Positions 1 through 64,000 of a stretch of 64,000 nucleotides of DNA are shown here, piece by piece (the stretch's first letter is position 1; every line of letters starts with the position of its first letter). Both the position numbers and the translations under genes were made by a program. This DNA is from a virus (taxonomy: Duplodnaviria; Caudoviricetes). The DNA is taken from IMG/VR virus record IMGVR_UViG_3300021091_000001, positions 32,001 through 96,000 of that record; one strand, written 5' to 3'. The notes beneath the pieces were generated by a model that ran no database searches, had not been told where the DNA came from, and was given only the letters and a program-made list of their open reading frames with translations.

Positions 1-1
1 A

Positions 2-103
2 GGAGATGGAATTCACTACCGCAAGGTGGTGGACCGGATCGAGGACTACGGGTGTATGAGGAGCAGGCGTTTCCTCATCGAAGGAAAGTGCCCCAACGAG
101 TGA
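2..103 (+). CDS. 3' end of a hypothetical protein (partial)
   Basis: Open frame from the window edge (GDGIHYRKVVDRIEDYG...CPNE*), followed by a terminator hairpin. Confidence 0.5.
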   Translation, partial: GDGIHYRKVVDRIEDYGCMRSRRFLIEGKCPNE

Positions 104-129
104 GCTGAAGAAAGGCAGCTCAGAAGAAG

Positions 130-160
130 GAGACCCCCCAAAAAGGGGGGTTTCCTCTTT
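130..160 (+). terminator. Intrinsic terminator
   Basis: C6/G6 stem (134-139/145-150) followed by a T-rich tract. Confidence 0.75.
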
Positions 161-199
161 ATGGGTAGTGATAAGACCTCAAACCTCAAAGGAGCAATA

Positions 200-631
200 A
201 TGAAACAGAAAGCTGTGTTAGTAGATATTGACGGTACTCTCGTCAGTATTACGGAGAATTGGAGTGCAGAAAGGGATAGTGAATGGGTTGAAGAAACGAT
301 GAATGCGGTGGGGTATGAAAAAGGTATTGAATTGGTGAAGGAGTACAGTAAGATAGGGTACAAGATTGTGATTGTTACAGCAAGGGGTCAGAGTTGTTAT
401 GAGAATACGGTTAAAAAGTTGAAAGAGATTGGTGTGTATGAGTATGTGGATGTGATGATGCACAGGACTGGCAAGTATGAGAGCACGAGGAGTGCTGTGT
501 GGAAGAAGGCAGCAATTAACATGCTGAAGCACAAATATGAATTTGTGTTTTCCTTGGAAGATGAAGAAGGCAACCAGAAAGTTATGCGGGATTATGGCAT
601 GATTGTCATCGATGCAAAGACCTGGTGGTAA
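200..631 (+). CDS. HAD-superfamily phosphatase (PNKP phosphatase-like)
   Basis: DIDGTL motif I, IVIVTARG motif II, LEDE motif IV; GGAG RBS at 191 favours ATG 200. Confidence 0.85.
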   Translation: MKQKAVLVDIDGTLVSITENWSAERDSEWVEETMNAVGYEKGIELVKEYSKIGYKIVIVTARGQSCYENTVKKLKEIGVYEYVDVMMHRTGKYESTRSAVWKKAAINMLKHKYEFVFSLEDEEGNQKVMRDYGMIVIDAKTWW

Positions 632-718
632 TAATAATCCTTAAAATATTGACCTCGTAAGAGGTTTCTCCTTTATGAATAGACATCCGGTCACTCAATC
701 CCTAAAAAGGAGGTCGCC

Positions 719-2533
719 ATGAGTGATAACAGTCCCATCCACAATCCAATTATCAACAACCCATTCGAGCCACGAAAGGAGCCCGAAACCATGAAGTACG
801 TAATCCGCAACGAACGAGGTGAGATGTATCAGAAGGAGGTATGGTACGCAGGTATGAATCCTGCAGAAATGCGGAGCATCGACATTATTAAAGCTCTGTG
901 GGATGCTGACAAGACTCTGCTTGAGATGTACCTGAATGAGCAGAGACACAACGACAAGCATCCAGAAAAGAAGGCCTTTGAGGGTGTAATGATGGTCGTT
1001 GATGATTCGTATCTGGACATGAGGTCAATCCTCAAGGAGTTTGCGGGAAAGGTCCGCATGAGTGGAATGGCGACACATGGAGAATGGGATTTCTCTCCCC
1101 TGCACGTTGTCTCGTACCGATTCCTGATGGAGGATTCATACATCAGGAAGATTGATGGGGAAAAGGTCAAGATCAACAGAATCAGCATGTATGAAATGCT
1201 GGTGACAGAAAAGAAAAGTGATAAAAAGCCTGGATTCGTTATTGAGTTCAGGAGTCATGTCAAGAATTCACTTGGTCAGGTGTATACAAAGAACTGGCCT
1301 GTGGTCTTCCACATCAACAAAACTCCAAATGGTGTTCGGTTTCTGTGGAGGAATAACAAAACTAAAGAAACACATTGGGGTGTGGGCTACTACTCCATAG
1401 CAAGAAAGAATGGTGTACCACAATTTCCGCTGGTGACAGAAAAGATGGCTAATGCATTTCAAAGTGTCAGGAACAAGATGGTCAAGCACCATGACATTCA
1501 TGAAATTCTCAAGTACATTCCGCTTCAAAGCATTGAGGGAGAGAGTCATCATCCAATGAGTGTTCTGCAAGATCAAAACGATACATGGTCATCGTATCCA
1601 TACCCGATTGATCAATTCAGCGTCTACTGGATTGGTGGTTCAACAAGTGTCAAGGACATCTTGAACAAGGCCTTTGATACTAAGCGGGATGAGCAAGGTA
1701 GACTTGTGGGTGGAATCACCAAGAAGGCATTTGGTGGTTTGAACAACATCGACAACTTCATTGATTTGCGTGCAGCAATTAACGTTGTGCGAGCATTGCG
1801 CGGGTTTGATCCACACATCTTTGAGAAGATGAATACAGAATACGTTGAGGTGTGGACTCACGAAGAAGACGGAATAAGATTTGTGGAGCCGCAAAACATT
1901 TCTCGGTTTGCATTCTCGACAACTAGGGATTTTGCTAATATCAGGTATCATTTTCAGCACTTTGGAAATGATGAGGATCTTGCTTTGAAATTCTTTATGG
2001 AGGGATCACCACGGGTGACATGGATGATAACTGACACTGTCCGCGCATTCAGAGGAATTCGGTCACAGAGGCTGCGTCGTGCGATCAAGGCTGAGATCAA
2101 GCGACAGAAAATGGATTACACTCAGATTCACGATTATGTTATGCAAGAATGGAATAAAATTAAGCACGAAAACCAGGTGTTTAGTTCCACGACACTGTGG
2201 AAGAAGCATGGGAAGCTTCAGCACACCTTGATCTCGCCAGATATTCAACTGGTGCTGCCGTCAACAACTCACGAGATGATTGAGTGGGGCAATACACAGT
2301 CCAACTGCATCGGCTCTTACGCTGATCGTGTTCTCAACAATGACACAATTATCGTTGGATTCAAGGACAGCAACGGTGAATGGATTGGACATGCGCAGTT
2401 CACGGAGAAAGGAGAACTCAACCAACTTCTCGGTAAGCACAATCAAAAGATTGAGGACTCATACAAGAAGGTGATTGTTGACTTCTTGGTCAATGAGTTT
2501 GAAGTATCAGCAGACCAATACTGGGGGAGGTGA
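719..2533 (+). CDS. PcfJ-like domain protein
   Basis: C-terminal EMIEWGNTQSNCIGSYADRV..IIVGF resembles the PcfJ L..EG..M.HCVGSY motif; AGGAGG RBS. Confidence 0.7.
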   Translation: MSDNSPIHNPIINNPFEPRKEPETMKYVIRNERGEMYQKEVWYAGMNPAEMRSIDIIKALWDADKTLLEMYLNEQRHNDKHPEKKAFEGVMMVVDDSYLDMRSILKEFAGKVRMSGMATHGEWDFSPLHVVSYRFLMEDSYIRKIDGEKVKINRISMYEMLVTEKKSDKKPGFVIEFRSHVKNSLGQVYTKNWPVVFHINKTPNGVRFLWRNNKTKETHWGVGYYSIARKNGVPQFPLVTEKMANAFQSVRNKMVKHHDIHEILKYIPLQSIEGESHHPMSVLQDQNDTWSSYPYPIDQFSVYWIGGSTSVKDILNKAFDTKRDEQGRLVGGITKKAFGGLNNIDNFIDLRAAINVVRALRGFDPHIFEKMNTEYVEVWTHEEDGIRFVEPQNISRFAFSTTRDFANIRYHFQHFGNDEDLALKFFMEGSPRVTWMITDTVRAFRGIRSQRLRRAIKAEIKRQKMDYTQIHDYVMQEWNKIKHENQVFSSTTLWKKHGKLQHTLISPDIQLVLPSTTHEMIEWGNTQSNCIGSYADRVLNNDTIIVGFKDSNGEWIGHAQFTEKGELNQLLGKHNQKIEDSYKKVIVDFLVNEFEVSADQYWGR

Positions 2534-2644
2534 TTAAATTGAGATACTTAACGCGTTTAACGCGTAACATATATAGATTATACCAATGCTTATGTCAATG
2601 TAATATAATAATTATTAATAACAAAATATATGTGATTCGGGTAG

Positions 2645-2692
2645 GCCTATACCTAAAAGCTAAAGCGGGTAAGCCTATACCTAAAAGCTAAA
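2645..2692. repeat. 20-bp direct repeat pair GCCTATACCTAAAAGCTAAA
   Basis: Identical copies at 2645-2664 and 2673-2692 in an AT-rich intergenic region. Confidence 0.9.
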
Positions 2693-2878
2693 ATTCTTTT
2701 TTATGGATAGATCCTAGATCTAATCCTAGGGGCCTGAGCCGAAACTACAGGAAAACCCTGGTTCTCTCCACCAGGCTGTATCGAGAGATGCAGCAAATAA
2801 AGTTGAGAGTCACAGTGAAGCGGACACGCTGTGGTTAAACAATAATGTTCGCCATTAGCATGCAACTGGGAGGTTGAC

Positions 2879-3301
2879 ATGTTTCTGTATCTGAACACCG
2901 CACCCAAGGCAAACGCCAAGAAGGATGGTGGAGTTTTCCACACCGTCCTCGTCGGCGTGAGCAAGGAGGTCCTTGCGGAGAAGACCGGCATCAGCCAGTC
3001 GGACCTCAAGGACCTCAACCTGAAGGTCACGATGGAGGTCTTCCCCGAAAAGGTGGACCTGTACACGCGGGCCTTCAAGAAGGCTCAGGCCAAGGGTGCC
3101 AAACTGGTGCTCAAGTGTGACGAGATCATCGTCACCGAGCTCAAGCCGAACGACTACACCACCCTCGACGGCAATCTCGTTAAGGGAATGCAGTGCTCGG
3201 TTTGGGCAGACGGTGAGTCCCAGCTGCAGATCAAGCGGGGATCGTTCACGGTCTCTGCGGAACTCGCAGAACTCCTCGAGGACGACGAGGACACGCTCTA
3301 G
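2879..3301 (+). CDS. Hypothetical protein, paralog of 6176..6604, acidic C-tail
   Basis: Alignable by eye over its full length with the 6176 ORF; strongly C/G-ending codons. Confidence 0.85.
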   Translation: MFLYLNTAPKANAKKDGGVFHTVLVGVSKEVLAEKTGISQSDLKDLNLKVTMEVFPEKVDLYTRAFKKAQAKGAKLVLKCDEIIVTELKPNDYTTLDGNLVKGMQCSVWADGESQLQIKRGSFTVSAELAELLEDDEDTL

Positions 3302-3340
3302 AGAGAGCAAAAACTTGCCTGGCTTAACTGCCAGAAGGAG

Positions 3341-3370
3341 AGAGAACCCCCTTCGGGGGGTTTTCTCTTT
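3341..3370 (+). terminator. Intrinsic terminator (UUCG loop)
   Basis: GAGAACCCCC-TTCG-GGGGG(G)TTTTCTC followed by TTT. Confidence 0.8.
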
Positions 3371-3419
3371 ATGGCTAGATACAAGATCCCTAGGACAGGG
3401 CTGGCCAAGGAGGTAAGTT

Positions 3420-3566
3420 ATGGCTTATAATTACAAGAATGCTCTCTGCAACAAATGCAAAGAGCTAGTCTTGAAAGGTGAAGGCAAATGGCTTAGCTGG
3501 CCATACCATCACACACTGTGCAATTCGTGTTACAACAAGAAGTTCAAGAAGGACAAATTGTTCTGA
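3420..3566 (+). CDS. Small CxxC/CxxC zinc-finger protein (48 aa, not in ORF track)
   Basis: AAGGAGG RBS; MAYNYKNALCNKC...LCNSCYNKKFKKDKLF*. Confidence 0.7.
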   Translation: MAYNYKNALCNKCKELVLKGEGKWLSWPYHHTLCNSCYNKKFKKDKLF

Positions 3567-3572
3567 TTCCTA

Positions 3573-3604
3573 GGAGATTACCCCCGAAAGGGGGTTTTCT
3601 CTTT
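3573..3604 (+). terminator. Intrinsic terminator (GAAA loop)
   Basis: CCCCC-GAAA-GGGGG followed by TTTTCTCTTT. Confidence 0.8.
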
Positions 3605-3695
3605 ATGGGTAGATTCTAGACTCCAAATCTAGCATCTAGATACCCAACCGCGCATGGACGGCCTCTATGCACTAAGCCACAAGGAGGTGGTAACG

Positions 3696-6062
3696 ATGTT
3701 TCACGGCATCGTAAACAGAGGTGATGGCTGGTTCCGGGTCATTACCTCTCTCAAGCTTCACGGGAAGGATAATGTTCTCGAAGAGTTTGAGGGTGGGCCT
3801 TACTGGCCCGCTTTCTTGGAACACTTCTTCCCTGATCGATACAGGGTTGAAGTCCGCAAGATCCACGGCAAGGGTCTCAACGGAGTGAAATCCGATGACC
3901 CCAAGTCTGCGTTAACACCAATAGCGCAAGAGGTGATCCGTTGGTCTACTGCTACAGACCAGTACAGCCTCCGCATTAAGAATGCCGAAGTTAAGAACAA
4001 TACAACCTGGCTCCATGAGCTTGAGAATATTGGTCTAATCATCGGTAATTCAAAGAAGATGAGCAAGAGGCTTTTGGAGCTTGTTCGTCTATCTTGTGCG
4101 GCAATGTACATTCCCAAGAATGAGCTGAAGGTTGAAGAGATTGATTATATCAGCCTTGGATGCATTGATTCCGATGTCGACGGAATTAGTGCTATTAGCA
4201 TGTCGTTGGCAGTTAGGTGCATCCTGGCCAATCCGATGGCAACGGAAGAATGGGTTCAAGAGCAGATCGAAAACATCTATTCTGGTGAAACTACAGTCGT
4301 TCAGCTTCGTGTGCTGACGCCAAGTGGTTTAATCAAGGGTAATGCTCTTGTTCTACCGGATGGTATGATGAAAGGATTTGATATCAGGACATTTGCTCCT
4401 AACATCAAGTCAGAAATTCGTACTGTTGGGTGGAATTGGATCACAATTGAGCCGTCGCACTCAGTGCTTCCCGTTAAGTCAGACGACTTGACTCACGCAA
4501 TTTATCAGGAAATTGATGGTTTGTATGCCGGAGACAACCTGATAAAGACACTTGAGAACGTCTTGGACAATGCGTTTGAAGACCTCAAGAGTGGCAAGCG
4601 TAGCAGGTGGATGACTAAGCTGGTGGACAGTGCTGAGATTATTGTGCGTTCCGACTCTGGTTTGCAAGAAGATAAGTACAGGACACCAAAGTCAACATTA
4701 AAGATGGTGCAAACAGCCATTGCAAAGTTGGATAAGCTTGGAATCCCCTTCGAGGCAAGTCAGACTCTGAGGTACTTGACTGTAAATGGACTGTCTATGC
4801 AGTTCCTGGGTCGTGAAACTGGTGTGGTTGGTAACGTCTGGAGACAGAAGAACAAGCACTGGATGCCAGTTCAATGGGCCTATAGTGCTCACATTGTGAC
4901 ACAAGAAGTCCTCAAGATCTTTGGTTTCAAGACAACCAAGGGTCATTGGGGTTATTATCATAATAAGACTCGTTGTTTTGTGGTTCCAGGCGATTATTTT
5001 GCCAGGAATTTGGTCAATCATGGTGGACCTGACGAGGACGATATCGTGAAAGTCCATGTCAGGATTGTTGATTTTGCTGACAGGCAGCAATTGATGGCAT
5101 TCATCCTCCGTAATCCGAACGATTTCGGTGAATGGAGCATGATTCCCATCAGAAAGTATGGCCCAGTGTTTCACAATTACACGGAAGTACCTCCTACAAT
5201 CAACTACCAGGAGCTGATAAGTAAAGTTCCTCAGATGACTACGCTGAATGCACAAAATGCAATCACCTACGGTCAACTTCCTGGAACTGCAAACCTTGTC
5301 ATTGGCAAGAAATACAGTCTTGCTGATGAATCTCGTTGCCGGTTGGCTTCAATAAACTTCCCTGGAGGTGTTGGTAGTTCAGTTCTGCCCAAAATGATGT
5401 GGTATGCACTCAATAAGACCTACATTCCCTACTGTATTGCAACGAATGAGGAAATCATCGACGCTCTTCAGCAGGGTCTTGCAACTCCAAGTGACGTTCT
5501 GCTAATCAAGAGCTGGTCAGAAAAGACATTTAGAGACCTGCTTGTCAATCATGGTAAGAATGGAACCAAGATGGACATGTTCTGGATGCAGACTCGTCTT
5601 CCTGACAAGTATGCCAAAGACATTGATGCTACAAGTATTCAGGACTCTCCGTGGTGTCAGCTTCACATTCAGCGAGAAATATTGGTAAGAACTAAGGTAT
5701 CAGCAATGCTTGACTTTATTAATAGTAGCATTGTTATGCCAGAAGTTCTGGTCAATCTTAACTTTACCGAGGAAGAGATTGATACTGCTACTAAGGATGT
5801 CGAGAAGATGTCTACCAAGTGCAGTACGATGTCTACAACCCAATGGGTTGAGTATGTCTGTGGCTTGTTTGATCGCGTGGATCAGAATCCTGAGAAGGGT
5901 ATCGAATACATGAACCGCAAGATCTTGGCTATGGCGTACTGCTCAATTATCAAGAAGCAGAAGTTTGTCAAGGCAAACCATGATCGTTGGCTCTACGCAT
6001 TTAGTTCGAAGAGCCATCGTCAGCCTACAGATTGGCTCATCCGAGCTCTGCAGGCTCTTTAA
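3696..6062 (+). CDS. Putative single-subunit two-barrel (YonO/QDE-1-like) RNA polymerase, copy 1
   Basis: Motifs SKRL, DGISAIS, QLR..IKGN, HGGPDEDD, LRNP; AAGGAGG RBS favours ATG 3696; paralog of 19234..21807. Confidence 0.65.
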   Translation: MFHGIVNRGDGWFRVITSLKLHGKDNVLEEFEGGPYWPAFLEHFFPDRYRVEVRKIHGKGLNGVKSDDPKSALTPIAQEVIRWSTATDQYSLRIKNAEVKNNTTWLHELENIGLIIGNSKKMSKRLLELVRLSCAAMYIPKNELKVEEIDYISLGCIDSDVDGISAISMSLAVRCILANPMATEEWVQEQIENIYSGETTVVQLRVLTPSGLIKGNALVLPDGMMKGFDIRTFAPNIKSEIRTVGWNWITIEPSHSVLPVKSDDLTHAIYQEIDGLYAGDNLIKTLENVLDNAFEDLKSGKRSRWMTKLVDSAEIIVRSDSGLQEDKYRTPKSTLKMVQTAIAKLDKLGIPFEASQTLRYLTVNGLSMQFLGRETGVVGNVWRQKNKHWMPVQWAYSAHIVTQEVLKIFGFKTTKGHWGYYHNKTRCFVVPGDYFARNLVNHGGPDEDDIVKVHVRIVDFADRQQLMAFILRNPNDFGEWSMIPIRKYGPVFHNYTEVPPTINYQELISKVPQMTTLNAQNAITYGQLPGTANLVIGKKYSLADESRCRLASINFPGGVGSSVLPKMMWYALNKTYIPYCIATNEEIIDALQQGLATPSDVLLIKSWSEKTFRDLLVNHGKNGTKMDMFWMQTRLPDKYAKDIDATSIQDSPWCQLHIQREILVRTKVSAMLDFINSSIVMPEVLVNLNFTEEEIDTATKDVEKMSTKCSTMSTTQWVEYVCGLFDRVDQNPEKGIEYMNRKILAMAYCSIIKKQKFVKANHDRWLYAFSSKSHRQPTDWLIRALQAL

Positions 6063-6175
6063 TAACTCCCTTCTAAAGGGGGTGGAGTGACTGTCTAGAC
6101 TATAGACTGTCTGTTTAGTTCCTTTCTTCTAAAAAGAACGGATGAGTCCCCTAACAATCACAACCACAAGGAGAA

Positions 6176-6604
6176 ATGTCCATGTCATCCAACCAGAATC
6201 TCATCTACATCAATACGCCCCCAAAAGTCAACCACAAGAAGGACGGGTCGGTTTTCTACACTGTCCTCTGTGGTCTGTCCAAGAAGTTTCTCGCGGACAA
6301 GGGCATCGATGTTGACCGCCTCACGATGAACATCTACGAGAACCAACTCGACAAGGTCACAAAAGCATTTGCGGCCTGCAAGAAGTCGGGTTTCAAACTC
6401 GCCATCGCAGCAGAAGACATCGTCGTCACCGAGCCCAAGGCGAACAGTTACGTGAACGCCCAAGGAGACCACGTCACCGAGATGCAGGCCTCTTGCTGGG
6501 GCGAAGGAGACACTAGGCTCGTCGTCGTAAAGAACAATCTCAGCGTGAGCGACGAACTGCAGGCCCTTCTCGACGAAGTCCAGCCAGACTCCGACACGCT
6601 GTAA
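6176..6604 (+). CDS. Hypothetical protein, paralog of 2879..3301
   Basis: Shared YxNTxPKxNxKKDGxVFxTVLxGxSK...IxVTExK...MQxSxWxxG...VSxEL..LL..DTL; AAGGAG RBS. Confidence 0.85.
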   Translation: MSMSSNQNLIYINTPPKVNHKKDGSVFYTVLCGLSKKFLADKGIDVDRLTMNIYENQLDKVTKAFAACKKSGFKLAIAAEDIVVTEPKANSYVNAQGDHVTEMQASCWGEGDTRLVVVKNNLSVSDELQALLDEVQPDSDTL

Positions 6605-6620
6605 TCCAACGTTCACCCCC

Positions 6621-6672
6621 GTCCCAGTAGATTCGTGCTCCGGCGCGAGTCTACTGGGACTTTCTCTTTTTT
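6621..6672 (+). terminator. Long-stem intrinsic terminator
   Basis: GTCCCAGTAGA/TCTACTGGGAC 11-bp stem followed by TTTCTCTTTTTT. Confidence 0.8.
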
Positions 6673-6695
6673 AGACTAGTCTTCAAAATTCAATT

Positions 6696-6719
6696 TAAAG
6701 TACATACAAAAAAGAAGGG
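6696..6719 (+). promoter_or_regulatory. Recurrent motif TAAAGTACATACAAAAAAGAAGGG (putative phage promoter)
   Basis: Identical 24-mer at 7772-7795; variants at 8127, 15462 and 19191; all upstream of start codons. Confidence 0.6.
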
Positions 6720-6747
6720 TGTAAACCCTTATCAAAGGAGAACAATC

Positions 6748-6933
6748 ATGAAACTGTCCGAAATGACCAAGCAATCTGTTCGTGCGCGTGATCTCATTGA
6801 GATTGCTGATGCACAAAACGAAATTGCACGCAGAGAACTAGAGCTCGTCTCTTGGGTTTCACCGCTGGGCGACTACTACATCGAGCCTCGGTCGGTGATT
6901 CAACAAATAATCGAAAGCCAGTCTTGGAGATAG
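6748..6933 (+). CDS. Hypothetical protein
   Basis: AAGGAG RBS, 61 aa. Confidence 0.7.
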   Translation: MKLSEMTKQSVRARDLIEIADAQNEIARRELELVSWVSPLGDYYIEPRSVIQQIIESQSWR

Positions 6934-7056
6934 TCAAACCATCTGCATGACACCTCCCAAGTGGGTGAGTGGTCGGTACCTTTCTGCCGGTCACTCACCC
7001 ACAGGTGACATATATTATTGTTTTTTTAACCTAAACCAAGAAACGGAGAATACAAG

Positions 7057-7242
7057 GTGCTGAAAGTATTGAATACACTACGCTGGGTGTATGTCGGATT
7101 TTTGCTTGGTGCAACTACCATGTGCTATCTGATATCTGAAGGCGAGAAAGTAGAAGAAAAAGAGAAGTTGAAAAAGAAGTCCAAATACGATGACCCGGAT
7201 TGGGTGCAAGAAAAGATGTATGGAGAATACTCACATGCGTAA
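7057..7242 (+). CDS. Small membrane protein
   Basis: GGAG RBS, N-terminal hydrophobic helix, charged tail. Confidence 0.6.
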   Translation: MLKVLNTLRWVYVGFLLGATTMCYLISEGEKVEEKEKLKKKSKYDDPDWVQEKMYGEYSHA

Positions 7243-7324
7243 GAAAATTGCAATGGTAATAACAACTATTTGTTTTGTTATCGGTTTATACGGTGGCAAT
7301 CGTTACATTACAAGGAGAAAATAA

Positions 7325-7627
7325 GTGAATACTAAAGAACAAGAATTTATTGATGCTGGCGATGCCTTTGATATCGCTGTCAGTGAAAGTAGATTGTTGC
7401 ACTTCAACGGCGGACAGGCTCACATTCAAATGTGGGAAAACCGCAATACAGTGCTTTCAATTGATTTTACTACACCCAGACCACAGATTACAATCTGGCT
7501 CAGTGAACGGTACGTTCAAGATAACAAGCACGCGTGTGCAAATTACAAAGAACGGTACAAAAACTGGTCAATGAAAGAACACCTGTTCAATCATTTCCAA
7601 AAATTTCCAATTGAGGAGGTAGCATAA
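7325..7627 (+). CDS. Hypothetical protein
   Basis: AAGGAG RBS, GTG start. Confidence 0.65.
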   Translation: MNTKEQEFIDAGDAFDIAVSESRLLHFNGGQAHIQMWENRNTVLSIDFTTPRPQITIWLSERYVQDNKHACANYKERYKNWSMKEHLFNHFQKFPIEEVA

Positions 7628-7771
7628 TGGCATTATTCATGCTGGGATTTATATCATGCTATGCGCTGATGGCAAGTCTCTACATTATGATGATCAGCAA
7701 CCGTAATGATCGTCGTCCTTTTCCCGCTCGTTGGGAAAAGTGACGATAATCTCTTTTTTCCCACTAACTTC

Positions 7772-7795
7772 TAAAGTACATACAAAAAAGAAGGG
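7772..7795 (+). promoter_or_regulatory. Second copy of TAAAGTACATACAAAAAAGAAGGG motif
   Basis: Identical to 6696-6719. Confidence 0.6.
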
Positions 7796-7900
7796 AAAGG
7801 AGTAACAATTGGATTGGTTGACCAACCTATTAACAGCAATACTTGAATTCTTCCTTCCAGGAAATAACACTGACTCATATTAAGTTAATAAAGGAGCAAT

Positions 7901-8125
7901 ATGAAAACTGAAAAAGCAACCAAATGGCTTGGCAAGGCGACAGCAAAAACAATCAATGCAACTGGTAGTCTGACCGGTAAAACTGTTAATATTGTTAAAT
8001 CTGCACCTGGCAAAACCACAAACAAAACAAAGTCGATGGTGACTTCGTTTTCTAGTGGATACAAGTCAGTCCGTCCAAAACTTGAAGTTTCAGACGAACT
8101 TGAAGAGCTTATCGATACAGTTTAA
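7901..8125 (+). CDS. Small basic Lys/Thr-rich protein
   Basis: AAGGAG RBS. Confidence 0.7.
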   Translation: MKTEKATKWLGKATAKTINATGSLTGKTVNIVKSAPGKTTNKTKSMVTSFSSGYKSVRPKLEVSDELEELIDTV

Positions 8126-8216
8126 CCAAAAAGAAGGGTATAGGACTGTCCTTACCCTTTGCACACAATAAAAACAAAATTACATACACAATAGATTATA
8201 TAAGGAGAAATATAAA

Positions 8217-9224
8217 ATGTCCACATCCATCCTGAGCAAGTTCAACCTGTCCAGCGACCTGTTCTCTGCAATCGCAGAAAACATCGACGCTCTTCAGTCC
8301 ACTGCTCGGACTCAGTCACTTTCCGTTGGTAAGACGGTTAAGTTCACTGGTTCGATCAACGGCACCGAAGTTCCCGCCGAAGTCACGCTGCGTGAAGCTG
8401 CACTTTCTCGTCTCTCGGTTCTTCGCCAGACCAGCCCGTACTCCGGCAAAGAGTACCTGCTCGTCACTGGTGTCATGAACCCCGTAAAGCTCGATCTCAA
8501 CGTCAACATCAACGGCGAACAGATGAGCATCATCAACCTGCTTCATGTCGCAGCCAAAGATTCTGGCTCGGACATCGACCGTGCAAAGTTTGAGTCCAGC
8601 CTTGTGGCAATGGGCATGAACTTCAGCGGTGGTATGCCCTTGTTCTTCCAGCAATTTGGTGCCAACGAAGACGGTATCAAGCATGCCATCAACGCCTTCA
8701 AGACTGCAGGCGCTGTTGACGTTATGAAGACGATGACAACTCCTGGCCGTATTGTGGCAGCATACCAGCACAAGTCTGGTGTTCCTGTCAGTTCGTTCGA
8801 GCTCGGTACAACCGACCGTAGCAAGAGCCGTACTAGCCAAGGATTCTTGAACCTTGTTGATGCAGCTATTGACACTTTCCAACGCGTCTACAGTCTGCGT
8901 CTTGAGGCTCACGTCCTCACCCAAAAGATTGCAAACCTGCCTCAGGCCAAGGTCAAAGATGCCGAAGCCAAGCGCAAGGAACTCATTGACCTGTCGCGTC
9001 AATGGGTTTCCAACTGGTCTGGTAGCCAGCAGCGCATTCAGGTTGCAAAGAACAATGCTCAGACTCCTCTATCCATCTACGACCCGGTGAATGCCCCTTG
9101 TGGCCGTTTCACTCTCGAAGTGGCTGGAGAGTCGGTGGCTTGCGACCTGTGGTCAAACTCGGCACGTGCTGAGCAGACATCACAGGTAGTCACCGAAGAG
9201 GTCAACGAAGAAGACCCCTTCTGA
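8217..9224 (+). CDS. Hypothetical protein with SSB-like acidic C-tail (EEVNEEDPF)
   Basis: AAGGAG RBS, strong codon bias, 335 aa. Confidence 0.85.
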   Translation: MSTSILSKFNLSSDLFSAIAENIDALQSTARTQSLSVGKTVKFTGSINGTEVPAEVTLREAALSRLSVLRQTSPYSGKEYLLVTGVMNPVKLDLNVNINGEQMSIINLLHVAAKDSGSDIDRAKFESSLVAMGMNFSGGMPLFFQQFGANEDGIKHAINAFKTAGAVDVMKTMTTPGRIVAAYQHKSGVPVSSFELGTTDRSKSRTSQGFLNLVDAAIDTFQRVYSLRLEAHVLTQKIANLPQAKVKDAEAKRKELIDLSRQWVSNWSGSQQRIQVAKNNAQTPLSIYDPVNAPCGRFTLEVAGESVACDLWSNSARAEQTSQVVTEEVNEEDPF

Positions 9225-9281
9225 GTTAATGTCGTGGTGGGAGTTCAGGTTTCGTGATTGTGCCTGAACTCCCATCACACC

Positions 9282-9379
9282 GCATCGGTAGGTTACATCT
9301 CATCAATGCATTCAGCACGCTTTTTGACGTAGGCAATGCATCTTGAGAACAAGCGGTTCGATTCTGCTTCGATGCGCCG
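9282..9379 (+). ncRNA. tRNA-like RNA (acceptor + T arm + long central stem)
   Basis: GCATCGG/TCGATGC acceptor, AGCGG-TTCGATT-CTGCT T arm, central TCTCA/TGAGA and ATGCATT/AATGCAT helices; no anticodon arm. Confidence 0.5.
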
Positions 9380-9483
9380 AGTATCCTGGATAAGACCAAG
9401 AACATGGCACTTATAACCATGTAACGATGCGGGTTATGTCCCGTAAGTTGTCGTGTGATTAAGATTGGCCTCACCGATCTTAG

Positions 9484-9680
9484 TCTACCTGTGAGGCAGG
9501 TAGTCCAGGGGAAAGTCTAAGTTGTTAGTCATCTCACAAATAGCATGAGTGTCTGGGGAGATCCCAGAACAGCTGTCCTTCAGCCGATGAAACACTATTT
9601 GTAAAAACTAACTGCAATACACAACTAGCTAATAGCCTGTAGCTTTGACTTGTGTATAAGATTTTGGCTTATACGGTAGA
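9484..9680 (+). ncRNA. Candidate minimal RNase P RNA-like element
   Basis: GGGGAAAGTC (CR-I-like) and GGCTTAT (CR-V-like) can form P4 with a bulged U; P1- and P2-like pairings possible; competing local hairpins exist. Confidence 0.35.
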
Positions 9681-9976
9681 TAACTGTAAACCCGTAATAT
9701 AGGAAACTATATTAATCCGATAATACATACGAGGGTTCTTACAAGTAGTATATATTGTCCAGTTAGATCTTTTTGTAGAAGATTGCGTGTATAACGCGTC
9801 TTAAACGACACTGTGGTGTGCCCTATAATACGTCCATGGTCGCAAGACGTTAAAATGCGTAACCTTGGCCTTTGGTACGAGGGTGACATTAGTGTCAGTG
9901 TCTGGTATATGCACAAACAGCGTCGTATCAATATACCATTAAGATCTTTTTAAAAAGTTCATACAAAGGAGAAAAC

Positions 9977-10216
9977 ATGCCAATCACCGAAGAAACCATC
10001 AACGAATACGTCTACAGCAGTGAACAAATGATTGAAAGTCAACGGCAAATGATCGAAAAACTCAAAGAAGCCATTGAACTCAAAAACAAACTGTACAATA
10101 CTGCCATCGAATACGCTCAACTCATCTACAAAGGTCTACAATCAACCAATTCCGAGACCAAAGCCAATGCCATGTGGCACCTAGCCAATCTCGCTCAACA
10201 TGAGGAGACAAAATGA
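9977..10216 (+). CDS. Coiled-coil hypothetical protein
   Basis: AAGGAG RBS. Confidence 0.7.
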   Translation: MPITEETINEYVYSSEQMIESQRQMIEKLKEAIELKNKLYNTAIEYAQLIYKGLQSTNSETKANAMWHLANLAQHEETK

Positions 10217-10443
10217 GGCAACCAATACTTCCATGTATTGTATGCAACAAAAAAATGAATTACCTATGGCCAGAAGAAGAACTAACCAACGTAGATGATG
10301 GAGTTGACTTCTACATGACTGGCTGCTACGGATCCAAATTCGACCTACAGGAATTTACAGCTATCCTCTGCGATACCTGTCTAGAGACTGCCTACAATAA
10401 AGGACATGTAAGGTTCGTTAAAGAATATGACATACTATTCTAA
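10213..10443 (+). CDS. Zinc-finger (CxxC...CxxC) hypothetical protein
   Basis: ATGA overlap with the upstream gene; CIVC and CDTC. Confidence 0.7.
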   Translation: MRQPILPCIVCNKKMNYLWPEEELTNVDDGVDFYMTGCYGSKFDLQEFTAILCDTCLETAYNKGHVRFVKEYDILF

Positions 10444-10448
10444 TGTAC

Positions 10449-10497
10449 TTACCAGTGTATATGGCTTAGGCTGTATACACTGGTAAATATTTTTTTC
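10449..10497 (+). terminator. Terminator hairpin
   Basis: 13-bp perfect stem 10449-10461/10474-10486 followed by a T run. Confidence 0.7.
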
Positions 10498-10572
10498 TAT
10501 AGAGCGAGAATCGCCGCAATTAAAACTTTAATTTTAATGCATATGATTCGAGCGATTTATTTCGTCTATGGC

Positions 10573-10601
10573 TTGCATACAAAGGAACAATATGATATAT
10601 T
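10573..10601 (+). promoter_or_regulatory. Sigma70/SigA-type promoter
   Basis: TTGCAT-N17-TATATT with extended -10 TG, upstream of the 10649 ORF. Confidence 0.55.
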
Positions 10602-10648
10602 ATTGTTCCCAAGTAAGCTAGTCATATAAAAGGAGAAGTAAAAAGACT

Positions 10649-10864
10649 ATGCCTCGGCAACATCAATCTTCAAGCATGAAGAAAGTCCTTACCGAGTTGT
10701 TGCGGTTAGGATTCACAGTTGAAAGAGCTAAGTCGGGCGTTTATAAAATTGTCCCCCCTCCGACAATTAAAGGCCCTATGTACACAACTCATGGCACAGA
10801 GTCCGCTCTGCACCCAATGAGACGTGACTTTAAAAGAATATATAATATAGATATCCGAGTATGA
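10649..10864 (+). CDS. HicA-like (dsRBD-fold) small protein
   Basis: KKVLTELLRLGFTVERAKSGVYKI resembles the HicA N-terminus; canonical GSH histidine absent. Confidence 0.45.
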   Translation: MPRQHQSSSMKKVLTELLRLGFTVERAKSGVYKIVPPPTIKGPMYTTHGTESALHPMRRDFKRIYNIDIRV

Positions 10865-11422
10865 TTTAAACAGTTTATGCGGGCCAATAAAGAGTCGGTG
10901 TAGGTTTGGTGGTCACCTGCATCGACTCTTTATTACTTGCCCCTGAATAATAATATTATTATAATTTTTTATTCTAGGGCGAGAATCGCCGCAAAACAAT
11001 AATGCTATATCTAATATACATATATACATACATAACAGACAATAACAAGACATAATAAAGCATAAAAACCCAATATACCACATTTTTGTTAATTAAAACT
11101 ATTTTTAGGTCCCCTTCCACGTGGGGGCCCAGTTGTAAGGTATATAAACTTGTTATTATCTGTTGGGGATTTTGTCCACGAAGTGGGGCAAAGTGGGGAT
11201 TCAAACAATGCTTAATACATTAGAGATAATGTTGAGGGTTCACAATGTTTCCTGTCAACTTTAATCCTTTAGCAACTTATATTGGTTATATTCATATACG
11301 CATATATTTAAAGTAAGGTTTTGATTTGCGGCGATGTCATATTTTGGATGGTTTTTATTGGCCCATACAAAAAGACGGATACGAGTTATTAATAGATCTA
11401 CCCAATATACAAGGAGCCGTCT

Positions 11423-11659
11423 ATGACAAACGCAATGTATAAGCTAGGTTCATTTGCAGGCAACTCCGCAAACTATCTGAACCGTCGGCGTTCTAAAAAG
11501 CTTGCTTTAAGTTCCTATCTCACAGTAGAAGCAGGCTTCACCACACTATCCATAGCTGCACTGTTATCCACAAAGATGTACCTGTCGGCTATCTTAGGAG
11601 TACTCCTACTAACATTCCTACTCTACGTCACTTATGGCGTACTCACAGAATTGAACTAG
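11423..11659 (+). CDS. Small membrane protein
   Basis: AAGGAG RBS, two hydrophobic segments. Confidence 0.7.
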   Translation: MTNAMYKLGSFAGNSANYLNRRRSKKLALSSYLTVEAGFTTLSIAALLSTKMYLSAILGVLLLTFLLYVTYGVLTELN

Positions 11660-11666
11660 ATTACAT

Positions 11667-11798
11667 ATGATTATTCCACCCGAATACCGCATCTCTAAAA
11701 CCAGAGACTTCGAATGGCTTTACGAAAAGATGTACGGTGAAGAACCAATAGACCCATCCGACATTATTGTTACAGATGACCAAGAAGACCCCTTCTAA
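11667..11798 (+). CDS. 43-aa acidic peptide ending DDQEDPF (not in ORF track)
   Basis: MIIPPEYRISKTRDFEWLYEKMYGEEPIDPSDIIVTDDQEDPF*; starts 7 nt after the upstream stop. Confidence 0.6.
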   Translation: MIIPPEYRISKTRDFEWLYEKMYGEEPIDPSDIIVTDDQEDPF

Positions 11799-11850
11799 AT
11801 CTATTCAAAAAAAAAATTATGCGTCGAATTTGGCATGTGAGGGCAAATTT

Positions 11851-12042
11851 ATGGATGTTTGGTCTGTTGTTCAGATGATCGAAGAGCCAAGATATAAAGA
11901 GATTCTTACAGAAGCTCTGCTGGTATATCAAAACCAGTTAGATTTAAACCAACCAAACTTATCTTCTCTGATTAAGATTAAAGATATAGATACTATTCTT
12001 GATATTATTGAAGAATATACTTTAAGACAAAATCTTGTTTGA
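11851..12042 (+). CDS. Hypothetical protein
   Basis: GAGG RBS before ATG 11851, in frame with the track ORF. Confidence 0.6.
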   Translation: MDVWSVVQMIEEPRYKEILTEALLVYQNQLDLNQPNLSSLIKIKDIDTILDIIEEYTLRQNLV

Positions 12043-12179
12043 AGTTGAATTTGGTTCGTATAAAAGACCGGAAAACGTTTTGGTTGACGATTTGAACTGA
12101 GTTGATTTTATCCCCTCCTTTGATCAACTCCTGAACACAGTCCCTCAGACATCAGTAGCCGTTTAATATCAACCTTAAC

Positions 12180-12240
12180 GAGCTAGTCCCTGGTTGCAGT
12201 TCCCCCTACAGCCAGGGACTGGCTCTTCCTACTTTTTTAT
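12180..12240 (+). terminator. Terminator hairpin
   Basis: GAGCTAGTCCCTGGTTG/CAGCCAGGGACTGGCTC stem with a downstream T tract. Confidence 0.6.
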
Positions 12241-12265
12241 TTTATAAAGGGATGAGATTATTACT

Positions 12266-12709
12266 ATGATATTATCGCAGGAAACTATTGACGAAATATT
12301 GTCTGTTCATCACACTCTGTGGGATGCATTGACGACAAGTTGTCCAAATCCTTGTGTTACATACAATAATGAAACATATGATGTACGCATTCCTCCTCAT
12401 GGAGGATACGCTTCAGCTATTTTACCCAACAAGAATGGTACTCCGTTCTTGTGGATAACTCAGAACTTAAACAAAACATCTTATGGTACTTTGCAGATTG
12501 AGCGTCAAGCCAAACTAAACAATGACCATAGGATTAGCTGGATTGTCGACACTCGCAATGGTGGCTTTAAATATATCTTTAATATATCCACAACCACCAA
12601 CGACACTGGTCATTGTATCAATGGTACAATTGAGATGTATGACCAGTTCGGTACATCCACAGTATGGTCGACTAACCCACTTATGATTAGTAAGAAATCG
12701 GAATTTTAA
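12266..12709 (+). CDS. Hypothetical protein
   Basis: 147-aa ORF abutting the next gene. Confidence 0.75.
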   Translation: MILSQETIDEILSVHHTLWDALTTSCPNPCVTYNNETYDVRIPPHGGYASAILPNKNGTPFLWITQNLNKTSYGTLQIERQAKLNNDHRISWIVDTRNGGFKYIFNISTTTNDTGHCINGTIEMYDQFGTSTVWSTNPLMISKKSEF

Positions 12710-12961
12710 ATGGACAACATTACCAGTCTTGAAGAACAAATTGGTGTGCTAGAAGCGGATTTTCTTCGCTCTTTTTCAGAGTTCGAGAACATACTTTCAA
12801 AGTATCACGACCAACTCTTTACACTCAGTTTTACTCAAGACAAAGAGCCACAGATTCAGGCTATTAGCCGTGGACTCAAGTCTATGGCATTAGGGCTTTC
12901 TGCTCTTGCAGAAGCCTTTCCTGTTATGTGTCAAGCTCGAGGACTTAATGTCCCTGATTAA
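12710..12961 (+). CDS. Hypothetical protein
   Basis: Translationally coupled to the upstream ORF. Confidence 0.7.
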   Translation: MDNITSLEEQIGVLEADFLRSFSEFENILSKYHDQLFTLSFTQDKEPQIQAISRGLKSMALGLSALAEAFPVMCQARGLNVPD

Positions 12962-13147
12962 AAATTTGTTAAATCCTTCATTTTATACGACTTGATCTGT
13001 TTTTATACTATATAATATATATGCTTTGTAATGATAGTTTTTTAAAAACTTTAGATATTTTAGTTTTTAACTAAGATATCTAACTATTATTATATATGTT
13101 TATATACTACAAATAACAAACAAATCACCTCATAGAGGAGTATCAAA

Positions 13148-13390
13148 ATGCCAAGAGGTAAAACAAATGCGATTGAACAGCTTATCAATACCAAGTACAG
13201 CAGCGGAGTTGAAATCACTGTTGCTGACTTTGCAGCAGAAATTGGTTGCACTGTTCAAAACGTTTATATCTACATCCGAAAGAATCCTTCTCGATTCTCT
13301 CAAATTCGTAGAGGCTTATATCAAATTCATCCATCTGTGCCTAACACTGCTCACCAAAGCGGCAGTGGCGGCATGAGTATGAATGCTTAA
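13148..13390 (+). CDS. HTH DNA-binding protein
   Basis: ITVADFAAEIGCTVQNVYIYIRK helix-turn-helix pattern; GAGGAG RBS. Confidence 0.7.
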   Translation: MPRGKTNAIEQLINTKYSSGVEITVADFAAEIGCTVQNVYIYIRKNPSRFSQIRRGLYQIHPSVPNTAHQSGSGGMSMNA

Positions 13391-13602
13391 TTTACTTTAA
13401 TATTGTTGACCAAAACTTTGTATTATTTTAATTTAAAGTTACTATTTATAGAACGTAATTAGATTATTACGAAGCGCAGGAGTACAATGTCTTAATGTAG
13501 ATGTGTCCCCGAGCGACTGCCCGAAGGGCAGAAGCCGGGGACATACCATCTTGTAAGAGATGTATTCCTTTTTCCATTTTATGTTAGCCTTTGGAGGTTG
13601 TC

Positions 13603-13794
13603 ATGAAAAAGTCAAAGTCAGTTAATGACTTCAATGATTTAAATGACAAACAGTATAAAGCTATACTCTTGCTTGTAAAGCTAGTGTCATCTTTGTCTGT
13701 TGAGGTCCATGACCTCACCAAAGAGTTAAAAAGACAATCACAATTAATTGATCGTCTTTTGGCTAACACTCCATTGGAGGAAGACCCTGTTTAG
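13603..13794 (+). CDS. Coiled-coil hypothetical protein
   Basis: GGAGG RBS before ATG 13603. Confidence 0.65.
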   Translation: MKKSKSVNDFNDLNDKQYKAILLLVKLVSSLSVEVHDLTKELKRQSQLIDRLLANTPLEEDPV

Positions 13795-13796
13795 TT

Positions 13797-13826
13797 TTGA
13801 CCACACTATCACCAATATGATACAAT
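13797..13826 (+). promoter_or_regulatory. Sigma70/SigA-type promoter
   Basis: TTGACC-N18-TACAAT about 200 nt upstream of the Rpf/SLT gene. Confidence 0.55.
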
Positions 13827-14025
13827 ATACCATGCCCGTTAGCAGCGGGCAGGGGGAAGTTCCCCTATCTAATAGATAGTGATATCTAGAAGTCGGAGAG
13901 GCAACCTTGCCACTGTGATGGGCATCTCGTATGTGTCCATGCAATCTTCGGTTTCGCAAACCTGCGCGATGATAATGCTAGTCGGATTATTGACTAGCAG
14001 AAACAGACGAAAGGAGCGATACCAA

Positions 14026-14859
14026 ATGCGCATACTTAAAACATTAATTATATCATTAATTATAATAACTTCATTAACATTTGCCAGTTCTGCCAATGCT
14101 TCAGCTTGGGAGTATGTCACCTTCAGAATGGGTGCACCCGCTAGCTACTGGAAAGATGTAGCTCAATGTCAGGCTGGCAACAAAAATCAGGTCAACTGGA
14201 AACAGCTTGGTATACAATCTGGAGGACTTCAGATTCATACCAATTCTTCTTTCGGTCAACCCGATATGGGCATATGGGAGCAATATGGTGGTGAGCAATT
14301 TGCGCCATCTCCAGATAAAGCATCTGTGGATCAGCAGATTATTATTGCCAACCGTATTGCTATCACAGGCTTCAAAACCAAACAAATTAACAGCTTTACC
14401 ATTAGGCCATTAAGAGATGTTTATATTAAACATCCTCTTGGTTTTAATCATTGGTCATGTATTGCAACTAGTGAGCTTGATTCATATTCCAAAATTGAAT
14501 ACACTGTAAGAATATCTACTGATCCAACTTTCTCATGTCCTAAATATGAGAACTTGTTCAGAAAATATGGTTTACCACCCAAGGTATTTTCCTATATTGC
14601 TTACAGAGAATCACGTTGCAATACTAATGCTGTTAACGCTAGGTGGAAAGATGGTAAACTCATCTGGACATTAAATAATAACAAAACTTATGATTCTGGG
14701 TTGTTACAAATCAATTCATCTTGGATTGGAACACTCAAGAGAGAGTTTGGTTATTCTTCATCTGATTTATTTAAAGCAGATGTTAATGCCCGATTTGCCA
14801 GCTGGATACTTAACAATACATCAGGTAGATTGCGTAACTGGTCTCTGTACGCAAAATAG
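14026..14859 (+). CDS. Secreted Rpf-like + SLT/lysozyme-like double-domain transglycosylase
   Basis: Signal peptide; WKDVAQCQAG..GGLQI..WEQYGG..APSPDKASVDQQIIIA (Rpf pattern); second domain IAYRESRC..DSGLLQINS; AAGGAG RBS. Confidence 0.8.
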   Translation: MRILKTLIISLIIITSLTFASSANASAWEYVTFRMGAPASYWKDVAQCQAGNKNQVNWKQLGIQSGGLQIHTNSSFGQPDMGIWEQYGGEQFAPSPDKASVDQQIIIANRIAITGFKTKQINSFTIRPLRDVYIKHPLGFNHWSCIATSELDSYSKIEYTVRISTDPTFSCPKYENLFRKYGLPPKVFSYIAYRESRCNTNAVNARWKDGKLIWTLNNNKTYDSGLLQINSSWIGTLKREFGYSSSDLFKADVNARFASWILNNTSGRLRNWSLYAK

Positions 14860-14907
14860 TTTGTACAGAAAATTGACCACTCCATCCATATCAATTAGGA
14901 GATTACA

Positions 14908-15252
14908 ATGGCGTTTGTCCCAAGCATTGAAACACAAGTTAGTAAGAATCCTCGAAAGTTTGCGATGGCTCAGCCATCCAAGCTTTTGACAAAGATTAAA
15001 GGTGAGCCGCCCTTCAACATTTCAAAGGGCAGACGGCGTAACCCTGTCAACACTACAATTTACAACGAGCTCATCGCTAATCGTAACGAATGGTTCCATG
15101 TGAATGTTCAAATTGTTGACAAAAAGCAGCTTGCATCTATCCGTTCATCGCTTTCATTCCGTGCTAGGAAGGATAATCTTACACTTGCCACTGCTTCACT
15201 CTTCAATGAAGAAACGCAGACCATTGATCTTTGGGTTATGCTCGTAGCGTAA
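14908..15252 (+). CDS. Hypothetical basic protein
   Basis: AGGAG RBS. Confidence 0.75.
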   Translation: MAFVPSIETQVSKNPRKFAMAQPSKLLTKIKGEPPFNISKGRRRNPVNTTIYNELIANRNEWFHVNVQIVDKKQLASIRSSLSFRARKDNLTLATASLFNEETQTIDLWVMLVA

Positions 15253-15667
15253 CCTAAAGACCAATTATTATTGCGTTATCGTAATTTCTTTGAAGTTCAT
15301 ATCTTACTTCGTCTCGTTATTAAACTATATTCGATGCGCTGTAAGTTACAGGGATGGCCGTAAGCCCTGGTAAAATGAACGGACGGAGTTTGCATGTTCT
15401 CTGCACAAAAACATGCACATCATGCACACGGTTTTTCTATTTGTAAACTTTCTTTTTTGTTCATACAGAAAAGAAGGGAATAGTCACATTTATTAGGGAG
15501 AAGCTGATGCCTTTTAAATCTGTTGTTGATATCGTCATATTTTCAACTATATGTTTTTTTCTTTTGTCTTGGTATGTTATCAACGCCAGCGATTACAAAA
15601 AGAAAAAGAAAAATAAACCTTAGTTGTTTATACAAAATATTGATCCATCTACCTACATAGGAGAATC

Positions 15668-16117
15668 ATGTTTGCTTTCGCTATTATGCTAGCTGTTGCT
15701 TCAACTATTGTAGAAATGATGTTTGCTGCTAATTTTCCGACTTGGCGTCGCCTTGCTTATGAATTCAAATGGTTTAATATGATTATTTCAATCATGTTGT
15801 CATTTCTCATTGGCTTGGCGTTCGGTGCTGCTGGTTTGATTGCCATGACTGCAGGCTTGATTTCTACAGTGTTATCAATTCCAGGTTATGCTTTCTTGCA
15901 CTGGAATTGTGACACTCCTAAAGCTCAAACTCTTGGCACCACTAGAACTAATTATATAAAGACCAAGACTAAAACTAAATTTGCTAAAGGCAAAGAACTT
16001 GCTTCTGACTTGGGAAAGGTTGCTTACGCTACTGGAAAAGTTATTACTGCTCCTATTTGGATTCCACGTAAAGCATCCCACAAGTACAAAGCATTTAAAG
16101 CTAGGTATAATTCATAA
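15668..16117 (+). CDS. Membrane protein with basic C-terminus
   Basis: AGGAG RBS, three hydrophobic helices. Confidence 0.75.
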   Translation: MFAFAIMLAVASTIVEMMFAANFPTWRRLAYEFKWFNMIISIMLSFLIGLAFGAAGLIAMTAGLISTVLSIPGYAFLHWNCDTPKAQTLGTTRTNYIKTKTKTKFAKGKELASDLGKVAYATGKVITAPIWIPRKASHKYKAFKARYNS

Positions 16118-16149
16118 AACAAATAACATTTAATATTATATATTAGGAG

Positions 16150-16908
16150 ATGATTGGCTTGTCCACACAATCAACACTCGATGACGCTTCTATTCGTAGA
16201 ATTATTGCTTCCTATAATAAGGTATACGATGCTCGCGTTGCAATTGAAGCAATTGCAGCCAATGGAGAATCAAATTCCTACATTGATCGTATTCTTGAAG
16301 TTACAGAATCCGTTGACCTTATTGTCAAGCGACCTTTGTCTAATCGCGTAACAAAATTTATTGTTGGCAAATGGTCAATGTCACAAATCGGTGTTGGACC
16401 TGTATTTACTGCAGGTCTAATGTCTTACATTGATGTCACTAAAGCCAAGACAGCTACATCAGTCTGGCGTTATGCTGGATTTGATCCTACATTTAATTCA
16501 TCTACTCGCATGTCATATAACGGCGATCTTAAAAATATTTGTTTAAAGATTGGTCATAGTTTTTCTCGAAACGTTGATAAGAAAAATGCTTTTTATGGCA
16601 AACTTTATTTGCAGGATAAAATTCGTCGTGTTCGCAACAATGAAAATGGCGAATATGCAGAACACGCATATGAAACACTTATCAATGTAAATTCGAAGAA
16701 TAAGGATACTATTGCTATTCTACAATCTGGTAAGTTGCCTGATGAACAAATTGAACAACAAGCTCGTAGATTTGCAGTAAAAATTTTTCTTAGTCATTAT
16801 CACACAATAGCATATCAGGAACATTACGGAACTGCTCCTTATCGTCCTAACTCTATCACTATTGATGGAATTGAACAACATATTGAAATTCCCAACAATC
16901 CATTCTAA
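16150..16908 (+). CDS. IS110-family transposase C-terminal (Transposase_20/HhH)-like protein
   Basis: GVGPVFTAGLMSYID..ATSVWRYAGFDP..YN..LK..FYGKLY..ARRFAVKIFL; no N-terminal DEDD RuvC domain visible. Confidence 0.65.
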   Translation: MIGLSTQSTLDDASIRRIIASYNKVYDARVAIEAIAANGESNSYIDRILEVTESVDLIVKRPLSNRVTKFIVGKWSMSQIGVGPVFTAGLMSYIDVTKAKTATSVWRYAGFDPTFNSSTRMSYNGDLKNICLKIGHSFSRNVDKKNAFYGKLYLQDKIRRVRNNENGEYAEHAYETLINVNSKNKDTIAILQSGKLPDEQIEQQARRFAVKIFLSHYHTIAYQEHYGTAPYRPNSITIDGIEQHIEIPNNPF

Positions 16909-16916
16909 GGAGTTTT

Positions 16917-17501
16917 ATGTTTAATCACATTACAACAATTAGTCCAGAGCGAGTTGCTAAGGCCATCAAATACTTTGATAATAACATCGAACCACTCCTT
17001 GGTACAGATGTTTCTAGCTATGCTCCTGGACGTCGTCGTATATGGTTTCCTTACGAAGCTCCTTTGAGCAATAATCGTACCTTTGAGCTTGCTCTTCCTG
17101 ACCAAAAGATTTGGGCATTTGTCAAAAACATTTGTGCATCTTTTGGTTGGGAGCCTGAGCTTGCTCTTATCTCTAAAGGTGGAGAAATTTCTGCACACCG
17201 AGATGCAGCTTATGCTGATTTCCGATCTATCGGAATCAATCTTGGTTCTGTCACTTGGTGTTATGAAAGAATTTATCCAGCATTTGGATGGGCTGAGCCG
17301 TCCAAATGCATCGATCCTTCCGAGATAACTAAGGTACCCATGACTGGTGGAGAAGTCTTTGAGTTCAATTGTAAAAATCCACATTGGACTGAGGACGTTG
17401 ATCCTAACCGTTGGGCTATTAACGCTTGGAGAATTTCTGCTAAGAAACGAATTGAATTTACCGATTTTCTCAAATCGTTGACTGTTCATACAAAAGAATG
17501 A
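16917..17501 (+). CDS. 2OG-Fe(II) dioxygenase (AlkB-like fold)
   Basis: ISAHRD (HxD), NPHW (distal His), RWAINAW (2OG-binding Arg). Confidence 0.7.
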   Translation: MFNHITTISPERVAKAIKYFDNNIEPLLGTDVSSYAPGRRRIWFPYEAPLSNNRTFELALPDQKIWAFVKNICASFGWEPELALISKGGEISAHRDAAYADFRSIGINLGSVTWCYERIYPAFGWAEPSKCIDPSEITKVPMTGGEVFEFNCKNPHWTEDVDPNRWAINAWRISAKKRIEFTDFLKSLTVHTKE

Positions 17502-17528
17502 CACAATTGACCCTACAAGGAACATTTT

Positions 17529-17933
17529 ATGACTAAAGAAAGTACTTTGCCCACCGACTGGAAGAACTGCTATCTTGTTTTTCATGGAGCAGCAGATGAG
17601 AATGGCTATGGCGATTCTCTCTATGCTCGTTCTCTTCAAGGTTTTAACCGCAAGAAAAATGGAAACACAAATGGCCCAGATTTTTATTCCATCCGTTCTT
17701 CTAGCTATGGAATCAAAGTTCCTACCGCAGCAGTAGGTTGGGCTATTGTTCGCATGACCAGTAGCACTGTCAAAACTCTTGTTATAGGTGAGATTCCTCA
17801 GCCCATGACTAAGGTTGTTCAAACTCTTTCTGATGGACGTGCTATTTATATGCGTCGTTCTGAGGCGAACATGTGGTTCACGATTACTGTTGAAAACGTT
17901 CATGCTAAGATTCCTCTTCACGTGGAATCTTAA
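17529..17933 (+). CDS. Hypothetical protein
   Basis: AAGG RBS, 134 aa. Confidence 0.75.
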   Translation: MTKESTLPTDWKNCYLVFHGAADENGYGDSLYARSLQGFNRKKNGNTNGPDFYSIRSSSYGIKVPTAAVGWAIVRMTSSTVKTLVIGEIPQPMTKVVQTLSDGRAIYMRRSEANMWFTITVENVHAKIPLHVES

Positions 17934-17965
17934 TAAGATCTTTGGAGTTAAATGAATGTAGGTTG

Positions 17966-18059
17966 TGGTGAACTTACTCCGTTGTCACCATTCCAAAGAA
18001 GGTAAGTCATATGCCTTCCTTTCGCTCAGCGCCAGCCTGAGTCAAATATGACAGCTGGC
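17966..18059 (+). ncRNA. Candidate multi-pseudoknot structured RNA
   Basis: Three hairpins whose loops each have a perfect 6-7 nt complement downstream. Confidence 0.45.
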
Positions 18060-18094
18060 ATTTAAATTATATTTATCCTATTAAGGAGGATAAT

Positions 18095-18379
18095 ATGTAT
18101 ACACTGGCGCTTGCAGTCTTCCTTGGACTCATCGCTTCGCAAGTTACAGCATTTGCCTTGGTCAATGTTCCCGCATTGGAAAAGGTTCCTGTTTTGCGAA
18201 ATGGTGATAACTGGTTTATTGCGGTTTCCATTCTTGTTGTTTGGCTCACTAACACAAGCATTCTTGGTGCTTATGGTATTGCTTCAAACGCTGAGTGGAT
18301 TGACACTGTTGGTTCTGGTCTTGTTGTTGCAGGACTGGCCAATGTGACAAACGCCCTTGTCAATTCATTTGACAAGTAA
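18095..18379 (+). CDS. Small multi-pass membrane protein (holin-like)
   Basis: AAGGAGG RBS, three hydrophobic helices. Confidence 0.75.
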   Translation: MYTLALAVFLGLIASQVTAFALVNVPALEKVPVLRNGDNWFIAVSILVVWLTNTSILGAYGIASNAEWIDTVGSGLVVAGLANVTNALVNSFDK

Positions 18380-18417
18380 ACCTATTCCAGGGATGCGTCT
18401 GGATTAAAAACGCACAA

Positions 18418-18538
18418 GGAAGCGTATTCAGGAGTTTACAAAGACTCTCATTACACCTTTGGTGCTGTAAAGTTGGTGCTTTTTCACAAATGAGATCAAG
18501 TTTTTGTAAAGTGAGTTCGACTCTCACCGCTTCCACCA
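18418..18538 (+). ncRNA. tRNA-like RNA (121 nt) with encoded CCA and no anticodon arm
   Basis: GGAAGCG/CGCTTCC acceptor, GTGAG-TTCGACT-CTCAC T arm, A-CCA end, 12-bp + 6-bp central helices. Confidence 0.75.
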
Positions 18539-18581
18539 TAGTTTTTATTATTTATATTCATACAAAGGATAAGGGATTAAT

Positions 18582-18833
18582 ATGCATTCAAATCATCACA
18601 CGCAGTTTAGGATTGCCACTAAAGCATATGAACTGATCATACAAGACATCTTTAAAACCGTAGGTTTTATTGGTGGCGGATTTTGTCCTGAGCCTTGCGA
18701 ACATACAACTCTTCAAGATACAGATCCAGAGATGTATATGAAATTGTACAAACTTTGGATTAGTACGCAAACTGTTAATCGCACTGTTAAAGACATTTTG
18801 AACAACAAAGGCGACTTTTATGGAGGAGACTGA
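18582..18833 (+). CDS. Hypothetical protein
   Basis: 83-aa ORF overlapping the next gene. Confidence 0.65.
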   Translation: MHSNHHTQFRIATKAYELIIQDIFKTVGFIGGGFCPEPCEHTTLQDTDPEMYMKLYKLWISTQTVNRTVKDILNNKGDFYGGD

Positions 18834-19116
18834 TTCTTTTGATCAACATATACAGAAATTAGATAAAGAAGGCGAAATGCCAGATGATTGGTGTATTGAT
18901 TGTGATATTAACACTGTTACCGCAGGTGAATATTACATGGTCAATGACCATGTTTGGTCTCAAACTGGCATCGATACATATGGCGGAATGCTCTGCATTT
19001 TGTGTTTGGAAAAACGAATAGGTAGAAATCTTATTTCTGAAGATTTTCTTGATATTCCCATTAATCATATACCATTGTTTCGTTCTAATTTACTTCTTGA
19101 AAGGATGTCATTTTGA
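18820..19116 (+). CDS. Zinc-binding hypothetical protein
   Basis: CIDC...YMVNDHVW...LCILCLEKRIGR. Confidence 0.75.
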   Translation: MEETDSFDQHIQKLDKEGEMPDDWCIDCDINTVTAGEYYMVNDHVWSQTGIDTYGGMLCILCLEKRIGRNLISEDFLDIPINHIPLFRSNLLLERMSF

Positions 19117-19190
19117 ATACAAAATATGTTGAATTTTGTTCCAATCCAGTTGGTGGAAACTAAATAAAAAAAATTACCAAGGCAATAGTA

Positions 19191-19206
19191 TATACAAAAA
19201 GAAGGG
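19191..19206 (+). promoter_or_regulatory. TATACAAAAAGAAGGG motif upstream of polymerase-like gene 2
   Basis: Variant of the 6696/7772 motif, 27 nt before the ATG. Confidence 0.5.
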
Positions 19207-19233
19207 TTTATTCCCGTAGTTCAAAGGAGGACT

Positions 19234-21807
19234 ATGAACTTTAGCACTTACCGTCCGGACGTTCGGCTCAAAGCATTTAAGGATGCTCCGCTTCGTTCCA
19301 AGGATAATTATCAGATTGGCTTTTATGACATTGGCGTTTTGCGTCAACTTATGAACAGCTCTGATGCAAATGAATTTCGTGTAGCAGCATTGCCCATTCC
19401 TCAAAACGTCTTTGACCGTGCGGAACTAGAAAAAATTGTTCGTCACCCTTCTGTGCAGTACGCGCTTGTTGACAAAACGAAGATTGTTCTTTGTTCTATT
19501 AAGGGTTGTAACGGATGGCTTGGTGCAATCAATGAAGCTGGTTTTAAAGTAAAAGGTGGTGGAAAGACAGCGAAGCGATTGAAGTCATTTCACCGCGCTT
19601 CGCTAATTAACGCTCATTACGACCACCTTCGTATTCAATGGGTTGAACCGACAGCTTACACCCGTTATGACTTTGAAAATGGCGATTGGTCCCCTTGGGT
19701 CAAAGAAGCCACTTCTCGTTTGCTTGATGGCGGTTTTGTTATTTCATCCCGTTTGATTCACAAAGCTCTTGCCGACCAGCCACTGTATTATACAAACAAT
19801 GAGACTTTGGATCCTAATGACGTTTATTATGATCCAGAGATTCGCCGTAAGCTTCGTGCTTTTCTTGTTGCTTCAAAGGTTTTCAACGGACGCATTTTCA
19901 CTCCAGAAGGTGTAATCAAGGGCAATTTTATTGTTTCTGATAATCTTCCTGAGTATGTGGACGTTATTACCTCTCGTGAGAATCTCAAGAAAGAAATCGA
20001 ATATCATAATGGCTATCGACTCATTGCAGAGCCTCAAGGTCCCAAGACATCTGTTATTACAGATGACCAAACTGTTATCAATCTTCCTAAGTTGTTTCGC
20101 AAGAGCGACTTGGAATTCTGGCTAAAAGAACAATATGAAATCATGTTTGAAGATGCTAAAAATGATCGTCTTCTACAGGATTGGAAATTTGTTTTTGTTC
20201 GCCAGTTTTCAAAAGCTGATAACTATGGATCAAAGAAGAAGGAACAAACTCCTGCAGATTTGGAAGCCCAGACTCGCGTTAACTACGTAGGTTATCGTTG
20301 GAAGAGCATGGGTCTTTCAATTACTGATTCGCCGTGGTTGTTTAAGACCTTGGCAATTTCTCATGCACGTCCGCTTGAGAATCGTATTCCGATTCCTTGC
20401 AGTGTGTATGAGCAGATTATTCCTGAATCTTTGGCTCGTATGGCAGGGTTTGATATCATTGTCGAAGAGGGTACCATTCGCAGAATCAATTCTGTTGGTA
20501 TTCATGTGGTCAACGATTTCGATTGGCTTGAGATGTACGAGTCGCACGGCGGTCACGATCAGGACGACTTCTTTAAGTTGTTTTATCGTACCATGAAATC
20601 CGGATCCAAAGACGGAAAGAAAGTTGTTATAGTCGCTCGTAGCCCAAATGGTTATGGCGAGTATTCAATATTTGATTACGTTGAAGGTGAATGGTATCCT
20701 AAATGGAAGAAGTCTGATGGAGAAGTTGTAACTTTTCCTGAAGTCAATGGCCGTAACTGGCCAGTACGTCTTTCTGATGCAATTCGCGCACGTAAGGTTC
20801 GTTACGTTGGTCTTCCCAGCGATAACAATCCTTCTCCCAAGCCTTCTGAAGGAGAACAGTACTCTGTTGAAGACTTTATGTCTGATGTTGACACTGCTAT
20901 GAACGGTGGAAACGTTGGTCGTTTTGTTAACTCTTCTATGCTCCATTCTAATTCATTAGCCAAGCATCGCCCAGTTCAGGTTTGTTCTCTCGAGTCAGCC
21001 ATCGATGGTTGCACTCAAACATCAAACCCACTGGATCGCACAGCTATTGATGCAGAAGCAGAAATAATTCTTCAAGAAGTCATTGATTCTGGTGCTAAGG
21101 TTGATCACGACCTTTGGTATGGTCGCTTTGCAAACTTTGCCAAAAAGCATCCTGAAGTCGAGACGTATGAAGGAACTCTTACACATATGAATAATTTGTG
21201 CAAGACTTACTTTAACAAGTATGTTGATCGGGTCACTAAGTATTCTCAAACAGAGATTGCAATTGCTGATCCAATCAACAAACTTGCTAACCGTTTGCGT
21301 TTTCATGCACTTCCTACATTTCGCAGATTCAACATGAGTATTTATAATACCAACTCTGGCGAATTTGCTCAAAGCTCTGGAACTATTTCTCGAGAAGAAT
21401 GGGATTACATTTACGGAAACGTCGTCAAAGACATTGAATCATTTGTACGAATTGAAGATCGTCACGATTTCGTGATTGCTCTTTATGCAGTTTGTATGAC
21501 TGAGAAGAATGGTTCTGGTCGTGTTTCTGATCAGATTATGATGAATCCGGTTATCTATCCATATCTTGAGCGTGCTCTTATTCACTATGGTATTGCTAGC
21601 CGAGTTCTTATGACCTTCAACAATGGCAAATACGCAGCCGAACAAACTAAGTATGATAAGTGGACTCATATTGATCCCGACGGTAGTCAGCACTCGTTTA
21701 CTGATGTGTTTGAATATCAAGATCATCATGCGCAGTTTTCGCCTATCGTATTTACAAACGTTGATTCTGCTGTAAAGCGTGAGCGTAGAACTGAATCACA
21801 ATTTTAG
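19234..21807 (+). CDS. Putative single-subunit two-barrel RNA polymerase, copy 2
   Basis: AKRL, DGGFVIS, GRIFTPEGVIKGN, HGGHDQDD, ARSP; same motif order as the 3696 protein. Confidence 0.65.
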   Translation: MNFSTYRPDVRLKAFKDAPLRSKDNYQIGFYDIGVLRQLMNSSDANEFRVAALPIPQNVFDRAELEKIVRHPSVQYALVDKTKIVLCSIKGCNGWLGAINEAGFKVKGGGKTAKRLKSFHRASLINAHYDHLRIQWVEPTAYTRYDFENGDWSPWVKEATSRLLDGGFVISSRLIHKALADQPLYYTNNETLDPNDVYYDPEIRRKLRAFLVASKVFNGRIFTPEGVIKGNFIVSDNLPEYVDVITSRENLKKEIEYHNGYRLIAEPQGPKTSVITDDQTVINLPKLFRKSDLEFWLKEQYEIMFEDAKNDRLLQDWKFVFVRQFSKADNYGSKKKEQTPADLEAQTRVNYVGYRWKSMGLSITDSPWLFKTLAISHARPLENRIPIPCSVYEQIIPESLARMAGFDIIVEEGTIRRINSVGIHVVNDFDWLEMYESHGGHDQDDFFKLFYRTMKSGSKDGKKVVIVARSPNGYGEYSIFDYVEGEWYPKWKKSDGEVVTFPEVNGRNWPVRLSDAIRARKVRYVGLPSDNNPSPKPSEGEQYSVEDFMSDVDTAMNGGNVGRFVNSSMLHSNSLAKHRPVQVCSLESAIDGCTQTSNPLDRTAIDAEAEIILQEVIDSGAKVDHDLWYGRFANFAKKHPEVETYEGTLTHMNNLCKTYFNKYVDRVTKYSQTEIAIADPINKLANRLRFHALPTFRRFNMSIYNTNSGEFAQSSGTISREEWDYIYGNVVKDIESFVRIEDRHDFVIALYAVCMTEKNGSGRVSDQIMMNPVIYPYLERALIHYGIASRVLMTFNNGKYAAEQTKYDKWTHIDPDGSQHSFTDVFEYQDHHAQFSPIVFTNVDSAVKRERRTESQF

Positions 21808-21818
21808 TTTAAAGACTG

Positions 21819-21868
21819 AGAGTGTCTGGGAAGTGTTTATCTTCCCAGACACTCTGGTTTTTATTTTT
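21819..21868 (+). terminator. Long-stem terminator
   Basis: 15-bp perfect stem 21819-21833/21841-21855 followed by a T-rich tract. Confidence 0.75.
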
Positions 21869-22094
21869 AATAGGAGACCCTTGAATTACACAGAAATTTA
21901 TTGTACCATATATGCTGCAATTAAGACAGATGCTGTTTCTCACGAAAAAGCACACGTTGCATCAATACGCATTACTGATGCTATTGTCGATCTTCATTAT
22001 ACAAAATTGGGTGGTTATGATCTTGACGACAAATCTATTACGGGCGTAAGCCCTCCACTATAACCTTTAAAATTATTAGATTGAGTGATATTTT

Positions 22095-22757
22095 ATGTCA
22101 GAATCAGATGATGAAGTACTTTACAATTTTGTAGATAAGAATCATTTTAACCAAAAAACATCTCCTCTTATTTCTGATGCTTGGGCAGAAGTAGAGAAAT
22201 CTACTAAATTTTTTTCTACTTATATCAAACAAAATGGTTTAAATAGCTTTTTAACAACCGTAGTTGTATTCAACAATAACAAAGAATTTGTTGGCGTTGT
22301 TACATCACGTCCAGTTACTGACAAAGAAGATCTTTATAGAGCTCTTTGTGAGATTCTCTTTTTTCCTGTTGCCATCAGATCTCAACTATTTATAGTTATT
22401 ACCGATATAGTTACACGAGATCCTAATACAGGAGAAAAGAAATCAGATGCTTTGAGCATTTCGTTTATTTCACCCAATTTTTGTTTGATTTATTCTTTGC
22501 CTTATGCAATAAGTGCAAATAACGATGTTGAATATGACTATGAAAACTCATACTTTGTTTCCGTTGTCAAATCAACTAGGTCAAACCAAGTGTCAACATC
22601 TTCGGATATGATAGAACTATTCTACGTATTCTCTCATGTTGATAATTTTGGTCCATTTACATACGATGAAGTTCTAGCTTATTTTGATGACAATAATTTT
22701 ACTTGTGAAATCGTTAATAAAGATAATCTTTATACTAGTTTAACTTCATTGGTTTAA
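22095..22757 (+). CDS. Hypothetical protein
   Basis: 220-aa ORF. Confidence 0.75.
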   Translation: MSESDDEVLYNFVDKNHFNQKTSPLISDAWAEVEKSTKFFSTYIKQNGLNSFLTTVVVFNNNKEFVGVVTSRPVTDKEDLYRALCEILFFPVAIRSQLFIVITDIVTRDPNTGEKKSDALSISFISPNFCLIYSLPYAISANNDVEYDYENSYFVSVVKSTRSNQVSTSSDMIELFYVFSHVDNFGPFTYDEVLAYFDDNNFTCEIVNKDNLYTSLTSLV

Positions 22758-22958
22758 CATAATACTGAGGTAATATATGATTGTACGTTATGAAATATCT
22801 GAAGGTAAAAGTTACAAACCTATTGAGAAAGAGGTTTGTTTTCAAGAATCAAATACTATAGTTTGTGGCAAGCTTATCTTTTATGATCATGATAAAATAG
22901 AAAAAGAGCTTACCGTAGAGCCTTTTTATGGAGATTGTGATTTGTTTGGTTTCTAAAT

Positions 22959-24641
22959 ATGAATGTTAAACTACGCCCATATCAACAAGAGGCATTAGAT
23001 AGTATTGTTTCTAATTCAGACAATGGTATCAACAAACAGCTTGTTGTTTTACCCACCGGTGCAGGCAAAACAGTAATATTTAGTCATTTACCACTTATTA
23101 AACAAGACTTGCTTCCTATGCTTGTTTTGGCTCACAGATCTGAGTTGCTAGATCAGGCTCGTGAAAAGATTCTTATTTCTAATCCTAATCTCTCAGTAGA
23201 AATAGAACAAGCTGAAAGAGAAGCTGGACACGTTGATATTGTTGTTGCTTCTGTTGCTACACTTGGTCGCAACAATACTCCTCGTATTACAAATTATCCT
23301 AGTGAATATTTCAAGTCAATTGTTATTGATGAAGCACATCATGCTGCAGCTCCTACGTACAGACGAATAGTCGATTATTTTAATCCTCCATTTATATTGG
23401 GAGTCACTGCTACTCCTCAGCGTTCAGATTCTACGAGATTAACTGATGTATTTGAAGAGATCGTTTATTACAAAACAATACAGGATCTAATCCAAGACGG
23501 GTGGTTATCTCCACTTGTTGGATATAGAGTAAAAACAAATACCGATATTTCAGAAGTGGAGATTCAAAATGGAGAGTATGTCCAATCTCAGTTGGAAGAC
23601 AAAATTGATAATCCTGAGCGTAACGCTTATATCGTGTCTTCCTATCTTTCTTTGGCTATGGCTAAGAAAGCCCTTGTTTTCGCTGCCGGGGTCAAGCACG
23701 CCGAAAACTTGGCCTTATCCTTTAGGTCCGCGTCGTTAGAGACCGCCGTAATCTTAGGTACAACTCCTCGAGAAGAACGAGAGAAAATCCTAAAGAATTT
23801 TTCTTTGGGTTTGATTAAAGTTATTATTAATGTTGGTGTTCTAACGGAAGGTTTTGATGAGCCTTCTGTCGAAGCAATTATACTTGCAAGACCTACTAGA
23901 TCTTCTCTTCTATATACTCAGATAGTTGGACGAGGTACTCGTTTACATCCAGGAAAAGAACATTGTCTTGTTATAGATATTGCAGACACAACAAAAGGCA
24001 AGAAGCCTATTGGACTTCCAACTCTTTTGGGTTTGCCTCCAGAGTTCGATCTGCAGGGTCAATCTTTAACAGACGTTGCTAAGAAGTTTGAAGAACTTGA
24101 AAATTTTTGTCCTGGTGAAGCAGTAAGAGTTTTAAATCCACAAGACATTGATTTGGCATACACGAGAATTAATTTGTTTATGCCACCACCACCTAATCCA
24201 GTTGTTCAAGAATATTCTAAACTGATTTGGGCAGAGGTAGCAGAAAACGAGTTTTATCTTCGTCTTCATTCATTTGAGTCCCTTAAGATATACTGTGATG
24301 CTCTTGGTCGATGGACTACAGAATTAAAAATGCGTTCTGGTGATGTTTATCATACAAAGATTCTTGGAACTACTGTTAGCATAAGAGAATCTTTTGCTCG
24401 TACAGATAAGTGGATTCAGAATAATAGATCAACAGTATTGAACCTTATAGATTCTAATGCTGCTTGGCGTTCTGATTCTCCAACTGATAAACAGCAAAAG
24501 TTTTTACGACGCATTGGTGTTCCTTTTACTTCAGACATGACTAAGGGGATGGCCAGTCAAATTATTTCTCGCTATTATGAGAACAATCCTAAGCCTAAAT
24601 GGCTTCAAGATAAAATAGATTATTCTAAAAGAAGATATTAA
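22959..24641 (+). CDS. SF2 DEAD/DEAH-box helicase (ResIII/Irc3-like)
   Basis: LRPYQ, PTGAGKT, DEAHH, TATP, EGFD, QIVGRGTR. Confidence 0.95.
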   Translation: MNVKLRPYQQEALDSIVSNSDNGINKQLVVLPTGAGKTVIFSHLPLIKQDLLPMLVLAHRSELLDQAREKILISNPNLSVEIEQAEREAGHVDIVVASVATLGRNNTPRITNYPSEYFKSIVIDEAHHAAAPTYRRIVDYFNPPFILGVTATPQRSDSTRLTDVFEEIVYYKTIQDLIQDGWLSPLVGYRVKTNTDISEVEIQNGEYVQSQLEDKIDNPERNAYIVSSYLSLAMAKKALVFAAGVKHAENLALSFRSASLETAVILGTTPREEREKILKNFSLGLIKVIINVGVLTEGFDEPSVEAIILARPTRSSLLYTQIVGRGTRLHPGKEHCLVIDIADTTKGKKPIGLPTLLGLPPEFDLQGQSLTDVAKKFEELENFCPGEAVRVLNPQDIDLAYTRINLFMPPPPNPVVQEYSKLIWAEVAENEFYLRLHSFESLKIYCDALGRWTTELKMRSGDVYHTKILGTTVSIRESFARTDKWIQNNRSTVLNLIDSNAAWRSDSPTDKQQKFLRRIGVPFTSDMTKGMASQIISRYYENNPKPKWLQDKIDYSKRRY

Positions 24642-24643
24642 CA

Positions 24644-25111
24644 ATGTCTTTTACCGCTCATGAACTTATACCATTTCCTTATGACGCATATTCTTACACT
24701 TTATATGAATGTGTCTCATTAAAAGATAAATCATTTCTTGCTGCAGCTGCCAAGCTTGCACAAACTTCTGATAATAGATTTAAAATGGCTTGTCTAGCTG
24801 TAAGGGGTGGATCTGTTTTAGCTGCAGATATTAATGTTACTAAAAAACATCCTACCACTCCACCCAATAGATTCAGCACTCATGCTGAAATCGGAGCAAT
24901 GACTGCTTGTTCAGATCCTTCTGGATCTACTCTTTATATTGCTCGTCTTAAACTGGATGGTACTACAGCTATAGCAAGACCTTGTTCTTGGTGTATGCAG
25001 CAAATACAAAAGAATGATATATATCGAGTTGTTTACACAACAGATACAGATATTCCAGAATCATTTTATATATCTACCGTAGAATGGAACTATAATGTTC
25101 TTGAAGCTTAA
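24644..25111 (+). CDS. Cytidine/dCMP deaminase-family protein
   Basis: HAE and PCSWC zinc motifs. Confidence 0.9.
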   Translation: MSFTAHELIPFPYDAYSYTLYECVSLKDKSFLAAAAKLAQTSDNRFKMACLAVRGGSVLAADINVTKKHPTTPPNRFSTHAEIGAMTACSDPSGSTLYIARLKLDGTTAIARPCSWCMQQIQKNDIYRVVYTTDTDIPESFYISTVEWNYNVLEA

Positions 25112-26639
25112 ATATATTTTTATTGCTTTTATTTTACTTTTTATTACAATTTCTTTTGCTGCAGCAGATGCAAAAGAGCAACTTTACGATGTTGCTCCAG
25201 CTAAAGGTCCTGTTAAGTTTACTTTTACCCTTGCATCTTCAGATCTTACTACTTCTATGAATCTTCCTTATAATTTAAATTATAAAGGTCAAGATTCATA
25301 TATAGCAATTATTGATACCGGTATTCAAACTAATCATCCGTTTTTCCAGAACAGAGTTGTTTTAGAAGCTTGTTTTGCAACATCTTGCCCCAATGGACAA
25401 ACTCAGATGATTGGACCTGGGGCAGCAAAGCCAGTTCATTATCATGGCACTCATGTTGCTGGCATTGCTGCAGGCTACAGTAATACCGTTCATGGGGTAG
25501 CTCCATTGGCCAATATTATTGCTATCAATATATTTGATTCCACTGGAGCAGCATATGATACTAATATTGTTAAAGCTCTTAACTGGTTATCTTCTATATC
25601 ATCACAATACAATATTGTTTCCGTTAATATGTCAATCGGTGGATTTCAAACTTATTTAACCACTTGTGATGACTATATTCCTGCTATGACACAAGCTATT
25701 CAAGATCTTAGATCTAAGAATATTGCTACTGTCATATCTTCTGGCAACTCGTATGCTCATGGCATGAGTGCACCTGCATGTATTTCTTCTGCCGTTTCTG
25801 TTGCAGCTACATACAAAACACTTCCTGCAAAGATCACCAACTTTTCTAACATTAATCAATACACCACTATTGCAGCTCCTGGATCTTCTATTTACTCATC
25901 TAAGACATCTTCTACATATGGTTCAGCGTCTGGAACATCTATGGCTGCTCCATTTATCGCCGGAGCAATTGCTGTTTACAGATCTAAATTTGGAATTCAA
26001 TCCGTAGATAAAATTGTTTCTGATTTTAGATCTACTTCCAAAAGAGCAACAGACGCTTACACTGGAATATCAATTCCTTATTTAAATTTTGATCATTTGT
26101 TTGGTACTGATCTTTCTACTACTACCACCACTTCTACTACACTTCCTATCACAACTACCACTGTAAATTATTCTTCAACAACTTTACCCATTTCTACTAC
26201 TACATCTTCGTCTTCTACCACAACTACACTTCCTATTACTACTACCCTTCCTTCTACTACAACTACAACAACTTCTACTACTACTACAACAACCTTACCT
26301 CCTACAACAACTACTCTTCCTCCTACCACACCTCTTTTGCGCGTTGTTCCTCCACTTGTCAGTGAAATAAATTCTAATTTTGGCAATATTACTAAAATTT
26401 ACTTTAGAGATCCTAGAGTACATTTTAAGAATATAGCTTATTACAATTTAACCTGTAATGATACTTTGACCTATCAAGTTCCTATGCTTACCTCTCCCCG
26501 ATGGAGAGCTTACAATATTCCTTCTAAATCTATTAGACATTGTTATATGACATCTATGTCTAAAGATGGTGTTTCTACCGCTAAATCAAGTACAGTTTCT
26601 TTGTACTCTGTCAATAAAATTATTACAAGTTCAAGATAA
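25095..26639 (+). CDS. Secreted subtilisin-like S8 protease with Thr-rich linker
   Basis: Signal peptide; IIDTG, HGTHVAG, SGN, GTSMAAP; poly-Thr tract. Confidence 0.92.
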   Translation: MFLKLKYIFIAFILLFITISFAAADAKEQLYDVAPAKGPVKFTFTLASSDLTTSMNLPYNLNYKGQDSYIAIIDTGIQTNHPFFQNRVVLEACFATSCPNGQTQMIGPGAAKPVHYHGTHVAGIAAGYSNTVHGVAPLANIIAINIFDSTGAAYDTNIVKALNWLSSISSQYNIVSVNMSIGGFQTYLTTCDDYIPAMTQAIQDLRSKNIATVISSGNSYAHGMSAPACISSAVSVAATYKTLPAKITNFSNINQYTTIAAPGSSIYSSKTSSTYGSASGTSMAAPFIAGAIAVYRSKFGIQSVDKIVSDFRSTSKRATDAYTGISIPYLNFDHLFGTDLSTTTTTSTTLPITTTTVNYSSTTLPISTTTSSSSTTTTLPITTTLPSTTTTTTSTTTTTTLPPTTTTLPPTTPLLRVVPPLVSEINSNFGNITKIYFRDPRVHFKNIAYYNLTCNDTLTYQVPMLTSPRWRAYNIPSKSIRHCYMTSMSKDGVSTAKSSTVSLYSVNKIITSSR

Positions 26640-26640
26640 C

Positions 26641-26979
26641 ATGACTTTACAATCTACTAAGATTCGTACTTTGCATATACCTTACGATGATTATCCATCT
26701 TATCTATATGACACTTATCCTAAGTTAAAGTCATATATATTTAAAGATGATGCAACTTACATTATGCAAGTATCTTCTTCTTTTTCATATATTCTTTCTT
26801 GTCATGATTTTGCAAATCTAAAAAAACAAAATCTATGTGCGACTAATATCTATAGAGCTTATAACCATCTTGATTATCGAGATATTATTTATGGAGATGT
26901 TCTTGTTATAGGACAAAATTACTCATCTATTGCAGACAATATTCTTGATTCTCTTTCTTACATTCTTGGTACAAAATAG
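26641..26979 (+). CDS. Hypothetical protein
   Basis: ATG immediately after the subtilase stop. Confidence 0.6.
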   Translation: MTLQSTKIRTLHIPYDDYPSYLYDTYPKLKSYIFKDDATYIMQVSSSFSYILSCHDFANLKKQNLCATNIYRAYNHLDYRDIIYGDVLVIGQNYSSIADNILDSLSYILGTK

Positions 26980-27021
26980 TGGGAGGAATATATAAAATGG
27001 AAACAAAAAGGAAACATTAAA

Positions 27022-27276
27022 ATGTCTACTGCAATAATGATTACGTCTTCACCAGAAGATTTAAAAGTTTTGAAAACTACCATGAATATCATTTCTTTTA
27101 TGAAAGAGATGATTGTAAAAGGTACTTCTCAATTTTATCTCGATTACAGTTCTTCTGTTATCACCCCAGAAGATATTAATGCTCTTGACATTTATTACAA
27201 CAATATGTATACTTTTCTTTGCAACCCTGGTATGACACAAGAAGAGTATTCGTTGTATGAATCGTCAAACACCTAA
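27022..27276 (+). CDS. Hypothetical protein
   Basis: AAGG RBS. Confidence 0.65.
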   Translation: MSTAIMITSSPEDLKVLKTTMNIISFMKEMIVKGTSQFYLDYSSSVITPEDINALDIYYNNMYTFLCNPGMTQEEYSLYESSNT

Positions 27277-27422
27277 ACAACCTCACACCTACAAAGAACG
27301 AAACAGAAAATGTTCTGATTGTTTTATTGTTTCTTCTTTTGTTAATAGATCCATAAAATACAAAGTTTTGCTTTGTATGGATTGTTTAAAAGAAAGAATG
27401 ATCAGCAGTTCTTTGTAGGCAT

Positions 27423-27508
27423 GCCCGAGTGGCGGAATAGGCAGACGCAAGAGACTTAAAATCTTTCGCCCCTTACCGGGCGTGCCGGTTCAAGTCCGGC
27501 CTCGGGTA
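27423..27508 (+). tRNA. tRNA-Leu(TAA)
   Basis: Cloverleaf with long variable arm, anticodon loop CT-TAA-AA. Confidence 0.93.
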
Positions 27509-27546
27509 CTACATGTGCAAACAATTTTGTGCTAGAATAGGATTTT

Positions 27547-28269
27547 ATGAATTTCGTTCTTTTTTCTTATCCTAGAACTGGTTCTACAGTTCTTCAAAGA
27601 TTAATAAATACAAGTGATAATTTTATTTGTATTGGCGAAAAACCACGAGTCATAAATAATCTTTATTCTTTTTTTGCTAGTGTTAATGACGCAATGACTG
27701 TAGTTGCGGATGGTCTTTTTCCTGGTATACCTATTGATGATGATAGAAATCCTGTTTATCTTTCAGATAAAGTGGATCTTGATTTGTTAGCTGATGATAT
27801 AAAGCATTTGTATCTTAAGCATATACTCGGTGTTGTTCAATCCCAAAATGTAGGATGGAAAGAAACGTTTATTTCTCCTTACCCTAATGTATCTCTAGCT
27901 AATAGACAAGTAAATTTTTTGCGCAGACTTTTTCCTGACATGTTATTTATACTTAATGTTAGGGATCCATATAAATGTTCTTTGTCTCCGATTTGGCAGT
28001 GTGTGCCAGATGCATTGGACGAATTGATTCAAACTAAAAATTGGATTATTCAAGGCTACAAAGATGGATTGTTTGGTTTAAATTCTATTCTCTTAGATTA
28101 CGATCATTGGTCTGTTGATCCTTCTGATCTTATCAATCAGTTTCTTTCTCTAGGTATCAACTTAGATATAGAACAGTCTAATAAAGTCTTATCTGAAAAG
28201 TTAAATCATCTTTCTTATGTTAGTCCAGAACTTGCTGCTTGGACCAGAAAAATAAAAAGAGGAATTTAA
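27547..28269 (+). CDS. Sulfotransferase-family protein
   Basis: N-terminal PAPS loop SYPRTGST; LNVRDP. Confidence 0.7.
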   Translation: MNFVLFSYPRTGSTVLQRLINTSDNFICIGEKPRVINNLYSFFASVNDAMTVVADGLFPGIPIDDDRNPVYLSDKVDLDLLADDIKHLYLKHILGVVQSQNVGWKETFISPYPNVSLANRQVNFLRRLFPDMLFILNVRDPYKCSLSPIWQCVPDALDELIQTKNWIIQGYKDGLFGLNSILLDYDHWSVDPSDLINQFLSLGINLDIEQSNKVLSEKLNHLSYVSPELAAWTRKIKRGI

Positions 28270-28278
28270 ATTTCATAT

Positions 28279-28351
28279 TCCCAGGTAGCTCAGATGGCAG
28301 AGCAGCGGACTGTTAATCCGTCGGTCGCAGGTTCAATCCCTGCCCTGGGAG
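28279..28351 (+). tRNA. tRNA-Asn(GTT)
   Basis: Canonical cloverleaf TCCCAGG/CCTGGGA. Confidence 0.95.
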
Positions 28352-28394
28352 CTATGCAAAAAATAAATAAAGAATTAAAGCATTGGAGCCGATA

Positions 28395-28700
28395 ATGATT
28401 AAAAAAATTTCTAACGCTATTAACGCTGCTAAAGAAGCTTTTTCTCAGGATGTTTCTATCGAAGATATTAATAAATCTAAGATAGATTTTTATAAAGACT
28501 TTTCTTATGATCGATACGATAATACAATGGTTTATATTGTTTCTTATCGTGATTATGACAACTCTGTTAATTGGGGACCATTTTCCACAATGGAGCATGC
28601 ACAGAACTGGAACAAGAAGCTTGCAGAGAACTTCAATATGAAGGCTCAGGTTGTTTCAGTGCTTAGTCCTGATTCAGATCCCCTGTTGTGGATGTTATAA
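28395..28700 (+). CDS. Hypothetical protein
   Basis: GGAG RBS before ATG 28395. Confidence 0.6.
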   Translation: MIKKISNAINAAKEAFSQDVSIEDINKSKIDFYKDFSYDRYDNTMVYIVSYRDYDNSVNWGPFSTMEHAQNWNKKLAENFNMKAQVVSVLSPDSDPLLWML

Positions 28701-28754
28701 TAATATTTTAATTTTAATAAAATTATACTATATCAACTTTTGAAAAGGTTACCA

Positions 28755-29018
28755 ATGAGTAGACCCCTATGGTTTAATGATGCTTTATGTGTAGGAAAAA
28801 CTAATATGTTTTTTCCTCGTTACAACGAAAGACCTACCGCAAGAAAAAAGAGAGAACAGAAAGCAATACAAATATGTTTGTCTTGTCCTGTCAAAGAACC
28901 TTGTAGACAATATGCTAGAACACATTCTGAATATGGAGTTTGGGGAGCAGAGACAGAATACCAAAGACAGCTTGCTGGATATATCCCTGTTAAAATTTCT
29001 ATAAGGAACGTTTATTAA
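28755..29018 (+). CDS. whiB: WhiB-family transcription factor
   Basis: Cys pattern LC..MFF..IC..CPVKEPC and GVWGA turn. Confidence 0.88.
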   Translation: MSRPLWFNDALCVGKTNMFFPRYNERPTARKKREQKAIQICLSCPVKEPCRQYARTHSEYGVWGAETEYQRQLAGYIPVKISIRNVY

Positions 29019-29030
29019 ACGTGTACTTTT

Positions 29031-29056
29031 GACCCTTATAGCTCAGTTTGGAGAGA
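29031..29056 (+). pseudogene. tRNA 5'-half remnant
   Basis: GACCCTTATAGCTCAGTTTGGAGAG resembles the 5' end of the 31315 tRNA; no 3' half. Confidence 0.35.
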
Positions 29057-29223
29057 AGAATGACATCTCAGCTTCATGAAGATAAAAGGATTGACATTAT
29101 TGCTCACGCATTAGTTCATAAAGGTATATCTATTTGGCACGGGATTCCAGAGCATATTATTGAAGAACTTAAACTTCATGGTTACAAAATTAAAAAACGT
29201 AAATCTTATCGTAAACTGATTTA

Positions 29224-29296
29224 GGGTCTTTAGCTCAGTTGGTAGAGCAGCGGACTTTTAATCCGTTGGTCGTGGGTTCAACCCCCACAGGGCCCA
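29224..29296 (+). tRNA. tRNA-Lys(TTT)
   Basis: Canonical cloverleaf, loop CT-TTT-AA. Confidence 0.95.
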
Positions 29297-29298
29297 CT

Positions 29299-29571
29299 AT
29301 GACAAATCAAACATTAATTACTCAACTTCATGTAGGCGATATAGTAGGCGACACCGGAAGAATGGTTCTTGCTTATTCCAAAAAATATGATAGAATTCCC
29401 GGTGATACATATGACACATGGGTAGCTATTTGTTACCAATCAGGTGTACTACATCCTTATGTAGTTTGGAATATAATTTCTACACCTAGGGGTTTGATAG
29501 CTGAAACTGGAAATTATTGTTTAAACATAGAACAAGCAATCACTGCTTACAATAGGAGGGTGAACAAATGA
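29299..29571 (+). CDS. Hypothetical protein
   Basis: ATG just after tRNA-Lys, in frame with the track ORF. Confidence 0.65.
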   Translation: MTNQTLITQLHVGDIVGDTGRMVLAYSKKYDRIPGDTYDTWVAICYQSGVLHPYVVWNIISTPRGLIAETGNYCLNIEQAITAYNRRVNK

Positions 29572-29723
29572 ACGAACAAAAAACCGCCGTAGAACTTGTC
29601 GATCAAGCAATAAAAGATATCGCTGGTAGAGAAATTGTTTCTACTTCAGAGATGACTGATCTTTTGCTTGACATTCGTTTGTATCTCATGACAGAAGAAG
29701 CTACTCCTGCATATGAAAGCTAA
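29568..29723 (+). CDS. Small hypothetical protein (51 aa)
   Basis: AGGAGG RBS; overlaps both neighbours. Confidence 0.55.
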   Translation: MNEQKTAVELVDQAIKDIAGREIVSTSEMTDLLLDIRLYLMTEEATPAYES

Positions 29724-29946
29724 AGTTACAGTTGAGCTTGAATTGTACTTGCCCAATGAACTTTTAGATAAGACCGATAAAGAGGTTGTAGATTTTATAG
29801 ACCAAAGTCTTCGTGATCAACTTTATGTTGGTGTCGTCTATTGCGAAGAAGACCCTTGGCCATATGCTCAACCGTCAGAGCTTACAATTAGATCTTATTA
29901 TAATCTTGATCGTAAATACGACGATAGAGATTATAACCTATGTTAG
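29713..29946 (+). CDS. Hypothetical protein
   Basis: 77-aa ORF. Confidence 0.65.
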   Translation: MKAKVTVELELYLPNELLDKTDKEVVDFIDQSLRDQLYVGVVYCEEDPWPYAQPSELTIRSYYNLDRKYDDRDYNLC

Positions 29947-30052
29947 CGATAATGTAGACAGAGATCTACATCGCTGCCTTGGGAGTCAACAGTCCCCTTT
30001 AAGCCATACCAACCTAAGTGACTGGGCAATGCGCTTAGTGGCACTGTTAATT

Positions 30053-30247
30053 TTATTTGAAGTAGAACGAATCTTTGTTATAGCGTTCAAAGTCTTTAAT
30101 GGCATTAGAGCCATACTCGTATTCTTTGACCGCTTTATTTGCCATTCCAAAGATTCCTAATATTAATGTTGAAAGTATAGTTATTGTAAGCATGATGTAT
30201 ATAGTATCATCTTGATTCATTTTTTTATTTGCAGTTTTTTCAAACAT
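30053..30247 (-). CDS. Small single-pass membrane protein
   Basis: Only minus-strand ORF in this block with a plausible TM helix. Confidence 0.5.
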   Translation of the reverse strand: MFEKTANKKMNQDDTIYIMLTITILSTLILGIFGMANKAVKEYEYGSNAIKDFERYNKDSFYFK

Positions 30248-30283
30248 TGGTCACATGTGTCTAATGTTATATTAATTAAATGA

Positions 30284-30505
30284 TTGGACAATTGCATGAC
30301 AATAGACGATATTATTAGTCGACTTAGAATAAGTTCATCATTATTGGATGAAGATCTAAACAGCGATTTATATATTCGCAAACTTTTACCTCCAGCAGAA
30401 ATTTGTTTAGCTGCTGCTACAGAATTAGAGCTTCTTCAAGCTCGTTGTGTAGTTTATGAGGAAACCATCCGTCGATTGACGGCCGAGCTGAACCAAGTCA
30501 GATAA
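30284..30505 (+). CDS. Hypothetical protein
   Basis: 73-aa ORF, coiled-coil C-terminus. Confidence 0.6.
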   Translation: MDNCMTIDDIISRLRISSSLLDEDLNSDLYIRKLLPPAEICLAAATELELLQARCVVYEETIRRLTAELNQVR

Positions 30506-30527
30506 ACAAACAACAAAAAGGAAAACA

Positions 30528-30719
30528 ATGAAACCCGTTAAAATCCTTAAGTCAACTACAATCCTTGCAGCCTTTACTGGTTTGATTTTGAGTATATCTC
30601 TTTTCTTCAGCGGTGATACCAACGAAGATAAGCTTAATGGCATTTATGTTGGTATTTGGGTACCATCAATTCTTGCTCTTGGCACTTTCATGCTTGCATT
30701 AAAAGATAGGGACTGGTGA
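30528..30719 (+). CDS. Small two-helix membrane protein
   Basis: AAGGA RBS; GIYVGIWVPSIL. Confidence 0.75.
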   Translation: MKPVKILKSTTILAAFTGLILSISLFFSGDTNEDKLNGIYVGIWVPSILALGTFMLALKDRDW

Positions 30720-30922
30720 TTGTGTCTGAAGCAACTCTTTTCTGTTTTGGAGCGGTAATTTTTCTTATCGCTTTTACAGGAGCAATTCTATATGGTATGT
30801 CCGCCACGGAGCAGCGGTTTTTAAAGGAAACAAAACCTCAGACACGTAGCACTTGGGAAGTTTCTTCCAATGGTGTTATTAATGGCTCATTTCGTTCACG
30901 AAAAAAAGTAGGTCCTTCATGA
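30716..30922 (+). CDS. Small membrane protein
   Basis: GTGA overlap, N-terminal TM helix. Confidence 0.65.
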   Translation: MIVSEATLFCFGAVIFLIAFTGAILYGMSATEQRFLKETKPQTRSTWEVSSNGVINGSFRSRKKVGPS

Positions 30923-31110
30923 CAAGCAGAGATACTCATGACATTCAAGCTTATGCCGAAGAGTCTAAGGGAGAAAACATTCAGCCAGAACTTCTTGTAC
31001 AGTTAATGATCGAATCAGAACCATGTCTTTTTTTCAACAAGTCACAGCCTATTCCAGTCACTCAAATAGATAAAAAAATTATTGAATTTGAAAATTGGGG
31101 TGAAGGGTGA
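30919..31110 (+). CDS. Hypothetical protein
   Basis: ATGA overlap. Confidence 0.6.
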   Translation: MTSRDTHDIQAYAEESKGENIQPELLVQLMIESEPCLFFNKSQPIPVTQIDKKIIEFENWGEG

Positions 31111-31292
31111 CAACGACTGAATTTTTATGGTTTGCGTTTAGTTTATGCACAATGCTTGTTTTGGGCTGTCTGTTGATAAAACTGATGCTACGATCAATTA
31201 AACAACGAGTTTTAGAGTTGGAACTGAAACAGCGCAAACAGGAGCTACCTCAAATTCGACCCTTTGATAATGTGATTTGGCGTGAAGAATAA
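31107..31292 (+). CDS. Small membrane protein
   Basis: GTGA overlap, TM helix. Confidence 0.6.
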   Translation: MTTTEFLWFAFSLCTMLVLGCLLIKLMLRSIKQRVLELELKQRKQELPQIRPFDNVIWREE

Positions 31293-31314
31293 TTAGTGTC
31301 CAGATTTTAACTTA

Positions 31315-31391
<77 letters not shown>

Positions 31392-31410
31392 CAATGGAAG
31401 GTTTATAACT

Positions 31411-31671
31411 GTGTCTGTAGTGACTTTTTATCGTGTTGCTGGAAATCCAAACGTTTCTGCTCCAGCACACGTTTTTAGATCCTGTGTTGTATGTAGTAAT
31501 GAAGTTGTTTTTCTTATGACTCAAGATCAGTATGATCGTTGGCAGAAGAATAAAGAATACGTACAAGATGTTTTTTCTCATATTGAACCAGATATTCATG
31601 AGTGGATGATTTCTGGCACTCATCCTGATTGTTGGAACCAACTTATGGCACAGCACGATGCCCAGATATAA
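31411..31671 (+). CDS. Zinc-binding hypothetical protein
   Basis: CVVC...HPDCW. Confidence 0.65.
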   Translation: MSVVTFYRVAGNPNVSAPAHVFRSCVVCSNEVVFLMTQDQYDRWQKNKEYVQDVFSHIEPDIHEWMISGTHPDCWNQLMAQHDAQI

Positions 31672-31861
31672 TCTTAATCAAGATGATATTAAAATACTTG
31701 TAGATTCTCTAACCGCTAATATGTTAAATTGTTCATCTACAAAACAGTGGGAACGAATCAAAAAATTAAAAGATAGACTTTCTGCAAAGGTTGAAAATTT
31801 TGAACACCCTGTTATTTATGATGATCCGCTTTGGTCTTACTATCAGAGAAAAAATTTGTGA
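31658..31861 (+). CDS. Hypothetical protein
   Basis: Overlapping start. Confidence 0.6.
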   Translation: MPRYNLNQDDIKILVDSLTANMLNCSSTKQWERIKKLKDRLSAKVENFEHPVIYDDPLWSYYQRKNL

Positions 31862-31953
31862 TGTCGTATATCAACAAGTTAAAATACGGAGACATTAAAA
31901 CTTCTTACATGCCGGCTTAATATTATTTATTTTAATTAAAATTAGGAGTTTTT

Positions 31954-32424
31954 ATGGGCATGGATGTTTATGGCCGTAAGCCTAAAAACGACCTTGGTAA
32001 GTATTTTCGAGCCAATTTATGGTATTGGCGTCCTTTGTGGATGTATGTAGAACATGCTCATCCACTTATAGCATCAAGAGTAGAAAGTCCTCAGCTTAAT
32101 GATGGATCTGGTTTAAACTCTAAAGATTCATACACTTTAGCTCGTCTTTTAAAAAAAGATATTGAATCTGGTGCACTTGAAAAGTACATTGAAGATTTTC
32201 ATTCTTATCTTAATGCTCTTCCTTTAGAAGACTGCACATATTGTGATGAAAATGGGAATCTTTCTGCGACTATTTCCTCTGGAGCAACTTCTCTTGTTCA
32301 GTGCAACACCTGTAAAGGTACCAAGAAAAGAGAGTCTATTCTCACTTGGTACCGTATGAATCTTAATCTCATGAAAGAATTTCAACAGTTTCTTGAAAAC
32401 TGTGGCGGATTTGAGATTTGGTAA
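31954..32424 (+). CDS. Conserved phage-type protein with CxxC...CxxC insert
   Basis: MGMDVYG..YFRANLWYWRPLW; CTYC/CNTC; AGGAG RBS. Confidence 0.8.
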   Translation: MGMDVYGRKPKNDLGKYFRANLWYWRPLWMYVEHAHPLIASRVESPQLNDGSGLNSKDSYTLARLLKKDIESGALEKYIEDFHSYLNALPLEDCTYCDENGNLSATISSGATSLVQCNTCKGTKKRESILTWYRMNLNLMKEFQQFLENCGGFEIW

Positions 32425-32426
32425 GT

Positions 32427-32555
32427 TTGATGGTAGCTGGCTATGTAATCATTTATTCACCAACTTTTAAAACAAAGTTCAGAGTTAATGACGTTGCATG
32501 ACGGAACGAAGTAGTGATGTCAGTAGCCCCATATCGCTCCACTACCTACCATCAA
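32427..32555. ncRNA. Candidate structured intergenic RNA
   Basis: 10-bp closing stem TTGATGGTAG/CTACCATCAA enclosing two further multi-helix arms. Confidence 0.35.
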
Positions 32556-32583
32556 TTTATTTTTATATTTTTATAGGAGATTT

Positions 32584-32847
32584 ATGAAACTCATCAAGCG
32601 TAATTCTACGGTTCATATTGCTTTGCAATATCTGTGCATGAAGCGAACATGGGTAACAAAAGAAAATCTTTTCGCATTATCTCCTACAAAGTATAATAAA
32701 GCCAGCGAAGCAGAAGAATCTTTGAATGAATTAGTTACAATGGGCTTTGCACGAAAAAATGATTTGTGCTATATTATTACTAATGACGGTATAAATTATT
32801 TACCTATAATTGTAAAAGAACAGAAATATATCCCTACAGGAGAATAA
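32584..32847 (+). CDS. Winged-helix-like hypothetical protein
   Basis: AGGAG RBS; LNELVTMGFARK..YIITNDG pattern. Confidence 0.6.
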   Translation: MKLIKRNSTVHIALQYLCMKRTWVTKENLFALSPTKYNKASEAEESLNELVTMGFARKNDLCYIITNDGINYLPIIVKEQKYIPTGE

Positions 32848-32897
32848 TGCCAACCACATATTTTCGAATATGCACTAGCCAACTAGAAATTTTTCTA

Positions 32898-32970
32898 GGG
32901 CTAGTAGCTCAGTGGTAAGAGCAGCATCCTTATAAGATGTTGGTCGCGAGTTCAATTCTCGCTTAGCCCA
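32898..32970 (+). tRNA. tRNA-Ile(TAT)
   Basis: Canonical cloverleaf GGGCTAG/TTAGCCC, loop CT-TAT-AA. Confidence 0.9.
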
Positions 32971-33011
32971 CTCTTGTACAAAAAACAGACCTTTAAAAGA
33001 TAGGAATATTC

Positions 33012-33686
33012 ATGCCCTCCTATTCTGACAATGATGATGATCTTTTTGAAGAATCCACAAATTCTTCGACCGATTCATCTTCATTTCATGATTTATTTGC
33101 TCACTCCAATTACTCTTCTGATACTTTTTCTAATTCTTTTGTAGAATCCACAAAAGATATACTTTCACCCAAGTCTATTGACTCTGATCAATTTCGTTAT
33201 CGTACCGGTATCGTTACTTCTTTCTATGAAGTTTGCAATCGGTTTTCGTTCGCAAATGATAATTTTTTAAGAGTTGAGTATGATTATCTCAACTCTATTT
33301 CTAACAATCATTTTAGCAAATTGCTTTATTTTGCTTTCTTAGAAGAAAGTATTATCAAACGCTTTTCTATTCAGAACTTTTTACGTGTTGTTATTGAAAC
33401 TGATAATAGCAAAGTATTTAAAGAAGCAGCAGAGCAACTTAAAATAAATGTCGATGACTTTTTTATTAGAGTTTATTTTGGTTCTATTTATAAACTTCTT
33501 AATCACGCAATAGACCGAAATATTGCTATATATGAAAAGCTTTGTACAGAACTTCAGAGACCACCAATGCAAGCTATTCTTGATAAGAATTATGATTCAC
33601 TAGATATTACTTTTGAATCACCTTCTTCTTATATTTTGAGAAGCTTTGATTCTATTAAAGAGTCTCTTGGTTTTAAAACTTTCTAG
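33012..33686 (+). CDS. Hypothetical protein
   Basis: 224-aa ORF, Ser/Asp-rich N-terminus. Confidence 0.75.
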   Translation: MPSYSDNDDDLFEESTNSSTDSSSFHDLFAHSNYSSDTFSNSFVESTKDILSPKSIDSDQFRYRTGIVTSFYEVCNRFSFANDNFLRVEYDYLNSISNNHFSKLLYFAFLEESIIKRFSIQNFLRVVIETDNSKVFKEAAEQLKINVDDFFIRVYFGSIYKLLNHAIDRNIAIYEKLCTELQRPPMQAILDKNYDSLDITFESPSSYILRSFDSIKESLGFKTF

Positions 33687-33698
33687 GAGGAGATATAA

Positions 33699-34094
33699 TT
33701 GTATCCTGAAAAGATTCCCAATTCTTTGACACCTTTGAATACTTTCAAGTTCAACTTGGAATCTTCACGTGATGTTAAAAAACAACTAGAGTCTCAAATC
33801 GCAAGTCTCGATGAACGTATTGAAAAGATCGTTGATCATTTTACAATCCAAGACATGCCGATTATACGTTTTATTCTTAATGTTTCTGAAGAACGTGAAG
33901 AACTTAAAAAAGTTTCTAGGGCATTGGATAGAATAGCAGATCTTATTCACGTTAAAAATGAACTACTTCCAAAACTAGAGGTAATCAAAATAGCGGAAAA
34001 AGATCCCAATTGGTTTGCATGGACTTTTGGTGATTTTGATTCTGATATTGATTCTGAATTACAAAACTTTACGGACGGAAATTTTGATGACTGA
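33699..34094 (+). CDS. Coiled-coil hypothetical protein
   Basis: AGGAGG RBS, TTG start; overlaps the E2-like gene start. Confidence 0.7.
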   Translation: MYPEKIPNSLTPLNTFKFNLESSRDVKKQLESQIASLDERIEKIVDHFTIQDMPIIRFILNVSEEREELKKVSRALDRIADLIHVKNELLPKLEVIKIAEKDPNWFAWTFGDFDSDIDSELQNFTDGNFDD

Positions 34095-35907
34095 TAATTT
34101 TAATTATACTCTTCTTTCTAAAGAAGACGGCACTTATGCTCTTCGGTCTGTTGTAACTTCTTTTGGCCTTGACCATGTGACTGACAAAGATATTGTATCT
34201 TTTTATACTACTTTTTCTCAATATGCTTCTTTTGACACTGGTCTTTTGCCTTTAGATGGTACTGGCATTCTTGCCATTCGCAATGCTGGTCCACATACTC
34301 AAGTTGTTGCTCAACATGCTCCTGGATTGTATTATATAAATTGGGGTAGTTTTGAAGGCGACAAGCAAGCTAAGGCATACTATGTCGCTCAACCTTATCG
34401 CATAATTATTGGCGACTTTAGAGATGGTAATCTTTTAGGCGCTAGAATGTTTTATTCTCCTGTGCCAATCACCTCTCCTCAAAATCAGCTCTATCATGTT
34501 AACCTTCCCAATATTAATTGCAAAGGTTATCGCGGCAATGCTGTAGGCTGGATTTGTCTTTATCATAAAGATGATTGGTCTCATCTTCCATTTAACGAAA
34601 AAGTATCACGTTTCATTGAACGTTGTTCTGGCGTAGAAACATACAACGATGCAAATATGAACGAGACAGATGGTCCTCGTTTCTATGATTCTTGCGGATA
34701 TCCTTCTTATATTACTGATCCCGTTCTTTGGCAAAAGAAGTCAGAGGAAGAGGGATATCAATGGACTTTAGATTCTTCTGTTTGGATTCCAGTAAAAGTT
34801 ACTGGAATTGATAATCAGGGTTGCCATAATCCCAAAGGTGAATTACTCACTTTGGGAATGGCTATCTTGGGAAACTATCAAGCTTATTATACAGATACTG
34901 AAATCCCCAAGATGTACAATATTGTTTCTCGTCTTGATTTTACTGTTAAGAACGACAACATAGCTGACTTCTTTAAAAAGTCATTTGCTTCTGCTCCCTC
35001 TATTTGGTCTCACACCCCTAAAGATAATCCTTATGCTTTCACTGTAGAATCTAGAATCAATAATTCTTCAGAAACCCTTCAGTTGAATTTTAATTCTGAT
35101 GAAGAAGATCCCCATAAGGCTGTTTGCAATAATTGTGATGAGGTCTTTGACTATGAAGTAGCTACTATCGATGCGTACGATGAAACTATTTGTCCTAGTT
35201 GCATTAATGATCGTTATGTATACGTAGAATCTGTAGGTAAATATTTTCATTGTGAAGATGAAGATCTTTATTATTCAGAACATGATGATAACTACTACCA
35301 TTCTAAGCACGATGTTTGTTTTCATTGTCCAAATTGTATGGTCACTTATGGTTATTCAGGTACCAGTGAAAAAGCCGTTGAGTATATTCACAATTTAACT
35401 CGTAAAGACAATTATTCTGAATTAATTTGCGCAGTTTGTTTTGATCGAAATATTGAAGAAAATGATCTTTCTTCTACTGAATGTGTTGTATGTAAGAAGA
35501 AAGTTATTACATCTGTTGGATGGAATGATGTTCATCCTACTGTAAGAACCATTGATCATGATGTAGATTCAAATACTTATACTTCTACTTATTCTACATT
35601 TTGTGAAAGTTGTTCTCCTAAGCACTTTGTTTGTCCTTGCGGAAAAGTTAAGTCAGACGATACTGAAGATTTTAATTCTTGTAGTTCCAGTATGATTTAT
35701 TCTGAGTTAGATGCTAATAATAAACTTGTTTTTACGGCTTCTGTTCATCAGTGCTGTGCAAGTTGTCTTTCAGCGCCTATTCTCCAAGATGGAGAACTAG
35801 TAGCTGCTTATGTCCCACCTCCAGAAGTATTTAAGCTTGTCGTCAATAATAAATTGTTTAATTCTACTGGAATTACTGTTATTCAGTCAGAAGATGGTTT
35901 ATTCTGA
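34087..35907 (+). CDS. Prokaryotic E2-like (E2 family D/PRTRC protein B-like) protein with C-terminal CxxC repeats
   Basis: QLYHVNLPNIN..GWICL resembles the E2 HPNI..G.ICL active-site region (Cys codon 34555); several CxxC pairs after it; context. Confidence 0.7.
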   Translation: MTDNFNYTLLSKEDGTYALRSVVTSFGLDHVTDKDIVSFYTTFSQYASFDTGLLPLDGTGILAIRNAGPHTQVVAQHAPGLYYINWGSFEGDKQAKAYYVAQPYRIIIGDFRDGNLLGARMFYSPVPITSPQNQLYHVNLPNINCKGYRGNAVGWICLYHKDDWSHLPFNEKVSRFIERCSGVETYNDANMNETDGPRFYDSCGYPSYITDPVLWQKKSEEEGYQWTLDSSVWIPVKVTGIDNQGCHNPKGELLTLGMAILGNYQAYYTDTEIPKMYNIVSRLDFTVKNDNIADFFKKSFASAPSIWSHTPKDNPYAFTVESRINNSSETLQLNFNSDEEDPHKAVCNNCDEVFDYEVATIDAYDETICPSCINDRYVYVESVGKYFHCEDEDLYYSEHDDNYYHSKHDVCFHCPNCMVTYGYSGTSEKAVEYIHNLTRKDNYSELICAVCFDRNIEENDLSSTECVVCKKKVITSVGWNDVHPTVRTIDHDVDSNTYTSTYSTFCESCSPKHFVCPCGKVKSDDTEDFNSCSSSMIYSELDANNKLVFTASVHQCCASCLSAPILQDGELVAAYVPPPEVFKLVVNNKLFNSTGITVIQSEDGLF

Positions 35908-35930
35908 ATCAACAAAATATTGGAGATTTT

Positions 35931-37625
35931 ATGACTAATCAACAAGAAACAACAAACGTCACCTTAAATGACCTTAATTATTTTTGGACTAAGTCTGGAG
36001 TTCCATGTTTTATGGCAACTCGAGACGATATTCAAGATGTAGTTCAGGCTCTTGGTTTTAATATTTATTATCTTATTTGCAATGTTGCGGAAGATAAAAA
36101 GAATGAAACCACAACTTATGTCAATGGTAAGAGTCAAACAACTACTTCTTATGTCACTAATATGAAGACCAAAATTGTCAAGGTTGTAAACAACTTTGTT
36201 GGTCATTCAATTACTGTTGTAGAAGATGAAGAAATTTATGATTTTACTCCAATACGTGAAATAGGCGAATATAATCTTCCTCCTATTCCTCGCGATATAG
36301 TTACTAAGCTCGATGAGTTCTTTAGACTTGTCGACGCACAGCATGGCACAGAGTCAATTGTCATATTGACCTTTGATCCTAATTTTGAAGATTCCCGTGG
36401 TTGGGGTGTTCTTGTTCCAGAACAGACAAATACTTCTGTTCACTGCAAGTACGACCCAGATAGCATTGTTGATCAAAAACCTGAGCATGTGATGATTGTT
36501 GGATCTGTTCACAGTCATCCCGGCATGCCTGCTTATGCATCTGGTACAGACCATGCTGATCAAGCAGATTTTGATGGCATTCATATTACTTATGGATGGC
36601 AGAAGTCTATTAATAACAATGCAACTCAATATCATATTGAGCTTCAAATGGCTGGATATTCTTGGACTCTTAAGCCAGATGATGTTTTTGAATCATTTGT
36701 TTACAATAAATCTCCCGATCCTCAGGTCGTAGAATGGAGCGAAAAAGTAAAAAAAGCATACCCCCCTCAGGGGGGTTCGGTTTCTCTAGTGGCTCACACA
36801 CCAGCACATTCGCTACATCAGACTCCTCCTCGGGACTTTATTCCAACTGGTATTACTAGTCCTTTATCAAAAGGAACTTCCACTTGGGAATCTACCAATT
36901 CTCCTCGTGTTTCTCAGTTTAATTCTCGTACTCAGAATTATCCTAACCCTCATGATGACGATGACCATATTGTCATAGCAGAAGTTCAAATTGAATCAGG
37001 CGGTTTTGCTTCATGTCCTTCTTGTAATTCTGAAGTGGCTTATTTTATTAATACTGTTCCATTTTACTGCGACGTTTGTGATATGCCTCTTTGTTTTCCT
37101 AATAACGCATATTCTGAGATAATTTCTTCTGCTGAAGAATATCTTAAAGAACGTAATCTTAAATCTAACTGCAATTATTATATTTGGACTAAAGATGATA
37201 ATGATGCAGATTTGTTAATGCGCATTAAAGAAAAAAATTACGTATCTGATTCTTCTGATTACATATCTTTAGACGCTCGTGTCGAAACTCTTGATGAATA
37301 TTATTACGAAGGTTTTTCTCACGAAAGATTAGTTTGTTGTGATCTTCCTATTGAAGAAATTTCTTATTGTACATGTTCTACTCCTGTTTATTATGATGAC
37401 GTCATTTCTTTTGATGTTGCTCATCCCCATAGTGTTTACGATTCAAACGATTCTTGTATAGAATGTGAATTCTATTACTCTAGGAATTGTAAGCCTTATC
37501 TACAAGCCATTGTAGATTTTGCGGCACGTGATCGTGTTATGGACGCTAAAATAACTGAGTGTGAGGACTTTATTCCGTATGAACGTTCTGCTGTCAAATA
37601 CGACTTCGACCGAGATTATTATTAA
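35931..37625 (+). CDS. JAB/MPN+ metallopeptidase (deubiquitinase-like) with Cys-rich C-terminus
   Basis: E(S)IVIL...GSVHSHP..AYASGTD (E..HxH..S..D JAMM motif). Confidence 0.88.
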   Translation: MTNQQETTNVTLNDLNYFWTKSGVPCFMATRDDIQDVVQALGFNIYYLICNVAEDKKNETTTYVNGKSQTTTSYVTNMKTKIVKVVNNFVGHSITVVEDEEIYDFTPIREIGEYNLPPIPRDIVTKLDEFFRLVDAQHGTESIVILTFDPNFEDSRGWGVLVPEQTNTSVHCKYDPDSIVDQKPEHVMIVGSVHSHPGMPAYASGTDHADQADFDGIHITYGWQKSINNNATQYHIELQMAGYSWTLKPDDVFESFVYNKSPDPQVVEWSEKVKKAYPPQGGSVSLVAHTPAHSLHQTPPRDFIPTGITSPLSKGTSTWESTNSPRVSQFNSRTQNYPNPHDDDDHIVIAEVQIESGGFASCPSCNSEVAYFINTVPFYCDVCDMPLCFPNNAYSEIISSAEEYLKERNLKSNCNYYIWTKDDNDADLLMRIKEKNYVSDSSDYISLDARVETLDEYYYEGFSHERLVCCDLPIEEISYCTCSTPVYYDDVISFDVAHPHSVYDSNDSCIECEFYYSRNCKPYLQAIVDFAARDRVMDAKITECEDFIPYERSAVKYDFDRDYY

Positions 37626-37645
37626 GACAAAATATAGGAACTGTT

Positions 37646-38392
37646 ATGGAAACTAAAAGAGTTGTATTGGTTGGAGCCGGAGGCATAGGCACTTGGCTTG
37701 CTCCTGGTGTTGTTCGTTTACTTGAGTGGAAGTATCCTGGTTCTGCTTTTATTATCGTCGATGGTGACAATTTTGAGCAGAAAAATTTAGAGCGTCAGTC
37801 TTTTACACAAATGGGAAACAAGGCTTCTGTTAAAGCATTAGAACTTTCTTCTCAGTTTACAAATACTCTTGTTATTCCAGTCCCTAAATGGGTTGTTTCT
37901 GACGATCATCCAGAGACAGATGATAATTCTAACAAGATCAAAGCTTCTCAACTTCTTGTTGAAGGAGATATTGTTCTTGCTGTTGTTGACAATTTTTCTG
38001 CACGTAAAATTCTTTTTGACGCTGCATCTAAATTAGACAACGTTGATGTTTTAACTGGTGGAAATGATGACGCTTTATATGGAAGTATTTATCATTACCG
38101 TCGTAGAAATGGTATAGACATTACTTCTCATCCAGTTGAAACACACCCAGAATACCAGAATCCGCCGGATCGTAATCCCGGTGAGATGTCTTGTCAGGAG
38201 CGAGCAGAAATAGAAGGTGGCACTCAGATTCTTGCCACTAATATGGCTGTTGCTTCTTATATTCTTGGTCGAATACAACACACTATAGTGTTCGACCAAA
38301 ATCCAGAACAGTCCGAGATTTATTTTGATCTAGGGCTTGGCATGGCACAACCCTACAACCGTATGGTTGAAAACGCATCACTTAATGTATAG
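37646..38392 (+). CDS. ThiF/E1-like ubiquitin-activating enzyme
   Basis: VLVGAGGIG, DGD.FE.KNL.RQ, NKA, AVVDN..AR; candidate catalytic Cys in SCQE; no zinc CxxC pairs. Confidence 0.9.
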   Translation: METKRVVLVGAGGIGTWLAPGVVRLLEWKYPGSAFIIVDGDNFEQKNLERQSFTQMGNKASVKALELSSQFTNTLVIPVPKWVVSDDHPETDDNSNKIKASQLLVEGDIVLAVVDNFSARKILFDAASKLDNVDVLTGGNDDALYGSIYHYRRRNGIDITSHPVETHPEYQNPPDRNPGEMSCQERAEIEGGTQILATNMAVASYILGRIQHTIVFDQNPEQSEIYFDLGLGMAQPYNRMVENASLNV

Positions 38393-38403
38393 GAGAAATC
38401 AAA

Positions 38404-38655
38404 ATGGAAATGAATTCCATGCAGAACAATACAAATGCAGCACAGGGCGTAGCTAATCTTCGCTATGGTGTTTACAACCAGCCAGCTCCAGTTTCTGGCA
38501 AGACTGTTGGCGAAGTTCGTCAGCAGTTCTCCAAGCTTTGGGGAATCAGCGCAGACGCCATTGCCTACAAGGGCAAAGACAAGCTTGACGAAAATTATAT
38601 CATTCAGCCCGGCGATAACGTTGAATTCCATCGCCGTGCTGGTGAAAAGGGCTGA
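38404..38655 (+). CDS. Ubiquitin-like (beta-grasp) protein ending in Gly
   Basis: 83 aa, GKTVGEVR..LDENYIIQPGDNVEFHRRAGEKG*; AGGAG RBS; directly after E1. Confidence 0.82.
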   Translation: MEMNSMQNNTNAAQGVANLRYGVYNQPAPVSGKTVGEVRQQFSKLWGISADAIAYKGKDKLDENYIIQPGDNVEFHRRAGEKG

Positions 38656-38670
38656 TTAAGCTCTACATTC

Positions 38671-38764
38671 GTGGGGGGGGATTTCGGCTTAAATGCCGTT
38701 CAATCTAACATTATAGATGATTTTAATCTGAAAAATGTTAGAATGGTCCCCCCCCACTTTTTTT
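38671..38764 (+). terminator. Branched hairpin with G8/C8 closing stem and U-tract
   Basis: 11-bp stem 38671-38681/38747-38757 enclosing two internal hairpins, followed by a T run. Confidence 0.5.
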
Positions 38765-38804
38765 ATAAAGCCTACAGTTAGTTACTTTATATGAAGAGGA
38801 CTTT

Positions 38805-40406
38805 ATGCTCCACCAACAAATCCAACTTGGTATTCCTGCCATATGGATTAAAACTACAGACCCTTTCCGTATAGAAGAAAATATTTTATCTATTTCAAAA
38901 AGAGATTTTTTTTCTATAACAAAGGATGGTTTTTCACATTATTCTGATAATGTTTGGAAACCCATTCTAGTATCTATTTCTAACCCTGAAGATTCTTCTT
39001 CTCCAATAATTAAAACGACCACAGATTTTTCTGTGTCTTTTGATTTTCTTTTTAATTCTCCTGACTTTAAAGATCGTCCAAAAACGTTTATTAACCACCT
39101 AGTTAGTGATCCAAATTCTTTTGCAATGATGTTTGCTCCTTTTATTGCAAATCTTCATTCTGATTATCGCAATTCTTTTAAAAAAGACGATCTTTCTTTA
39201 CTTCCTCTTCAAATAATTGTCATATCTTCTGCCAATCCTCCAGAAGACATTGCTCATCTTTTCTATGTTCACGAAGATACTTATCCTTCTTTGGAAGAAC
39301 TTACTGATATTCTCTATCATATGCATTCTTCTACAAATGGAGAAATAGTAGATTCTGCCAAAACAAAAGATATAGCTCGTTCTGGTCTTGGTTTAACAGA
39401 GTCTAAGTTTATTAACTTGTCTTTGCTTTCTGTTTTAGAATGCGGAACTATCGATTCTGCTTACATTTATTCTGCTAAAATGGCAGATGTCAAAAAGAAT
39501 GGCATTCTTGAAATTCTTAAGCCTAAAATAACATTTGATAATATTGGCGGTCTTGATAACATTAAGAATGTTATTTTTAAAAATCTTTATTTTTGGAATA
39601 ATCCCCAAGAAGCTGAAAAATTTGGTATTCAACCAATAAGACGTTTGCTTACCGTTGGTATTCCTGGCACTGGTAAGTCTGCCATTTGCGAAGCAACTGC
39701 AAATGCTTTAGGTCTAGATCTCGCTCGCACTGGTGTCAGTCAAGTAATGAATTCTTTCATTGGCCAGTCAGAAGCTAATATGCGAGCAGTTTTTCAGCAG
39801 ATAAAAGCAATGGCTCCACTTTGCGTTTGGATTGACGAGTTCGGTCGTGATATGTCTGGTGGCCAGTCGTCTAGTCACGTAGACGGTGGCACCACAGACC
39901 GTGTTCACGGCGAGTTCTTGACAGGCTTGCAGGAACTTCCTGACAATGTCTTTTTGATGTGTGCTGCAAATCAACTCAATCACCTTAGGCCAGAGATGCT
40001 TCGCGCAGAACGCTTTGATAAGATTTTCTTTGTTGGTTTGCCTTCATTTGAAGAGCGAATTGAAATTATCAAAATTTATCTTCCGGAAAATAATTATGAT
40101 TATCAAGCCGTTGCTCATGCTACCAAGTATTTTACTGGTGCAGAAATTAAATCTCTTATCAAAGAAGTGAACTTTAATGTAGTATCTACTTATCATCGCT
40201 CTGTTACTGATAAGGATATTATTTCTTACGCTCCTAGCATAAGGAATATTCTTTGGAATAAAGAACGCGACATGATTAAAGAGTTATATCGCTACGCCTA
40301 TGAGAACTGGGATTGGGCTTCTAATTTCCAATACAATGAAATAGATGATATACTTGGTAAAGCTCCAGCAAAGTCACAAGTTTCGTCTTGGGACGTAAAG
40401 ATATAA
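38805..40406 (+). CDS. AAA+ ATPase (Ycf46/SpoVK/Cdc48-like), degenerate N-terminal module
   Basis: IGGLDNIK, GIPGTGKS, VWIDE, AAN..LRPEMLRAERFD. Confidence 0.92.
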   Translation: MLHQQIQLGIPAIWIKTTDPFRIEENILSISKRDFFSITKDGFSHYSDNVWKPILVSISNPEDSSSPIIKTTTDFSVSFDFLFNSPDFKDRPKTFINHLVSDPNSFAMMFAPFIANLHSDYRNSFKKDDLSLLPLQIIVISSANPPEDIAHLFYVHEDTYPSLEELTDILYHMHSSTNGEIVDSAKTKDIARSGLGLTESKFINLSLLSVLECGTIDSAYIYSAKMADVKKNGILEILKPKITFDNIGGLDNIKNVIFKNLYFWNNPQEAEKFGIQPIRRLLTVGIPGTGKSAICEATANALGLDLARTGVSQVMNSFIGQSEANMRAVFQQIKAMAPLCVWIDEFGRDMSGGQSSSHVDGGTTDRVHGEFLTGLQELPDNVFLMCAANQLNHLRPEMLRAERFDKIFFVGLPSFEERIEIIKIYLPENNYDYQAVAHATKYFTGAEIKSLIKEVNFNVVSTYHRSVTDKDIISYAPSIRNILWNKERDMIKELYRYAYENWDWASNFQYNEIDDILGKAPAKSQVSSWDVKI

Positions 40407-40415
40407 AGGAATATT

Positions 40416-41033
40416 ATGTCTATTGAAGAAAATGTCGAAGAATTTCTCTCTACTTTAGAACCAGATCAGCAAGACGATAAGCCAAAGTATGCAAATACTC
40501 TTTATAAGAAATGGTTTAAGTCTAAGACTCAAAGTGGTTTTGTTTCTATTCGTCCTTGGTTTCAAGGAATGAAATTTTCTATTGATATTGGAAAAACCAA
40601 TTCATCAGGAAAACTAGAAAGTAACACAAACTGTTTTGTTGATGCAATAGATTTTGCCGCTTATCTTCGTAGTATTGTTACAAACACAGCTTCTTTTAAT
40701 TTTCCCGTAAATGAAAGAATGGGATTAACAACTCCTGAATCTTTTGTTTCTTATGGTGGAACCACTTTACAATCTGGTCAGCAAATCAGCAGAATTTTTA
40801 AATGCCAACACTGGCAAAGTGGTGATAATGTAGATTCTTCTGCTTTTATTTGGAAAGCTGGCCATTTTAAAGCTAGGAAATCAGATACTGGAGCTTTCAT
40901 TCCTGATATGAAATCACCATTGTCTGTAGATTCGATTAAAGTTACTCGTCAAGATATTGTTAGTATTTCATATCTTTTGGATATGTCTTTGATTTCTTAT
41001 GTAACTAATAACACAGAATGGTATGATGCCTAG
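40416..41033 (+). CDS. Hypothetical protein
   Basis: AAGGA RBS, 205 aa. Confidence 0.8.
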   Translation: MSIEENVEEFLSTLEPDQQDDKPKYANTLYKKWFKSKTQSGFVSIRPWFQGMKFSIDIGKTNSSGKLESNTNCFVDAIDFAAYLRSIVTNTASFNFPVNERMGLTTPESFVSYGGTTLQSGQQISRIFKCQHWQSGDNVDSSAFIWKAGHFKARKSDTGAFIPDMKSPLSVDSIKVTRQDIVSISYLLDMSLISYVTNNTEWYDA

Positions 41034-41416
41034 TGGAAGAAAACATATTTGATTCAGCTGATACTTTTGATTCTTTAAAGAATAATCTTCATGAACTTGT
41101 TATTGCTTTAGCTTCTAGAGTTGAAGAACGTCTGCAAGATTTGGATGAAGCAATTCAAAAGCTTGAAAAACAGATTGCTACTCTTATTCTTGGTTTTGGA
41201 GAACAAGCTGTTAATATGGAAGGACTTCTTGCCCAGATTAAATTCTCCAGTCCTGAAGCCCAAAAAGAGTTCATGAATACTATTTCTGCTAGTAGAAAAC
41301 AAATGCTTGAGACAATGAAGGAAGGCGCCAGTGGTTTATTGGCTGGAGAAAGTCCAGGAATTGCCTCAGCCGTTGAAGACTTGGTTAACGAAAAGTTATC
41401 TGACTCAGCCGATTAA
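41033..41416 (+). CDS. Coiled-coil hypothetical protein
   Basis: TAGTG overlap. Confidence 0.7.
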   Translation: MEENIFDSADTFDSLKNNLHELVIALASRVEERLQDLDEAIQKLEKQIATLILGFGEQAVNMEGLLAQIKFSSPEAQKEFMNTISASRKQMLETMKEGASGLLAGESPGIASAVEDLVNEKLSDSAD

Positions 41417-41608
41417 TGGCACTTCTGTTCTTTTTGTAGACAAGCAGAATATTATTATATTGAATAATATTTATTATCTGCAAAAGATTTATTCTATTGC
41501 AAAGTTTATTTATCCAGAGATGTTATCTTTACATTTATCTTCTCTACCTATTTCTGATTCGTTAAAAAATAGGGTCATTTCTTTTGAATCTATATCTATG
41601 GAGACATA

Positions 41609-42250
41609 ATGATATCTATATCTAATTTTTCTGACACTCCATATATCACTAATCACATTAATGATATATTTGACAATATGGATGATTCTTTATATCCCCT
41701 TAATGCTTATTTTGCACATTTTTTTCGGATTAAAGATCTTAACTCACTAAAATCAGTTCTTTCTCATACTCCTAGTTCTCAGTTTACTGTAGAAACATAT
41801 AGATCATTAGAATCTAATCTTCTTTCTATCGAAAGAGAACTTGCTTATATTTATATTAAAACTACTTTTTTTGATTCAGATAGAATGTATTTTTATCTAG
41901 GTTCTAAGAATTCTTTCAAACTAAATTATTTTTCTGATTTTTTACCCAGTGCTTTTAATCATCTTTTTAATCATTGGATTCACAATAGTTTTGTTAAAGT
42001 AATGGGCCCTGGACACGGTTCTTATATAGTATTTGATCTTTCAAAGCCTTTTACTCTTCCTACTGTAGAATCATCTTCTTTTCAAGATAGTATAACTTCC
42101 TTCATAAACTCATACAACCAAATGAAAAGTGACAATCAGTATCTTACTGAATTGAATTCTTACAAAGATGGAGTTATACATTCTCTTCAGTTGAAGATTG
42201 AAGAATTACAAAATCAAAATTTTATAACATCTCAAATCACTTGGAGATAA
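41609..42250 (+). CDS. Hypothetical protein, C-terminal coiled coil
   Basis: GGAG RBS. Confidence 0.75.
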   Translation: MISISNFSDTPYITNHINDIFDNMDDSLYPLNAYFAHFFRIKDLNSLKSVLSHTPSSQFTVETYRSLESNLLSIERELAYIYIKTTFFDSDRMYFYLGSKNSFKLNYFSDFLPSAFNHLFNHWIHNSFVKVMGPGHGSYIVFDLSKPFTLPTVESSSFQDSITSFINSYNQMKSDNQYLTELNSYKDGVIHSLQLKIEELQNQNFITSQITWR

Positions 42251-42251
42251 T

Positions 42252-42803
42252 ATGGATACTACTTCTTATACTGATTCTCAAGCAGCTGTTCTCGCCGCTC
42301 AGTTCCCAATTGTTTGCAAATATTATTCTAATAATATTCCTTTAAATCCTAGTTCTCATTATCAGTATGCCAACAACCCTGGCATACGTTGTTGTTCTAG
42401 TTCTCAACGTTTAGCAGTTGCTTCTCCAACAAAACCTCCTTTATTTTGTGATATGTCTCCTGTCACAATGTCTACCTGCATATTTTATTCTTCTGATTTT
42501 AAAATTCTTAAAAAGATTAAAGCTTCAAATCAGACAGTTTATTTCATGACTCGTTATAGAACTGAGCAAGAGTCTTATATTTATAAGCTTTATGGCGAAG
42601 ATGCTGTTGTGTATCTTGAGTTAAATTACTCTGATATTAAATCTATCGATGATAATATCGATACAGAAGCTATTAGAGTATTTGAAGATTTTATTGTTAA
42701 TGAACTTGGTTTTACTTTTGATCTTCAAGAAATTGATGAAGAATGTCTTGATCGCAAGCTACAAAATACAACCAATTCATTTTTTAAAGCAATTTTAACC
42801 TAG
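42252..42803 (+). CDS. Cys-containing hypothetical protein
   Basis: Coupled to the upstream ORF; five Cys in the N-terminal half. Confidence 0.75.
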   Translation: MDTTSYTDSQAAVLAAQFPIVCKYYSNNIPLNPSSHYQYANNPGIRCCSSSQRLAVASPTKPPLFCDMSPVTMSTCIFYSSDFKILKKIKASNQTVYFMTRYRTEQESYIYKLYGEDAVVYLELNYSDIKSIDDNIDTEAIRVFEDFIVNELGFTFDLQEIDEECLDRKLQNTTNSFFKAILT

Positions 42804-42812
42804 GATTATTTT

Positions 42813-43994
42813 ATGATCTATGACTATAATTTGTTTACTCCAGAAAATGTTTTTACCTTAACTCTTCGCGGAAATCCTCAGTTTATAGAATCATCTATGG
42901 TTGCCAAGTATACTTGTTCTATATACGACATGAAAAAAAGATATGATTCTTTGCATCCTTCCATGACACTTCGGGATCAAGACCATCTGTATCCTTTAGC
43001 TGTTAGGTATATATCTCCTATGCGAGACTTCTACGTCATAGAACGTCCTCCGTTTCTTTTGGATGAGGTAGATTTTTCTACAGCTAAATCTTACAGGCAA
43101 AGAAAAACTCCGAAACTACTCAATAATAGATCTATTTGGATTCCTTGGACTATTGCCATTATTGCCATAAGAAATGGCGTGTATTCTTTTTATCTGTTTT
43201 TCAATGATGGTCCGCTTCAATCTATAGACGATAAGATTGTTTCAGCTTATCTTCCCAACATTGGCCATGGCGGCCAAGTATGTATGGGCCAAGATTCCAG
43301 TACAGCAATGGATAAATTTCAAGAAACACTTTCTGTTACAGAAATGTATAAGTCTTTGTTTAACATGTATTTTTCTGGTTGGAACACTGACATTTGGAAT
43401 TCTAGTTACAATATCAAATATTTTGATGATAACGGTATTCTTAAGAGAATTCAGTCTCTTAAATCATCTCCTAAAGATTTTTACGAAATTTTAGTGTATG
43501 GTCGATCTAGTGTTGCTAAGTATTTTAAATCTTTTTTGTTTCTTCTTTCTCATCTTACTTTACAAGAACATTTAGATTATGTTACTCATATTAAAAACAA
43601 TTCTCATAATGTTTTCAAGTTGTCTAAAGTTATTTCTCAACAACTTCCTGGTGGTTTAATTCTAGAGGAAGTTATTGTCAGAAAAATAGACAGATCTTTT
43701 TCCAAACAACAAATTGGTTATACAAATAGTCTTTTTTCTGAACATTTTGAATCTAGTCAAGTATCTAAAAGCATAACTCTTTATGTGAATAATATCCCAT
43801 TTTTTGATGGCCAACCGCCTTTGCGATACGATAATGATAAAGTTTATTCTATGGTTAGCGATCCTAAAGCAATTGCTGAGATTTATCAGCAGATGATGGC
43901 TCAATACAAAAATTCTGATTCTTCCTTTGTTCAAAACATTCATATGAATTATTCTGATCTTCACAGCGTTGTTGTTCAAGAAGGAGCGTTATGA
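42813..43994 (+). CDS. E2-like (family D) paralog 2
   Basis: WIPWTIAII..FFNDGPL..YLPNIGHGGQVCMG (Cys codon 43281)..FSGWNTD. Confidence 0.62.
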   Translation: MIYDYNLFTPENVFTLTLRGNPQFIESSMVAKYTCSIYDMKKRYDSLHPSMTLRDQDHLYPLAVRYISPMRDFYVIERPPFLLDEVDFSTAKSYRQRKTPKLLNNRSIWIPWTIAIIAIRNGVYSFYLFFNDGPLQSIDDKIVSAYLPNIGHGGQVCMGQDSSTAMDKFQETLSVTEMYKSLFNMYFSGWNTDIWNSSYNIKYFDDNGILKRIQSLKSSPKDFYEILVYGRSSVAKYFKSFLFLLSHLTLQEHLDYVTHIKNNSHNVFKLSKVISQQLPGGLILEEVIVRKIDRSFSKQQIGYTNSLFSEHFESSQVSKSITLYVNNIPFFDGQPPLRYDNDKVYSMVSDPKAIAEIYQQMMAQYKNSDSSFVQNIHMNYSDLHSVVVQEGAL

Positions 43995-45217
43995 TAACCC
44001 CATCTACTTACATTTTTGCTGACGATATCTCTTATCCATATGCAGAACTAACTACTGGCAATACAAATCTACAATACTCTTATGCTAATACTCAACGTTC
44101 TGAAGCTTCTAGGTTCATGAATTTAAAGTTAAGTAGCAATTATTCTATCAAAGAATCTACAATTTCTTATGAAAACGATTCTTACATTGATATATTTGAC
44201 GACTATCTTTCCATACTCAATACAGAGAACCAATATAATGACTTGATATTTCCTGGTTTAAGATACGCTTCTGAGGGAATATTAATCTTTGAAAGACCTC
44301 CTACTTACAAAGTTTTAGACATTAGTAGAGACTATCAGGCGAACATAAATTCTCATACTTTGCAATCGGAATATTATTTGCCAATTCCTTGGCAGGTATA
44401 CATTGCAATGTACAATCCTGCAACCATGCGACTAGTTGCAGTAAAAATGTTTTTTACATCTACTTCATTGTTTGATTTTAATCAAGCTGTTTTTGCTCCT
44501 CCTTTGTATAATTTTTATTCTAACGGAATGTTATGTAGACCATTCTTTGAGTCTATAGACGATATTGAGAAATATCCTAAAACATATTCTGGCGTTATTG
44601 CTTCTGCTTACGATTGGATCTGGAACAGTGGTTTCAACTTTGATATTACTGAAAATATTTCTCAATTTCTTCAAAGCAAAAATTTCTATTCTTTTGAACC
44701 ATATTTGACAAGCGCTTCTGCTAAAGCTTCTTACCATCTACTTGTTAATAATCCCATTCATGCAATTCTCAACAGATTAGATTTTATCTATGCTAAGAAT
44801 TTCTACAATTGTTGGCAGAATATAGCTCTTAAAGATATTTCTTCTGTTTCTTGGTCACCATATACATATTCGGATTTTTATTATCAAGAGCGAGATACTA
44901 TTTCTGACTATGCACTAGATATTTATTTGGATCAAACAGGAAACTCTTATTGTTCCTGTGACTGTGAGAGTTGTTTAGAATACTCGCAATGTTGTACTGA
45001 CGAAGATAATCTTCATCTTTCGGATATACATCATGACCCTTTATACATTAAAATTGTTGACAATTTAGTGAATAAAGATCCTAAACCTCTTCAAAAAGCT
45101 TATAAAGATTCTGTTTTGTTTTTAGCAAAAAACAAGATTTCTATGAAAAGTGCTTTTAAATCTAAGTCTTATGAAGTTTTTGCTAAAATGTCTGAAAAAA
45201 TACAGATTACTTCTTGA
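43991..45217 (+). CDS. E2-like (family D) paralog 3
   Basis: PIPWQVYIA..KMFF..PPLYNFYSNGMLC (Cys codon 44534)..WNSGFNFD. Confidence 0.62.
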   Translation: MITPSTYIFADDISYPYAELTTGNTNLQYSYANTQRSEASRFMNLKLSSNYSIKESTISYENDSYIDIFDDYLSILNTENQYNDLIFPGLRYASEGILIFERPPTYKVLDISRDYQANINSHTLQSEYYLPIPWQVYIAMYNPATMRLVAVKMFFTSTSLFDFNQAVFAPPLYNFYSNGMLCRPFFESIDDIEKYPKTYSGVIASAYDWIWNSGFNFDITENISQFLQSKNFYSFEPYLTSASAKASYHLLVNNPIHAILNRLDFIYAKNFYNCWQNIALKDISSVSWSPYTYSDFYYQERDTISDYALDIYLDQTGNSYCSCDCESCLEYSQCCTDEDNLHLSDIHHDPLYIKIVDNLVNKDPKPLQKAYKDSVLFLAKNKISMKSAFKSKSYEVFAKMSEKIQITS

Positions 45218-45274
45218 TTTTTATATACCTTTTTGGTATTATATATAATATAAACTTTAAAAAAGGTATTTAAA

Positions 45275-45589
45275 ATGTCTAAGACAAAGGCTATTCAGCC
45301 TACTTTCAATAGATCAGAAGTTGCTAAAATACTTAACGTTTCAACATTAACGATAGCTAACAGAGAAAAAAATAAAAAGTATCCAAATCCTAAGAGAGAT
45401 CTTAATAACTATCGTTTATATACTATTAATGACGTTTTGAATTTGCAACTTATCACATATAATCATGTAGATCCAAAGCCTATTATTTCTGTTCTTTACG
45501 ATAAAGGATACAGAGACTCAAAGCATCTAGCTCAAATCATCGATGATGCGCTATCAAACAGAGTGAGTTCAAATGCCAACAGAAAATGA
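45275..45589 (+). CDS. MerR-like HTH DNA-binding protein
   Basis: RSEVAKILNVSTLTIANRE...RDLNNYRLYT..DV. Confidence 0.8.
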   Translation: MSKTKAIQPTFNRSEVAKILNVSTLTIANREKNKKYPNPKRDLNNYRLYTINDVLNLQLITYNHVDPKPIISVLYDKGYRDSKHLAQIIDDALSNRVSSNANRK

Positions 45590-45809
45590 ACAGTATATAC
45601 AGGAAGAAGAGAATTTTAAATTAGTAGAAGAAGTTCCTGAGGGAACAACTACTGATGTTGTAACAGACCTTAAGTCAGGCATATATAATTTGTTTGTCAA
45701 TTTGCTAAACCATTATATAATTGACTTTGGACCAATAGAAGCCGTAAAGCTTTCTACTGGATTTTTAGATCAAATATCTAATACTTTTAAAGAAACATTA
45801 ACAGACTAA
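45573..45809 (+). CDS. Hypothetical protein
   Basis: Overlapping start. Confidence 0.65.
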   Translation: MPTENEQYIQEEENFKLVEEVPEGTTTDVVTDLKSGIYNLFVNLLNHYIIDFGPIEAVKLSTGFLDQISNTFKETLTD

Positions 45810-45824
45810 TTGGAGATAAAATAA

Positions 45825-46262
45825 ATGATTGATCCACGTAACAACGTAATATTAAGCGCTGGTATCGTAACTGATCCAGAACTTGTAGCTAACGGAAACA
45901 TTGCAAAGTTTCGCATTGCAGTAGACTTTGCTGGTTCTGAAAAGGGTGCAGGAGTATCTTCTGGATATTTCGATATTGTTTACTATCTTAAGGATGGTTC
46001 TGATTTTGCATCAAAGAATGCTTCCTTTGTCGCTAAGCAGATTGCTGAAGGCAAAATGAAGAAAGGTTCTCAGATTCAGCTTGTTGGCCGTCTTGTTCAA
46101 GAAAGATGGCAGCAAGAGGGTCAGGGTCGTTCAAAGGTTGTTGTTGTAGCAGAAGCTGTTACCTACGCGACTTCTGCATATTCAAAGTCTGATTCTAATT
46201 CCGGTTCATCTGAGGCTCCTAAGCAGGCTTCTTCTAGCTATTCAGTTCCGGATGAGTTCTGA
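45825..46262 (+). CDS. ssb: Single-stranded DNA-binding protein
   Basis: NNVILSAGIVTDPE..AKFRIAV..KGSQIQLVGRL..ERW..RSKVVVVAE; acidic tail VPDEF. Confidence 0.9.
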   Translation: MIDPRNNVILSAGIVTDPELVANGNIAKFRIAVDFAGSEKGAGVSSGYFDIVYYLKDGSDFASKNASFVAKQIAEGKMKKGSQIQLVGRLVQERWQQEGQGRSKVVVVAEAVTYATSAYSKSDSNSGSSEAPKQASSSYSVPDEF

Positions 46263-47001
46263 GGAATTTGACCCAACAATTCTTCAGGACATATTAGATG
46301 AGGCTATGTCTGTAGACAGATCCTATGGTCAACTTGGATTTATGGAGACAGACATAGTTTCTTCTATCTTTTCTGCCCTAAGCAATAAGCTTACCAATGC
46401 AGATATTTTGGAAGTAATACAGGATGCTAGAGTTTCTATTAACTCTTATAAGGTTCCAAATAAAATAACTGATCTTCATACAGTTGTTCACAACTGTAGA
46501 AAGTGTTCTTTTTCTGGACCTACTCCTGTGCTTCCAAAATGGAATCTTATTAATCCTGATGTTTTGTTTATTTTTGAGACATCTTATTTAGATCAACAAT
46601 CTACTGATTTTTTCATTAAAACTTTAAAAGAGATTGGTTTTTCTTCTTCTAATATTTGTATGACATATCTTTTGAGATGTCCTACAAGAGATGTAAATAA
46701 ACAATATATAGACAATTGTTCTCAATATTTACATAGCGAGATTCAAATTATGAATCCTAAGGTTATTGCTCCTTTAGGCAATACAGTTTTATCTTCTTTA
46801 TTTGGAACTACGTTGCAAATAAAAGATTATAAACAAAAACTTACCTGGTTTGGTAGTTGGGCAATTTATCCATTATATTCTATACCTTATATTTTGAAAT
46901 CTGGAGAACAAGCTCAGTCTTCTTTTTATGAAGATTTAGCTCAGCTTTATCAATTCTGTTACAAAAGAGGTAATTCAATTGAACTTAAAACTTCTCAATA
47001 A
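46252..47001 (+). CDS. Uracil-DNA glycosylase family 4-like
   Basis: CRKC, LRCP..CSQYLHSEIQIMNPKVIAPLG; catalytic GE.P and HP motifs appear degenerate. Confidence 0.75.
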   Translation: MSSEEFDPTILQDILDEAMSVDRSYGQLGFMETDIVSSIFSALSNKLTNADILEVIQDARVSINSYKVPNKITDLHTVVHNCRKCSFSGPTPVLPKWNLINPDVLFIFETSYLDQQSTDFFIKTLKEIGFSSSNICMTYLLRCPTRDVNKQYIDNCSQYLHSEIQIMNPKVIAPLGNTVLSSLFGTTLQIKDYKQKLTWFGSWAIYPLYSIPYILKSGEQAQSSFYEDLAQLYQFCYKRGNSIELKTSQ

Positions 47002-47359
47002 CAAAAACATTAAAGATATTACTACTCAAGAAATGGATACTTTCTATAATATTGTTGTTAACGATATTAAGAATGAAAATCAAACTTCTTCTCAAGTAAA
47101 AGACTATCTTCATGATCATGCGAATTTATGGTATTATTGTTTAGTTCTTATAAGAAGAGACATAGAGCTTCAACTCTCTTGTCAAAAGTCAAAAGTTCAA
47201 ATGCATAAAAACAATATCAAAAATAATACTTCCGAATTTCCCGAATCAGAAGTATTAGCTTACGTTAATAAACAGGAAAACTGGAGAATGACTGCAGTTA
47301 AATTTCTATCCAAGATAGAACGCAGAATGCTTTACGTAAAGATTTTAATGAAGTCATGA
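46979..47359 (+). CDS. Hypothetical helical protein
   Basis: AGAGG RBS, TTG start. Confidence 0.65.
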   Translation: MNLKLLNNKNIKDITTQEMDTFYNIVVNDIKNENQTSSQVKDYLHDHANLWYYCLVLIRRDIELQLSCQKSKVQMHKNNIKNNTSEFPESEVLAYVNKQENWRMTAVKFLSKIERRMLYVKILMKS

Positions 47360-47796
47360 CCTATTTATACTCTATAGATATACTAGATTCACTAGACTCC
47401 TCTTATTATGAGGAGGAGTCTAGTGAATTTTTAGTTTTTTATCAGCTGTATAAAGACTGGACAGTTTATGACTCTTATCAGATTCATCCTGAAATAGTTT
47501 TAACTCTTACTGAAAACTTCATAAACTTTCATGGTAAAATAGATTTTCCTGATGATATACCCATTAAAGAGGGCTATTGGACGACAGTTCCTTTGGGTAT
47601 ATTTAGGTATAGAATGCTTGCTGATGGTTCTTCTTACATTGTCGAAAATTCTTCTAAAGAAGGATATATTGTTGAGGGAATGTATTGGAGTAACGGTTTT
47701 TTCTATCGTGTTAAAGACAAAGAAAAAACAATTCAGTTAAAATTATTTGTTGATTCCACTACAAGGTATTACCATTCTTATCCTTATCCGCTATAA
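47356..47796 (+). CDS. Hypothetical protein
   Basis: ATGA overlap. Confidence 0.7.
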   Translation: MTYLYSIDILDSLDSSYYEEESSEFLVFYQLYKDWTVYDSYQIHPEIVLTLTENFINFHGKIDFPDDIPIKEGYWTTVPLGIFRYRMLADGSSYIVENSSKEGYIVEGMYWSNGFFYRVKDKEKTIQLKLFVDSTTRYYHSYPYPL

Positions 47797-47805
47797 TAAC
47801 ATTAT

Positions 47806-47877
47806 GCCTCTATAGTTAAAAGGATATAACGTGGGACTTCTAATCCCTTGTTTCAGGTTCGAGTCCTGATGGAGGCG
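47806..47877 (+). tRNA. tRNA-Arg(TCT)
   Basis: GCCTCTA/TGGAGGC acceptor, loop CT-TCT-AA, TTCGAGT T loop. Confidence 0.88.
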
Positions 47878-47903
47878 CTTATGTTACAGCATAAGGAGGA
47901 TTT

Positions 47904-48173
47904 ATGGCACATAAACGGAAGTCAATATATAGTAACTTTCCATTAGATAGTTCTTTTATACAAAGCATTTCTTGGTATGAAGACGCTAATATTCTAATGC
48001 TTTATTTTAATACCGGATCTGTTTGGTTTTATTATGATGTTCCTTTTGAAATATATTCTGCTTTTACTACTGCTCCATCTCTCGGAAGATATTTCAATGC
48101 TAACGTAAGAAATGAATATTCTTCTCAAAAACTCGCTTATCATGAACACTTTCAGGTTTTAAAATATGTCTAA
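47904..48173 (+). CDS. KTSC-domain protein
   Basis: SSFIQSISW..LYF..GSVW.YYDVP.EIY.AF..APSLGRYFN..VR. Confidence 0.85.
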   Translation: MAHKRKSIYSNFPLDSSFIQSISWYEDANILMLYFNTGSVWFYYDVPFEIYSAFTTAPSLGRYFNANVRNEYSSQKLAYHEHFQVLKYV

Positions 48174-48361
48174 AAAAAAGAAACGAAAAAATAAACATAA
48201 AACATTTAATACTAAAATAAAACAAAAGCATGTTTCTTCTCATGACATAAACCAAATTGCTAATAAAGTTTTTGGATCTACTTATTATACTTCTGTCTGA
48301 CTTTCTTCTCTCAATTAAATGTAGTATAATTTTTCTGGATCTCAATTTTTGAAGGATTAGT

Positions 48362-48973
48362 ATGACTACTATAATTGGAGTACAAGGAGAAGGTTTCAGC
48401 ATTATATGTACTGATTCAAGAATATCTTCAATCGACGAGGGCGGATTTGCCTCTCAAATTACAACCCTAGGAAGAAATACTTCTAAAGTAGCTTCCAATG
48501 GAAAGTACCTTCTTGGCGCTGCTGGAGATGTAAGAGCTATTAATATTTTACATCATGCTTTTGTTCCACCCCCACCCACTCCTGGTCTTTCTGGTTCTAA
48601 GCTTGACCATTTCTTTACCACTAAGTTTATTCCATCTCTTAGAGAATGCTTTGAAAAGCAAGGATATGCTGCTCCTGAACGAGATACCTCTGCTCACATA
48701 GCTGAACATGGTTCTACAATAATATGTTCTTTACACGGCAATATATATGTTGTGGAAGGAGATTATTCGTGGACCTCTGATGTAAATGGTTTATATGCTT
48801 TGGGAACAGGTAGCGCTTACGCATTAGGTGCAATGCAGATTCTTTTTGCTGGCTCTAAAAAAATGGATACGCCAGCAGTTGTTAAAAAACTTTGTTTAAA
48901 AGCAATAGCAGTAGCTGCAAAATTTGACCCTTATACTGGTTCTCCTTATTATTGTTATATACAGGAACAATAA
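48362..48973 (+). CDS. Proteasome beta/HslV-like Ntn threonine protease
   Basis: M-TTIIGV, TDSR, SKV, GAAG, ALGTGS, DPYTG. Confidence 0.88.
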   Translation: MTTIIGVQGEGFSIICTDSRISSIDEGGFASQITTLGRNTSKVASNGKYLLGAAGDVRAINILHHAFVPPPPTPGLSGSKLDHFFTTKFIPSLRECFEKQGYAAPERDTSAHIAEHGSTIICSLHGNIYVVEGDYSWTSDVNGLYALGTGSAYALGAMQILFAGSKKMDTPAVVKKLCLKAIAVAAKFDPYTGSPYYCYIQEQ

Positions 48974-49001
48974 CAAATTTATTTTAGAACGGCAATAGAA
49001 A

Positions 49002-49328
49002 ATGGATATTGAGATTTTAGTATGCAGCTCTTGTTCCAAGAAATGGGAAAGACACAAGACAAGAGGAAGAAAACCTCTAGTTTGCCCCGAGTGTGTTTCT
49101 CTTTCTGTTTCTAACAAGGATTCATCTTCTTCTGTTAAGCAGAAAGCTGAACCTTTCCAACAAAAACAGGTTTCTAAAAAAGATAATTCTATAAAATATC
49201 CTGCCCCTTCTCATTGGATATGCAAGTCTTGTCTTATTTCTGTTAAGATACATATACGCTTAGAATATCCACCAATACATCTTTGTAAAAAGAGACTCTC
49301 TAAAGAGTTTCCGTTAGAAATGGTATAA
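49002..49328 (+). CDS. Zinc-finger protein
   Basis: CSSC..CPEC; second C/H cluster. Confidence 0.7.
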   Translation: MDIEILVCSSCSKKWERHKTRGRKPLVCPECVSLSVSNKDSSSSVKQKAEPFQQKQVSKKDNSIKYPAPSHWICKSCLISVKIHIRLEYPPIHLCKKRLSKEFPLEMV

Positions 49329-49331
49329 CTT

Positions 49332-49739
49332 ATGATTAAATCTCAATGGACTATCGATAACGAGCATTTGCAGGAAGTAAAAAATGAAAAACAACCAGAA
49401 AAACTCATTAAAGAATCTAAAAAACATCAACAGAAAATTTCATTCAAGACTATCTCCGTTAATCAGCCTTTTACGGATTTTAGTTTCGATATTGATTCTT
49501 TCGTTAAAGGAATTCTTGCATCTACCAAAAATCCCGTCACTCTCTCCGATAAAGTTTTAAAAGAATCATTTCCATTTATCGCTGGAGCAATGGCTGTTAC
49601 TCAAGAAGATTGTATAGCTATTTGTAAACAGTACGGCGTCGATCCATCTGATGTTAAATCTATATCTGTTTCTGTATCGACAAACTCAGATGATGGAACT
49701 AATCTTCATAAAGTTACTTTTGAAAAATACGTTTACTGA
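49332..49739 (+). CDS. Hypothetical protein
   Basis: 135-aa ORF. Confidence 0.7.
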   Translation: MIKSQWTIDNEHLQEVKNEKQPEKLIKESKKHQQKISFKTISVNQPFTDFSFDIDSFVKGILASTKNPVTLSDKVLKESFPFIAGAMAVTQEDCIAICKQYGVDPSDVKSISVSVSTNSDDGTNLHKVTFEKYVY

Positions 49740-49750
49740 TATAATATTTT

Positions 49751-49966
49751 ATGGATAAAGATATTTTAGAAAAAGTTTCTACTTTGATTTCAGTTCTTTC
49801 AAATGAAGCTGATAAAAACTTTCACGATTCTATTCATATACACAATCTTTTGAATTCTACTGTCAATAATTTATCTTATCTTTTAACTCACATTGGCTAC
49901 CTAGAGTCTAAATTAGAAAATGCAATTGCAGAAATTCAAAGATTAACTCAAATATCAACCTATTAG
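49751..49966 (+). CDS. Coiled-coil hypothetical protein
   Basis: 71-aa ORF. Confidence 0.6.
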   Translation: MDKDILEKVSTLISVLSNEADKNFHDSIHIHNLLNSTVNNLSYLLTHIGYLESKLENAIAEIQRLTQISTY

Positions 49967-50123
49967 AAATTTGACATACGAAAAAGTGGAGATTATCAAC
50001 TATGGCCGTTGATCACTACGAGATGCGTCAAGCTTGTTTGCGAGCTTTAGACCATCAGACAAAGCAACAAGAAGACTTACAAAAAGAATCACAAGAAGAC
50101 TTACAAGAAGAGTTAGTGGAATA

Positions 50124-50417
50124 ATGACAAATAAAAATCAAGATCCTTCCGTTTCTAGTGAAGAGTGGGTTGCTGTTGATGTTATATTAAAAGTATCTAA
50201 TGCAAAAGAAATGACCCAATTACTTCTTTCTGTTCATGCTGCAATTCTCAAAGTTCAAAGTGAAAATATTGAACTAATGGAAGCTGACATTGTTGTAATT
50301 GACCCAGATACTTACTTACCTCGTTATGAGCGTGATGATAACGTTAAACCTAACGTAATGTATTCTACTCAAGATCCAAAAATTTTTTATAGTGTAGACG
50401 GATTTTATACAATATAA
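50124..50417 (+). CDS. Hypothetical protein
   Basis: ATG 50124 in frame with the track ORF; last + strand gene of the block. Confidence 0.6.
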   Translation: MTNKNQDPSVSSEEWVAVDVILKVSNAKEMTQLLLSVHAAILKVQSENIELMEADIVVIDPDTYLPRYERDDNVKPNVMYSTQDPKIFYSVDGFYTI

Positions 50418-50597
50418 ATCAGACAAAAAAATTTGTTCGTTCAAAATAGAATTTAAATTATTTTAAAATCCTATATAGAGTAAAATTAAGAAAAAATTTT
50501 CGAAGCCGATTTTCATTTTAGACTTTTTTCGAAAAACTGAGAATCAAAATAGTTTTTTTTAAAATTTAAAACTCTAGAGCCCCAAATCACCGCAAAA

Positions 50598-52247
50598 CTA
50601 TCTCATTACTTTAGCAGCTGTTTCTCCTGCTTGAATTAACATATCTAAAGTTTTTCTACCCATAACAGCAACTCTTCGTTTAACTTTTTCTATTGGTCTA
50701 ACTGTTTCTATTGGTCTTGATTCACTTTTCACAACCTTAGAAGCTTGTGATACTGCAGCTTTAATTGATACTCCTGTTTGTGTAGCTTTATCTAAAGATT
50801 TAGAAAGTCCTGTTCTAAAAGGAATTTGTGTCAAACCTGGAAGTCCACCAAGAGCTGAGGCATTGCGACCGAAAGTTCTTGTGGGATCAAGATATAAATC
50901 TGTATCTAATACATTTTCATAAGCTTCAAATGCTGGACCCAACATGGTGCTATCAGATAATGAACTTAAAAGAGATCTATTGTAAGCTGCAGCAGCATCT
51001 ACGCTAGCAAGATTGACCATAGCTTTAATTGGTGAACTAACAGAAACAATATCTGTAGTAATATTATCCCAATAATTGTGAGCTAATTTTTCATATCCTG
51101 TTAAATGAATAGGAACTTCTCTAGTAATCAATCCTGCTCTATTGTCCAGTTCCTGCAAGTTATTAACAATTCTGCCACCATAAGTGGAACTCGAATGAAA
51201 ACCTCTATACGAAACATATACACTTGGTTCAGCAGCATCTGCTATGGCTGATTCAGTTAAATTGGGTATCATTGATACCATTTTTAATCCGACAGACTCT
51301 GCTCTAGCTTCCTCTAAACCATGTTGGATAAGCATGTTCCCTATTGATTTTGTTAATCCTTTAACAACCGGATGGCCAACATCAATGGGTTCGCCACCAG
51401 CACGAACTAGTTCATCAATAAGATCTACACCTGATTTACCAACGGCAATTTCGGCTTTATTTTTACCTATTTGAGCTCCAGAGAGATCACCTATTTGAGC
51501 TCCAGAGAGATCACTAAGAGCATGACCAATCTCATGACCAAATAAACCCACAGCTTTTGGTAAACTAGAAACTTTAGGTCCTTGAACAACTCCAAAAGGA
51601 GAAACAACAGTACTTGCTATGCTTGTTCTTATTGATTGGGGAGTAGCAAAAATAAAACTAGATACTTCATCAGGATTAGAAATTGAAATTCCTTGTGATC
51701 TATAAAAATCAACCAATCTTTTATGAAAATCAGTACCTGGTGTAGCAGGTTGGTGATATGCTGAACCTAGTTTTGAAAAACCAGCTCCTTCAACAGTAAG
51801 AGGATCAAATACTCCTATTATTGTTGACCTGATTACATCAGAACCTCTAACAGCTTTACCAAGAGGTAGAGGTTTTGATCCTGGGTAACCATGAGGTAGA
51901 GGTTTTGATGTACGAACAATTCCAAAAGGACTAACAATAGTGTTTGGACCTTCAAATTGAAATTCTAAATTTTCAAAATCTATTTCTTTTAAAAATTGCG
52001 TAACTTCTTGAGCTATTTCAGAGGAACTTGCACCTGCTGCTGAAACACCTCTACTAACCCCTATAAAATCATCAATTGTTTGTGTAAAAGTATCTAAAAT
52101 ATCAACCGTAGATGGAATTGATGATCTAGGCTTGGGTAGAACTTCCTGAAAAGGAATTTTACGTGTTGATACTGTGCCCGTAGAAAGTTTATTATTAGCA
52201 TCTAGTTGGTTAATAAGATTATTAAGAATATTAGATATTAAACCCAT
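50598..52247 (-). CDS. Putative virion-associated protein with HExxH motif
   Basis: GHEIGHAL and a downstream EE; small tandem duplications (KPLPHGYPGSKPLP; GDLSGAQI x2). Confidence 0.7.
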   Translation of the reverse strand: MGLISNILNNLINQLDANNKLSTGTVSTRKIPFQEVLPKPRSSIPSTVDILDTFTQTIDDFIGVSRGVSAAGASSSEIAQEVTQFLKEIDFENLEFQFEGPNTIVSPFGIVRTSKPLPHGYPGSKPLPLGKAVRGSDVIRSTIIGVFDPLTVEGAGFSKLGSAYHQPATPGTDFHKRLVDFYRSQGISISNPDEVSSFIFATPQSIRTSIASTVVSPFGVVQGPKVSSLPKAVGLFGHEIGHALSDLSGAQIGDLSGAQIGKNKAEIAVGKSGVDLIDELVRAGGEPIDVGHPVVKGLTKSIGNMLIQHGLEEARAESVGLKMVSMIPNLTESAIADAAEPSVYVSYRGFHSSSTYGGRIVNNLQELDNRAGLITREVPIHLTGYEKLAHNYWDNITTDIVSVSSPIKAMVNLASVDAAAAYNRSLLSSLSDSTMLGPAFEAYENVLDTDLYLDPTRTFGRNASALGGLPGLTQIPFRTGLSKSLDKATQTGVSIKAAVSQASKVVKSESRPIETVRPIEKVKRRVAVMGRKTLDMLIQAGETAAKVMR

Positions 52248-52366
52248 TTACATGTAGCCTATCCACTCAGGAAGAAATGAAAACTTGTCTCGCAGCAGCA
52301 TGTAATATGTTTTAAAAGCAACATATAAACTTATTATATTAAAGAACACATATATCAGTTCCATTT

Positions 52367-53171
52367 TTATCCGCCAGACCCTGCGAATACAGAAACACCA
52401 TGCTTATACATAGCATATCCTCCAGCTGCTGCTCCTGCAGCCATGCCAAGACCCATTATTGCTTTTGATCCTAATCTCAATCCCCTTAATTGACCAACGT
52501 TAGCTGCTTGTCTTCGTGCCTCTGCTGCTCTTGATCCAGCTGCTCTAAATGCTACTCCAGCACCAATTCCTGCAACACCAGCAGCTCCAGCATACTTAAG
52601 ACCTGTGTTGTACTCTCCTTGATCACTTTTTCTTAAAGCTTGAGCTCCAGAAACAGCTGCTATTCCACCAGCAACAAAGCCAGCTTTTCTAAAGCCTCCT
52701 GCTTTTTGATATAGATCAGCCACTCCCTTCATCGCTTTGGCATTTCTGGACATTCCACGACCGCTCATATACATTTGTGCACCGACTCCACCAGCAATTG
52801 CAGTCATGGCAAGCTTTCCTTTAGATTTATTATATTCTCCCTGTTGGATATCTCTAATTCCAGAAAAAGCTGCCATTCCACCAGCAAGACCAATGGCACC
52901 TACAGATTTATATCTTCTCATAGCTGCAGCAGAAAGGGCTCCTGCGCTTTTTTCAGCTTTTGCAGCACTACTTGCATAGCCAGATAGGCTGGCCATTCCA
53001 CGACCCCTGGACATCAGCATTGCTCCACCAGCAAAGCTAGCAGTCGCTATACCTGCCCCAGTCATCATATTGACTGGATTGCCAGAGCTAAACTTTTGAG
53101 CTCCGATAACCTCCTCCAGCGAGCGCTAAGCCAGCGCCTGCTCCAGTTACCATACCGCCTACAGATGGCAT
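52367..53171 (-). CDS. Gly/Ala-rich membrane-active virion-type protein, interrupted by a 1-nt insertion
   Basis: AAGGAG RBS before ATG 53171; extra G near 53110; span 805 nt = 3n+1; internal QGEYN repeat. Confidence 0.65.
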
Positions 53172-53230
53172 AAAAATCTCCTTAGATACTTAATCTACAT
53201 ATATAGTACTTCAATTGCCAAAAATCTATA

Positions 53231-53239
53231 TGATATAAT
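53231..53239 (+). promoter_or_regulatory. Extended -10 promoter TGATATAAT
   Basis: Ends 8 nt before the tRNA-Gly. Confidence 0.5.
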
Positions 53240-53247
53240 CATCTCAT

Positions 53248-53320
53248 GCGGTTGTAACTTAACAGTAGAGTACGTGTGCTTCCGACCCACGGTGTGAGGG
53301 TGCAAATCCCTTCAACCGCT
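53248..53320 (+). tRNA. Atypical tRNA-Gly(TCC)
   Basis: GCGGTTG/CAACCGC + U73; loop CTTCCGA; D loop lacks GG; T loop TGCAAAT. Confidence 0.7.
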
Positions 53321-53391
53321 CTATTTTAAATTAATTAATCCTTCGAGTAAGTTACTATTATTATGTAATGTAACTTGTTTGGAGATATTTT

Positions 53392-53607
53392 ATGGCAGGC
53401 AAAAAGCCAGCAAAAAGAAATGTATCGAATACAGAAAAAGCTAAAGTAGAACTTCCCGGAAAAGCAGTTAAAGTTTATGGTTATAGTTCAAATAGCTTTG
53501 CATGTGTTGCTTGTTCAAAGTCAATAGGTAAGGGTATTATGTATGAGCACACTGATGGAAAATTATATTGTTCCAGAAATTGTATACAGAAATTAAAAAC
53601 AACATAA
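53392..53607 (+). CDS. Small zinc-finger protein
   Basis: CVAC...YCSRNC; GGAG RBS. Confidence 0.7.
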   Translation: MAGKKPAKRNVSNTEKAKVELPGKAVKVYGYSSNSFACVACSKSIGKGIMYEHTDGKLYCSRNCIQKLKTT

Positions 53608-53619
53608 GATTAATACTAT

Positions 53620-54390
53620 ATGGCAGAAAATCCTGAATTACCAATAAAAAATATAGCTGGCTCAGCAAAAGAACCTGGGTTAAAAATTCCAAAAGTCAGT
53701 GGAGACAAAGCAAAAACTCCTGAAGATATATCTACACCCGAAAGAATCCTTCTCGATTCTCTAAGACAAGAAGAAGAGCAAGAAGAAGAAGAAAGTCGTC
53801 TTAATAAAAAAGTAAAAGAAAAAGTTTCTGATTCTGTCAAAGAAAAAGCTAAAGAACTTGCTGGAATTGGTGACGAAAAGGAAGGAAAAAAAGAACTAGT
53901 AGATAGAATTATCGCTAGAGACAATGAACGAATTGCTAAAAAAGCAGCTACACAATCAGGCTTAAGAACAGATGTTGGAGTACCAACACAAAGTGTTTCA
54001 ACTGTTACTGGACAACCTCCTCCATCTCCAGCTTCTTTAATGGAAATGTCTGGACCATCAGCCAAAGCTACTGCTGATCCTGGAGCAGAAAAGATGGCTT
54101 CTAGAGCTGGAAGGGCAAGAGCAGCTGCTGGAACTAGTGATGATGCAGCAAGTAGATTTGCAAAATCAACATCGGGAGCAATTGATGAGCTCATAGGATT
54201 TGGTAAAACTTTAGCGACTGAAGTGGTCCAGGGGATGAAAAATTCTAAAAACATTAGAGCTGTAGGTCTTGCAGCATTAATGGGCACTGCGGGTTTTGCT
54301 TCTGGTAAAGCGAAAGATAGACAACAAAAAGTAAAACAAGAATTTAATAGGCAGCAAGCTATTAGACAACAATTAATGAAGGATGGATAG
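53620..54390 (+). CDS. Charged low-complexity protein
   Basis: 256 aa, Glu/Lys-rich, C-terminal amphipathic helix. Confidence 0.75.
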   Translation: MAENPELPIKNIAGSAKEPGLKIPKVSGDKAKTPEDISTPERILLDSLRQEEEQEEEESRLNKKVKEKVSDSVKEKAKELAGIGDEKEGKKELVDRIIARDNERIAKKAATQSGLRTDVGVPTQSVSTVTGQPPPSPASLMEMSGPSAKATADPGAEKMASRAGRARAAAGTSDDAASRFAKSTSGAIDELIGFGKTLATEVVQGMKNSKNIRAVGLAALMGTAGFASGKAKDRQQKVKQEFNRQQAIRQQLMKDG

Positions 54391-54712
54391 CGTGATAATT
54401 GACACATGGTTAGCTGATTTTCTAGAGGAAATGGAAAAGAAACTTCCTCCTGCAGAACAAGAGTATGTTAACGCAATGTTAACTATTGTCTCAAAGTACG
54501 GTAAGCTTTCCAATGGCGATGGCAATGGTATCTGGGTGGGTTATGTTCCTGGTATTGAGAATGATAATCTTCCTATTGGCGTTAAATGTGGCAACTGTGC
54601 TTTATATGAGGGTAATGGTGTCTGCAAGATTGTGGCTCAAACCGTAGAGGACAATGGATATTGTCGACTTGCCGCGATTCCAGATGGAGTTGTAAAGAGG
54701 TATGGAAAGTGA
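54383..54712 (+). CDS. HiPIP-like 4-Cys protein, paralog 1
   Basis: CGNCALY..GVCKIV..VEDNGYC. Confidence 0.6.
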   Translation: MDSVIIDTWLADFLEEMEKKLPPAEQEYVNAMLTIVSKYGKLSNGDGNGIWVGYVPGIENDNLPIGVKCGNCALYEGNGVCKIVAQTVEDNGYCRLAAIPDGVVKRYGK

Positions 54713-55089
54713 TCAGAAACTATTGGCTGTCTGAGTATGTATCTCCAGATGATGAAGAGATGCCAGATGAGGAAATGCCTGAGGAAGAACCAAAAGACGA
54801 GGAAGAGGATCCAGATGATCCTGAAACAAAACTAAATCCCCGTCAAAAAATGATGTACGAACACTACGAGTCATGCGTAGAAATGCATGGCAAGTATGAT
54901 CAAACAGCTCTAGGTAATGGTGCGCATTATGCGCCAGCTGCTAAAAATCCTTTTATTAAAGAAGGATTAGTTTGTTCAAACTGCGTGTTTTTTATGGGCG
55001 GACAAGGCTGTAAAATAGTCGCTGGCAAAATAGAAGCCAACGCTATTTGCAAGCTTTGGATTATTCCTCAGGATCTTATTAAGAAATAG
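54709..55089 (+). CDS. HiPIP-like 4-Cys protein, paralog 2, acidic N-terminus
   Basis: CSNCVFF..GCKIVAGKIEANAICKLW; GTG start overlaps the upstream stop. Confidence 0.6.
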   Translation: MIRNYWLSEYVSPDDEEMPDEEMPEEEPKDEEEDPDDPETKLNPRQKMMYEHYESCVEMHGKYDQTALGNGAHYAPAAKNPFIKEGLVCSNCVFFMGGQGCKIVAGKIEANAICKLWIIPQDLIKK

Positions 55090-55112
55090 TAATTAGACTT
55101 CTTCAAAAAATC

Positions 55113-55985
55113 TTAGGCCATTAAATCGCCTATTAAAACATAGCTAGAATTGTCTGTTATACAAATCAAAGAACCACCAGAATATTGAGCTCTTAACTTT
55201 AATCCTGGAGTTGCATTAACAGTAACTCCAGATGCAGATATAGTTACAGTTCCAGAACCTAAGTTTAATATGTCTATTCTGTCTCCTGCAACTAAATTAG
55301 TAGAAGTATTAACATATACAGTTACATTAGAGGAACTATTAAATGTAACTATTTTTCCCTTATCGCTACTAACTAAATACACTGAAGTATTAGTTCCTTG
55401 ACTATTAAATGCTTGTCTGTATTTTAGAGAGCCATTTATTTCTACATCTGAATTAATCGTTGTCGTAGTGCCATTGACTGTCAAGTTACCAGAAACGGTA
55501 GCACTTGAAGAAAAACTTGCCGGTCCAGTAAAGTTAGGAGTTGCTGCCGTAAGAGCACCAATAGAAGTTAGTGTTCCAGTAAAACTTCCGTCACCCTCAG
55601 CATTTAAAGTAAAATTTCCTCCAGTAAATACTGCCGGTCCAACAAAGTATGGCGTAGCAGCAGTCAGTGAAGTTAGGCTTCCAACGGAAGTTAAAGAAGA
55701 TCCTGTAATTCCAGAACCCAATGTAGTTCCAGATAAAACATCTGCTCCATCAACCTTGTAGGTTTGACCAGATCCAATTTCGAAACTATCATCAGTCTTT
55801 AATGTATCGGCTGCAGATCTATAAAGAGTTGTATCAGCTGTAGCTGAACCAGAGGACCATTTTAATTTACCTCCTGCTTCAATGACAAAATTAGGAGTTG
55901 CACTATCGTAAGGAGCAATCTCTACTGCTGTGTCTGCTGCAGTAGTAAATTTTCGTGCACGTAAAAGATTGTAAAAATTTGGCAT
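55113..55985 (-). CDS. Tail fibre/virion decoration-type protein
   Basis: ITGSSLTSVGSLTSL, GNLTVNGTTTTINS and a C-terminal DKGK..V..GDRIDILNLGSGTVTI module. Confidence 0.7.
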   Translation of the reverse strand: MPNFYNLLRARKFTTAADTAVEIAPYDSATPNFVIEAGGKLKWSSGSATADTTLYRSAADTLKTDDSFEIGSGQTYKVDGADVLSGTTLGSGITGSSLTSVGSLTSLTAATPYFVGPAVFTGGNFTLNAEGDGSFTGTLTSIGALTAATPNFTGPASFSSSATVSGNLTVNGTTTTINSDVEINGSLKYRQAFNSQGTNTSVYLVSSDKGKIVTFNSSSNVTVYVNTSTNLVAGDRIDILNLGSGTVTISASGVTVNATPGLKLRAQYSGGSLICITDNSSYVLIGDLMA

Positions 55986-56029
55986 TGGCCTCGACCAATC
56001 CTTTCTAATTTAGTTTTAATCCCTCAAGA

Positions 56030-57577
56030 TTAAAAGAATACTTTAACAACCAAAGAGTTGCTTGGCGGCGGAGATGCAAACAGTAACGTTACTGTATTGA
56101 CACTTGTAGCTTCCCAATCTAAATAGTAAAACTCATATGGGCTTGAGGCACTTCTTGCAGCGACAAAGACTTCTCTGGTCCCAAGATTGTGTGTTACAAC
56201 AATTGAGCTTGAAGAGCCATCTCCTACAGTCTCTTGATGGAGTGTGGCTGGAGGAAGAGCTGAATTGACCCAGTTTGTCCCATCATATTTTAAAATCTGG
56301 TTTGCAGCTACAGATGCAATTGTTACGTCTCCCAAATTATTCAAAGACGCTGAGCTTAAACCAGTCGTATGATCAAAGGAAATATTAGGAGTTGCGCCTT
56401 CACCAGAATTATTTGTTATGGTTATTCCAGTTCCAGCAGCTAGATGAGAAACATAATCTCCAACGGTATCAGTTGTAAGATTAACTGGATCATTAATCCA
56501 ATTTGCACCGTTATACCTAAGAAAATCTCCGTTGGTAGGAGAAGATAAAGTAACGTCAGAAAGGTTATTAATAACATGATTTGATATATCAGAAACAGTT
56601 CCACTTACGTTTCCAGTTACATTTCCAGTTAAGTTTCCTGTTACGTTACCCGTGACGTTACCCGTGACGTTGCCAGTCAACGGTGCAGTGACACCTGCGA
56701 AAGTTACGGTAGAGTCAGTACCCACCGCTTGACCGATTGCAATGGTCGGCGTCGTTGTTTCTCCAGAGTTATCGCTAATCGTTACGCCTGTACCCGCGAC
56801 CAATGAAGAAACATAATCACCAGTCGTATCAGTGCCCAAAGCAACAGAGTTTGGCTGAATTGTCGCAGCAATTGATGCGTTTGCAGAGCCATTAAATGAA
56901 GCAGAACCAGCTATATCACCAGTAAGTTCAATCGTTCGCGAGGTGGCGAGGGCCGTTGCGGTATCTGCGTTACCCGTGACGTTGCCTGTGACGTTGCCAG
57001 TAAGTGGTGCAGTTACGGCAGCAAAAGTAACACTAGAGCCGGTGCCGACTGCCTGGCCAATTGCAATTGTTGGGCTAGAACCTTCACCTGGAGTGTGTGT
57101 GACGGTGACGCCAGTACCAGGAGTTACATTAGAAACATAATTTCCAACAGTATGAAGCCCTAATGTAACAGAGTTTTCTATAATTGAACTTATATCATAA
57201 AAAGTAGTTCCATCATTTGTGAACTGCCATTTATCTGTAGTTTCATTCCAGCGGATTTGAACATTTGTTGATGTTCCTCGTTCAACTTCTATGCCAGAGT
57301 CTTCTGATGGAACACCAGTAACATTGCTATTCAATATTAGAACATTATCAGCAACTACTACGTTTTCCACATTTACGGATACAGTTGTTCCGCTAACTGT
57401 TAGGTTTCCAGTTATTGTAACATTGTCATCTGTTCTAACTTCATCTAGATCTTGTCTTAACCAAGACCATGTAGTGGCTACAACATCGTTGTTATCATTT
57501 TTATAATAGACAACTCCATTAATTGGATCTAGAGCTATTTGTCCTTGAGAAATGTTAGGAGGAAGAGGTAATGGCAT
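56030..57577 (-). CDS. Tail fibre-like protein with internal repeats
   Basis: GNLTVSGTTVSVN, SGIEVERG, WNETTDKWQFTNDG; three G(N/D)YVS..AGTG repeats and TGNV tetrapeptide runs. Confidence 0.75.
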   Translation of the reverse strand: MPLPLPPNISQGQIALDPINGVVYYKNDNNDVVATTWSWLRQDLDEVRTDDNVTITGNLTVSGTTVSVNVENVVVADNVLILNSNVTGVPSEDSGIEVERGTSTNVQIRWNETTDKWQFTNDGTTFYDISSIIENSVTLGLHTVGNYVSNVTPGTGVTVTHTPGEGSSPTIAIGQAVGTGSSVTFAAVTAPLTGNVTGNVTGNADTATALATSRTIELTGDIAGSASFNGSANASIAATIQPNSVALGTDTTGDYVSSLVAGTGVTISDNSGETTTPTIAIGQAVGTDSTVTFAGVTAPLTGNVTGNVTGNVTGNLTGNVTGNVSGTVSDISNHVINNLSDVTLSSPTNGDFLRYNGANWINDPVNLTTDTVGDYVSHLAAGTGITITNNSGEGATPNISFDHTTGLSSASLNNLGDVTIASVAANQILKYDGTNWVNSALPPATLHQETVGDGSSSSIVVTHNLGTREVFVAARSASSPYEFYYLDWEATSVNTVTLLFASPPPSNSLVVKVFF

Positions 57578-57586
57578 GAAAGTTCC

Positions 57587-57836
57587 TTATTGGTTTTTAT
57601 TAGATTTTTTATCTACCTTATTAAATACTTCATTGATTTCAGAAACAGACAGCTTTCCATCATCAAGAAATGCTCTTGATAAACCTTCTACTACTGTTGC
57701 TACACCAGCCATTCCGTGCCATAAAACAAGCTTTCCATAATGGAACTCCTGCTATAGCACCAGCCCCTATAACGCTTAGTCCGGATGCGGCAAAAGTAGC
57801 TACAATTCTCAGTATTATATTGGTAATTGATTTCAT
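57587..57836 (-). CDS. Small membrane (holin-like) protein interrupted by a 1-nt insertion
   Basis: MKSITNIILRIVATFAASGLSVIGAGAIAGVPLWKACFMA/GMAGVATVVEGLSRAFLDDGKLS..; extra base at 57716; span 250 nt = 3n+1. Confidence 0.7.
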
Positions 57837-57930
57837 TTTACCCTCCTATAGTAATTAACTTAAATACTTTTCCTTTGAATTAGGTACATTTCAATACAAA
57901 TTAAACCAAATTTTATATTTAATTTTCTCC

Positions 57931-60225
57931 TCATTTATCGTTTTGTATCATTGCATTTAGGTAGTGTATGGCAAAAGCAATACTGGTAGCTATAACAGTG
58001 ATCCTTCTGGTATCTCCAGAAAGAGTGGCAAACACTATTACTGTACCTGATATAGTAAAGGCTAATGCTGCAGTTTCCTTTGCAAATTTCTTGATAAAGC
58101 CCAAAGGACTAAATCTTTTTTCCATGGTTCCCTCCGTGTATTTAAATATACTGTTACGAGTAAAATTACTTTCTTCTTCGTCCCCTTCTGGACCCTCTAT
58201 TTCGGCTTCCTCTTCTTCCTCTTCTGGCTCATCTTCTTTTCTGGCAGCATTATTTGAGCTTGATTGACCAGGCCCGTCACCACCAGACGGAGAAGGGTTG
58301 CGGGAAGCTGTTCCACCAGATCCGCTAGTTGCAGCTCCGGCAGTTATTGTTGAAAGAACGGTTGTGGCAGCTATTAAAGTCCTTCTAGTTCCAACATCAA
58401 TATTAGAACCAACTGGCACATAGTCATCAAATCCTTCAGCATAGATATTAATCTCTTCCTCAAAAACGTTCTTAACTTCTTGCGAGGCATTTTGAATAGC
58501 TTCAGTAATTTCAGACTTTTGCTCATCTGTTATATTACCTGCATCAACTGCATCAAATATTTTAGCTGCTTGTTCAGCTGTAACTGACTCTAAAACTTCT
58601 GAAGAAGTAGCAAGTTCAGTAGCTACTTCTGAGTCTAGCTTTTCTGCTTCAATAAGAGTATCAACCAACTCAACGACTTGCTCTTCTGTTGCGTCTCCGC
58701 TAGTTAAAAGATCTACCAGTTGATTGGTTACTTCATCAGTGATTTCAATATCACCAGATGTAATTCCATCCAAGACAGCATCAACCTCTTCTGGTGTAAC
58801 TTCTCCATCTAAAACTTCATCTAAATTATCAACGGTAACCTGAACAGTTCCTTCATTTGGCGTTTCTGGATCAGGTTCTGGTACTGTAGTTTGATCTTCT
58901 GGTTGAACCTCAGTTGTTGTCGTTGTATCTAGCTCTTGTTCTGGCTCTGTGGTGGTTGTTATTTCAGGTTCAGTGGTAGTCGTGGTTCCAGTGGGTGGTG
59001 ATTCTGGAACTGTAGTGGTTGTTTGAGGAACAGTTGTGGTGGTTGTTTCAGGAACAGTTGTGGTGGTTGTTTCAGGAACAGTTGTGGTGGTTGTTTCGGG
59101 AACGGTTGTAGTGGTTGTTTCAGGAACGGTTGTAGTGGTTGTTTCAGGAACGGTTGTAGTGGTTGTTTCAGGAACGGTTGTGGTTGTAGTGGTAGTAGGT
59201 GGAATAGTAGTTGTAGTAGTAGTTGTAGTGGTTGTCGTTGTAGTAGTAGTTGTAGTGGTTGTCGTTGTAGTAGTAGTGGTAGTAGTGGGCGGAGTAGGGT
59301 CAATCACCACAGCATCAACAGTTGCCTGGGGCCCGTACATACAGGACCCAGCACCCTCTCCGACGCATGGGGCTGTTCCTGCCTGAATCTTAAATCTGAC
59401 TGGTCCGTATCCAGTTGTTCCAGGCCACATCCATGGGCCGAGGCTGTATGAAGTATTTACGGCGTATGTCCACACTCCCCAACCACCAGCTTCTACCCCA
59501 TCAACGAGGTCATAAAACAAAATGTTGTACATATATGGGGCAGTGTTGCTTGGTGTTGGGGCGTTCCAACTCAAAACAACATTTCCATCGTTGTCTGCCA
59601 CTGCTGTGAGATTTTGAACAGAGTTAAAGTATGGCGCTATCGTTGTAGTTGTAGTACTGGTAGTAGTCGTGGTTGGCACAACGACAGTCTTTGTAAAAGC
59701 AGAGGCGGGAACTACCTGCCATCCCGAACCTATATCCCAGTAGAGAGTCGTATTGGCTCCGCCACCATTTTCGTAATACCAATATGTGATTGGCTTGGAA
59801 ACTCCAGCGGTAAAAGAAACGTACTGTGACGGGTTGCCCCAGCCGCCCTTGTCAACCCAGTTGTTGTCTATCAAAACATTGTCTATATAGAGTTTGCTTC
59901 CGTCATCCGCAGCGGGCAAGAACCTAAACGAGCCAGTCACGGGCAGGGTTATGTGACCTTCATACTTAACAATAAAGTCTTCATACATGTTGAACAGCGG
60001 TGCACTGTCAAAGCTCTGATTAATCTGAGTGAGAGTGGTGGTTCCAACGACCGGACGACCGGTGACCGTGGGGAGTGGAGGCGAATTGTTGTAGCCAAAG
60101 TTGTTGTAAACGGTTACATTAAGTCCTGGTTCGACTTGAGCAGAAGCAGAAAAATTTGGAAAAATAATACCAATAAAAAAGAGTACGCCAAGAATCCAGG
60201 AACCTTTTTGTAGTTTGATTCGCAT
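57931..60225 (-). CDS. Secreted/membrane-anchored PA14-domain protein with Thr-rich stalk
   Basis: Signal peptide; FIVKYEGHI..ADDGSKLYID..YYENGGGA (PA14); FN3-like strand; PETTTTTV repeats; two C-terminal TM helices. Confidence 0.82.
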   Translation of the reverse strand: MRIKLQKGSWILGVLFFIGIIFPNFSASAQVEPGLNVTVYNNFGYNNSPPLPTVTGRPVVGTTTLTQINQSFDSAPLFNMYEDFIVKYEGHITLPVTGSFRFLPAADDGSKLYIDNVLIDNNWVDKGGWGNPSQYVSFTAGVSKPITYWYYENGGGANTTLYWDIGSGWQVVPASAFTKTVVVPTTTTTSTTTTTIAPYFNSVQNLTAVADNDGNVVLSWNAPTPSNTAPYMYNILFYDLVDGVEAGGWGVWTYAVNTSYSLGPWMWPGTTGYGPVRFKIQAGTAPCVGEGAGSCMYGPQATVDAVVIDPTPPTTTTTTTTTTTTTTTTTTTTTTTTTTTIPPTTTTTTTVPETTTTTVPETTTTTVPETTTTTVPETTTTTVPETTTTTVPETTTTTVPQTTTTVPESPPTGTTTTTEPEITTTTEPEQELDTTTTTEVQPEDQTTVPEPDPETPNEGTVQVTVDNLDEVLDGEVTPEEVDAVLDGITSGDIEITDEVTNQLVDLLTSGDATEEQVVELVDTLIEAEKLDSEVATELATSSEVLESVTAEQAAKIFDAVDAGNITDEQKSEITEAIQNASQEVKNVFEEEINIYAEGFDDYVPVGSNIDVGTRRTLIAATTVLSTITAGAATSGSGGTASRNPSPSGGDGPGQSSSNNAARKEDEPEEEEEEAEIEGPEGDEEESNFTRNSIFKYTEGTMEKRFSPLGFIKKFAKETAALAFTISGTVIVFATLSGDTRRITVIATSIAFAIHYLNAMIQNDK
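59004..59290 (-). repeat. Coding tandem repeat (24-bp PETTTTTV units) and poly-Thr tract
   Basis: About seven near-identical 24-bp units inside the PA14 gene. Confidence 0.9.
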
Positions 60226-60290
60226 TTTTATCCCTCTAGGTAGTCATATCTTATAGTAATGAGCAAACTGAAATATATTGCTATGACACA

Positions 60291-60328
60291 AAGAGAAAAG
60301 CCCCAGCAGATTCATTTCTGCTGGGGCT
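60291..60328 (-). terminator. Intrinsic terminator after the endolysin
   Basis: 12-bp stem 60299-60310/60317-60328 with a U-tract on the minus strand. Confidence 0.8.
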
Positions 60329-60409
60329 CAGCGCCGGCCTCCGTACTAGTTATTATATCACATGATGTTACTCACGAGTGTCTACTAGTGTCAATAAGTT
60401 CTTCCTGGT

Positions 60410-61192
60410 TTAGTCTAGATCAAGAATAGCAAATACTTTTGCACCAGCAATAGTATCATTATTCAAACCATTAACTCCTTTGAGCTTACGTACAGCTTCT
60501 CCAGTTGCTGCATCGTAAGTACCAGTTGCTTCACCTGCATAGAAGCCAGCCTTTTTCAAAGCCGCTTGAAGTCTTTTGACATCTTCCCCAGTAGAACCAA
60601 CATTAAGCTTATCTCTCATTGGAACTTCTGCAACTTCTCCTGCAGCTGGTGCACCACCCGCAAAAGCTTGTGGCTGTTTATCACCTAGGCAATACTGCCA
60701 GTGCCATGCCTCATACTCTGGGTTGGGCTTGCCATCTGCTTTAGTGGGAGCTCCCTGCAAATAGAAACCATATCTAGGAGCGTTCTCACACATCCACTTA
60801 TATCTCTTTGTATCCTGCATATTGAGATCTATTGCAAGACCAAGACCATGATTTGACGTGCCGGGAGTGCCAGAAGGACTCATGCCTTCCTTAAGATACC
60901 ATGTCTTACCCTGGTAGGTACGAGTAATTTCTGGACTACGCTTAGTCTTTTTGTCATCATAGCGAGACATAAACATTGAAAGCTGTGCCTCAAATGGACG
61001 ATAGTCGCCAATATTCTGAAGCTTATGACCAGCCTTTACTGCTTCGTCATATAGTGCATTAAAAGCGTTTGCTGCTTTAACCCACATCTGACCACCACAT
61101 TTTACTTTAGCTAATTGATTAGGTTTTAGCTTGCCATTCTCTACATTTTGTAGTTCTTTTGGTATAACCATTTTTTGTACTGGGTGTTCCAT
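60410..61192 (-). CDS. Endolysin: M15 (VanY-like) peptidase + peptidoglycan-binding domain
   Basis: YRPFEAQ, GTSNHGLGLAID, EAWHWQY; GSTGEDVKRLQAAL..G.Y..AT. Confidence 0.9.
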   Translation of the reverse strand: MEHPVQKMVIPKELQNVENGKLKPNQLAKVKCGGQMWVKAANAFNALYDEAVKAGHKLQNIGDYRPFEAQLSMFMSRYDDKKTKRSPEITRTYQGKTWYLKEGMSPSGTPGTSNHGLGLAIDLNMQDTKRYKWMCENAPRYGFYLQGAPTKADGKPNPEYEAWHWQYCLGDKQPQAFAGGAPAAGEVAEVPMRDKLNVGSTGEDVKRLQAALKKAGFYAGEATGTYDAATGEAVRKLKGVNGLNNDTIAGAKVFAILDLD

Positions 61193-62002
61193 TTATTCTC
61201 CTTGGAAACTGGGTAACTTGACATCTATAGTAATCAAATTATGAATATTTTTTAAGACAGTTTCAGGATATGTGTGATCTATTTCTTGATATTTTAGCGG
61301 AAATCTATCAAATGGGTCAATTCCATATTTAATTCTATTCATTATTGATTCATAAGATTTAAACTCTTCTTTATCATATTCTGTATGAGCAAAAGATTCT
61401 ATTTTATTTTTAATATTATCTTCTTCCCCAAAGAATGAAAAATGCCATCCCCCATTAGGGATCAATGGCAGCTGCATCGACCTTAATTCTTGAGGAGTCT
61501 TGGATAAGATGTGTTGTTTTTTGCAAACCACAGGTCTTGCTCCCTGATTACAGTGTTGAGGTACTTGCCAATGATAATTCCAAAAGTATTGATTTACATC
61601 TAATCTCACTGGAATATAATCTATTTTAAGGCTAGATACTGTTTTAGTATTCCATATTTCATCCACATCTGAAATGATGATTAGGTCATTATCATATATA
61701 TCTAGGTTATTTAACGCACCAAGTATAGAATTTCTTTGCAAGTATTCCCTATCCCACGAAGAAAGGTTTTCTTGATCAAGAAAAACTCTATGTATAATAA
61801 TTTTTTCATACCATTTAGATATATCTTCTAAAATATTGTCTAGATAAAATGGTTTATTTTTTCCCGTAAAAGTTTGAGACGCCTCTACGATTACAAAATA
61901 ATCTACATGATCACCAAGTTCTTCAAGCCTTAGCTTGAGAATTTCATATTCATTGAAATATGTAAAACAATCAAATATTTTCATATATAAAAACTTCTTC
62001 AT
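61193..62002 (-). CDS. Glycosyltransferase family 17 (MGAT3-like)
   Basis: FDCFTYFNE.EIL.LRL, VEASQTFTGKNKP, REYLQR, SDVDEI, GWHFS. Confidence 0.85.
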   Translation of the reverse strand: MKKFLYMKIFDCFTYFNEYEILKLRLEELGDHVDYFVIVEASQTFTGKNKPFYLDNILEDISKWYEKIIIHRVFLDQENLSSWDREYLQRNSILGALNNLDIYDNDLIIISDVDEIWNTKTVSSLKIDYIPVRLDVNQYFWNYHWQVPQHCNQGARPVVCKKQHILSKTPQELRSMQLPLIPNGGWHFSFFGEEDNIKNKIESFAHTEYDKEEFKSYESIMNRIKYGIDPFDRFPLKYQEIDHTYPETVLKNIHNLITIDVKLPSFQGE

Positions 62003-62438
62003 TAGAAAACATAGAATATTTTTTTGCCTCTCTTGTTAAAGATTCATTTAAGTCAAGATAGGAATTAATACAAGAAGCCCATTTACCAGGATTAACAATA
62101 AACGTATGTCCGCCAGACCTAAGTATACCCCTGATCTGTTCTCCTATAAATTTATAATTATTATTAGATAATTCTGGATTATAGTCTACAGATATAAATA
62201 GATCAGCATAATTATACCCCATGTATGGAGCGTTCAATCCTATTTCCCAGTAAGCTATTCCATCAATATGCTGCTGACTGTTTCTTTCAGTGTGCAATAT
62301 AAAGCTACCCATAGAGTGTTCACTGTTTGCCATAATGCTTCTTAGTTCAGAAGATTTATATAAATCTCCATATATAACTATATTAGATCTATTTATAAAT
62401 AAGTCTCTAATTATGTGACAAAGAAAATTGTTATTCAT
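61971..62438 (-). CDS. Hypothetical protein in the glycosylation cluster
   Basis: Packed between methyltransferase and GT17; ILRSGG resembles a methyltransferase strand. Confidence 0.6.
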   Translation of the reverse strand: MNNNFLCHIIRDLFINRSNIVIYGDLYKSSELRSIMANSEHSMGSFILHTERNSQQHIDGIAYWEIGLNAPYMGYNYADLFISVDYNPELSNNNYKFIGEQIRGILRSGGHTFIVNPGKWASCINSYLDLNESLTREAKKYSMFSNEEVFIYENI

Positions 62439-62439
62439 A

Positions 62440-62976
62440 CTACAATGGCTTTTTGGCATCTACTTTCAGCCAACCCCATTCATCTCCTCTTTGAATATCA
62501 ATAATCTCAAAACCCATATTTTTAAAATCATCTTCCAACATTCTATGAGTTAGGCCTACAAAATGAAAATCAAAAGGATTAAGCTGTTCAGCAAAAAAAA
62601 TCTGCTGCATTCTTCTGTCTCCCTCTAAAGAGTCCCAACTAAGTATTTGCTGACAAGCAAGCAAAAAATCTGGTACTTCAATCCTAATCATTCCACCTGG
62701 CTTAACTATTCTGCACCATTCAGCAAGAACGCTTTGATATTCTTTCCATGGAAAGTGTTCCAGACATTCTGAATTGTAAACTATATCAGCATACCCATCT
62801 GGAAGATTTATTTTTCTAGCATCACAAACAACATCTACTGGAACATATCTTCTATTTACGTGATCATACAAAGGAGTTGGATCTATATCTATATGAGTCC
62901 AATCAGGTCCAAGGTATGTTCTTGTACCTATTACAACTTTAGTTCCCTCACCTTGGGGAATTGTTTCTAATCTCAT
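62440..62976 (-). CDS. SAM-dependent methyltransferase (type 11-like)
   Basis: HIDID, CDARKINLPDG, SECLEH, RIVKPGG.IRIEVPD. Confidence 0.82.
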   Translation of the reverse strand: MRLETIPQGEGTKVVIGTRTYLGPDWTHIDIDPTPLYDHVNRRYVPVDVVCDARKINLPDGYADIVYNSECLEHFPWKEYQSVLAEWCRIVKPGGMIRIEVPDFLLACQQILSWDSLEGDRRMQQIFFAEQLNPFDFHFVGLTHRMLEDDFKNMGFEIIDIQRGDEWGWLKVDAKKPL

Positions 62977-62981
62977 TTTTC

Positions 62982-63533
62982 CTAAGTTCTTAGTGGCCAG
63001 AATGGCATCTTGAGTAGTTCGATATCTTTTAGATATGGATTTGTATTATCTCTTGTAGATAAAATTGGATTTTGAACAGACCAATCAGCGTTTATTTTTG
63101 GATCATCCCACGCAACTCCCAATTCATCTGCTTGATTATAATAGTTGTCTACTAGATAAGTCAATATCATGTCAGTAGTAGCAGAAAAACCATGGGCAAC
63201 TCCTGGTGGAATATATAACCCAAGATTATTATCTCCAGTTAAATCTATAGAATAGATCTCCCCTTCTGTTGGAGAACCTATTCTTAAATCGTAAAGAATA
63301 GCTCTTGCTTCTCCGTATGGAACATACCAGTAATCTGATTGATGCAGATGATAGTGAAAACCTGCTAGTGCACCAGCTGATTTAGAAGACCTATTTGTTT
63401 GAATGACTTCTCTGGCTCCTGGTATCCAATCTCTTCTATAAGACTCAGTAAAGAATCCCCTATCATCGCCAAATTTTTGCGGCTCCACTAAATATGCATT
63501 TGCTATGCAGAGTTCTTGTACTTTTGCGCCCAT
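62982..63533 (-). CDS. rmlC: dTDP-4-dehydrorhamnose 3,5-epimerase
   Basis: FGDDRGFFTE, Q.N.S, G.HYH, YDLRIGSPT, IPPGVAHGF, WDDP.I..DW. Confidence 0.92.
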   Translation of the reverse strand: MGAKVQELCIANAYLVEPQKFGDDRGFFTESYRRDWIPGAREVIQTNRSSKSAGALAGFHYHLHQSDYWYVPYGEARAILYDLRIGSPTEGEIYSIDLTGDNNLGLYIPPGVAHGFSATTDMILTYLVDNYYNQADELGVAWDDPKINADWSVQNPILSTRDNTNPYLKDIELLKMPFWPLRT

Positions 63534-64000
63534 TAAATTACTCTTCCTCTATAAAGATGTTGCCATCTTGGAACTTTTATTAAATCAACTTCTCTTCCTA
63601 ATCCAGCTATAAATAGAGTCTCTGGATTATCATTTAATCCCTGAAGTTCTGGTTGAAGTTGGTACCATTCTTCCATATATATGGCAGTCCAATCTTCAAA
63701 TCGTGTTACATTAGGGCTGTGGTAAGTTACATGTGGACCTACATAGTATCTATTCCATTTGTTAACCCAATTGACAACACCTTGATTAATTCTTTCTTGA
63801 GATGCAGGATCCCTAGTGCTGCTGGCATCATGGTGAACTAAAACAGATGAGTCAGCAACTATTCTCCAACCACCAAGTCTAATTCTTGTTTGATAATCGA
63901 CCTCTTCTTGGTGACCTATCTCTGTATCAAAACCACCAATTTCTTTATATCTTTGCCTATTTAGCATCCAGCAGAATCCAACTCCCCAAAGTATTTCTGT
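63533..64000 (-). CDS. Glycosyltransferase family 2, C-terminal part (partial)
   Basis: IGGFD..EEVDYQTR..GWRIV..VHH; frame runs off the window edge. Confidence 0.75.
   Translation of the reverse strand, partial: TEILWGVGFCWMLNRQRYKEIGGFDTEIGHQEEVDYQTRIRLGGWRIVADSSVLVHHDASSTRDPASQERINQGVVNWVNKWNRYYVGPHVTYHSPNVTRFEDWTAIYMEEWYQLQPELQGLNDNPETLFIAGLGREVDLIKVPRWQHLYRGRVI

What the first reader, a model, noticed from the sequence alone, without database searches (positions are those of the whole stretch)
5019..5117. Non-canonical catalytic centre: DxDD instead of DxDGD, and RxP after rather than before it
Both paralogs have HGG-x-D-x-D-D (5019-5042; 20545-20568), lacking the Gly of the usual DxDGD. 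The R-x-P motif lies about 25 residues downstream (5109; 20638), whereas in cellular RNAP beta' and RdRPs it precedes the Asp motif. Conservation in both copies argues against a sequencing error. It points to a rearranged or permuted catalytic barrel, possibly a new polymerase subfamily.
Basis: partly seen in the sequence, partly recalled or inferred. Interest (0 to 1): 0.7.

Follow-up and report, generated by a model that had tools for sequence, protein, structure and literature searches.

The report
Phage RNA polymerases with rewired catalytic barrel
Two genes of this 202-kb lake phage encode single-chain relatives of the cellular RNA polymerase core in which the catalytic barrel seems to keep its usual shape, but two of its six strands, including the one with the essential arginine, are encoded after the metal-binding aspartates instead of before them.

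Summary
Both paralogs (3654/3696-6062 and 19234-21807) carry HGG-x-D-x-D-D, followed 22-23 residues later by R-x-P-N-x-x-G-E. The three Asp, the Arg and the Pro are invariant in 147 cluster representatives that are under 50% identical to each other.

The proteins fold as single-chain two-barrel polymerases. AlphaFold2 gives pLDDT 88 and 91. The best structural matches are QDE-1, RDR2 and the Thermus phage nvRNAPs. There is no Pfam, PHROG, PDB-sequence or YonO-profile match.

DxDD is DxDGD minus the glycine: two natural family members still have D-Q-D-G-D.

Only three strands precede the Asp loop and three follow it. The canonical barrel has five before and one after. Coevolution analysis, validated on the family's own second barrel, gives one best strand arrangement (24 of 25 bootstraps). 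It equals the published double-psi barrel only if the strands are encoded in the order b1-b2-b5-[DxDD]-b6-b3(RxP)-b4. On this reading the RxP hairpin has moved behind b6 and the active-site geometry stays canonical.

This is inference, because I could not inspect model coordinates. The biochemical function is also untested. I think transcription most likely, with primase as a rival.

The scan noted this family before on two other phage genomes. The family is unannotated, and a published RNAP motif filter does not match the catalytic site of any member.

The parts
3654..6062 (+). Paralog 1, single-chain two-barrel polymerase. The ORF is 802 aa from 3654. The likely true start is the ATG at 3696 (788 aa), as in its homologs.
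   Evidence: homologs are 788 aa and cover 98% of the query
19234..21807 (+). Paralog 2, single-chain two-barrel polymerase, 857 aa.
   Evidence: AlphaFold2 pLDDT 88.4, pTM 0.86; Foldseek QDE-1 E 1.4e-10; VIA RDR2 Z 13.2 with 575 residues aligned
5019..5042 (+). Paralog 1 H-G-G-P-D-E-D-D: metal-binding Asp triad D460/D462/D463 on the helix-to-b6 loop.
5109..5132 (+). Paralog 1 R-N-P-N-D-F-G-E (R486, P488, G492, E493): the end of the transposed b3 strand and the loop to b4.
4863..5150 (+). Paralog 1 catalytic barrel (DPBB-A). Strands 409-416, 433-436, 441-444; helix 446-451; Asp loop; strands 464-473, 478-486, 494-499.
   Evidence: domain model pLDDT 91.5, pTM 0.82
20545..20568 (+). Paralog 2 H-G-G-H-D-Q-D-D: Asp triad D442/D444/D445.
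20638..20661 (+). Paralog 2 R-S-P-N-G-Y-G-E (R469, P471, G475, E476).
20383..20424 (+). Paralog 2 long first strand (residues 384-397), assigned to barrel position b1. Its N-terminal half carries the non-conserved R-I-P-I-P.
   Evidence: Structural aligners put b1 of beta', Rpb1 and QDE-1 on this strand.
20473..20511 (+). Paralog 2 tight hairpin 414-418 / 423-426, assigned to b2 and b5.
20515..20544 (+). Paralog 2 helix 428-437 that precedes the Asp loop (the barrel's second helix).
   Evidence: PMC4996933
20569..20598 (+). Paralog 2 strand 446-455, assigned to b6.
20620..20691 (+). Paralog 2 hairpin 463-469 / 477-486, assigned to b3 (ending in R469-x-P471) and b4. It is encoded after b6 instead of before b5.
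19603..20034 (+). Paralog 2 second barrel (DPBB-B, residues 124-267), with invariant or nearly invariant D165 G166, R220, K229 G230 and K252. Its topology is canonical.
3597..3608 (+). TTCTCTTTATGG, the last copy of the early cassette motif, 46-88 nt upstream of paralog 1. It is a candidate promoter.

Best explanation
Both genes encode active single-chain two-barrel nucleotide polymerases, most likely DNA-dependent RNA polymerases of the phage. They belong to a large, unannotated family. The catalytic double-psi barrel keeps the canonical spatial arrangement. The Asp triad sits on the loop between the second helix and strand b6 and binds the catalytic Mg2+. The Arg of R-x-P ends the neighbouring antiparallel strand, next to the Asp loop, as Rpb1 R446 and QDE-1 R962 do. 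The chain is wired differently: strands are encoded in the order b1, b2, b5, helix, DxDD, b6, b3(RxP), b4 instead of b1 to b6. The b3-b4 hairpin has been cut out from between b2 and b5 and re-attached behind b6. Both new joints are tight turns between strands that are antiparallel neighbours in the canonical barrel, so the fold is preserved. DxDD is the canonical DxDGD with the Gly of the GD-box deleted. What is shown: motif invariance, motif order, the overall fold, the 3 + 3 strand count, and the coevolution contacts. What is inferred: the strand-to-position assignment, the spatial equivalence of R469 to the canonical Arg, and the enzymatic activity.
For: Motifs and invariance.

Fold: AlphaFold2 pLDDT 88.4 and 91.5 for the paralog 1 domain. 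Foldseek finds QDE-1 at E 1e-10, then RDR2 and P74 gp62 / P32 gp64. VIA gives Z 13.2 to 9 over 400-595 aligned residues.

Canonical reference: the eight universal residues include R-x-P 35-45 residues before DxDxD (PMC2919709). The catalytic loop lies between b5 and b6 (PMC4996933). QDE-1 DPBB2 spans 916-1018 with the Asp at 1007-1011 (PMC1750930). The published DPBB strand order is b3 b1' b2 b2' b1 b3' (PMC11258233).

Here only three strands precede the Asp loop and three follow it, in both paralogs.

Coevolution (Neff about 196): mean-field and pseudo-likelihood methods give the same top contacts. Of 60 possible cyclic strand orders, the best is Y1-X1-X2-X3-Y2-Y3 at every threshold and in 24 of 25 bootstraps. 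The orientations are anti, anti, anti, parallel, anti, parallel. This is the published DPBB pattern under the labelling b1, b6, b3, b4, b2, b5.

Positive control: the same method on the family's DPBB-B recovers the published order with sequential labels and both parallel pairs, in 22 of 25 bootstraps.

The hairpin register (sum 916) places residue 445 opposite 471 and 447 opposite 469, and 438 couples to 476 and 478.

Structural alignment ranges fit a skipped b3-b4. Whole small DPBBs (VAT-N 1-92, designed DPBB 0-89) align to model residues 30-98 with only about 55 residues. QDE-1 911-1031 aligns to model 29-155 with 71 residues. Beta' and Rpb1 alignments start at b1.

P0384 has D-Q-D-G-D followed by R-N-P 22 residues later.
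Against: I could not read model coordinates, so the topology comes from DSSP strings, alignment ranges and coevolution with a modest Neff. The two parallel pairs are called by small margins (7.4 against 6.1, and 6.1 against 5.6). Domain-level structural matches are weak (Z at most 3.3). AlphaFold2 and my contact analysis use overlapping alignments, so they are not fully independent. No activity, template or product has been measured. Pif1-helicase fusions in relatives and the lack of a recognisable primase leave another polymerase role open.
Confidence: 0.62

Rival explanations
1. The barrel is ordinary and unpermuted. The strands after the Asp loop are a lineage-specific C-terminal extension that merely packs on it. 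The downstream R-x-P is a family-specific motif unrelated in space to the canonical Arg, which was simply lost or replaced.
For: Sequential structural alignments to canonical DPBBs stop at the first strand after the Asp loop. Domain Z scores are low. An upstream R/K-x-P exists in part of the family, 67 of 152.
Against: Only three strands lie between the long connector helices and the Asp loop, and a six-stranded barrel needs five there. Strands 244-267 belong to DPBB-B. Coevolution ties the downstream strands to both upstream ones: the X3-Y2 and Y1-X2 ladders, and the best-scoring order is a closed ring containing them (24 of 25 bootstraps). R469 and P471 are 147 of 147 invariant while the upstream Arg is not.
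Confidence: 0.2
2. The fold and wiring are as in the best explanation, but the enzymes, or one of the two, are not transcriptases. They would act as helicase-coupled primases or other ssDNA- or RNA-templated RNA polymerases, in replication or in conflict with the host.
For: It has no DnaG, Toprim, Prim-Pol or AEP primase by Pfam search. Distant family members are fused to PIF1-like helicase, NADAR and DUF4326 domains. The closest solved folds are RNA-silencing RdRPs. An SF2 helicase gene lies two genes downstream of paralog 2.
Against: Phages with their own DnaB can recruit host DnaG, so a missing primase is weak evidence. Two diverged paralogs per genome recall the two phage RNA polymerases of P23-45 (PMC10770324). 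A repeated promoter-like motif ends just upstream of paralog 1. Helicase fusions occur only in distant branches.
Confidence: 0.18
3. The barrel is circularly permuted, with strand order b3-b4-b5-b6-b1-b2.
For: The strand count of 3 + 3 around the Asp loop is compatible with it.
Against: That arrangement ranks 28-35 of 60 by coevolution contact score. It would put R-x-P on b1 and cannot explain the strong X1-X2 hairpin and Y1-X1 ladders. Aligners place canonical b1, not b3, on the first strand.
Confidence: 0.05

Closest known systems
Eukaryotic cellular RdRPs of RNA silencing: Neurospora QDE-1 (2J7N, 7Y7x) and plant RDR2 (7W84, 7EU1); Pfam PF05183
   Same: Best structural matches over nearly the whole chain (Foldseek E 1e-10, VIA Z 10-13 with 560-595 residues aligned). 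Single chain with DPBB-B before DPBB-A. G-G precedes the Asp motif. An acidic residue lies about 7-8 residues after R-x-P, from my recollection of the RdRP motif.
   Different: No PF05183 match. DxDD instead of DxDGD. R-x-P lies 22-23 residues after the Asp motif instead of 45 residues before it (QDE-1 R962 and D1007, PMC2919709). About 40 fewer residues before and about 45 more after the Asp loop. Phage-encoded.
Thermus phage P23-45 gp64 / P74-26 gp62 non-virion RNAP and gp96 virion RNAP (8F5M, 8F72, 8H2M)
   Same: Phage single-chain two-barrel RNAPs, present as two diverged paralogs per genome. Structural matches at Z 9.7-7.1.
   Different: Those enzymes have DxDxD with [RK]-x-P upstream; the authors filtered candidates with [RK]xPx{20,100}DxDxD. 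That filter hits only 18 of 411 family sequences, none at the catalytic site among the matches listed for the representatives. No sequence similarity detected.
YonO of Bacillus prophage SPbeta and YonO-like phage proteins
   Same: About 840-aa single-chain two-barrel DdRP. It shares the D-G, R....K-G, R-x-P and Asp-triad invariants as a set.
   Different: In YonO the order is R492-x-P494, then D535-x-D537-G-D539. Profile-profile comparison with the new family finds nothing significant (probability 0.5-2%).
Canonical double-psi beta-barrel (VAT-N, Cdc48 N domain, designed DPBBs; beta'/Rpb1 DPBB-A)
   Same: The same inferred cyclic strand arrangement and the same two parallel pairs.
   Different: The strands are encoded in the order 1-2-5-6-3-4. 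The first helix (between b2 and b3) is absent. The GD-box before b6 has lost its Gly.

Membership tests
Two-barrel (DPBB) nucleotide polymerase superfamily | Two double-psi barrels facing an active-site cleft, with overall fold similarity to solved members | tested here: met
   DPBB-B (124-267) aligns to canonical DPBBs, and its coevolution topology is canonical.
Two-barrel (DPBB) nucleotide polymerase superfamily | Invariant D-x-D-x-D metal-binding signature in DPBB-A | tested here: not met
   The family has D-x-D-D in 145 of 147 representatives. Only two representatives keep D-x-D-G-D. Three invariant Asp are present but with altered spacing.
Two-barrel (DPBB) nucleotide polymerase superfamily | Invariant R-x-P 20-100 residues upstream of the Asp motif (Rpb1 R446/P448) | tested here: not met
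   No conserved upstream Arg. The invariant R-x-P lies downstream. Spatial equivalence is inferred from coevolution, not shown.
Two-barrel (DPBB) nucleotide polymerase superfamily | One Asp and two basic residues contributed by DPBB-B (Rpb2 D837, K979, K987) | tested here: inconclusive
   D165 (140 of 141), K229 (142 of 142), K252 (139 of 142) and R220 (125 of 139) are conserved in DPBB-B. Residue-level equivalence could not be checked without coordinates.
Eukaryotic-type RdRP (Pfam PF05183) | Match to the family profile above its gathering score | tested here: not met
   No Pfam hit for either paralog at E up to 1.
YonO-like phage RNAPs | Detectable profile similarity to YonO homologs | tested here: not met
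   hhalign probability 0.5% and 2%.
DNA-dependent RNA polymerase activity (function, not a family) | Templated NTP polymerisation on DNA | not testable with these tools
   Needs biochemistry.

The most novel reading that the evidence does not exclude
A large, unnamed family of phage polymerases (at least 564 clusters at 50% identity) carries the first natural rewiring of the universal RNA-polymerase catalytic barrel. The b3-b4 hairpin with the essential Arg is transposed behind b6 (order 1-2-5-6-3-4) and the GD-box Gly is deleted, yet the active-site geometry is retained. Motif filters that require R-x-P before DxDxD therefore do not recognise these enzymes. Some members are fused to Pif1 helicases, so they may couple DNA unwinding to RNA synthesis as a new kind of primase or transcriptase.
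Probability: 0.5. Interest if true: 0.8.

Novelty: new variant of a known kind. Interest (0 to 1): 0.68.

Why it matters
The R-x-P and DxDxD residues and their order are treated as universal signatures of every two-barrel polymerase, from bacterial RNAP to PolD, and they are used as search filters. A large phage family that keeps the residues but encodes them in the opposite order would matter in three ways. It would show that the oldest polymerase catalytic domain tolerates strand transposition. It would give a natural test of which features of the Asp loop matter: the glycine, and the side from which the Arg strand is connected. It would also mean that surveys of viral RNA polymerases have overlooked an abundant group. 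For this phage, it identifies the probable engines of its own gene expression or priming.

Tried and rejected
Sequence searches that found nothing:
- Pfam and PHROGs for both paralogs.
- PDB sequences with a single protein and with the family profile.
- tblastn and blastn against 50,697 phage records.
- ESM Atlas by features. The Atlas's own single-sequence model is poor, pTM 0.18.
- hhalign of the family against a 6-member YonO alignment.

Searches that failed or were redundant:
- The search for related loci with the diverse alignment failed because it has no conserved stretch long enough.
- The third homolog search, with the diverse alignment, mostly returned sequences I already held.
- The first pseudo-likelihood run timed out.

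Topology ideas I considered and dropped:
- The downstream R-x-P equals the beta' 'S-P-x-x-G-x-P' segment after b6. This was my recollection only and is not supported by the contacts.
- A hairpin inserted inside the catalytic loop, with 477-486 as b6.
- Strand 446-455 sandwiched between 463-469 and 477-486. The X2-X3 ladder is antiparallel with constant sum 943-947, which contradicts this.
- Circular permutation, rank 28-35 of 60.
- My first recollection of the DPBB strand order (1-2-6-4-5-3) was wrong. I replaced it with the published order, which the DPBB-B control confirmed.

Other results:
- Domain-only structure searches gave no match above Z 3.3.
- Primase families PF08275, PF13155, PF13662, PF09250 and PF01896, and PIF1 (PF05970), were not found in the phage genome.
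Full report
**Observation**

The window holds two long plus-strand ORFs, 3654-6062 (802 aa) and 19234-21807 (857 aa). Homologs of the first start at the internal Met, so its real start is probably 3696.

The finding's coordinates are exact. H-G-G-P-D-E-D-D is at 5019-5042 and R-N-P at 5109-5117 in paralog 1. H-G-G-H-D-Q-D-D is at 20545-20568 and R-S-P at 20638-20646 in paralog 2. The two proteins share 20% identity (E 5e-10).

**Family and conservation**

Neither protein matches Pfam, PHROGs, PDB sequences or any of 50,697 phage records. Each has hundreds of unnamed metagenomic relatives. Both types appear to occur together on other contigs of about 200 kb, judged from identical longest-contig lengths (196,284 bp for P0161 and P0405; 41,991 bp for P0136 and P0038).

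An exhaustive profile search found 564 clusters at 50% identity with E up to 1e-3, and 238 with E up to 1e-30. UniProt holds two members, both listed as 'uncharacterized protein'.

In 147 representatives that cover the region, D442, D444, D445, R469 and P471 (paralog 2 numbering) are 147 of 147. In an alignment with 9% mean column identity, the only invariant columns are K114, G166, K229, D442, D444, D445, R469 and P471.

Two representatives (P0348, P0384) read D-Q-D-G-D, and both still have the downstream R-x-P. So DxDD is DxDGD without the Gly, and the two peculiarities are separable.

No upstream Arg is conserved. Position 384 (R-I-P in paralog 2, W-M-P in paralog 1) is R or K in 67 of 152.

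**Fold**

AlphaFold2 with the family alignment gives pLDDT 88.4 and pTM 0.86 for paralog 2. It gives pLDDT 91.5 for the catalytic domain of paralog 1.

Foldseek finds QDE-1 (E 1.4e-10), RDR2, the Thermus phage nvRNAPs gp62 and gp64, and, weakly, crAss gp66 and P23-45 gp96. VIA-align gives Z 13.2 to 9 over 400-595 residues.

Residues 124-267 align to small canonical double-psi barrels, which identifies DPBB-B. These are single-chain two-barrel polymerases. By sequence they are a family of their own: a YonO-family profile does not match them.

**What the canonical enzyme looks like**

All known two-barrel polymerases share eight residues, including R-x-P (Rpb1 R446/P448, QDE-1 R962/P964) 35-45 residues before the Asp triad (PMC2919709). 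The catalytic loop lies between the fifth and sixth barrel strands, after a helix (PMC4996933). QDE-1 DPBB2 is 916-1018 with the Asp at 1007-1011 (PMC1750930).

The published strand arrangement of the barrel is b3 b1' b2 b2' b1 b3'. This is the cyclic order 1-5-2-4-3-6, with b1 parallel to b5 and b2 parallel to b4 (PMC11258233).

A recent survey selected viral RNAPs with the filter [RK]xPx{20,100}DxDxD (supplement of PMC10770324). That filter hits 18 of 411 sequences of this family. Among the matches listed for the representatives, none is at the catalytic site.

**The barrel here**

In both models only three strands precede the Asp loop:
- a long strand, 384-397;
- a short helix;
- a tight hairpin, 414-418 and 423-426;
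- then helix 428-437.

Three strands follow the loop: 446-455, 463-469 (ending in R469) and 477-482. The region upstream of 384 is about 100 residues of helices. The strands before those helices belong to DPBB-B.

I could not read coordinates, so I inferred contacts by direct-coupling analysis of about 400 family sequences (Neff about 196). I used a mean-field and a pseudo-likelihood method, and they agree. The contacts form these ladders:
- 391-397 with 443-451, antiparallel;
- 446-456 with 460-467, a hairpin whose register puts 445 opposite 471 and 447 opposite 469;
- 462-467 with 477-483, a hairpin;
- 477-486 with 414-418;
- 414-418 with 423-424.

In addition, 438 couples with 476 and 478.

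Scoring all 60 cyclic orders of the six strands, 384-397 / 446-455 / 463-469 / 477-486 / 414-418 / 423-426 is best at every threshold and in 24 of 25 bootstraps. The preferred orientations are anti, anti, anti, parallel, anti, parallel.

As a control, the same procedure on DPBB-B recovers the published DPBB order with sequential labels and both parallel pairs, in 22 of 25 bootstraps.

The DPBB-A result equals the published DPBB only with the labelling b1 = 384-397, b2 = 414-418, b5 = 423-426, b6 = 446-455, b3 = 463-469 and b4 = 477-486. The strands are then encoded as 1-2-5-[helix, DxDD]-6-3(RxP)-4.

Under this labelling every feature falls into place:
- The helix and Asp loop sit between b5 and b6, as in all relatives.
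- R-x-P ends b3, which is the antiparallel neighbour of b6. The Arg therefore lies beside the start of b6, as in Rpb1 and QDE-1.
- The two new joints (b2 to b5, and b6 to b3) are tight turns between strands that are antiparallel neighbours in the canonical barrel.

Structural alignment ranges agree. Whole small DPBBs align to model residues 30-98 with only about 55 residues, as expected if b3-b4 is skipped. Beta', Rpb1 and QDE-1 alignments begin at their b1 on the first strand here. QDE-1 911-1031 spans model 29-155 with 71 residues aligned.

A plain circular permutation ranks 28-35 of 60 and is rejected.

**Limits**

The two parallel pairs are called by narrow margins. Domain-level Z scores are low. 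AlphaFold2 and my contact analysis draw on overlapping alignments. I put the rewired-barrel reading at about 0.6-0.7. The alternative, an ordinary barrel with a C-terminal extension, I put at about 0.2.

**Function**

The invariant catalytic set argues for active enzymes. Transcription is the most likely role, for two reasons:
- Two diverged paralogs per genome recall the two phage RNA polymerases of P23-45.

A rival role is open, such as helicase-coupled priming:
- The complete 202,043-bp genome has a DnaB-like helicase but no recognisable primase.
- Distant relatives are fused to PIF1 helicase, NADAR and DUF4326 domains.

**Relation to earlier notes of this scan**

The same family, with paired paralogs and the DxDD signature, was already reported on two other phage genomes. 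My searches and folds agree with those reports. Among the earlier notes shown to me, three points do not appear:
- the identification of DxDD as a Gly deletion, supported by natural DxDGD members;
- the strand-transposition model, with its control on DPBB-B;
- the demonstration that the published motif filter does not match the catalytic site of these proteins.

Noticed in passing
proteins P0247, P0259, P0263, P0270, P0292 (relatives, not in the window): Distant family members of 1,400-2,100 aa carry N-terminal PIF1-like helicase, NADAR and/or DUF4326 domains in front of the polymerase. This suggests coupling to DNA unwinding and perhaps to reversal of ADP-ribosylation.
   Followed up: partly
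whole phage genome G000 (202,043 bp); L007:1354-2817 (-): The complete genome encodes a DnaB-like helicase (487 aa, with an unassigned 190-aa N-terminus). It has no DnaG, Toprim, Prim-Pol or AEP primase and no PIF1 by Pfam search.
   Followed up: partly
window 22959-24641 (+), 24644-25111 (+), 25095-26639 (+): Two genes downstream of paralog 2 lies an SF2 helicase (ResIII + Helicase_C, SNF2-like). It is followed by a dCMP/cytidine deaminase and a subtilase (Peptidase_S8).
   Followed up: no
window 719-2533 (+): A 604-aa protein with a C-terminal PcfJ-like domain lies among the early cassettes upstream of paralog 1.
   Followed up: no
window 13879-14859 (+); 46252-47001 (+); 57931-60225 (-): Three other annotatable genes: a double lytic transglycosylase (Transglycosylas + SLT), a UDG-superfamily protein, and a 764-aa PA14-domain protein.
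   Followed up: no
paralog 2 residues 542-574 (window about 20857-20955): The only, non-significant, profile similarity to YonO lies around the nearly invariant G562 (the N-P-G-x-G-x-x-x-N-A-x-M consensus against YonO G593/N597). It may be a bridge-helix-like element.
   Followed up: no
paralog 1 residues 385-396 (window about 4806-4841): Paralog 1 has an extra, low-confidence hairpin (domain residues 11-22, pLDDT about 70) before the barrel. Paralog 2 lacks it.
   Followed up: no

What the first reader, a model, noticed from the sequence alone, without database searches (positions are those of the whole stretch)
18418..18538. tRNA-like RNA number 2: perfect acceptor, T arm and CCA, but a branched domain instead of D and anticodon arms
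It has a 7-bp acceptor, canonical T arm and encoded ACCA. The middle 85 nt form a 12-bp helix (18435-18446/18499-18510), a 6-bp helix (18447-18452/18489-18494) and two small hairpins. It resembles a tmRNA tRNA-like domain but has no G3:U70 and no tag ORF. Phage T4 encodes stable tRNA-like RNAs of unknown function. Candidate roles are a decoy for tRNA-targeting defence nucleases, a synthetase or EF-Tu/SmpB ligand, or a Y-RNA-like adaptor (inference).
Basis: partly seen in the sequence, partly recalled or inferred. Interest (0 to 1): 0.7.

Follow-up and report, generated by a model that had tools for sequence, protein, structure and literature searches.

The report
Uncharged tmRNA-like mini RNA in phage
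A 202-kb lake-water phage carries a real, conserved 121-base RNA gene shaped like the tRNA-like end of the ribosome-rescue RNA (tmRNA) but lacking the base pair needed to load alanine, so it most likely acts as a decoy that ties up the host's rescue protein SmpB; expression and binding are untested.

Summary
Window 18418-18538 (+) folds as described: a 7-bp acceptor stem, 10 unpaired bases, an 18-bp bulged helix that abuts a canonical T arm, then ACCA. It is a conserved RNA gene. Two diverged relatives (L043; L002/L003) keep it, with changes on both sides at 17 of 30 pairs. The apical 36 nt and all reading frames drift.

ARAGORN and the Rfam tRNA model reject it. The only Rfam match is tmRNA, end to end but below threshold (18-25 bits against 47). 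It has the layout of a tRNA-like-domain-only (CDS-less) tmRNA, known from mycobacteriophage DS6A. Relatives of this phage carry such RNAs at another locus, and two pass Rfam's tmRNA cut-off. All three members of this family have A3:U70 instead of G3:U70, so alanine charging is not expected. They hold no conserved tag frame, and the encoded CCA is unique to the window.

Best reading (about 0.4): an uncharged TLD mimic that sequesters SmpB and dampens host trans-translation. Published work reports that TLD-only molecules inhibit tmRNA whether or not they can be charged.

Rivals are an RNase P/Z processing module, a decoy for other tRNA-binding factors, and decay. No RNA data exist. I class it as a new variant of a known kind, of moderate interest.

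The parts
18394..18414 (+). Small hairpin (TGCGT / ACGCA) that ends 3 nt before the RNA's 5' end
   Evidence: Read. Kept in L043 (TGCG/CGCA) and in L044, which lacks the RNA. Equivalent hairpins with other stem sequences precede the other tRNA-like RNAs of this phage group. Function not known.
18418..18424 (+). Acceptor stem, 5' strand GGAAGCG (A at position 3)
   Evidence: Pair 6:67 covaries (C:G in the window and L043, U:A in L002).
18425..18434 (+). Ten unpaired bases UAUUCAGGAG, the D-loop analogue without a D stem. The AGGA is kept in all three members.
   Evidence: Aligned by Rfam's tmRNA model to its unpaired stretch between acceptor and helix 2.
18435..18452 (+). 5' strand of the long helix (12 + 6 bp), the counterpart of tmRNA helix 2 / a long variable arm
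   Evidence: 7 of 12 and 4 of 6 pairs change on both sides across homologues.
18453..18488 (+). Variable apical region (36 nt), not conserved, with no conserved reading frame
   Evidence: 65% identity to L043 with indels, against 91-94% in the paired flanks. Unrelated sequence in L002.
18489..18510 (+). 3' strand of the long helix, with a 4-nt bulge at 18495-18498. It abuts the T arm with no spacer.
18511..18527 (+). T arm GTGAG-TTCGACT-CTCAC
   Evidence: Three of five stem pairs covary (GTGAG/CTCAC against GCAGG/CCTGC).
18528..18538 (+). Acceptor 3' strand CGCTTCC, discriminator A18535, encoded CCA
   Evidence: A73 is kept in all members. The CCA is found only in the window.

Best explanation
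The element is a stand-alone gene for a stable, anticodon-less tRNA-like RNA of about 118-121 nt. It is built like the tRNA-like domain (TLD) plus helix 2 of tmRNA, that is, a CDS-less 'TLD-only' tmRNA relative. It probably lies in the + strand transcript of the neighbouring genes, since no sigma-70-type promoter or terminator flanks it. It would be cut out at its 5' end by host RNase P and trimmed at the 3' end like a tRNA (inferred). Because position 3:70 is A:U, host alanyl-tRNA synthetase should not charge it (established identity rule, not tested here). It keeps the stemless D-loop analogue with GG, the T loop and the helix that mimics a long variable arm. It is therefore proposed to bind host SmpB (and perhaps TrmA/TruB and EF-Tu poorly) without ever entering productive trans-translation. 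That would titrate SmpB and dampen tagging and degradation of phage proteins made on stalled or cleaved messages. Shown: structure, conservation, covariation, TLD-type layout, absence of alanine identity, absence of a tag frame, and TLD-only tmRNAs in relatives. Inferred: expression, processing, SmpB binding and inhibition of trans-translation.
For: Structure and covariation. The only Rfam family that aligns end to end is tmRNA: 18.2 bits for the window and 24.8 bits for the L002 homologue. It has 10 unpaired bases between acceptor and helix, and the helix abuts the T arm as in the tmRNA consensus. Relatives of this phage carry anticodon-less RNAs with G3:U70 and A73 at another locus, and two of them pass Rfam's tmRNA gathering score (54.6 and 47.3 bits). 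The known TLD-only tmRNA of phage DS6A scores 43.2 bits. [quoted passage not shown] PMC11915505 states that the DS6A form inhibits endogenous tmRNA in E. coli. A3:U70 is kept in all three members while neighbouring pairs covary, which points to selection on an uncharged form. The 3' strand CGCUUCC-A is the one that viral tmRNA-like RNAs pair with GGGA/GGGG 5' strands, 58 of 66 scorable loci. One G-to-A change therefore separates it from an alanine acceptor. The phage encodes no SmpB, ArfB/RF-1, Pth, Ro or CCA-adding enzyme of its own, so host factors are the likely partners.
Against: The Rfam tmRNA score is far below the gathering score, and much of it comes from the generic acceptor, T arm and ACCA. 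The D-loop analogue lacks the UCGAC motif of the tmRNA consensus, which DS6A and the relatives' TLDs (GUCGAC) keep, so SmpB binding may be lost. My own model R1 scores DS6A's TLD (26.5 bits), the relative L264 (28.9) and T4 tRNA-Leu (23.4) about alike, so common descent with the relatives' TLDs is not shown by score. The element is patchy: close relatives lack it precisely between conserved flanks (L267 against L002, L044-46 against the window). It is therefore dispensable. No expression, processing or binding data exist.
Confidence: 0.4

Rival explanations
1. A cis-acting processing module. The tRNA-like fold serves only as an RNase P / RNase Z cleavage signal that cuts the polycistronic transcript between the 94-aa gene and the downstream genes. 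The upstream message is left ending in a protective hairpin, and the excised RNA has no role of its own.
For: The element lies between same-strand genes with no sigma-70-type promoter or terminator beside it. A small hairpin ends 2-5 nt before the 5' end of every tRNA-like RNA in this phage group, with different stem sequences. The interior is free to drift. Presence or absence does not disturb the neighbours.
Against: A processing signal needs only an acceptor and T arm. Here the long helix also covaries (11 of 18 pairs change on both sides), and the unpaired AGGA and A73 are kept. The hairpin is also present where the RNA is absent (L044).
Confidence: 0.2
2. A decoy or sponge for another host factor that recognises the acceptor/T-arm half of tRNAs. 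Candidates are a defence toxin that cuts or modifies tRNA 3' ends or acceptor stems, a tRNA-modifying enzyme, or EF-Tu.
For: The acceptor/T-arm half is complete and under structural selection. The element is accessory, gained and lost between close relatives like a counter-defence gene. The phage carries many other conflict genes according to earlier notes of this scan (unchecked by me).
Against: It has no anticodon loop, so it cannot decoy anticodon nucleases, the best-known tRNA-targeting defences. The 3' end is not conserved (ACCA, ACUG, ACAC). No candidate partner was identified.
Confidence: 0.15
3. A decaying or neutral paralogue of the phage group's TLD-only tmRNA that lost alanine identity and has no function now.
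For: G3:U70 is lost, the D-loop consensus is lost, it is absent from most relatives, and the Rfam score is low.
Against: Three lineages whose polymerase genes differ by 14-32% at the protein level keep all four helices through compensatory changes. The paired parts are 91-94% identical between the window and L043, against 60-65% for the interior and the downstream spacer.
Confidence: 0.1
4. An aminoacylatable RNA with a non-alanine identity. The acceptor GGAAGYG/CRCUUCC is the type seen in bacterial tRNA-Ser and tRNA-Sec, and the helix beside the T arm could act as the long variable arm that seryl-tRNA synthetase reads. The RNA would then carry serine for a non-decoding use or soak up the synthetase.
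For: A pattern built on this acceptor and T arm retrieved mostly tRNA-Sec genes from metagenomes, 75 of 97 distinct sequences. SerRS does not read the anticodon, and A3:U70 is among reported serine identity elements (my recollection of the literature, not checked here).
Against: The discriminator is A in all members, whereas tRNA-Ser and tRNA-Sec have G73 (sequences). There is no D arm. The relatives' versions have alanine-type acceptors.
Confidence: 0.07

Closest known systems
TLD-only (CDS-less) tmRNA of Mycobacterium phage DS6A (JN698994: 28478-28560; tmRNA Website 11587; PMC4131195, PMC11915505)
   Same: Phage-encoded and small (83 nt against 121 nt). It has a 7-bp acceptor, an unpaired D-loop analogue, one helix in place of the D and anticodon arms, a T arm UUCGAUU/UUCGACU, A73, and no tag frame or pseudoknots. 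It is also below Rfam's tmRNA gathering score (43.2 bits). The CCA is not needed in the gene (DS6A ends ACUA).
   Different: DS6A has G3:U70 and the GGUCGAC D-loop motif. The window's RNA has A3:U70, lacks UCGAC, has a much longer bulged helix with a 36-nt variable tip, and scores only 18 bits.
TLD-only tmRNAs of this phage's own relatives (L316:2551-2628, 78 nt; L307:2647-2719, 73 nt; L313 122 nt; L314/L315 135 nt)
   Same: Same phage group and same architecture. The T arm of L313/L264 (GCAGG-UUCGAGU-CCUGC) is nearly identical to that of the L002 member. All have A73, and the unpaired stretches are similar (UAUGGGAAU against UAUGUAGGAU).
   Different: They sit at another locus, downstream of the 335-aa gene, where the window has its 'tRNA-like RNA 1' at 9282-9376. 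They carry G3:U70, and two pass Rfam's tmRNA cut-off.
Bacterial tmRNA (SsrA, Rfam RF00023)
   Same: The layout of the tRNA-like domain and the start of helix 2. Likely processing by RNase P.
   Different: The window's RNA has no pseudoknots, no mRNA-like domain, no resume codon or tag, no G3:U70, and is a third of the length.
Phage T4 stable RNA species 1 (rnaC, AF158101: 70908-71046)
   Same: A phage stable RNA of similar size with a canonical T arm near the 3' end, closed by pairing of its two ends, no anticodon arm, and unknown function.
   Different: No sequence relationship beyond the T arm (R1 gives 20.7 bits, like ordinary tRNAs). The acceptor of rnaC is irregular. rnaC lies in a tRNA cluster, whereas this RNA is 9 kb from the nearest tRNA gene. 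T4 rnaD does not fold this way.

Membership tests
tmRNA / TLD-only tmRNA (RF00023) | 5' and 3' ends pair into a 7-bp acceptor stem closed by G1:C72 | tested here: met
   GGAAGCG/CGCTTCC. Kept in L043 and L002 with covariation at 6:67.
tmRNA / TLD-only tmRNA (RF00023) | G3.U70 wobble pair, the alanyl-tRNA synthetase identity element (PMC3968760) | tested here: not met
   A3:U70 in the window, L043 and L002. Only the distant L264 has G.U.
tmRNA / TLD-only tmRNA (RF00023) | Adenosine at the discriminator position | tested here: met
   A18535. A in all homologues.
tmRNA / TLD-only tmRNA (RF00023) | T stem-loop like that of tRNA (5 bp, loop UUCRANY) | tested here: met
   GTGAG-TTCGACT-CTCAC.
tmRNA / TLD-only tmRNA (RF00023) | Reduced D loop without a stem, able to contact the T loop, carrying the GG...UCGAC consensus bound by SmpB | tested here: inconclusive
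   Ten unpaired bases with a conserved AGGA are present. The UCGAC part of the Rfam consensus is absent (alignment). DS6A and L265 have GUCGAC.
tmRNA / TLD-only tmRNA (RF00023) | Helix 2 leaves the domain next to the T arm (mimic of a long variable arm) | tested here: met
   The 18-bp bulged helix abuts the T arm with no spacer, and 11 of 18 pairs change on both sides.
tmRNA / TLD-only tmRNA (RF00023) | mRNA-like domain with resume codon, tag frame and pseudoknots (absent by definition from TLD-only forms) | tested here: not met
   Only 36 variable nucleotides lie at the tip. Frames are not conserved between members. ARAGORN tmRNA mode finds nothing.
tmRNA / TLD-only tmRNA (RF00023) | Score at or above Rfam's gathering score (47 bits) | tested here: not met
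   18.2 bits. The L002 homologue scores 24.8 bits.
tmRNA / TLD-only tmRNA (RF00023) | Binds SmpB | not testable with these tools
   No RNA-protein prediction or assay is available. The phage itself has no SmpB gene.
Canonical tRNA, including intron-containing tRNA (RF00005) | D arm and anticodon arm with a 7-nt anticodon loop | tested here: not met
   ARAGORN finds nothing, also with introns allowed. At relaxed score the calls disagree between homologues (Cys against Met). There is no RF00005 match even at E <= 10.
Class II tRNA-Ser / tRNA-Sec | G73 discriminator, D arm and anticodon arm together with a long variable arm | tested here: not met
   The acceptor GGAAGYG is of the Ser/Sec type, but the discriminator is A and there is no D or anticodon arm.
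Y RNA-like YrlA (RF02553) | tRNA-like module inside a longer RNA with a Ro-binding helix, and a Ro60 (TROVE) partner | tested here: not met
   No Rfam match. No TROVE protein in the phage genome. The tRNA-like fold here is formed by the RNA's own ends.

The most novel reading that the evidence does not exclude
A natural 'dead' tmRNA mimic. A jumbo phage keeps a TLD-type RNA that has deliberately lost the alanine identity pair, and uses it to sequester host SmpB and switch off trans-translation. According to earlier notes of this scan (not checked by me), many essential genes of this phage need slow four-base decoding at CGGN, where paused ribosomes would otherwise be prone to message cleavage and tagging. 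The RNA would then be the first natural RNA inhibitor of ribosome rescue, tied to a recoding system.
Probability: 0.2. Interest if true: 0.75.

Novelty: new variant of a known kind. Interest (0 to 1): 0.5.

Why it matters
In the papers I could read, TLD-only tmRNAs are reported from one phage (DS6A), jakobid mitochondria and a few plastids. The evidence that they inhibit trans-translation comes from expression in E. coli. This element shows that a whole group of uncultured freshwater jumbo phages carries such RNAs. At least one lineage maintains, under structural selection, a version that should be unable to accept alanine. If it binds SmpB, it would be a natural RNA inhibitor of ribosome rescue and a ready-made tool to separate SmpB binding from charging. 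If it does not, it marks an unknown use of the acceptor/T-arm scaffold in phages. It also warns annotators: neither ARAGORN nor Rfam at gathering score reports it.

Tried and rejected
- ARAGORN tRNA, tmRNA and intron modes gave nothing at default. The relaxed calls were inconsistent and I rejected them.
- Rfam at gathering score gave nothing here. The weak mir-1910, PyrC, PVT1 and mir-184 matches are chance.
- blastn against 50,697 phage records found only a 28-nt T-arm match.
- An exact 28-mer in IMG/VR had no hit.
- The 3'-half pattern found 78 loci. Most are true or TLD-only tmRNAs of other phages, not this family.
- The acceptor plus T-arm pattern in IMG/VR and metagenomes found mostly tRNA-Sec and no new member.
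- The D-loop/helix pattern in IMG/VR gave 41 chance hits, none confirmed by model R1.
- In 185,579 species genomes there was one chance hit with no fold.
- Model R1 over 25 related phage records and 20 further loci found no further member apart from the distant L264.
- Tag reading frame: the window can be read ...AVKLVLFHK-stop, but the frame is not kept in L043 or L002 and the tail is not of the usual hydrophobic type, so I rejected it. Protein-coding frames on either strand are not conserved.
- Phage-encoded partners (SmpB, RF-1/ArfB, Pth, TROVE, CCA-adding enzyme): none found.
- Expression: no RNA holder is listed for this stretch.
- Laying contigs of four lake-water DNA runs showed the same sequence, with no variant and no joint across the element, and partial cover only.
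- Mao et al. 2009 could not be read, so its result is cited only through PMC4131195 and PMC11915505.

Full report
**What is there**

The window is bases 32001-96000 of a complete 202,043-bp IMG/VR phage record with direct terminal repeats, recovered from lake-water metagenomes. At 18418-18538 on the + strand the sequence reads as follows:
- GGAAGCG, the acceptor 5' strand
- UAUUCAGGAG, ten unpaired bases
- a 12-bp helix (one G.U), stacked on a 6-bp helix, with a 4-nt bulge on the 3' side
- 36 apical nucleotides
- the 3' strands of both helices
- directly afterwards, the T arm GUGAG-UUCGACU-CUCAC
- CGCUUCC, the acceptor 3' strand
- A, then CCA

RNAfold returns this fold as the minimum-free-energy structure: -36.9 kcal/mol, z = -3.2, and 1 of 200 shuffles folds as well. 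Only the two small apical hairpins are doubtful.

**It is not an ordinary tRNA or a listed family**

- ARAGORN finds seven normal tRNAs in the window and in the whole phage, but not this element.
- With introns allowed it still finds nothing at default settings. At a relaxed score it gives contradictory anticodons in two homologues.
- Rfam at gathering score reports only the seven tRNAs.
- At a permissive threshold the one meaningful match is tmRNA (RF00023). It aligns end to end over acceptor, unpaired stretch, start of helix 2, T arm and ACCA, but at 18.2 bits against a gathering score of 47.

**It is a conserved RNA gene**

The 857-aa polymerase-like gene 700 nt downstream has many relatives. 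I fetched their loci. Two carry the element:
- L043:733-850 (polymerase 86% identical). The RNA lies in the same place, after the 94-aa gene.
- L002/L003:4676-4774 (polymerase 68% identical). The RNA lies directly upstream of the polymerase gene.

Across these sequences:
- The acceptor changes C6:G67 to U:A.
- The T stem changes GUGAG/CUCAC to GCAGG/CCUGC.
- The long helix changes at several pairs.
- The unpaired AGGA, the T loop, A73 and A3:U70 stay.

I aligned these three, plus one distant relative (L264), to a covariance model. 96.3% of cells pair and 17 of 30 pairs change on both sides. No shuffle of 500 reaches this, and sliding the partners drops pairing to 44-49%. There are only four sequences and the alignment was fitted to the model, so the figures are indicative. 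The compensatory changes are also plain by eye.

Between the window and L043, identity is as follows:

| Stretch | Identity |
|---|---|
| Paired 5' part | 91% |
| Paired 3' part | 94% |
| Apical 36 nt | 65%, with indels |
| Downstream spacer | 60% |

No reading frame on either strand is kept. The encoded CCA is peculiar to the window: the homologues end ACUG and ACAC.

**Distribution**

No further member turned up in any of these searches:
- 25 related phage records searched whole
- 20 more loci
- IMG/VR and metagenome pattern scans
- one representative genome of each of 185,579 prokaryote species

Close relatives lack the element exactly between conserved flanks:
- L267 is nearly identical to L002 on both sides, but about 98 nt are missing.
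- L044-46 go from the upstream hairpin straight to the polymerase promoter region.

The RNA is therefore an accessory cassette that is gained or lost cleanly.

**Context that explains the shape**

The Rfam tmRNA model, run over 28 related records, found short anticodon-less RNAs at another locus, downstream of the orthologue of window gene 8217-9224:

| Locus | Length | 5' strand | Rfam tmRNA score |
|---|---|---|---|
| L316:2551-2628 | 78 nt | GGGGAUG... | 54.6 bits |
| L307:2647-2719 | 73 nt | GGGGAUG... | 47.3 bits |
| L313 | 122 nt | GGGGAUG... | 26.3 bits |
| L312/L314/L315 | about 135 nt | GGGGCU... | not recorded |

All have G3.U70 and A73. These are TLD-only tmRNAs. For comparison, the published TLD-only tmRNA of mycobacteriophage DS6A scores 43.2 bits and reads GGGGCCG-CAAUGGUGGUCGAC-helix-T arm-CGGCUCC-A.

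In the window this locus is occupied by 'tRNA-like RNA 1' (9282-9376). It has the same layout but also lacks G3:U70.

The 122-nt L313/L264 RNA shares its T arm and much of its unpaired stretch with the L002 member of the present family. My model scores it (28.9 bits) only slightly above DS6A's TLD (26.5) and a T4 tRNA-Leu (23.4). A duplication origin from the locus-1 gene is therefore plausible but not shown.

The window's phage has no G3:U70 TLD anywhere.

TLD-only tmRNA-like genes of 85-110 nt with G3:U70 also occur beside tRNA genes in unrelated IMG/VR contigs, at 35-36 bits. Among viral loci that share this element's 3' half, 58 of 66 with a scorable 5' strand begin GGGA or GGGG. Eight begin GGAA, and these include ordinary tRNAs.

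**Mechanism**

The review PMC3968760 lists what defines the tmRNA TLD:
- an acceptor stem with CCA
- charging by AlaRS through G3.U70 and A73
- a tRNA-like T arm
- a reduced D loop without a stem, whose contact with the T loop is needed for SmpB binding
- helix 2 acting as a long variable arm

The element meets the architectural features and A73. It fails G3.U70. It lacks the UCGAC part of the D-loop consensus.

PMC4131195 reports, citing Mao et al. [quoted passage not shown] PMC11915505 repeats that the DS6A form inhibits endogenous tmRNA in E. coli.

The reading that fits most of the evidence is therefore an uncharged TLD mimic that binds SmpB and lowers host trans-translation. The phage has no SmpB, ArfB, Pth, Ro or CCA-adding enzyme of its own, so host proteins would be the partners.

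Earlier notes of this scan say that this phage needs four-base decoding at CGGN in many essential genes. Pausing there could make its messages targets for rescue and tagging, which would give a motive. I did not test that link.

**Rivals**

I give the decoy mechanism about 0.4. The rivals are:
- A pure RNase P/Z processing signal (0.2). It is favoured by the hairpin that ends just before every tRNA-like RNA of this group and by the lack of nearby promoters or terminators. The covarying long helix argues against it.
- A sponge for another tRNA-binding factor (0.15).
- A decaying paralogue (0.1). The compensatory changes argue against this.
- A serine-type acceptor RNA (0.07). The GGAAGYG acceptor suggests it, but A73 contradicts it.

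**What could not be done**

No RNA run holds the phage. DNA contigs from four runs added no variants. Expression, ends, charging and binding therefore remain open.

**Verdict**

This is a real, conserved, structured RNA gene. I read it as a new variant (A3:U70, long-helix form) of the known TLD-only tmRNA kind. It is not a member of tmRNA by the alanine-identity or score criteria. Interest is moderate.

Noticed in passing
window 9282-9376 (+); relatives L316:2551-2628, L307:2647-2719, L313 (122 nt), L314/L315 (135 nt): The locus downstream of the 335-aa gene (window 8217-9224) holds anticodon-less tRNA-like RNAs across the phage group. Two relatives' copies pass Rfam's tmRNA gathering score (54.6 and 47.3 bits) at only 78 and 73 nt, higher than the published DS6A TLD-only tmRNA (43.2). 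The window's copy has A3:U70 and G73.
   Followed up: partly
relatives L276, L278, L280, L287, L288, L290, L292-L294 (about 80 nt each): RNAs of the form GCGGGCGUAUCCCCUCACUCUUAUAAAGUG...GGUUCAAAUCCCGUCGCCCGCA have a CUUAUAA loop (possible anticodon UAU) but no normal D arm. ARAGORN does not call them. The window's phage has a normal tRNA-Ile(UAU) instead.
   Followed up: no
L312:3545-3612 (-), L316:309-376 (+): Pistol ribozyme (RF02679) matches well above gathering score (65.3 and 48 bits) in two related phages, near the 335-aa gene. None at gathering score in the window.
   Followed up: no
window about 17990-18062 (+); L002:4600-4672 and the same place in most relatives: A conserved pair of hairpins (GAAGG..CCTTC or CAGGT..ACCTG, then CCAGCCTG..A-rich loop..GCTGG) lies upstream of the polymerase-like gene, with compensatory changes between lineages. 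In L002 the tRNA-like RNA starts 6 nt after it. In the window the 94-aa gene lies in between. It may be a promoter or processing element of the phage.
   Followed up: no
L047:835-919, L055:436-545, L080:51-160 (unrelated IMG/VR contigs): 85-110-nt G3:U70 TLD-only tmRNA-like genes (GGGAGUGAUAAGGUAAG...CACUUCCACUAA; Rfam tmRNA 35-36 bits) sit next to tRNA genes in many other uncultured phages. The TLD-only class therefore seems far more common in phages than the single published case suggests.
   Followed up: partly
window 18394-18414; 9237-9276; L265/L266 upstream regions: Every tRNA-like RNA of this phage group is preceded, 2-5 nt before its 5' end, by a hairpin whose stem sequence differs between loci, usually followed by CAC or CAA. 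The hairpin remains in L044, where the RNA is absent.
   Followed up: no
L267, L268 (relatives): WhiB-family genes (PF02467) lie a few kb upstream of the polymerase-like gene in relatives. This suggests an actinobacterial host for this phage group.
   Followed up: no

What the first reader, a model, noticed from the sequence alone, without database searches (positions are those of the whole stretch)
34087..40406. Phage-encoded ubiquitin-like conjugation operon: E2 - JAB - E1 - Ubl - AAA+
Five contiguous co-oriented genes. (1) An E2-like protein with LPNI..GWIC and a CxxC-rich tail. (2) A JAMM peptidase with intact E/HSH/S/D. (3) A ThiF/E1 with nucleotide-binding motifs and a candidate catalytic Cys. 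(4) An 83-aa beta-grasp-like protein ending AGEKG, with a free C-terminal Gly needing no processing. (5) An AAA+ ATPase. No thiamine, molybdopterin or cysteine synthesis genes are adjacent, so protein conjugation is more likely than sulfur transfer. Bacterial E1-E2-Ubl-JAB cassettes (PRTRC/Bub-like, Bil) are known in cells, some as anti-phage defence. A complete set carried by a phage, linked to an unfoldase, would be a virus using ubiquitin-like tagging against its host or its defences (inference).
Basis: partly seen in the sequence, partly recalled or inferred. Interest (0 to 1): 0.93.

Follow-up and report, generated by a model that had tools for sequence, protein, structure and literature searches.

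The report
Jumbo phage ubiquitin-like tagging operon
A complete 202-kb lake-water phage carries its own conserved kit for attaching a small ubiquitin-like tag to proteins (activating enzyme, carrier enzyme, trimming protease, tag), next to an unfoldase, which suggests that phages as well as their bacterial hosts use ubiquitin-style tagging.

Summary
All five co-oriented genes exist at the stated coordinates. Pfam confirms JAB, ThiF/E1 and AAA+ above threshold. The 83-aa protein models as a beta-grasp whose best PDB matches are ubiquitin, ISG15 and NEDD8, and it ends in an invariant GEKG-stop.

The E2 call is weaker. No sequence model reaches threshold. Fold and profile evidence places it with Prok-E2_D/PRTRC-B proteins, and Cys157 is invariant.

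The record is a complete phage: direct terminal repeats, CheckV 100%, tail and lysis genes, and WhiB, which points to an actinobacterial host.

The order p131-E2-JAB-E1-Ubl-AAA+-...-two further E2-like paralogs is kept in every one of 49 IMG/VR contigs with enough flank. E1 and Ubl are the best-conserved genes in the block. A conserved terminator follows the Ubl gene, so the AAA+ is a neighbour and not clearly part of the same operon.

The phage genome has no rhodanese, PP-loop enzyme or ParB. Protein conjugation is therefore the best reading (about 0.7). Targets are unknown and no biochemistry exists.

I found no paper describing a phage-encoded E1-E2-Ubl-JAB set. This scan has noted the same cassette on three other genomes, and other phage Ubl kits elsewhere.

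The parts
33012..33686 (+). p224, a conserved upstream gene of unknown function. It may be the first gene of the transcription unit, since it starts just after tRNA-Ile.
   Evidence: ORF. Homologue at the same position in most related loci, about 30% identity. No family hit.
33699..34094 (+). p131, a helical, coiled-coil-like protein with an acidic tail. Its stop overlaps the E2 start by 8 nt, so the two are probably translationally coupled.
   Evidence: only weak coiled-coil-type hits. Present directly upstream of the E2-like gene in 45 loci, and also in the distant L013 and L014.
34087..35907 (+). E2-like protein, 606 aa. The N-terminal domain of about 330 aa is Prok-E2_D/PRTRC-B-like and carries the LPN flap and invariant Cys157. 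The C-terminal tail is Cys-rich with several CxxC pairs (predicted zinc ribbons, a possible substrate adaptor).
   Evidence: AF2 pLDDT 81. AFDB Foldseek: PRTRC protein B at E 9e-6 and a UBC core domain protein at E 1.4e-5. ESM Atlas neighbours carry PF14460. VIA-align lists many E2/UBC folds at Z 3-3.5. Family of 204 clusters at 50% identity. C157 invariant.
35931..37625 (+). JAB/JAMM metallopeptidase, 564 aa. The catalytic domain spans about residues 128-250, followed by a Cys-rich C-terminal half.
   Evidence: Pfam Prok-JAB above cut-off. Weak hit to PRTRC_A. E141/H194/H196/S204/D207 invariant. Weak PDB hits to AMSH and RPN11 at the motif.
37646..38392 (+). Minimal single-domain E1 (ThiF/MoeB-type adenylating enzyme), 248 aa, with an invariant crossover-loop Cys183.
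   Evidence: Pfam ThiF E 3.8e-11. Best NCBIfam model is PRTRC_ThiF, but far below its cut-off. Best solved relative is UBA5 at E 0.006. Motifs invariant. Most conserved gene of the block at 72%.
38404..38655 (+). Ubiquitin-like beta-grasp protein, 83 aa. The first ~16 residues are a disordered N-terminus. It ends GEKG-stop, with Gly83 free.
   Evidence: AF2 pLDDT 80. The top 50 Foldseek PDB matches are all ubiquitin-family proteins. C-terminus invariant. 71% mean identity.
38671..38766 (+). GC-rich hairpin (GUGGGGGGGGAU...GUCCCCCCCCAC) followed by a U-tract: a predicted intrinsic terminator or attenuator immediately after the Ubl stop codon.
   Evidence: MFE -45.8 kcal/mol, z = -6.1 against shuffles. 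An equivalent G-run/C-run hairpin plus T-run sits in the same place in most relatives, with different loop sequences.
38805..40406 (+). Classic-clade AAA+ ATPase, 533 aa. The N-domain of about 230 aa is of unknown type, followed by one AAA module and a lid. No HbYX C-terminus.
   Evidence: Pfam AAA E 2e-23. Sub-threshold NCBIfam hits to CDC48, PAN and FtsH. phrog_8638 E 1.5e-65. PADLOC IetA-like. Walker A/B invariant and C-termini listed.
40416..41033 (+). p205, an unknown protein that always follows the AAA+ gene. It is highly conserved for this block (63%).
   Evidence: No family. Atlas neighbours are all unnamed viral clusters.
41033..41416 (+). p127, a conserved unknown protein.
41609..42803 (+). 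p213 and p183, two poorly conserved genes of unknown function lying between the AAA+ group and the E2-like paralogues.
   Evidence: No family hits.
42813..43994 (+). E2-like paralogue A, 393 aa, with ERPPF...WIPWT...LPN-x7-C157. N149 and C157 are invariant.
   Evidence: PF14460 Prok-E2_D below threshold (E 0.0065; E 3e-4 per genome). PRTRC_B E 0.01. hhalign to the E2 family 87%, E 4e-6. Invariant Cys.
43991..45217 (+). E2-like paralogue B, 408 aa, with IPIPWQ...NF-x6-C182. N174 and C182 are invariant.
   Evidence: hhalign to paralogue A 95.7%, E 9e-9. hhalign to the E2 family 95%, E 4e-8. PF14460 E 0.0055 per genome. Invariant Cys.
48362..48973 (+). HslV/proteasome-beta-like Ntn peptidase, 203 aa, starting M-T-T. 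It is loosely linked: same strand, about 10 kb downstream.
   Evidence: phrog_1040 'peptidase HslV family' E 7.8e-23. Best PDB matches are BPH 5ovs, proteasome beta2 and HslV. Found at the same relative position in 4 of 5 near-complete relatives.

Best explanation
The phage makes its own ubiquitin-like protein-tagging pathway during infection.

Shown:
- The genes, folds, catalytic motifs, conservation and synteny described above.

Inferred:
1. The 248-aa ThiF-type E1, probably a dimer, binds ATP and adenylates the free C-terminal Gly83 of the 83-aa Ubl.
2. The Ubl is passed as a thioester to E1 Cys183 and then to Cys157 of the E2-like protein, or directly to the E2.
3. The E2-like protein's own zinc-ribbon tail binds the substrate, so it acts as a combined E2/E3 and links Gly83 to a target lysine.
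4. Two divergent E2-like paralogues, each with a retained Cys, widen the target range.
5. The JAMM peptidase trims the rare precursor forms that carry two extra residues after GEKG. It may also remove or recycle the tag.
6. The neighbouring classic-clade AAA+ ATPase, transcribed after a terminator or attenuator, may engage tagged proteins. An HslV-like peptidase 10 kb downstream might degrade them.

The block lies among replication and host-takeover genes, not virion genes. Targets are therefore more likely to be host proteins or host-defence proteins than structural proteins, but the targets are unknown.
For: Phage origin: 202,043-bp record with direct terminal repeats and CheckV 100%. Tail, virion and endolysin PHROGs in the window. 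Seven tRNAs.

Families: Prok-JAB, ThiF and AAA above Pfam cut-offs.

Ubl: beta-grasp model whose PDB matches are only ubiquitin-family proteins. The terminal Gly is fixed even at 38-40% identity. 4 of 49 copies carry a 2-residue tail after GEKG, which marks the Gly as the functional end.

E2-like fold. Three paralogues are linked by hhalign, and each has an invariant Cys.

All catalytic residues of E1, E2 and JAB are invariant in 34-43 distinct sequences.

E1 and Ubl are the slowest-evolving genes of the block (72% and 71%, against 44-47% for E2 and JAB).

The E2-JAB-E1-Ubl order is kept in 49 IMG/VR contigs and in distant relatives.

No rhodanese and no PP-loop thiolation enzyme in the whole phage genome.
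Against: There is no biochemical or expression evidence; no RNA run was listed.

The E2 assignment fails every curated sequence threshold. It finds nothing by Foldseek in the PDB or Swiss-Prot, and its VIA-align Z of 4.2 or less is not significant on its own.

The spacing from the LPN Asn to Cys157 is 15 residues, against about 8 in canonical E2s (sequence compared with my own knowledge of E2s).

The E1 is a minimal MoeB/ThiF-like enzyme without a UFD or a separate Cys domain. This is the architecture of sulfur-carrier activators.

The tag ends in a single Gly, not Gly-Gly.

The AAA+ lies beyond a terminator, is not always adjacent and has no HbYX docking motif. The HslV-like gene is missing from one relative that keeps the cassette.
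Confidence: 0.68

Rival explanations
1. E2-independent Ubl system. E1, Ubl and JAB work as in archaeal SAMP/UbaA/HvJAMM1 or Thermus TtuB/TtuC. The three 'E2-like' proteins are scaffolds or substrate receptors that never carry a thioester.
For: The E2 call is remote only. The E1 is a minimal ThiF type like the E2-less systems. The active-site loop of the model has low confidence, with pLDDT about 50 at residues 143-160.
Against: The Cys is invariant in all three paralogue families across 34-43 sequences. Fold neighbours are PRTRC-B and UBC-core proteins. The E2-like gene always heads the operon.
Confidence: 0.12
2. Sulfur-carrier pathway. The Ubl is thiocarboxylated by the ThiF-like enzyme and donates sulfur, for example to thiolate the phage's own tRNAs or to make a cofactor.
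For: The E1 resembles ThiF, MoeB and UbaA at similar weak scores. The phage encodes at least 7 tRNAs, including Lys-UUU. The beta-grasp with a terminal Gly is the ThiS/MoaD design.
Against: No rhodanese and no PP-loop ATP_bind_3 enzyme anywhere in the 202-kb genome. No thiamine or molybdopterin genes nearby. The end is GEKG, not GG. The operon includes E2-like proteins with invariant Cys and a JAB.
Confidence: 0.07
3. Counter-defence by interference. The module exists mainly to neutralise host Ubl-based immunity (Bil or type II CBASS-like). The JAB would strip host conjugates, or the phage Ubl/E1/E2 would compete with the host machinery, and there would be no tagging of targets of its own.
For: Bacterial Ubl systems are anti-phage (PMC11601596, PMC10557695). 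The block sits among early and host-takeover genes. The JAB is large, with an extra Cys-rich domain.
Against: A deconjugating role needs only the JAB. Yet E1 and Ubl are the most conserved genes, and the whole four-gene set is retained in all relatives.
Confidence: 0.08
4. The tag is attached to a non-protein acceptor (lipid, nucleic acid or small molecule) or to phage virion proteins during assembly, as an ATG8-like or tail-assembly-like use of a beta-grasp.
For: Lambda-type phages pair a Ubl (TAPI) with a JAB (TAPK) for tail assembly (PMC1779556). Acceptors cannot be read from sequence.
Against: The block is on the opposite strand from, and more than 10 kb away from, the virion and lysis genes. 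The lambda system has no E1 or E2.
Confidence: 0.05

Closest known systems
PRTRC cassette (ParB-related, ThiF-related cassette; NCBIfam TIGR03734-03741) of plasmids and integrative elements; function unknown
   Same: Same part list on a mobile element: a small single-domain ThiF-type E1 of about 245 aa, a Prok-E2_D-type E2 (PRTRC_B) and a JAB (PRTRC_A). PRTRC models are the best NCBIfam hits for E1 and JAB. PRTRC_B proteins are fold neighbours of the E2-like domain. One distant relative has a ParB_N gene 1.5 kb upstream.
   Different: All scores are far below the PRTRC cut-offs. There is no ParB in this genome and no PRTRC_C/D/E hits. The carrier is a lytic-type jumbo phage. E2 and JAB carry long Cys-rich tails. 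There are two extra E2-like paralogues and a fixed AAA+ neighbour.
Bil (BilABCD, bacterial ISG15-like) anti-phage systems
   Same: Four separate genes for Ubl, E2, JAB and E1. The Ubl is conjugated through its C-terminal Gly (PMC11601596 introduction).
   Different: [quoted passage not shown] No PADLOC model other than weak CBASS-type E1-E2 hits matched. Bil is a host defence and this is phage-borne.
Type II CBASS Cap2/Cap3
   Same: ThiF-type E1 chemistry plus a JAB. The weak PADLOC E1-E2 hits fall on the E1.
   Different: Cap2 is an E2-E1 fusion and has no separate Ubl, because the CD-NTase C-terminus is what gets activated. Here the genes are separate and there is a dedicated beta-grasp tag.
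Bub (6E/DUF6527) bacterial ubiquitination-like operons
   Same: A diverged bacterial E1, E2 and Ubl set. A BubCD-BubB-BubA complex appears among the weak structural matches.
   Different: According to the Bub preprint (PMC11601596), BubCD cleaves the BubAB precursor to release the functional Ubl, and the E2 is of the DUF6527 type. Here a separate JAMM peptidase and a Prok-E2_D-like E2 are present.
Archaeal SAMP/UbaA/HvJAMM1 with Cdc48/PAN-proteasome (PMC4895103, PMC4443979)
   Same: Minimal E1, beta-grasp tag and JAMM peptidase. Functional link to classic-clade AAA+ unfoldases and an Ntn peptidase.
   Different: The archaeal system has no E2 and is cellular. Here there are three E2-like proteins, the AAA+ lacks HbYX and the peptidase is HslV-like.
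Viral precedents: lambda/T1 tail-assembly Ubl-JAB pair (PMC1779556) and the Asgard virus Nidhogg E1-like genes (bioRxiv 10.1101/2021.07.29.454249)
   Same: Viruses of prokaryotes that carry single Ubl-pathway parts.
   Different: Neither has a full E1 + E2 + Ubl + JAB set.

Membership tests
JAMM/MPN+ (Pfam Prok-JAB PF14464) | Score above the curated Pfam cut-off | tested here: met
   28 bits against 25, E 2.2e-6.
JAMM/MPN+ (Pfam Prok-JAB PF14464) | Catalytic motif E ... HxH-x7-S-xx-D | tested here: met
   E141, H194, H196, S204 and D207 invariant in 40/40 full-length sequences.
E1-like adenylating enzymes (Pfam ThiF PF00899) | Score above the curated cut-off, plus the nucleotide-binding GxGxxG, Asp, Arg, Lys and Mg-binding Asp motifs | tested here: met
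   43 bits against 28.1. G10/G12/G15, D39, R50, K59 and D115 invariant.
E1-like adenylating enzymes (Pfam ThiF PF00899) | Conserved Cys in the crossover loop able to take a thioester or persulfide | tested here: met
   C183 in GE(M/L)SCQ(E/D)RA is invariant in 38/38 sequences. Whether it is catalytic is not testable here.
Ubiquitin-like beta-grasp modifiers | Beta-grasp fold | tested here: met
   AF2 model with pLDDT 80 and order b-b-a-b-b-b. The top 50 Foldseek PDB matches are all ubiquitin, ISG15, NEDD8 or SUMO, with probability 1.00 and TM by target 0.6-0.7. This is a predicted structure only.
Ubiquitin-like beta-grasp modifiers | Exposed, conserved C-terminal Gly | tested here: met
   GEKG-stop in 118/120 and 45/49 copies. 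Rare 2-residue tails occur. The feature is kept at 38-40% identity.
E2/UBC superfamily, Prok-E2_D (PF14460) | Score above the curated Pfam cut-off | tested here: not met
   The 606-aa protein and 92 family members give no PF14460 hit. The paralogues reach only 17.6 and 13.3 bits against 25.
E2/UBC superfamily, Prok-E2_D (PF14460) | UBC-like fold: beta-meander, then the (H/L)PN flap, then the Cys loop, then a helix | tested here: inconclusive
   In favour: AFDB Foldseek hits to PRTRC protein B (E 9e-6) and a UBC core domain protein (E 1.4e-5, TM by hit 0.66). The Atlas neighbour cluster with PF14460 has TM 0.70/0.68. About 15 of 50 VIA-align rows are E2, UEV or RWD folds, but at Z 3-3.5. The model's element order fits. 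Against: nothing in the PDB or Swiss-Prot by Foldseek.
E2/UBC superfamily, Prok-E2_D (PF14460) | Invariant catalytic Cys downstream of the PN motif | tested here: met
   C157 in 43/43, paralogue A C157 in 34/34 and paralogue B C182 in 34/34. The spacing is longer than in canonical E2s.
PRTRC system | Members pass the NCBIfam equivalog cut-offs (PRTRC_ThiF, PRTRC_A, PRTRC_B) | tested here: not met
   30.9 against 144.75, 16.8 against 101.8, and 11.8 against 131.45.
PRTRC system | Associated ParB-related gene | tested here: not met
   No ParB_N in the 202-kb genome. One is present near the cassette in one distant relative only.
Bil (BilABCD) | [quoted passage not shown] | tested here: not met
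   The E1 is 248 aa with a single ThiF domain. The feature is as described in PMC11601596.
Classic-clade AAA+ unfoldases | AAA module above cut-off with Walker A/B and an aromatic-hydrophobic-Gly pore loop | tested here: met
   83.5 bits against 21.2. GIPGTGKS, WIDEF and FIG present.
Classic-clade AAA+ unfoldases | HbYX C-terminal motif for docking on a proteasome-type peptidase | tested here: not met
   The C-termini are ...VKI...AWKI...TWK and similar, with no penultimate Tyr.
Any Ubl conjugation system | ATP-dependent thioesters and isopeptide conjugates | not testable with these tools
   This needs biochemistry.

The most novel reading that the evidence does not exclude
This group of jumbo phages runs a miniature, virus-encoded ubiquitin-unfoldase-peptidase pathway inside bacteria. 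One E1 and one highly conserved Ubl feed three specialised E2/E3-like enzymes. These mark chosen host proteins, such as defence or takeover targets, for unfolding by the neighbouring AAA+ ATPase and degradation by the phage's HslV-like peptidase. That would make it a viral analogue of the eukaryotic ubiquitin-proteasome system.
Probability: 0.18. Interest if true: 0.92.

Novelty: new variant of a known kind. Interest (0 to 1): 0.78.

Why it matters
Ubiquitin-like conjugation in bacteria is currently described as host immunity against phages (type II CBASS, Bil) or as uncharacterised cargo of plasmids (PRTRC, Bub). A complete E1-E2-Ubl-JAB set that is a fixed, slowly evolving part of a whole lineage of roughly 200-kb phages would show that the virus side uses the same chemistry.

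The lineage is large: 204 clusters at 50% identity, 49 IMG/VR contigs, and 20 or more lake-water metagenomes.

It would also offer a compact system (83-aa tag, 248-aa E1) for studying how E2/E3 specificity arises from fused zinc-ribbon tails and paralogue expansion.

Cultured Bacillus jumbo phages carry a related E2-like/JAB/E1 trio. That makes at least part of the question testable in the laboratory.

Tried and rejected
**Searches that found nothing**
- Nucleotide and tblastn searches of the 50,697 deposited phage genomes with the cassette DNA and the E2-like protein: no match.
- phmmer and profile searches of the PDB with the E2-like protein: only chance zinc-ribbon hits.
- Foldseek of the E2 model against the PDB and Swiss-Prot: nothing.
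- Pfam scans of 52 and 40 family members of the E2-like protein: no E2 family.
- PADLOC: no Bil/ISG15-like or other Ubl system; only weak Cap2-type hits on the E1 and IetA-like hits on the AAA+.

**Readings rejected**
- PRTRC membership: all cut-offs are missed and there is no ParB.
- Sulfur transfer: considered and down-weighted after whole-genome searches for PP-loop and rhodanese domains came back empty while the controls rang.
- Proteasome docking of the AAA+: no HbYX motif.

**Steps that led nowhere**
- Expression evidence: no RNA run was listed. The DNA runs are Logan contigs, so I did not lay reads.
- The search for a Ubl in Bacillus phage vB_BceM_WH1 found none.
- The Atlas look-ups of p205 and the AAA+ N-domain gave only unnamed clusters.
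- The genome search 'relatives' is not available for virus records. Loci from metagenome sources could not be used as handles.
- Both structure-prediction jobs went on the Ubl and the E2 domain, so no complex or JAB model was made.

Full report
**What the window is**

The window is bases 32001-96000 of a 202,043-bp IMG/VR virus record with direct terminal repeats and a CheckV completeness of 100%. It carries:
- seven tRNA genes;
- a phage-type DNA helicase and an S8-type protease;
- on the minus strand from about 50.6 kb, virion, tail-fibre, tape-measure-like and endolysin-type genes.

A WhiB gene lies at window 28770-28970, and WhiB genes sit beside the cassette in relatives. This points to an actinobacterial host. 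Near-identical DNA occurs in 20 or more lake-water metagenome runs.

**The observation**

The five ORFs are as described. The 606-aa reading from the ATG at 34087 is the right one, because orthologues align from that Met. Its start overlaps the stop of the upstream 131-aa gene by 8 nt.

Pfam places three products above their curated cut-offs:
- Prok-JAB, 28 bits against 25;
- ThiF, 43 bits against 28.1;
- AAA, 83.5 bits against 21.2.

In 34-43 distinct sequences the catalytic residues never vary:
- JAB: E141, H194, H196, S204, D207;
- E1: GxGxxG, D39, R50, Q51, K59, D115, C183;
- AAA+: Walker A and Walker B.

**The tag**

The 83-aa protein has no family hit. With a 37-sequence alignment it models at pLDDT 80 as b-b-a-b-b-b behind a disordered 16-residue N-terminus. 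The 50 best Foldseek matches in the PDB are all ubiquitin, ISG15, NEDD8, SUMO or ubiquitin-like domains, with probability 1.00 and TM by target 0.6-0.7.

The C-terminus EFHRRAGEKG is invariant:
- 118 of 120 database homologues and 45 of 49 IMG/VR copies stop exactly after GEKG;
- four copies add two residues, SL or NI;
- orthologues at only 38-40% identity still end G(E/D)KG.

A fixed terminal Gly with occasional short extensions is the signature of a tag that is activated at that Gly. The extensions also give the JAB a processing job.

**The E2-like protein**

This is the weakest link. Several searches found nothing:
- no sequence model matches it or 92 of its relatives;
- profile search of the PDB finds nothing relevant;
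- Foldseek finds nothing in the PDB or Swiss-Prot.

Positive evidence comes from five directions.

1. The AF2 model of residues 1-340 (pLDDT 81) matches AlphaFold-DB clusters named 'PRTRC system protein B' (E 9e-6 and 1.3e-2) and 'UBC core domain-containing protein' (E 1.4e-5, TM by hit 0.66).
2. The ESM Atlas neighbours, by features (0.95) and by structure (TM 0.70/0.68), are mostly viral clusters in which some members carry PF14460 Prok-E2_D.
3. The exhaustive VIA-align search gives only Z of 4.2 or less. About 15 of its 50 rows are E2, UEV or RWD folds, including a CBASS E2 and a Bub complex.
4. Two downstream genes (42813-43994 and 43991-45217) are homologous to each other (hhalign 95.7%, E 9e-9). 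They are also homologous to the 606-aa protein's family (95%, E 4e-8 and 87%, E 4e-6). Both hit PF14460 below threshold in a search of this genome (E 3e-4 and 5.5e-3).
5. The model's order of elements fits the E2 plan: a beta-meander, then LYHVNLPN, then the loop with C157, then a helix. C157 and the equivalent Cys of each paralogue are invariant.

I therefore read it as a divergent Prok-E2_D-like E2 with a long active-site loop. Membership of the Pfam family was tested and was not met.

The C-terminal 270 residues hold at least eight conserved Cys pairs. This tail is absent from short family members of 300-380 aa. It is therefore an accessory, probably zinc-binding, module.

**Conservation and anatomy of the block**

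The E2-like family has 498 members at 90% clustering and 204 clusters at 50% identity. All come from metagenomes or uncultured phages, many on contigs of about 200 kb.

Using the Ubl, I fetched 49 IMG/VR loci and scanned them with HMMs built here. Every locus with enough flank keeps this order: p131, E2-like, JAB, E1, Ubl, AAA+, p205, p127, (variable genes), E2-like A, E2-like B.

Mean identity to the window's proteins:

| Gene | Mean identity |
|---|---|
| E1 | 72% |
| Ubl | 71% |
| p205 | 63% |
| AAA+ | 59% |
| E2 | 47% |
| JAB | 44% |
| E2-like paralogues | 33-35% |

Distant relatives keep E2-like, JAB, (one inserted gene), E1, Ubl. In those the AAA+ may sit two genes further on (L014) or 5 kb upstream (L012).

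Directly after the Ubl stop codon lies a GC-rich hairpin plus U-tract (38671-38766; -45.8 kcal/mol, z -6.1). Most relatives have an equivalent G-run/C-run hairpin and T-run in the same place, with unrelated loops. The four- to six-gene unit ending in the Ubl therefore looks like its own transcription unit or an attenuated one. The AAA+ group is a conserved neighbour.

**Downstream actors**

The AAA+ is of the classic clade. Its best sub-threshold NCBIfam matches are CDC48, PAN and FtsH. It has an aromatic-hydrophobic-Gly pore loop but no HbYX tail.

A 203-aa M-T-T protein at 48362-48973 belongs to phrog_1040, 'peptidase HslV family' (E 7.8e-23). Its best solved relatives are BPH, proteasome beta2 and HslV. 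It lies 10-11 kb downstream on the same strand in 4 of 5 near-complete relatives. It is absent from the fifth, which keeps the cassette. A tag-unfold-degrade pathway is therefore possible, but nothing beyond gene linkage supports it.

**Rivals**

- *Sulfur transfer.* This is disfavoured. Whole-genome searches found no rhodanese and no PP-loop ATP_bind_3 enzyme, while 13-14 control genomes rang. The tag ends GEKG, not GG. E2-like proteins with fixed Cys head the operon.
- *An E2-independent SAMP-like system.* This remains possible, because the E2 call is remote.
- *A pure anti-defence deconjugase role.* This does not explain why E1 and Ubl are the most conserved genes.
- *A tail-assembly role like lambda TAPI/TAPK.* This does not fit the location or the presence of an E1 (PMC1779556).

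**Comparison with known systems**

The nearest system is the PRTRC cassette. PRTRC_ThiF and PRTRC_A are the top NCBIfam hits and PRTRC_B is a fold neighbour. However, every cut-off is missed and the genome has no ParB.

Bil, type II CBASS and Bub share the chemistry but differ in E1 architecture, in gene fusions or in peptidase type (PMC11601596, PMC10557695).

Literature I could search:
- The 2021 comparative overview of 224 jumbo phages mentions no E1, JAB or Ubl (PMC7824862).
- A 2026 review lists ubiquitin signalling for giant eukaryotic viruses but not for jumbo phages (PMC13359090).
- The only viral precedents found were the lambda Ubl-JAB pair and E1-like genes in an Asgard virus.

The paper library lacks most subscription journals, so an existing description cannot be excluded.

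Within this scan, the same cassette was noted on three other genomes, and other phage Ubl kits were followed up before.

**A cultured handle**

tblastn with the E1 finds two isolated Bacillus cereus jumbo phages, vB_BceM_WH1 and Edson, at 27-29% identity. In WH1:
- gp214 matches my E2 HMM (E 1.4e-8);
- gp215 matches my JAB HMM (E 9e-10) and Prok-JAB weakly;
- gp216 is the ThiF, with the same EMSC motif.

No Ubl was found near this trio or anywhere in that genome by profile search.

**Verdict**

The reading as a phage-encoded Ubl conjugation module is supported as far as sequence, fold and comparative evidence can go. The E2 identity, the role of the AAA+ and the targets are inferred. It is best classed as a new, phage-borne variant of the prokaryotic E1-E2-Ubl-JAB kind, closest to but not a member of PRTRC.

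Noticed in passing
window 38671-38766: A very stable GC-rich hairpin with a U-tract lies right after the Ubl stop codon (z -6.1). Most relatives have a hairpin in the same position with different loops. It may be a terminator or attenuator that sets a high ratio of Ubl to downstream genes.
   Followed up: partly
window 42813-45217: Two adjacent genes (393 and 408 aa) are divergent paralogues of the E2-like protein. Each has an invariant Cys. They are syntenic in nearly all relatives.
   Followed up: yes
window 48362-48973: An HslV/proteasome-beta-like Ntn peptidase (phrog_1040) with an M-T-T start. It is syntenic about 10 kb downstream of the Ubl in 4 of 5 near-complete relatives.
   Followed up: partly
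L066 (Bacillus phage vB_BceM_WH1, LC597490.1 181723-184817): A cultured Bacillus cereus jumbo phage, and also phage Edson, carries an E2-like (gp214), JAB (gp215) and ThiF (gp216) trio in the same order. A NADAR gene and a Band-7 gene follow. No recognisable Ubl was found.
   Followed up: partly
L036 and L039 (IMGVR_UViG_3300042868_009074, 267,766 bp): One IMG/VR contig holds two different copies of the whole cassette about 215 kb apart. It may be two related phage genomes joined in assembly.
   Followed up: no
IMG/VR loci L017-L065 (Ubl genes): Four of 49 Ubl genes encode two extra residues (SL or NI) after the otherwise terminal GEKG. These are natural precursor forms that would need trimming.
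   Followed up: partly
window 28770-28970: A WhiB-family gene (51 bits) sits in the early region. A second, weak WhiB-like hit lies elsewhere in the genome. This suggests an actinobacterial host.
   Followed up: partly
window 40416-41033: p205, an unknown protein, always follows the AAA+ gene. At 63% it is more conserved than the AAA+ itself. The only lead is a weak Atlas pointer to Whirly-like ssDNA binders (0.84).
   Followed up: partly
L067 (Butyrivibrio hungatei plasmid pNP144, NZ_CP017832.1 71529-72260): The closest plasmid-borne E1 (31% identity) sits among Rad52, helicase, Pol III delta and SSB genes on a 144-kb plasmid. My HMMs detected no E2-like or JAB gene within 7 kb. The plasmid may be a phage-plasmid.
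   Followed up: partly
window 46252-47001: A uracil-DNA-glycosylase-superfamily protein (Pfam UDG, E 6e-11) lies between the E2-like paralogues and the HslV-like gene.
   Followed up: no
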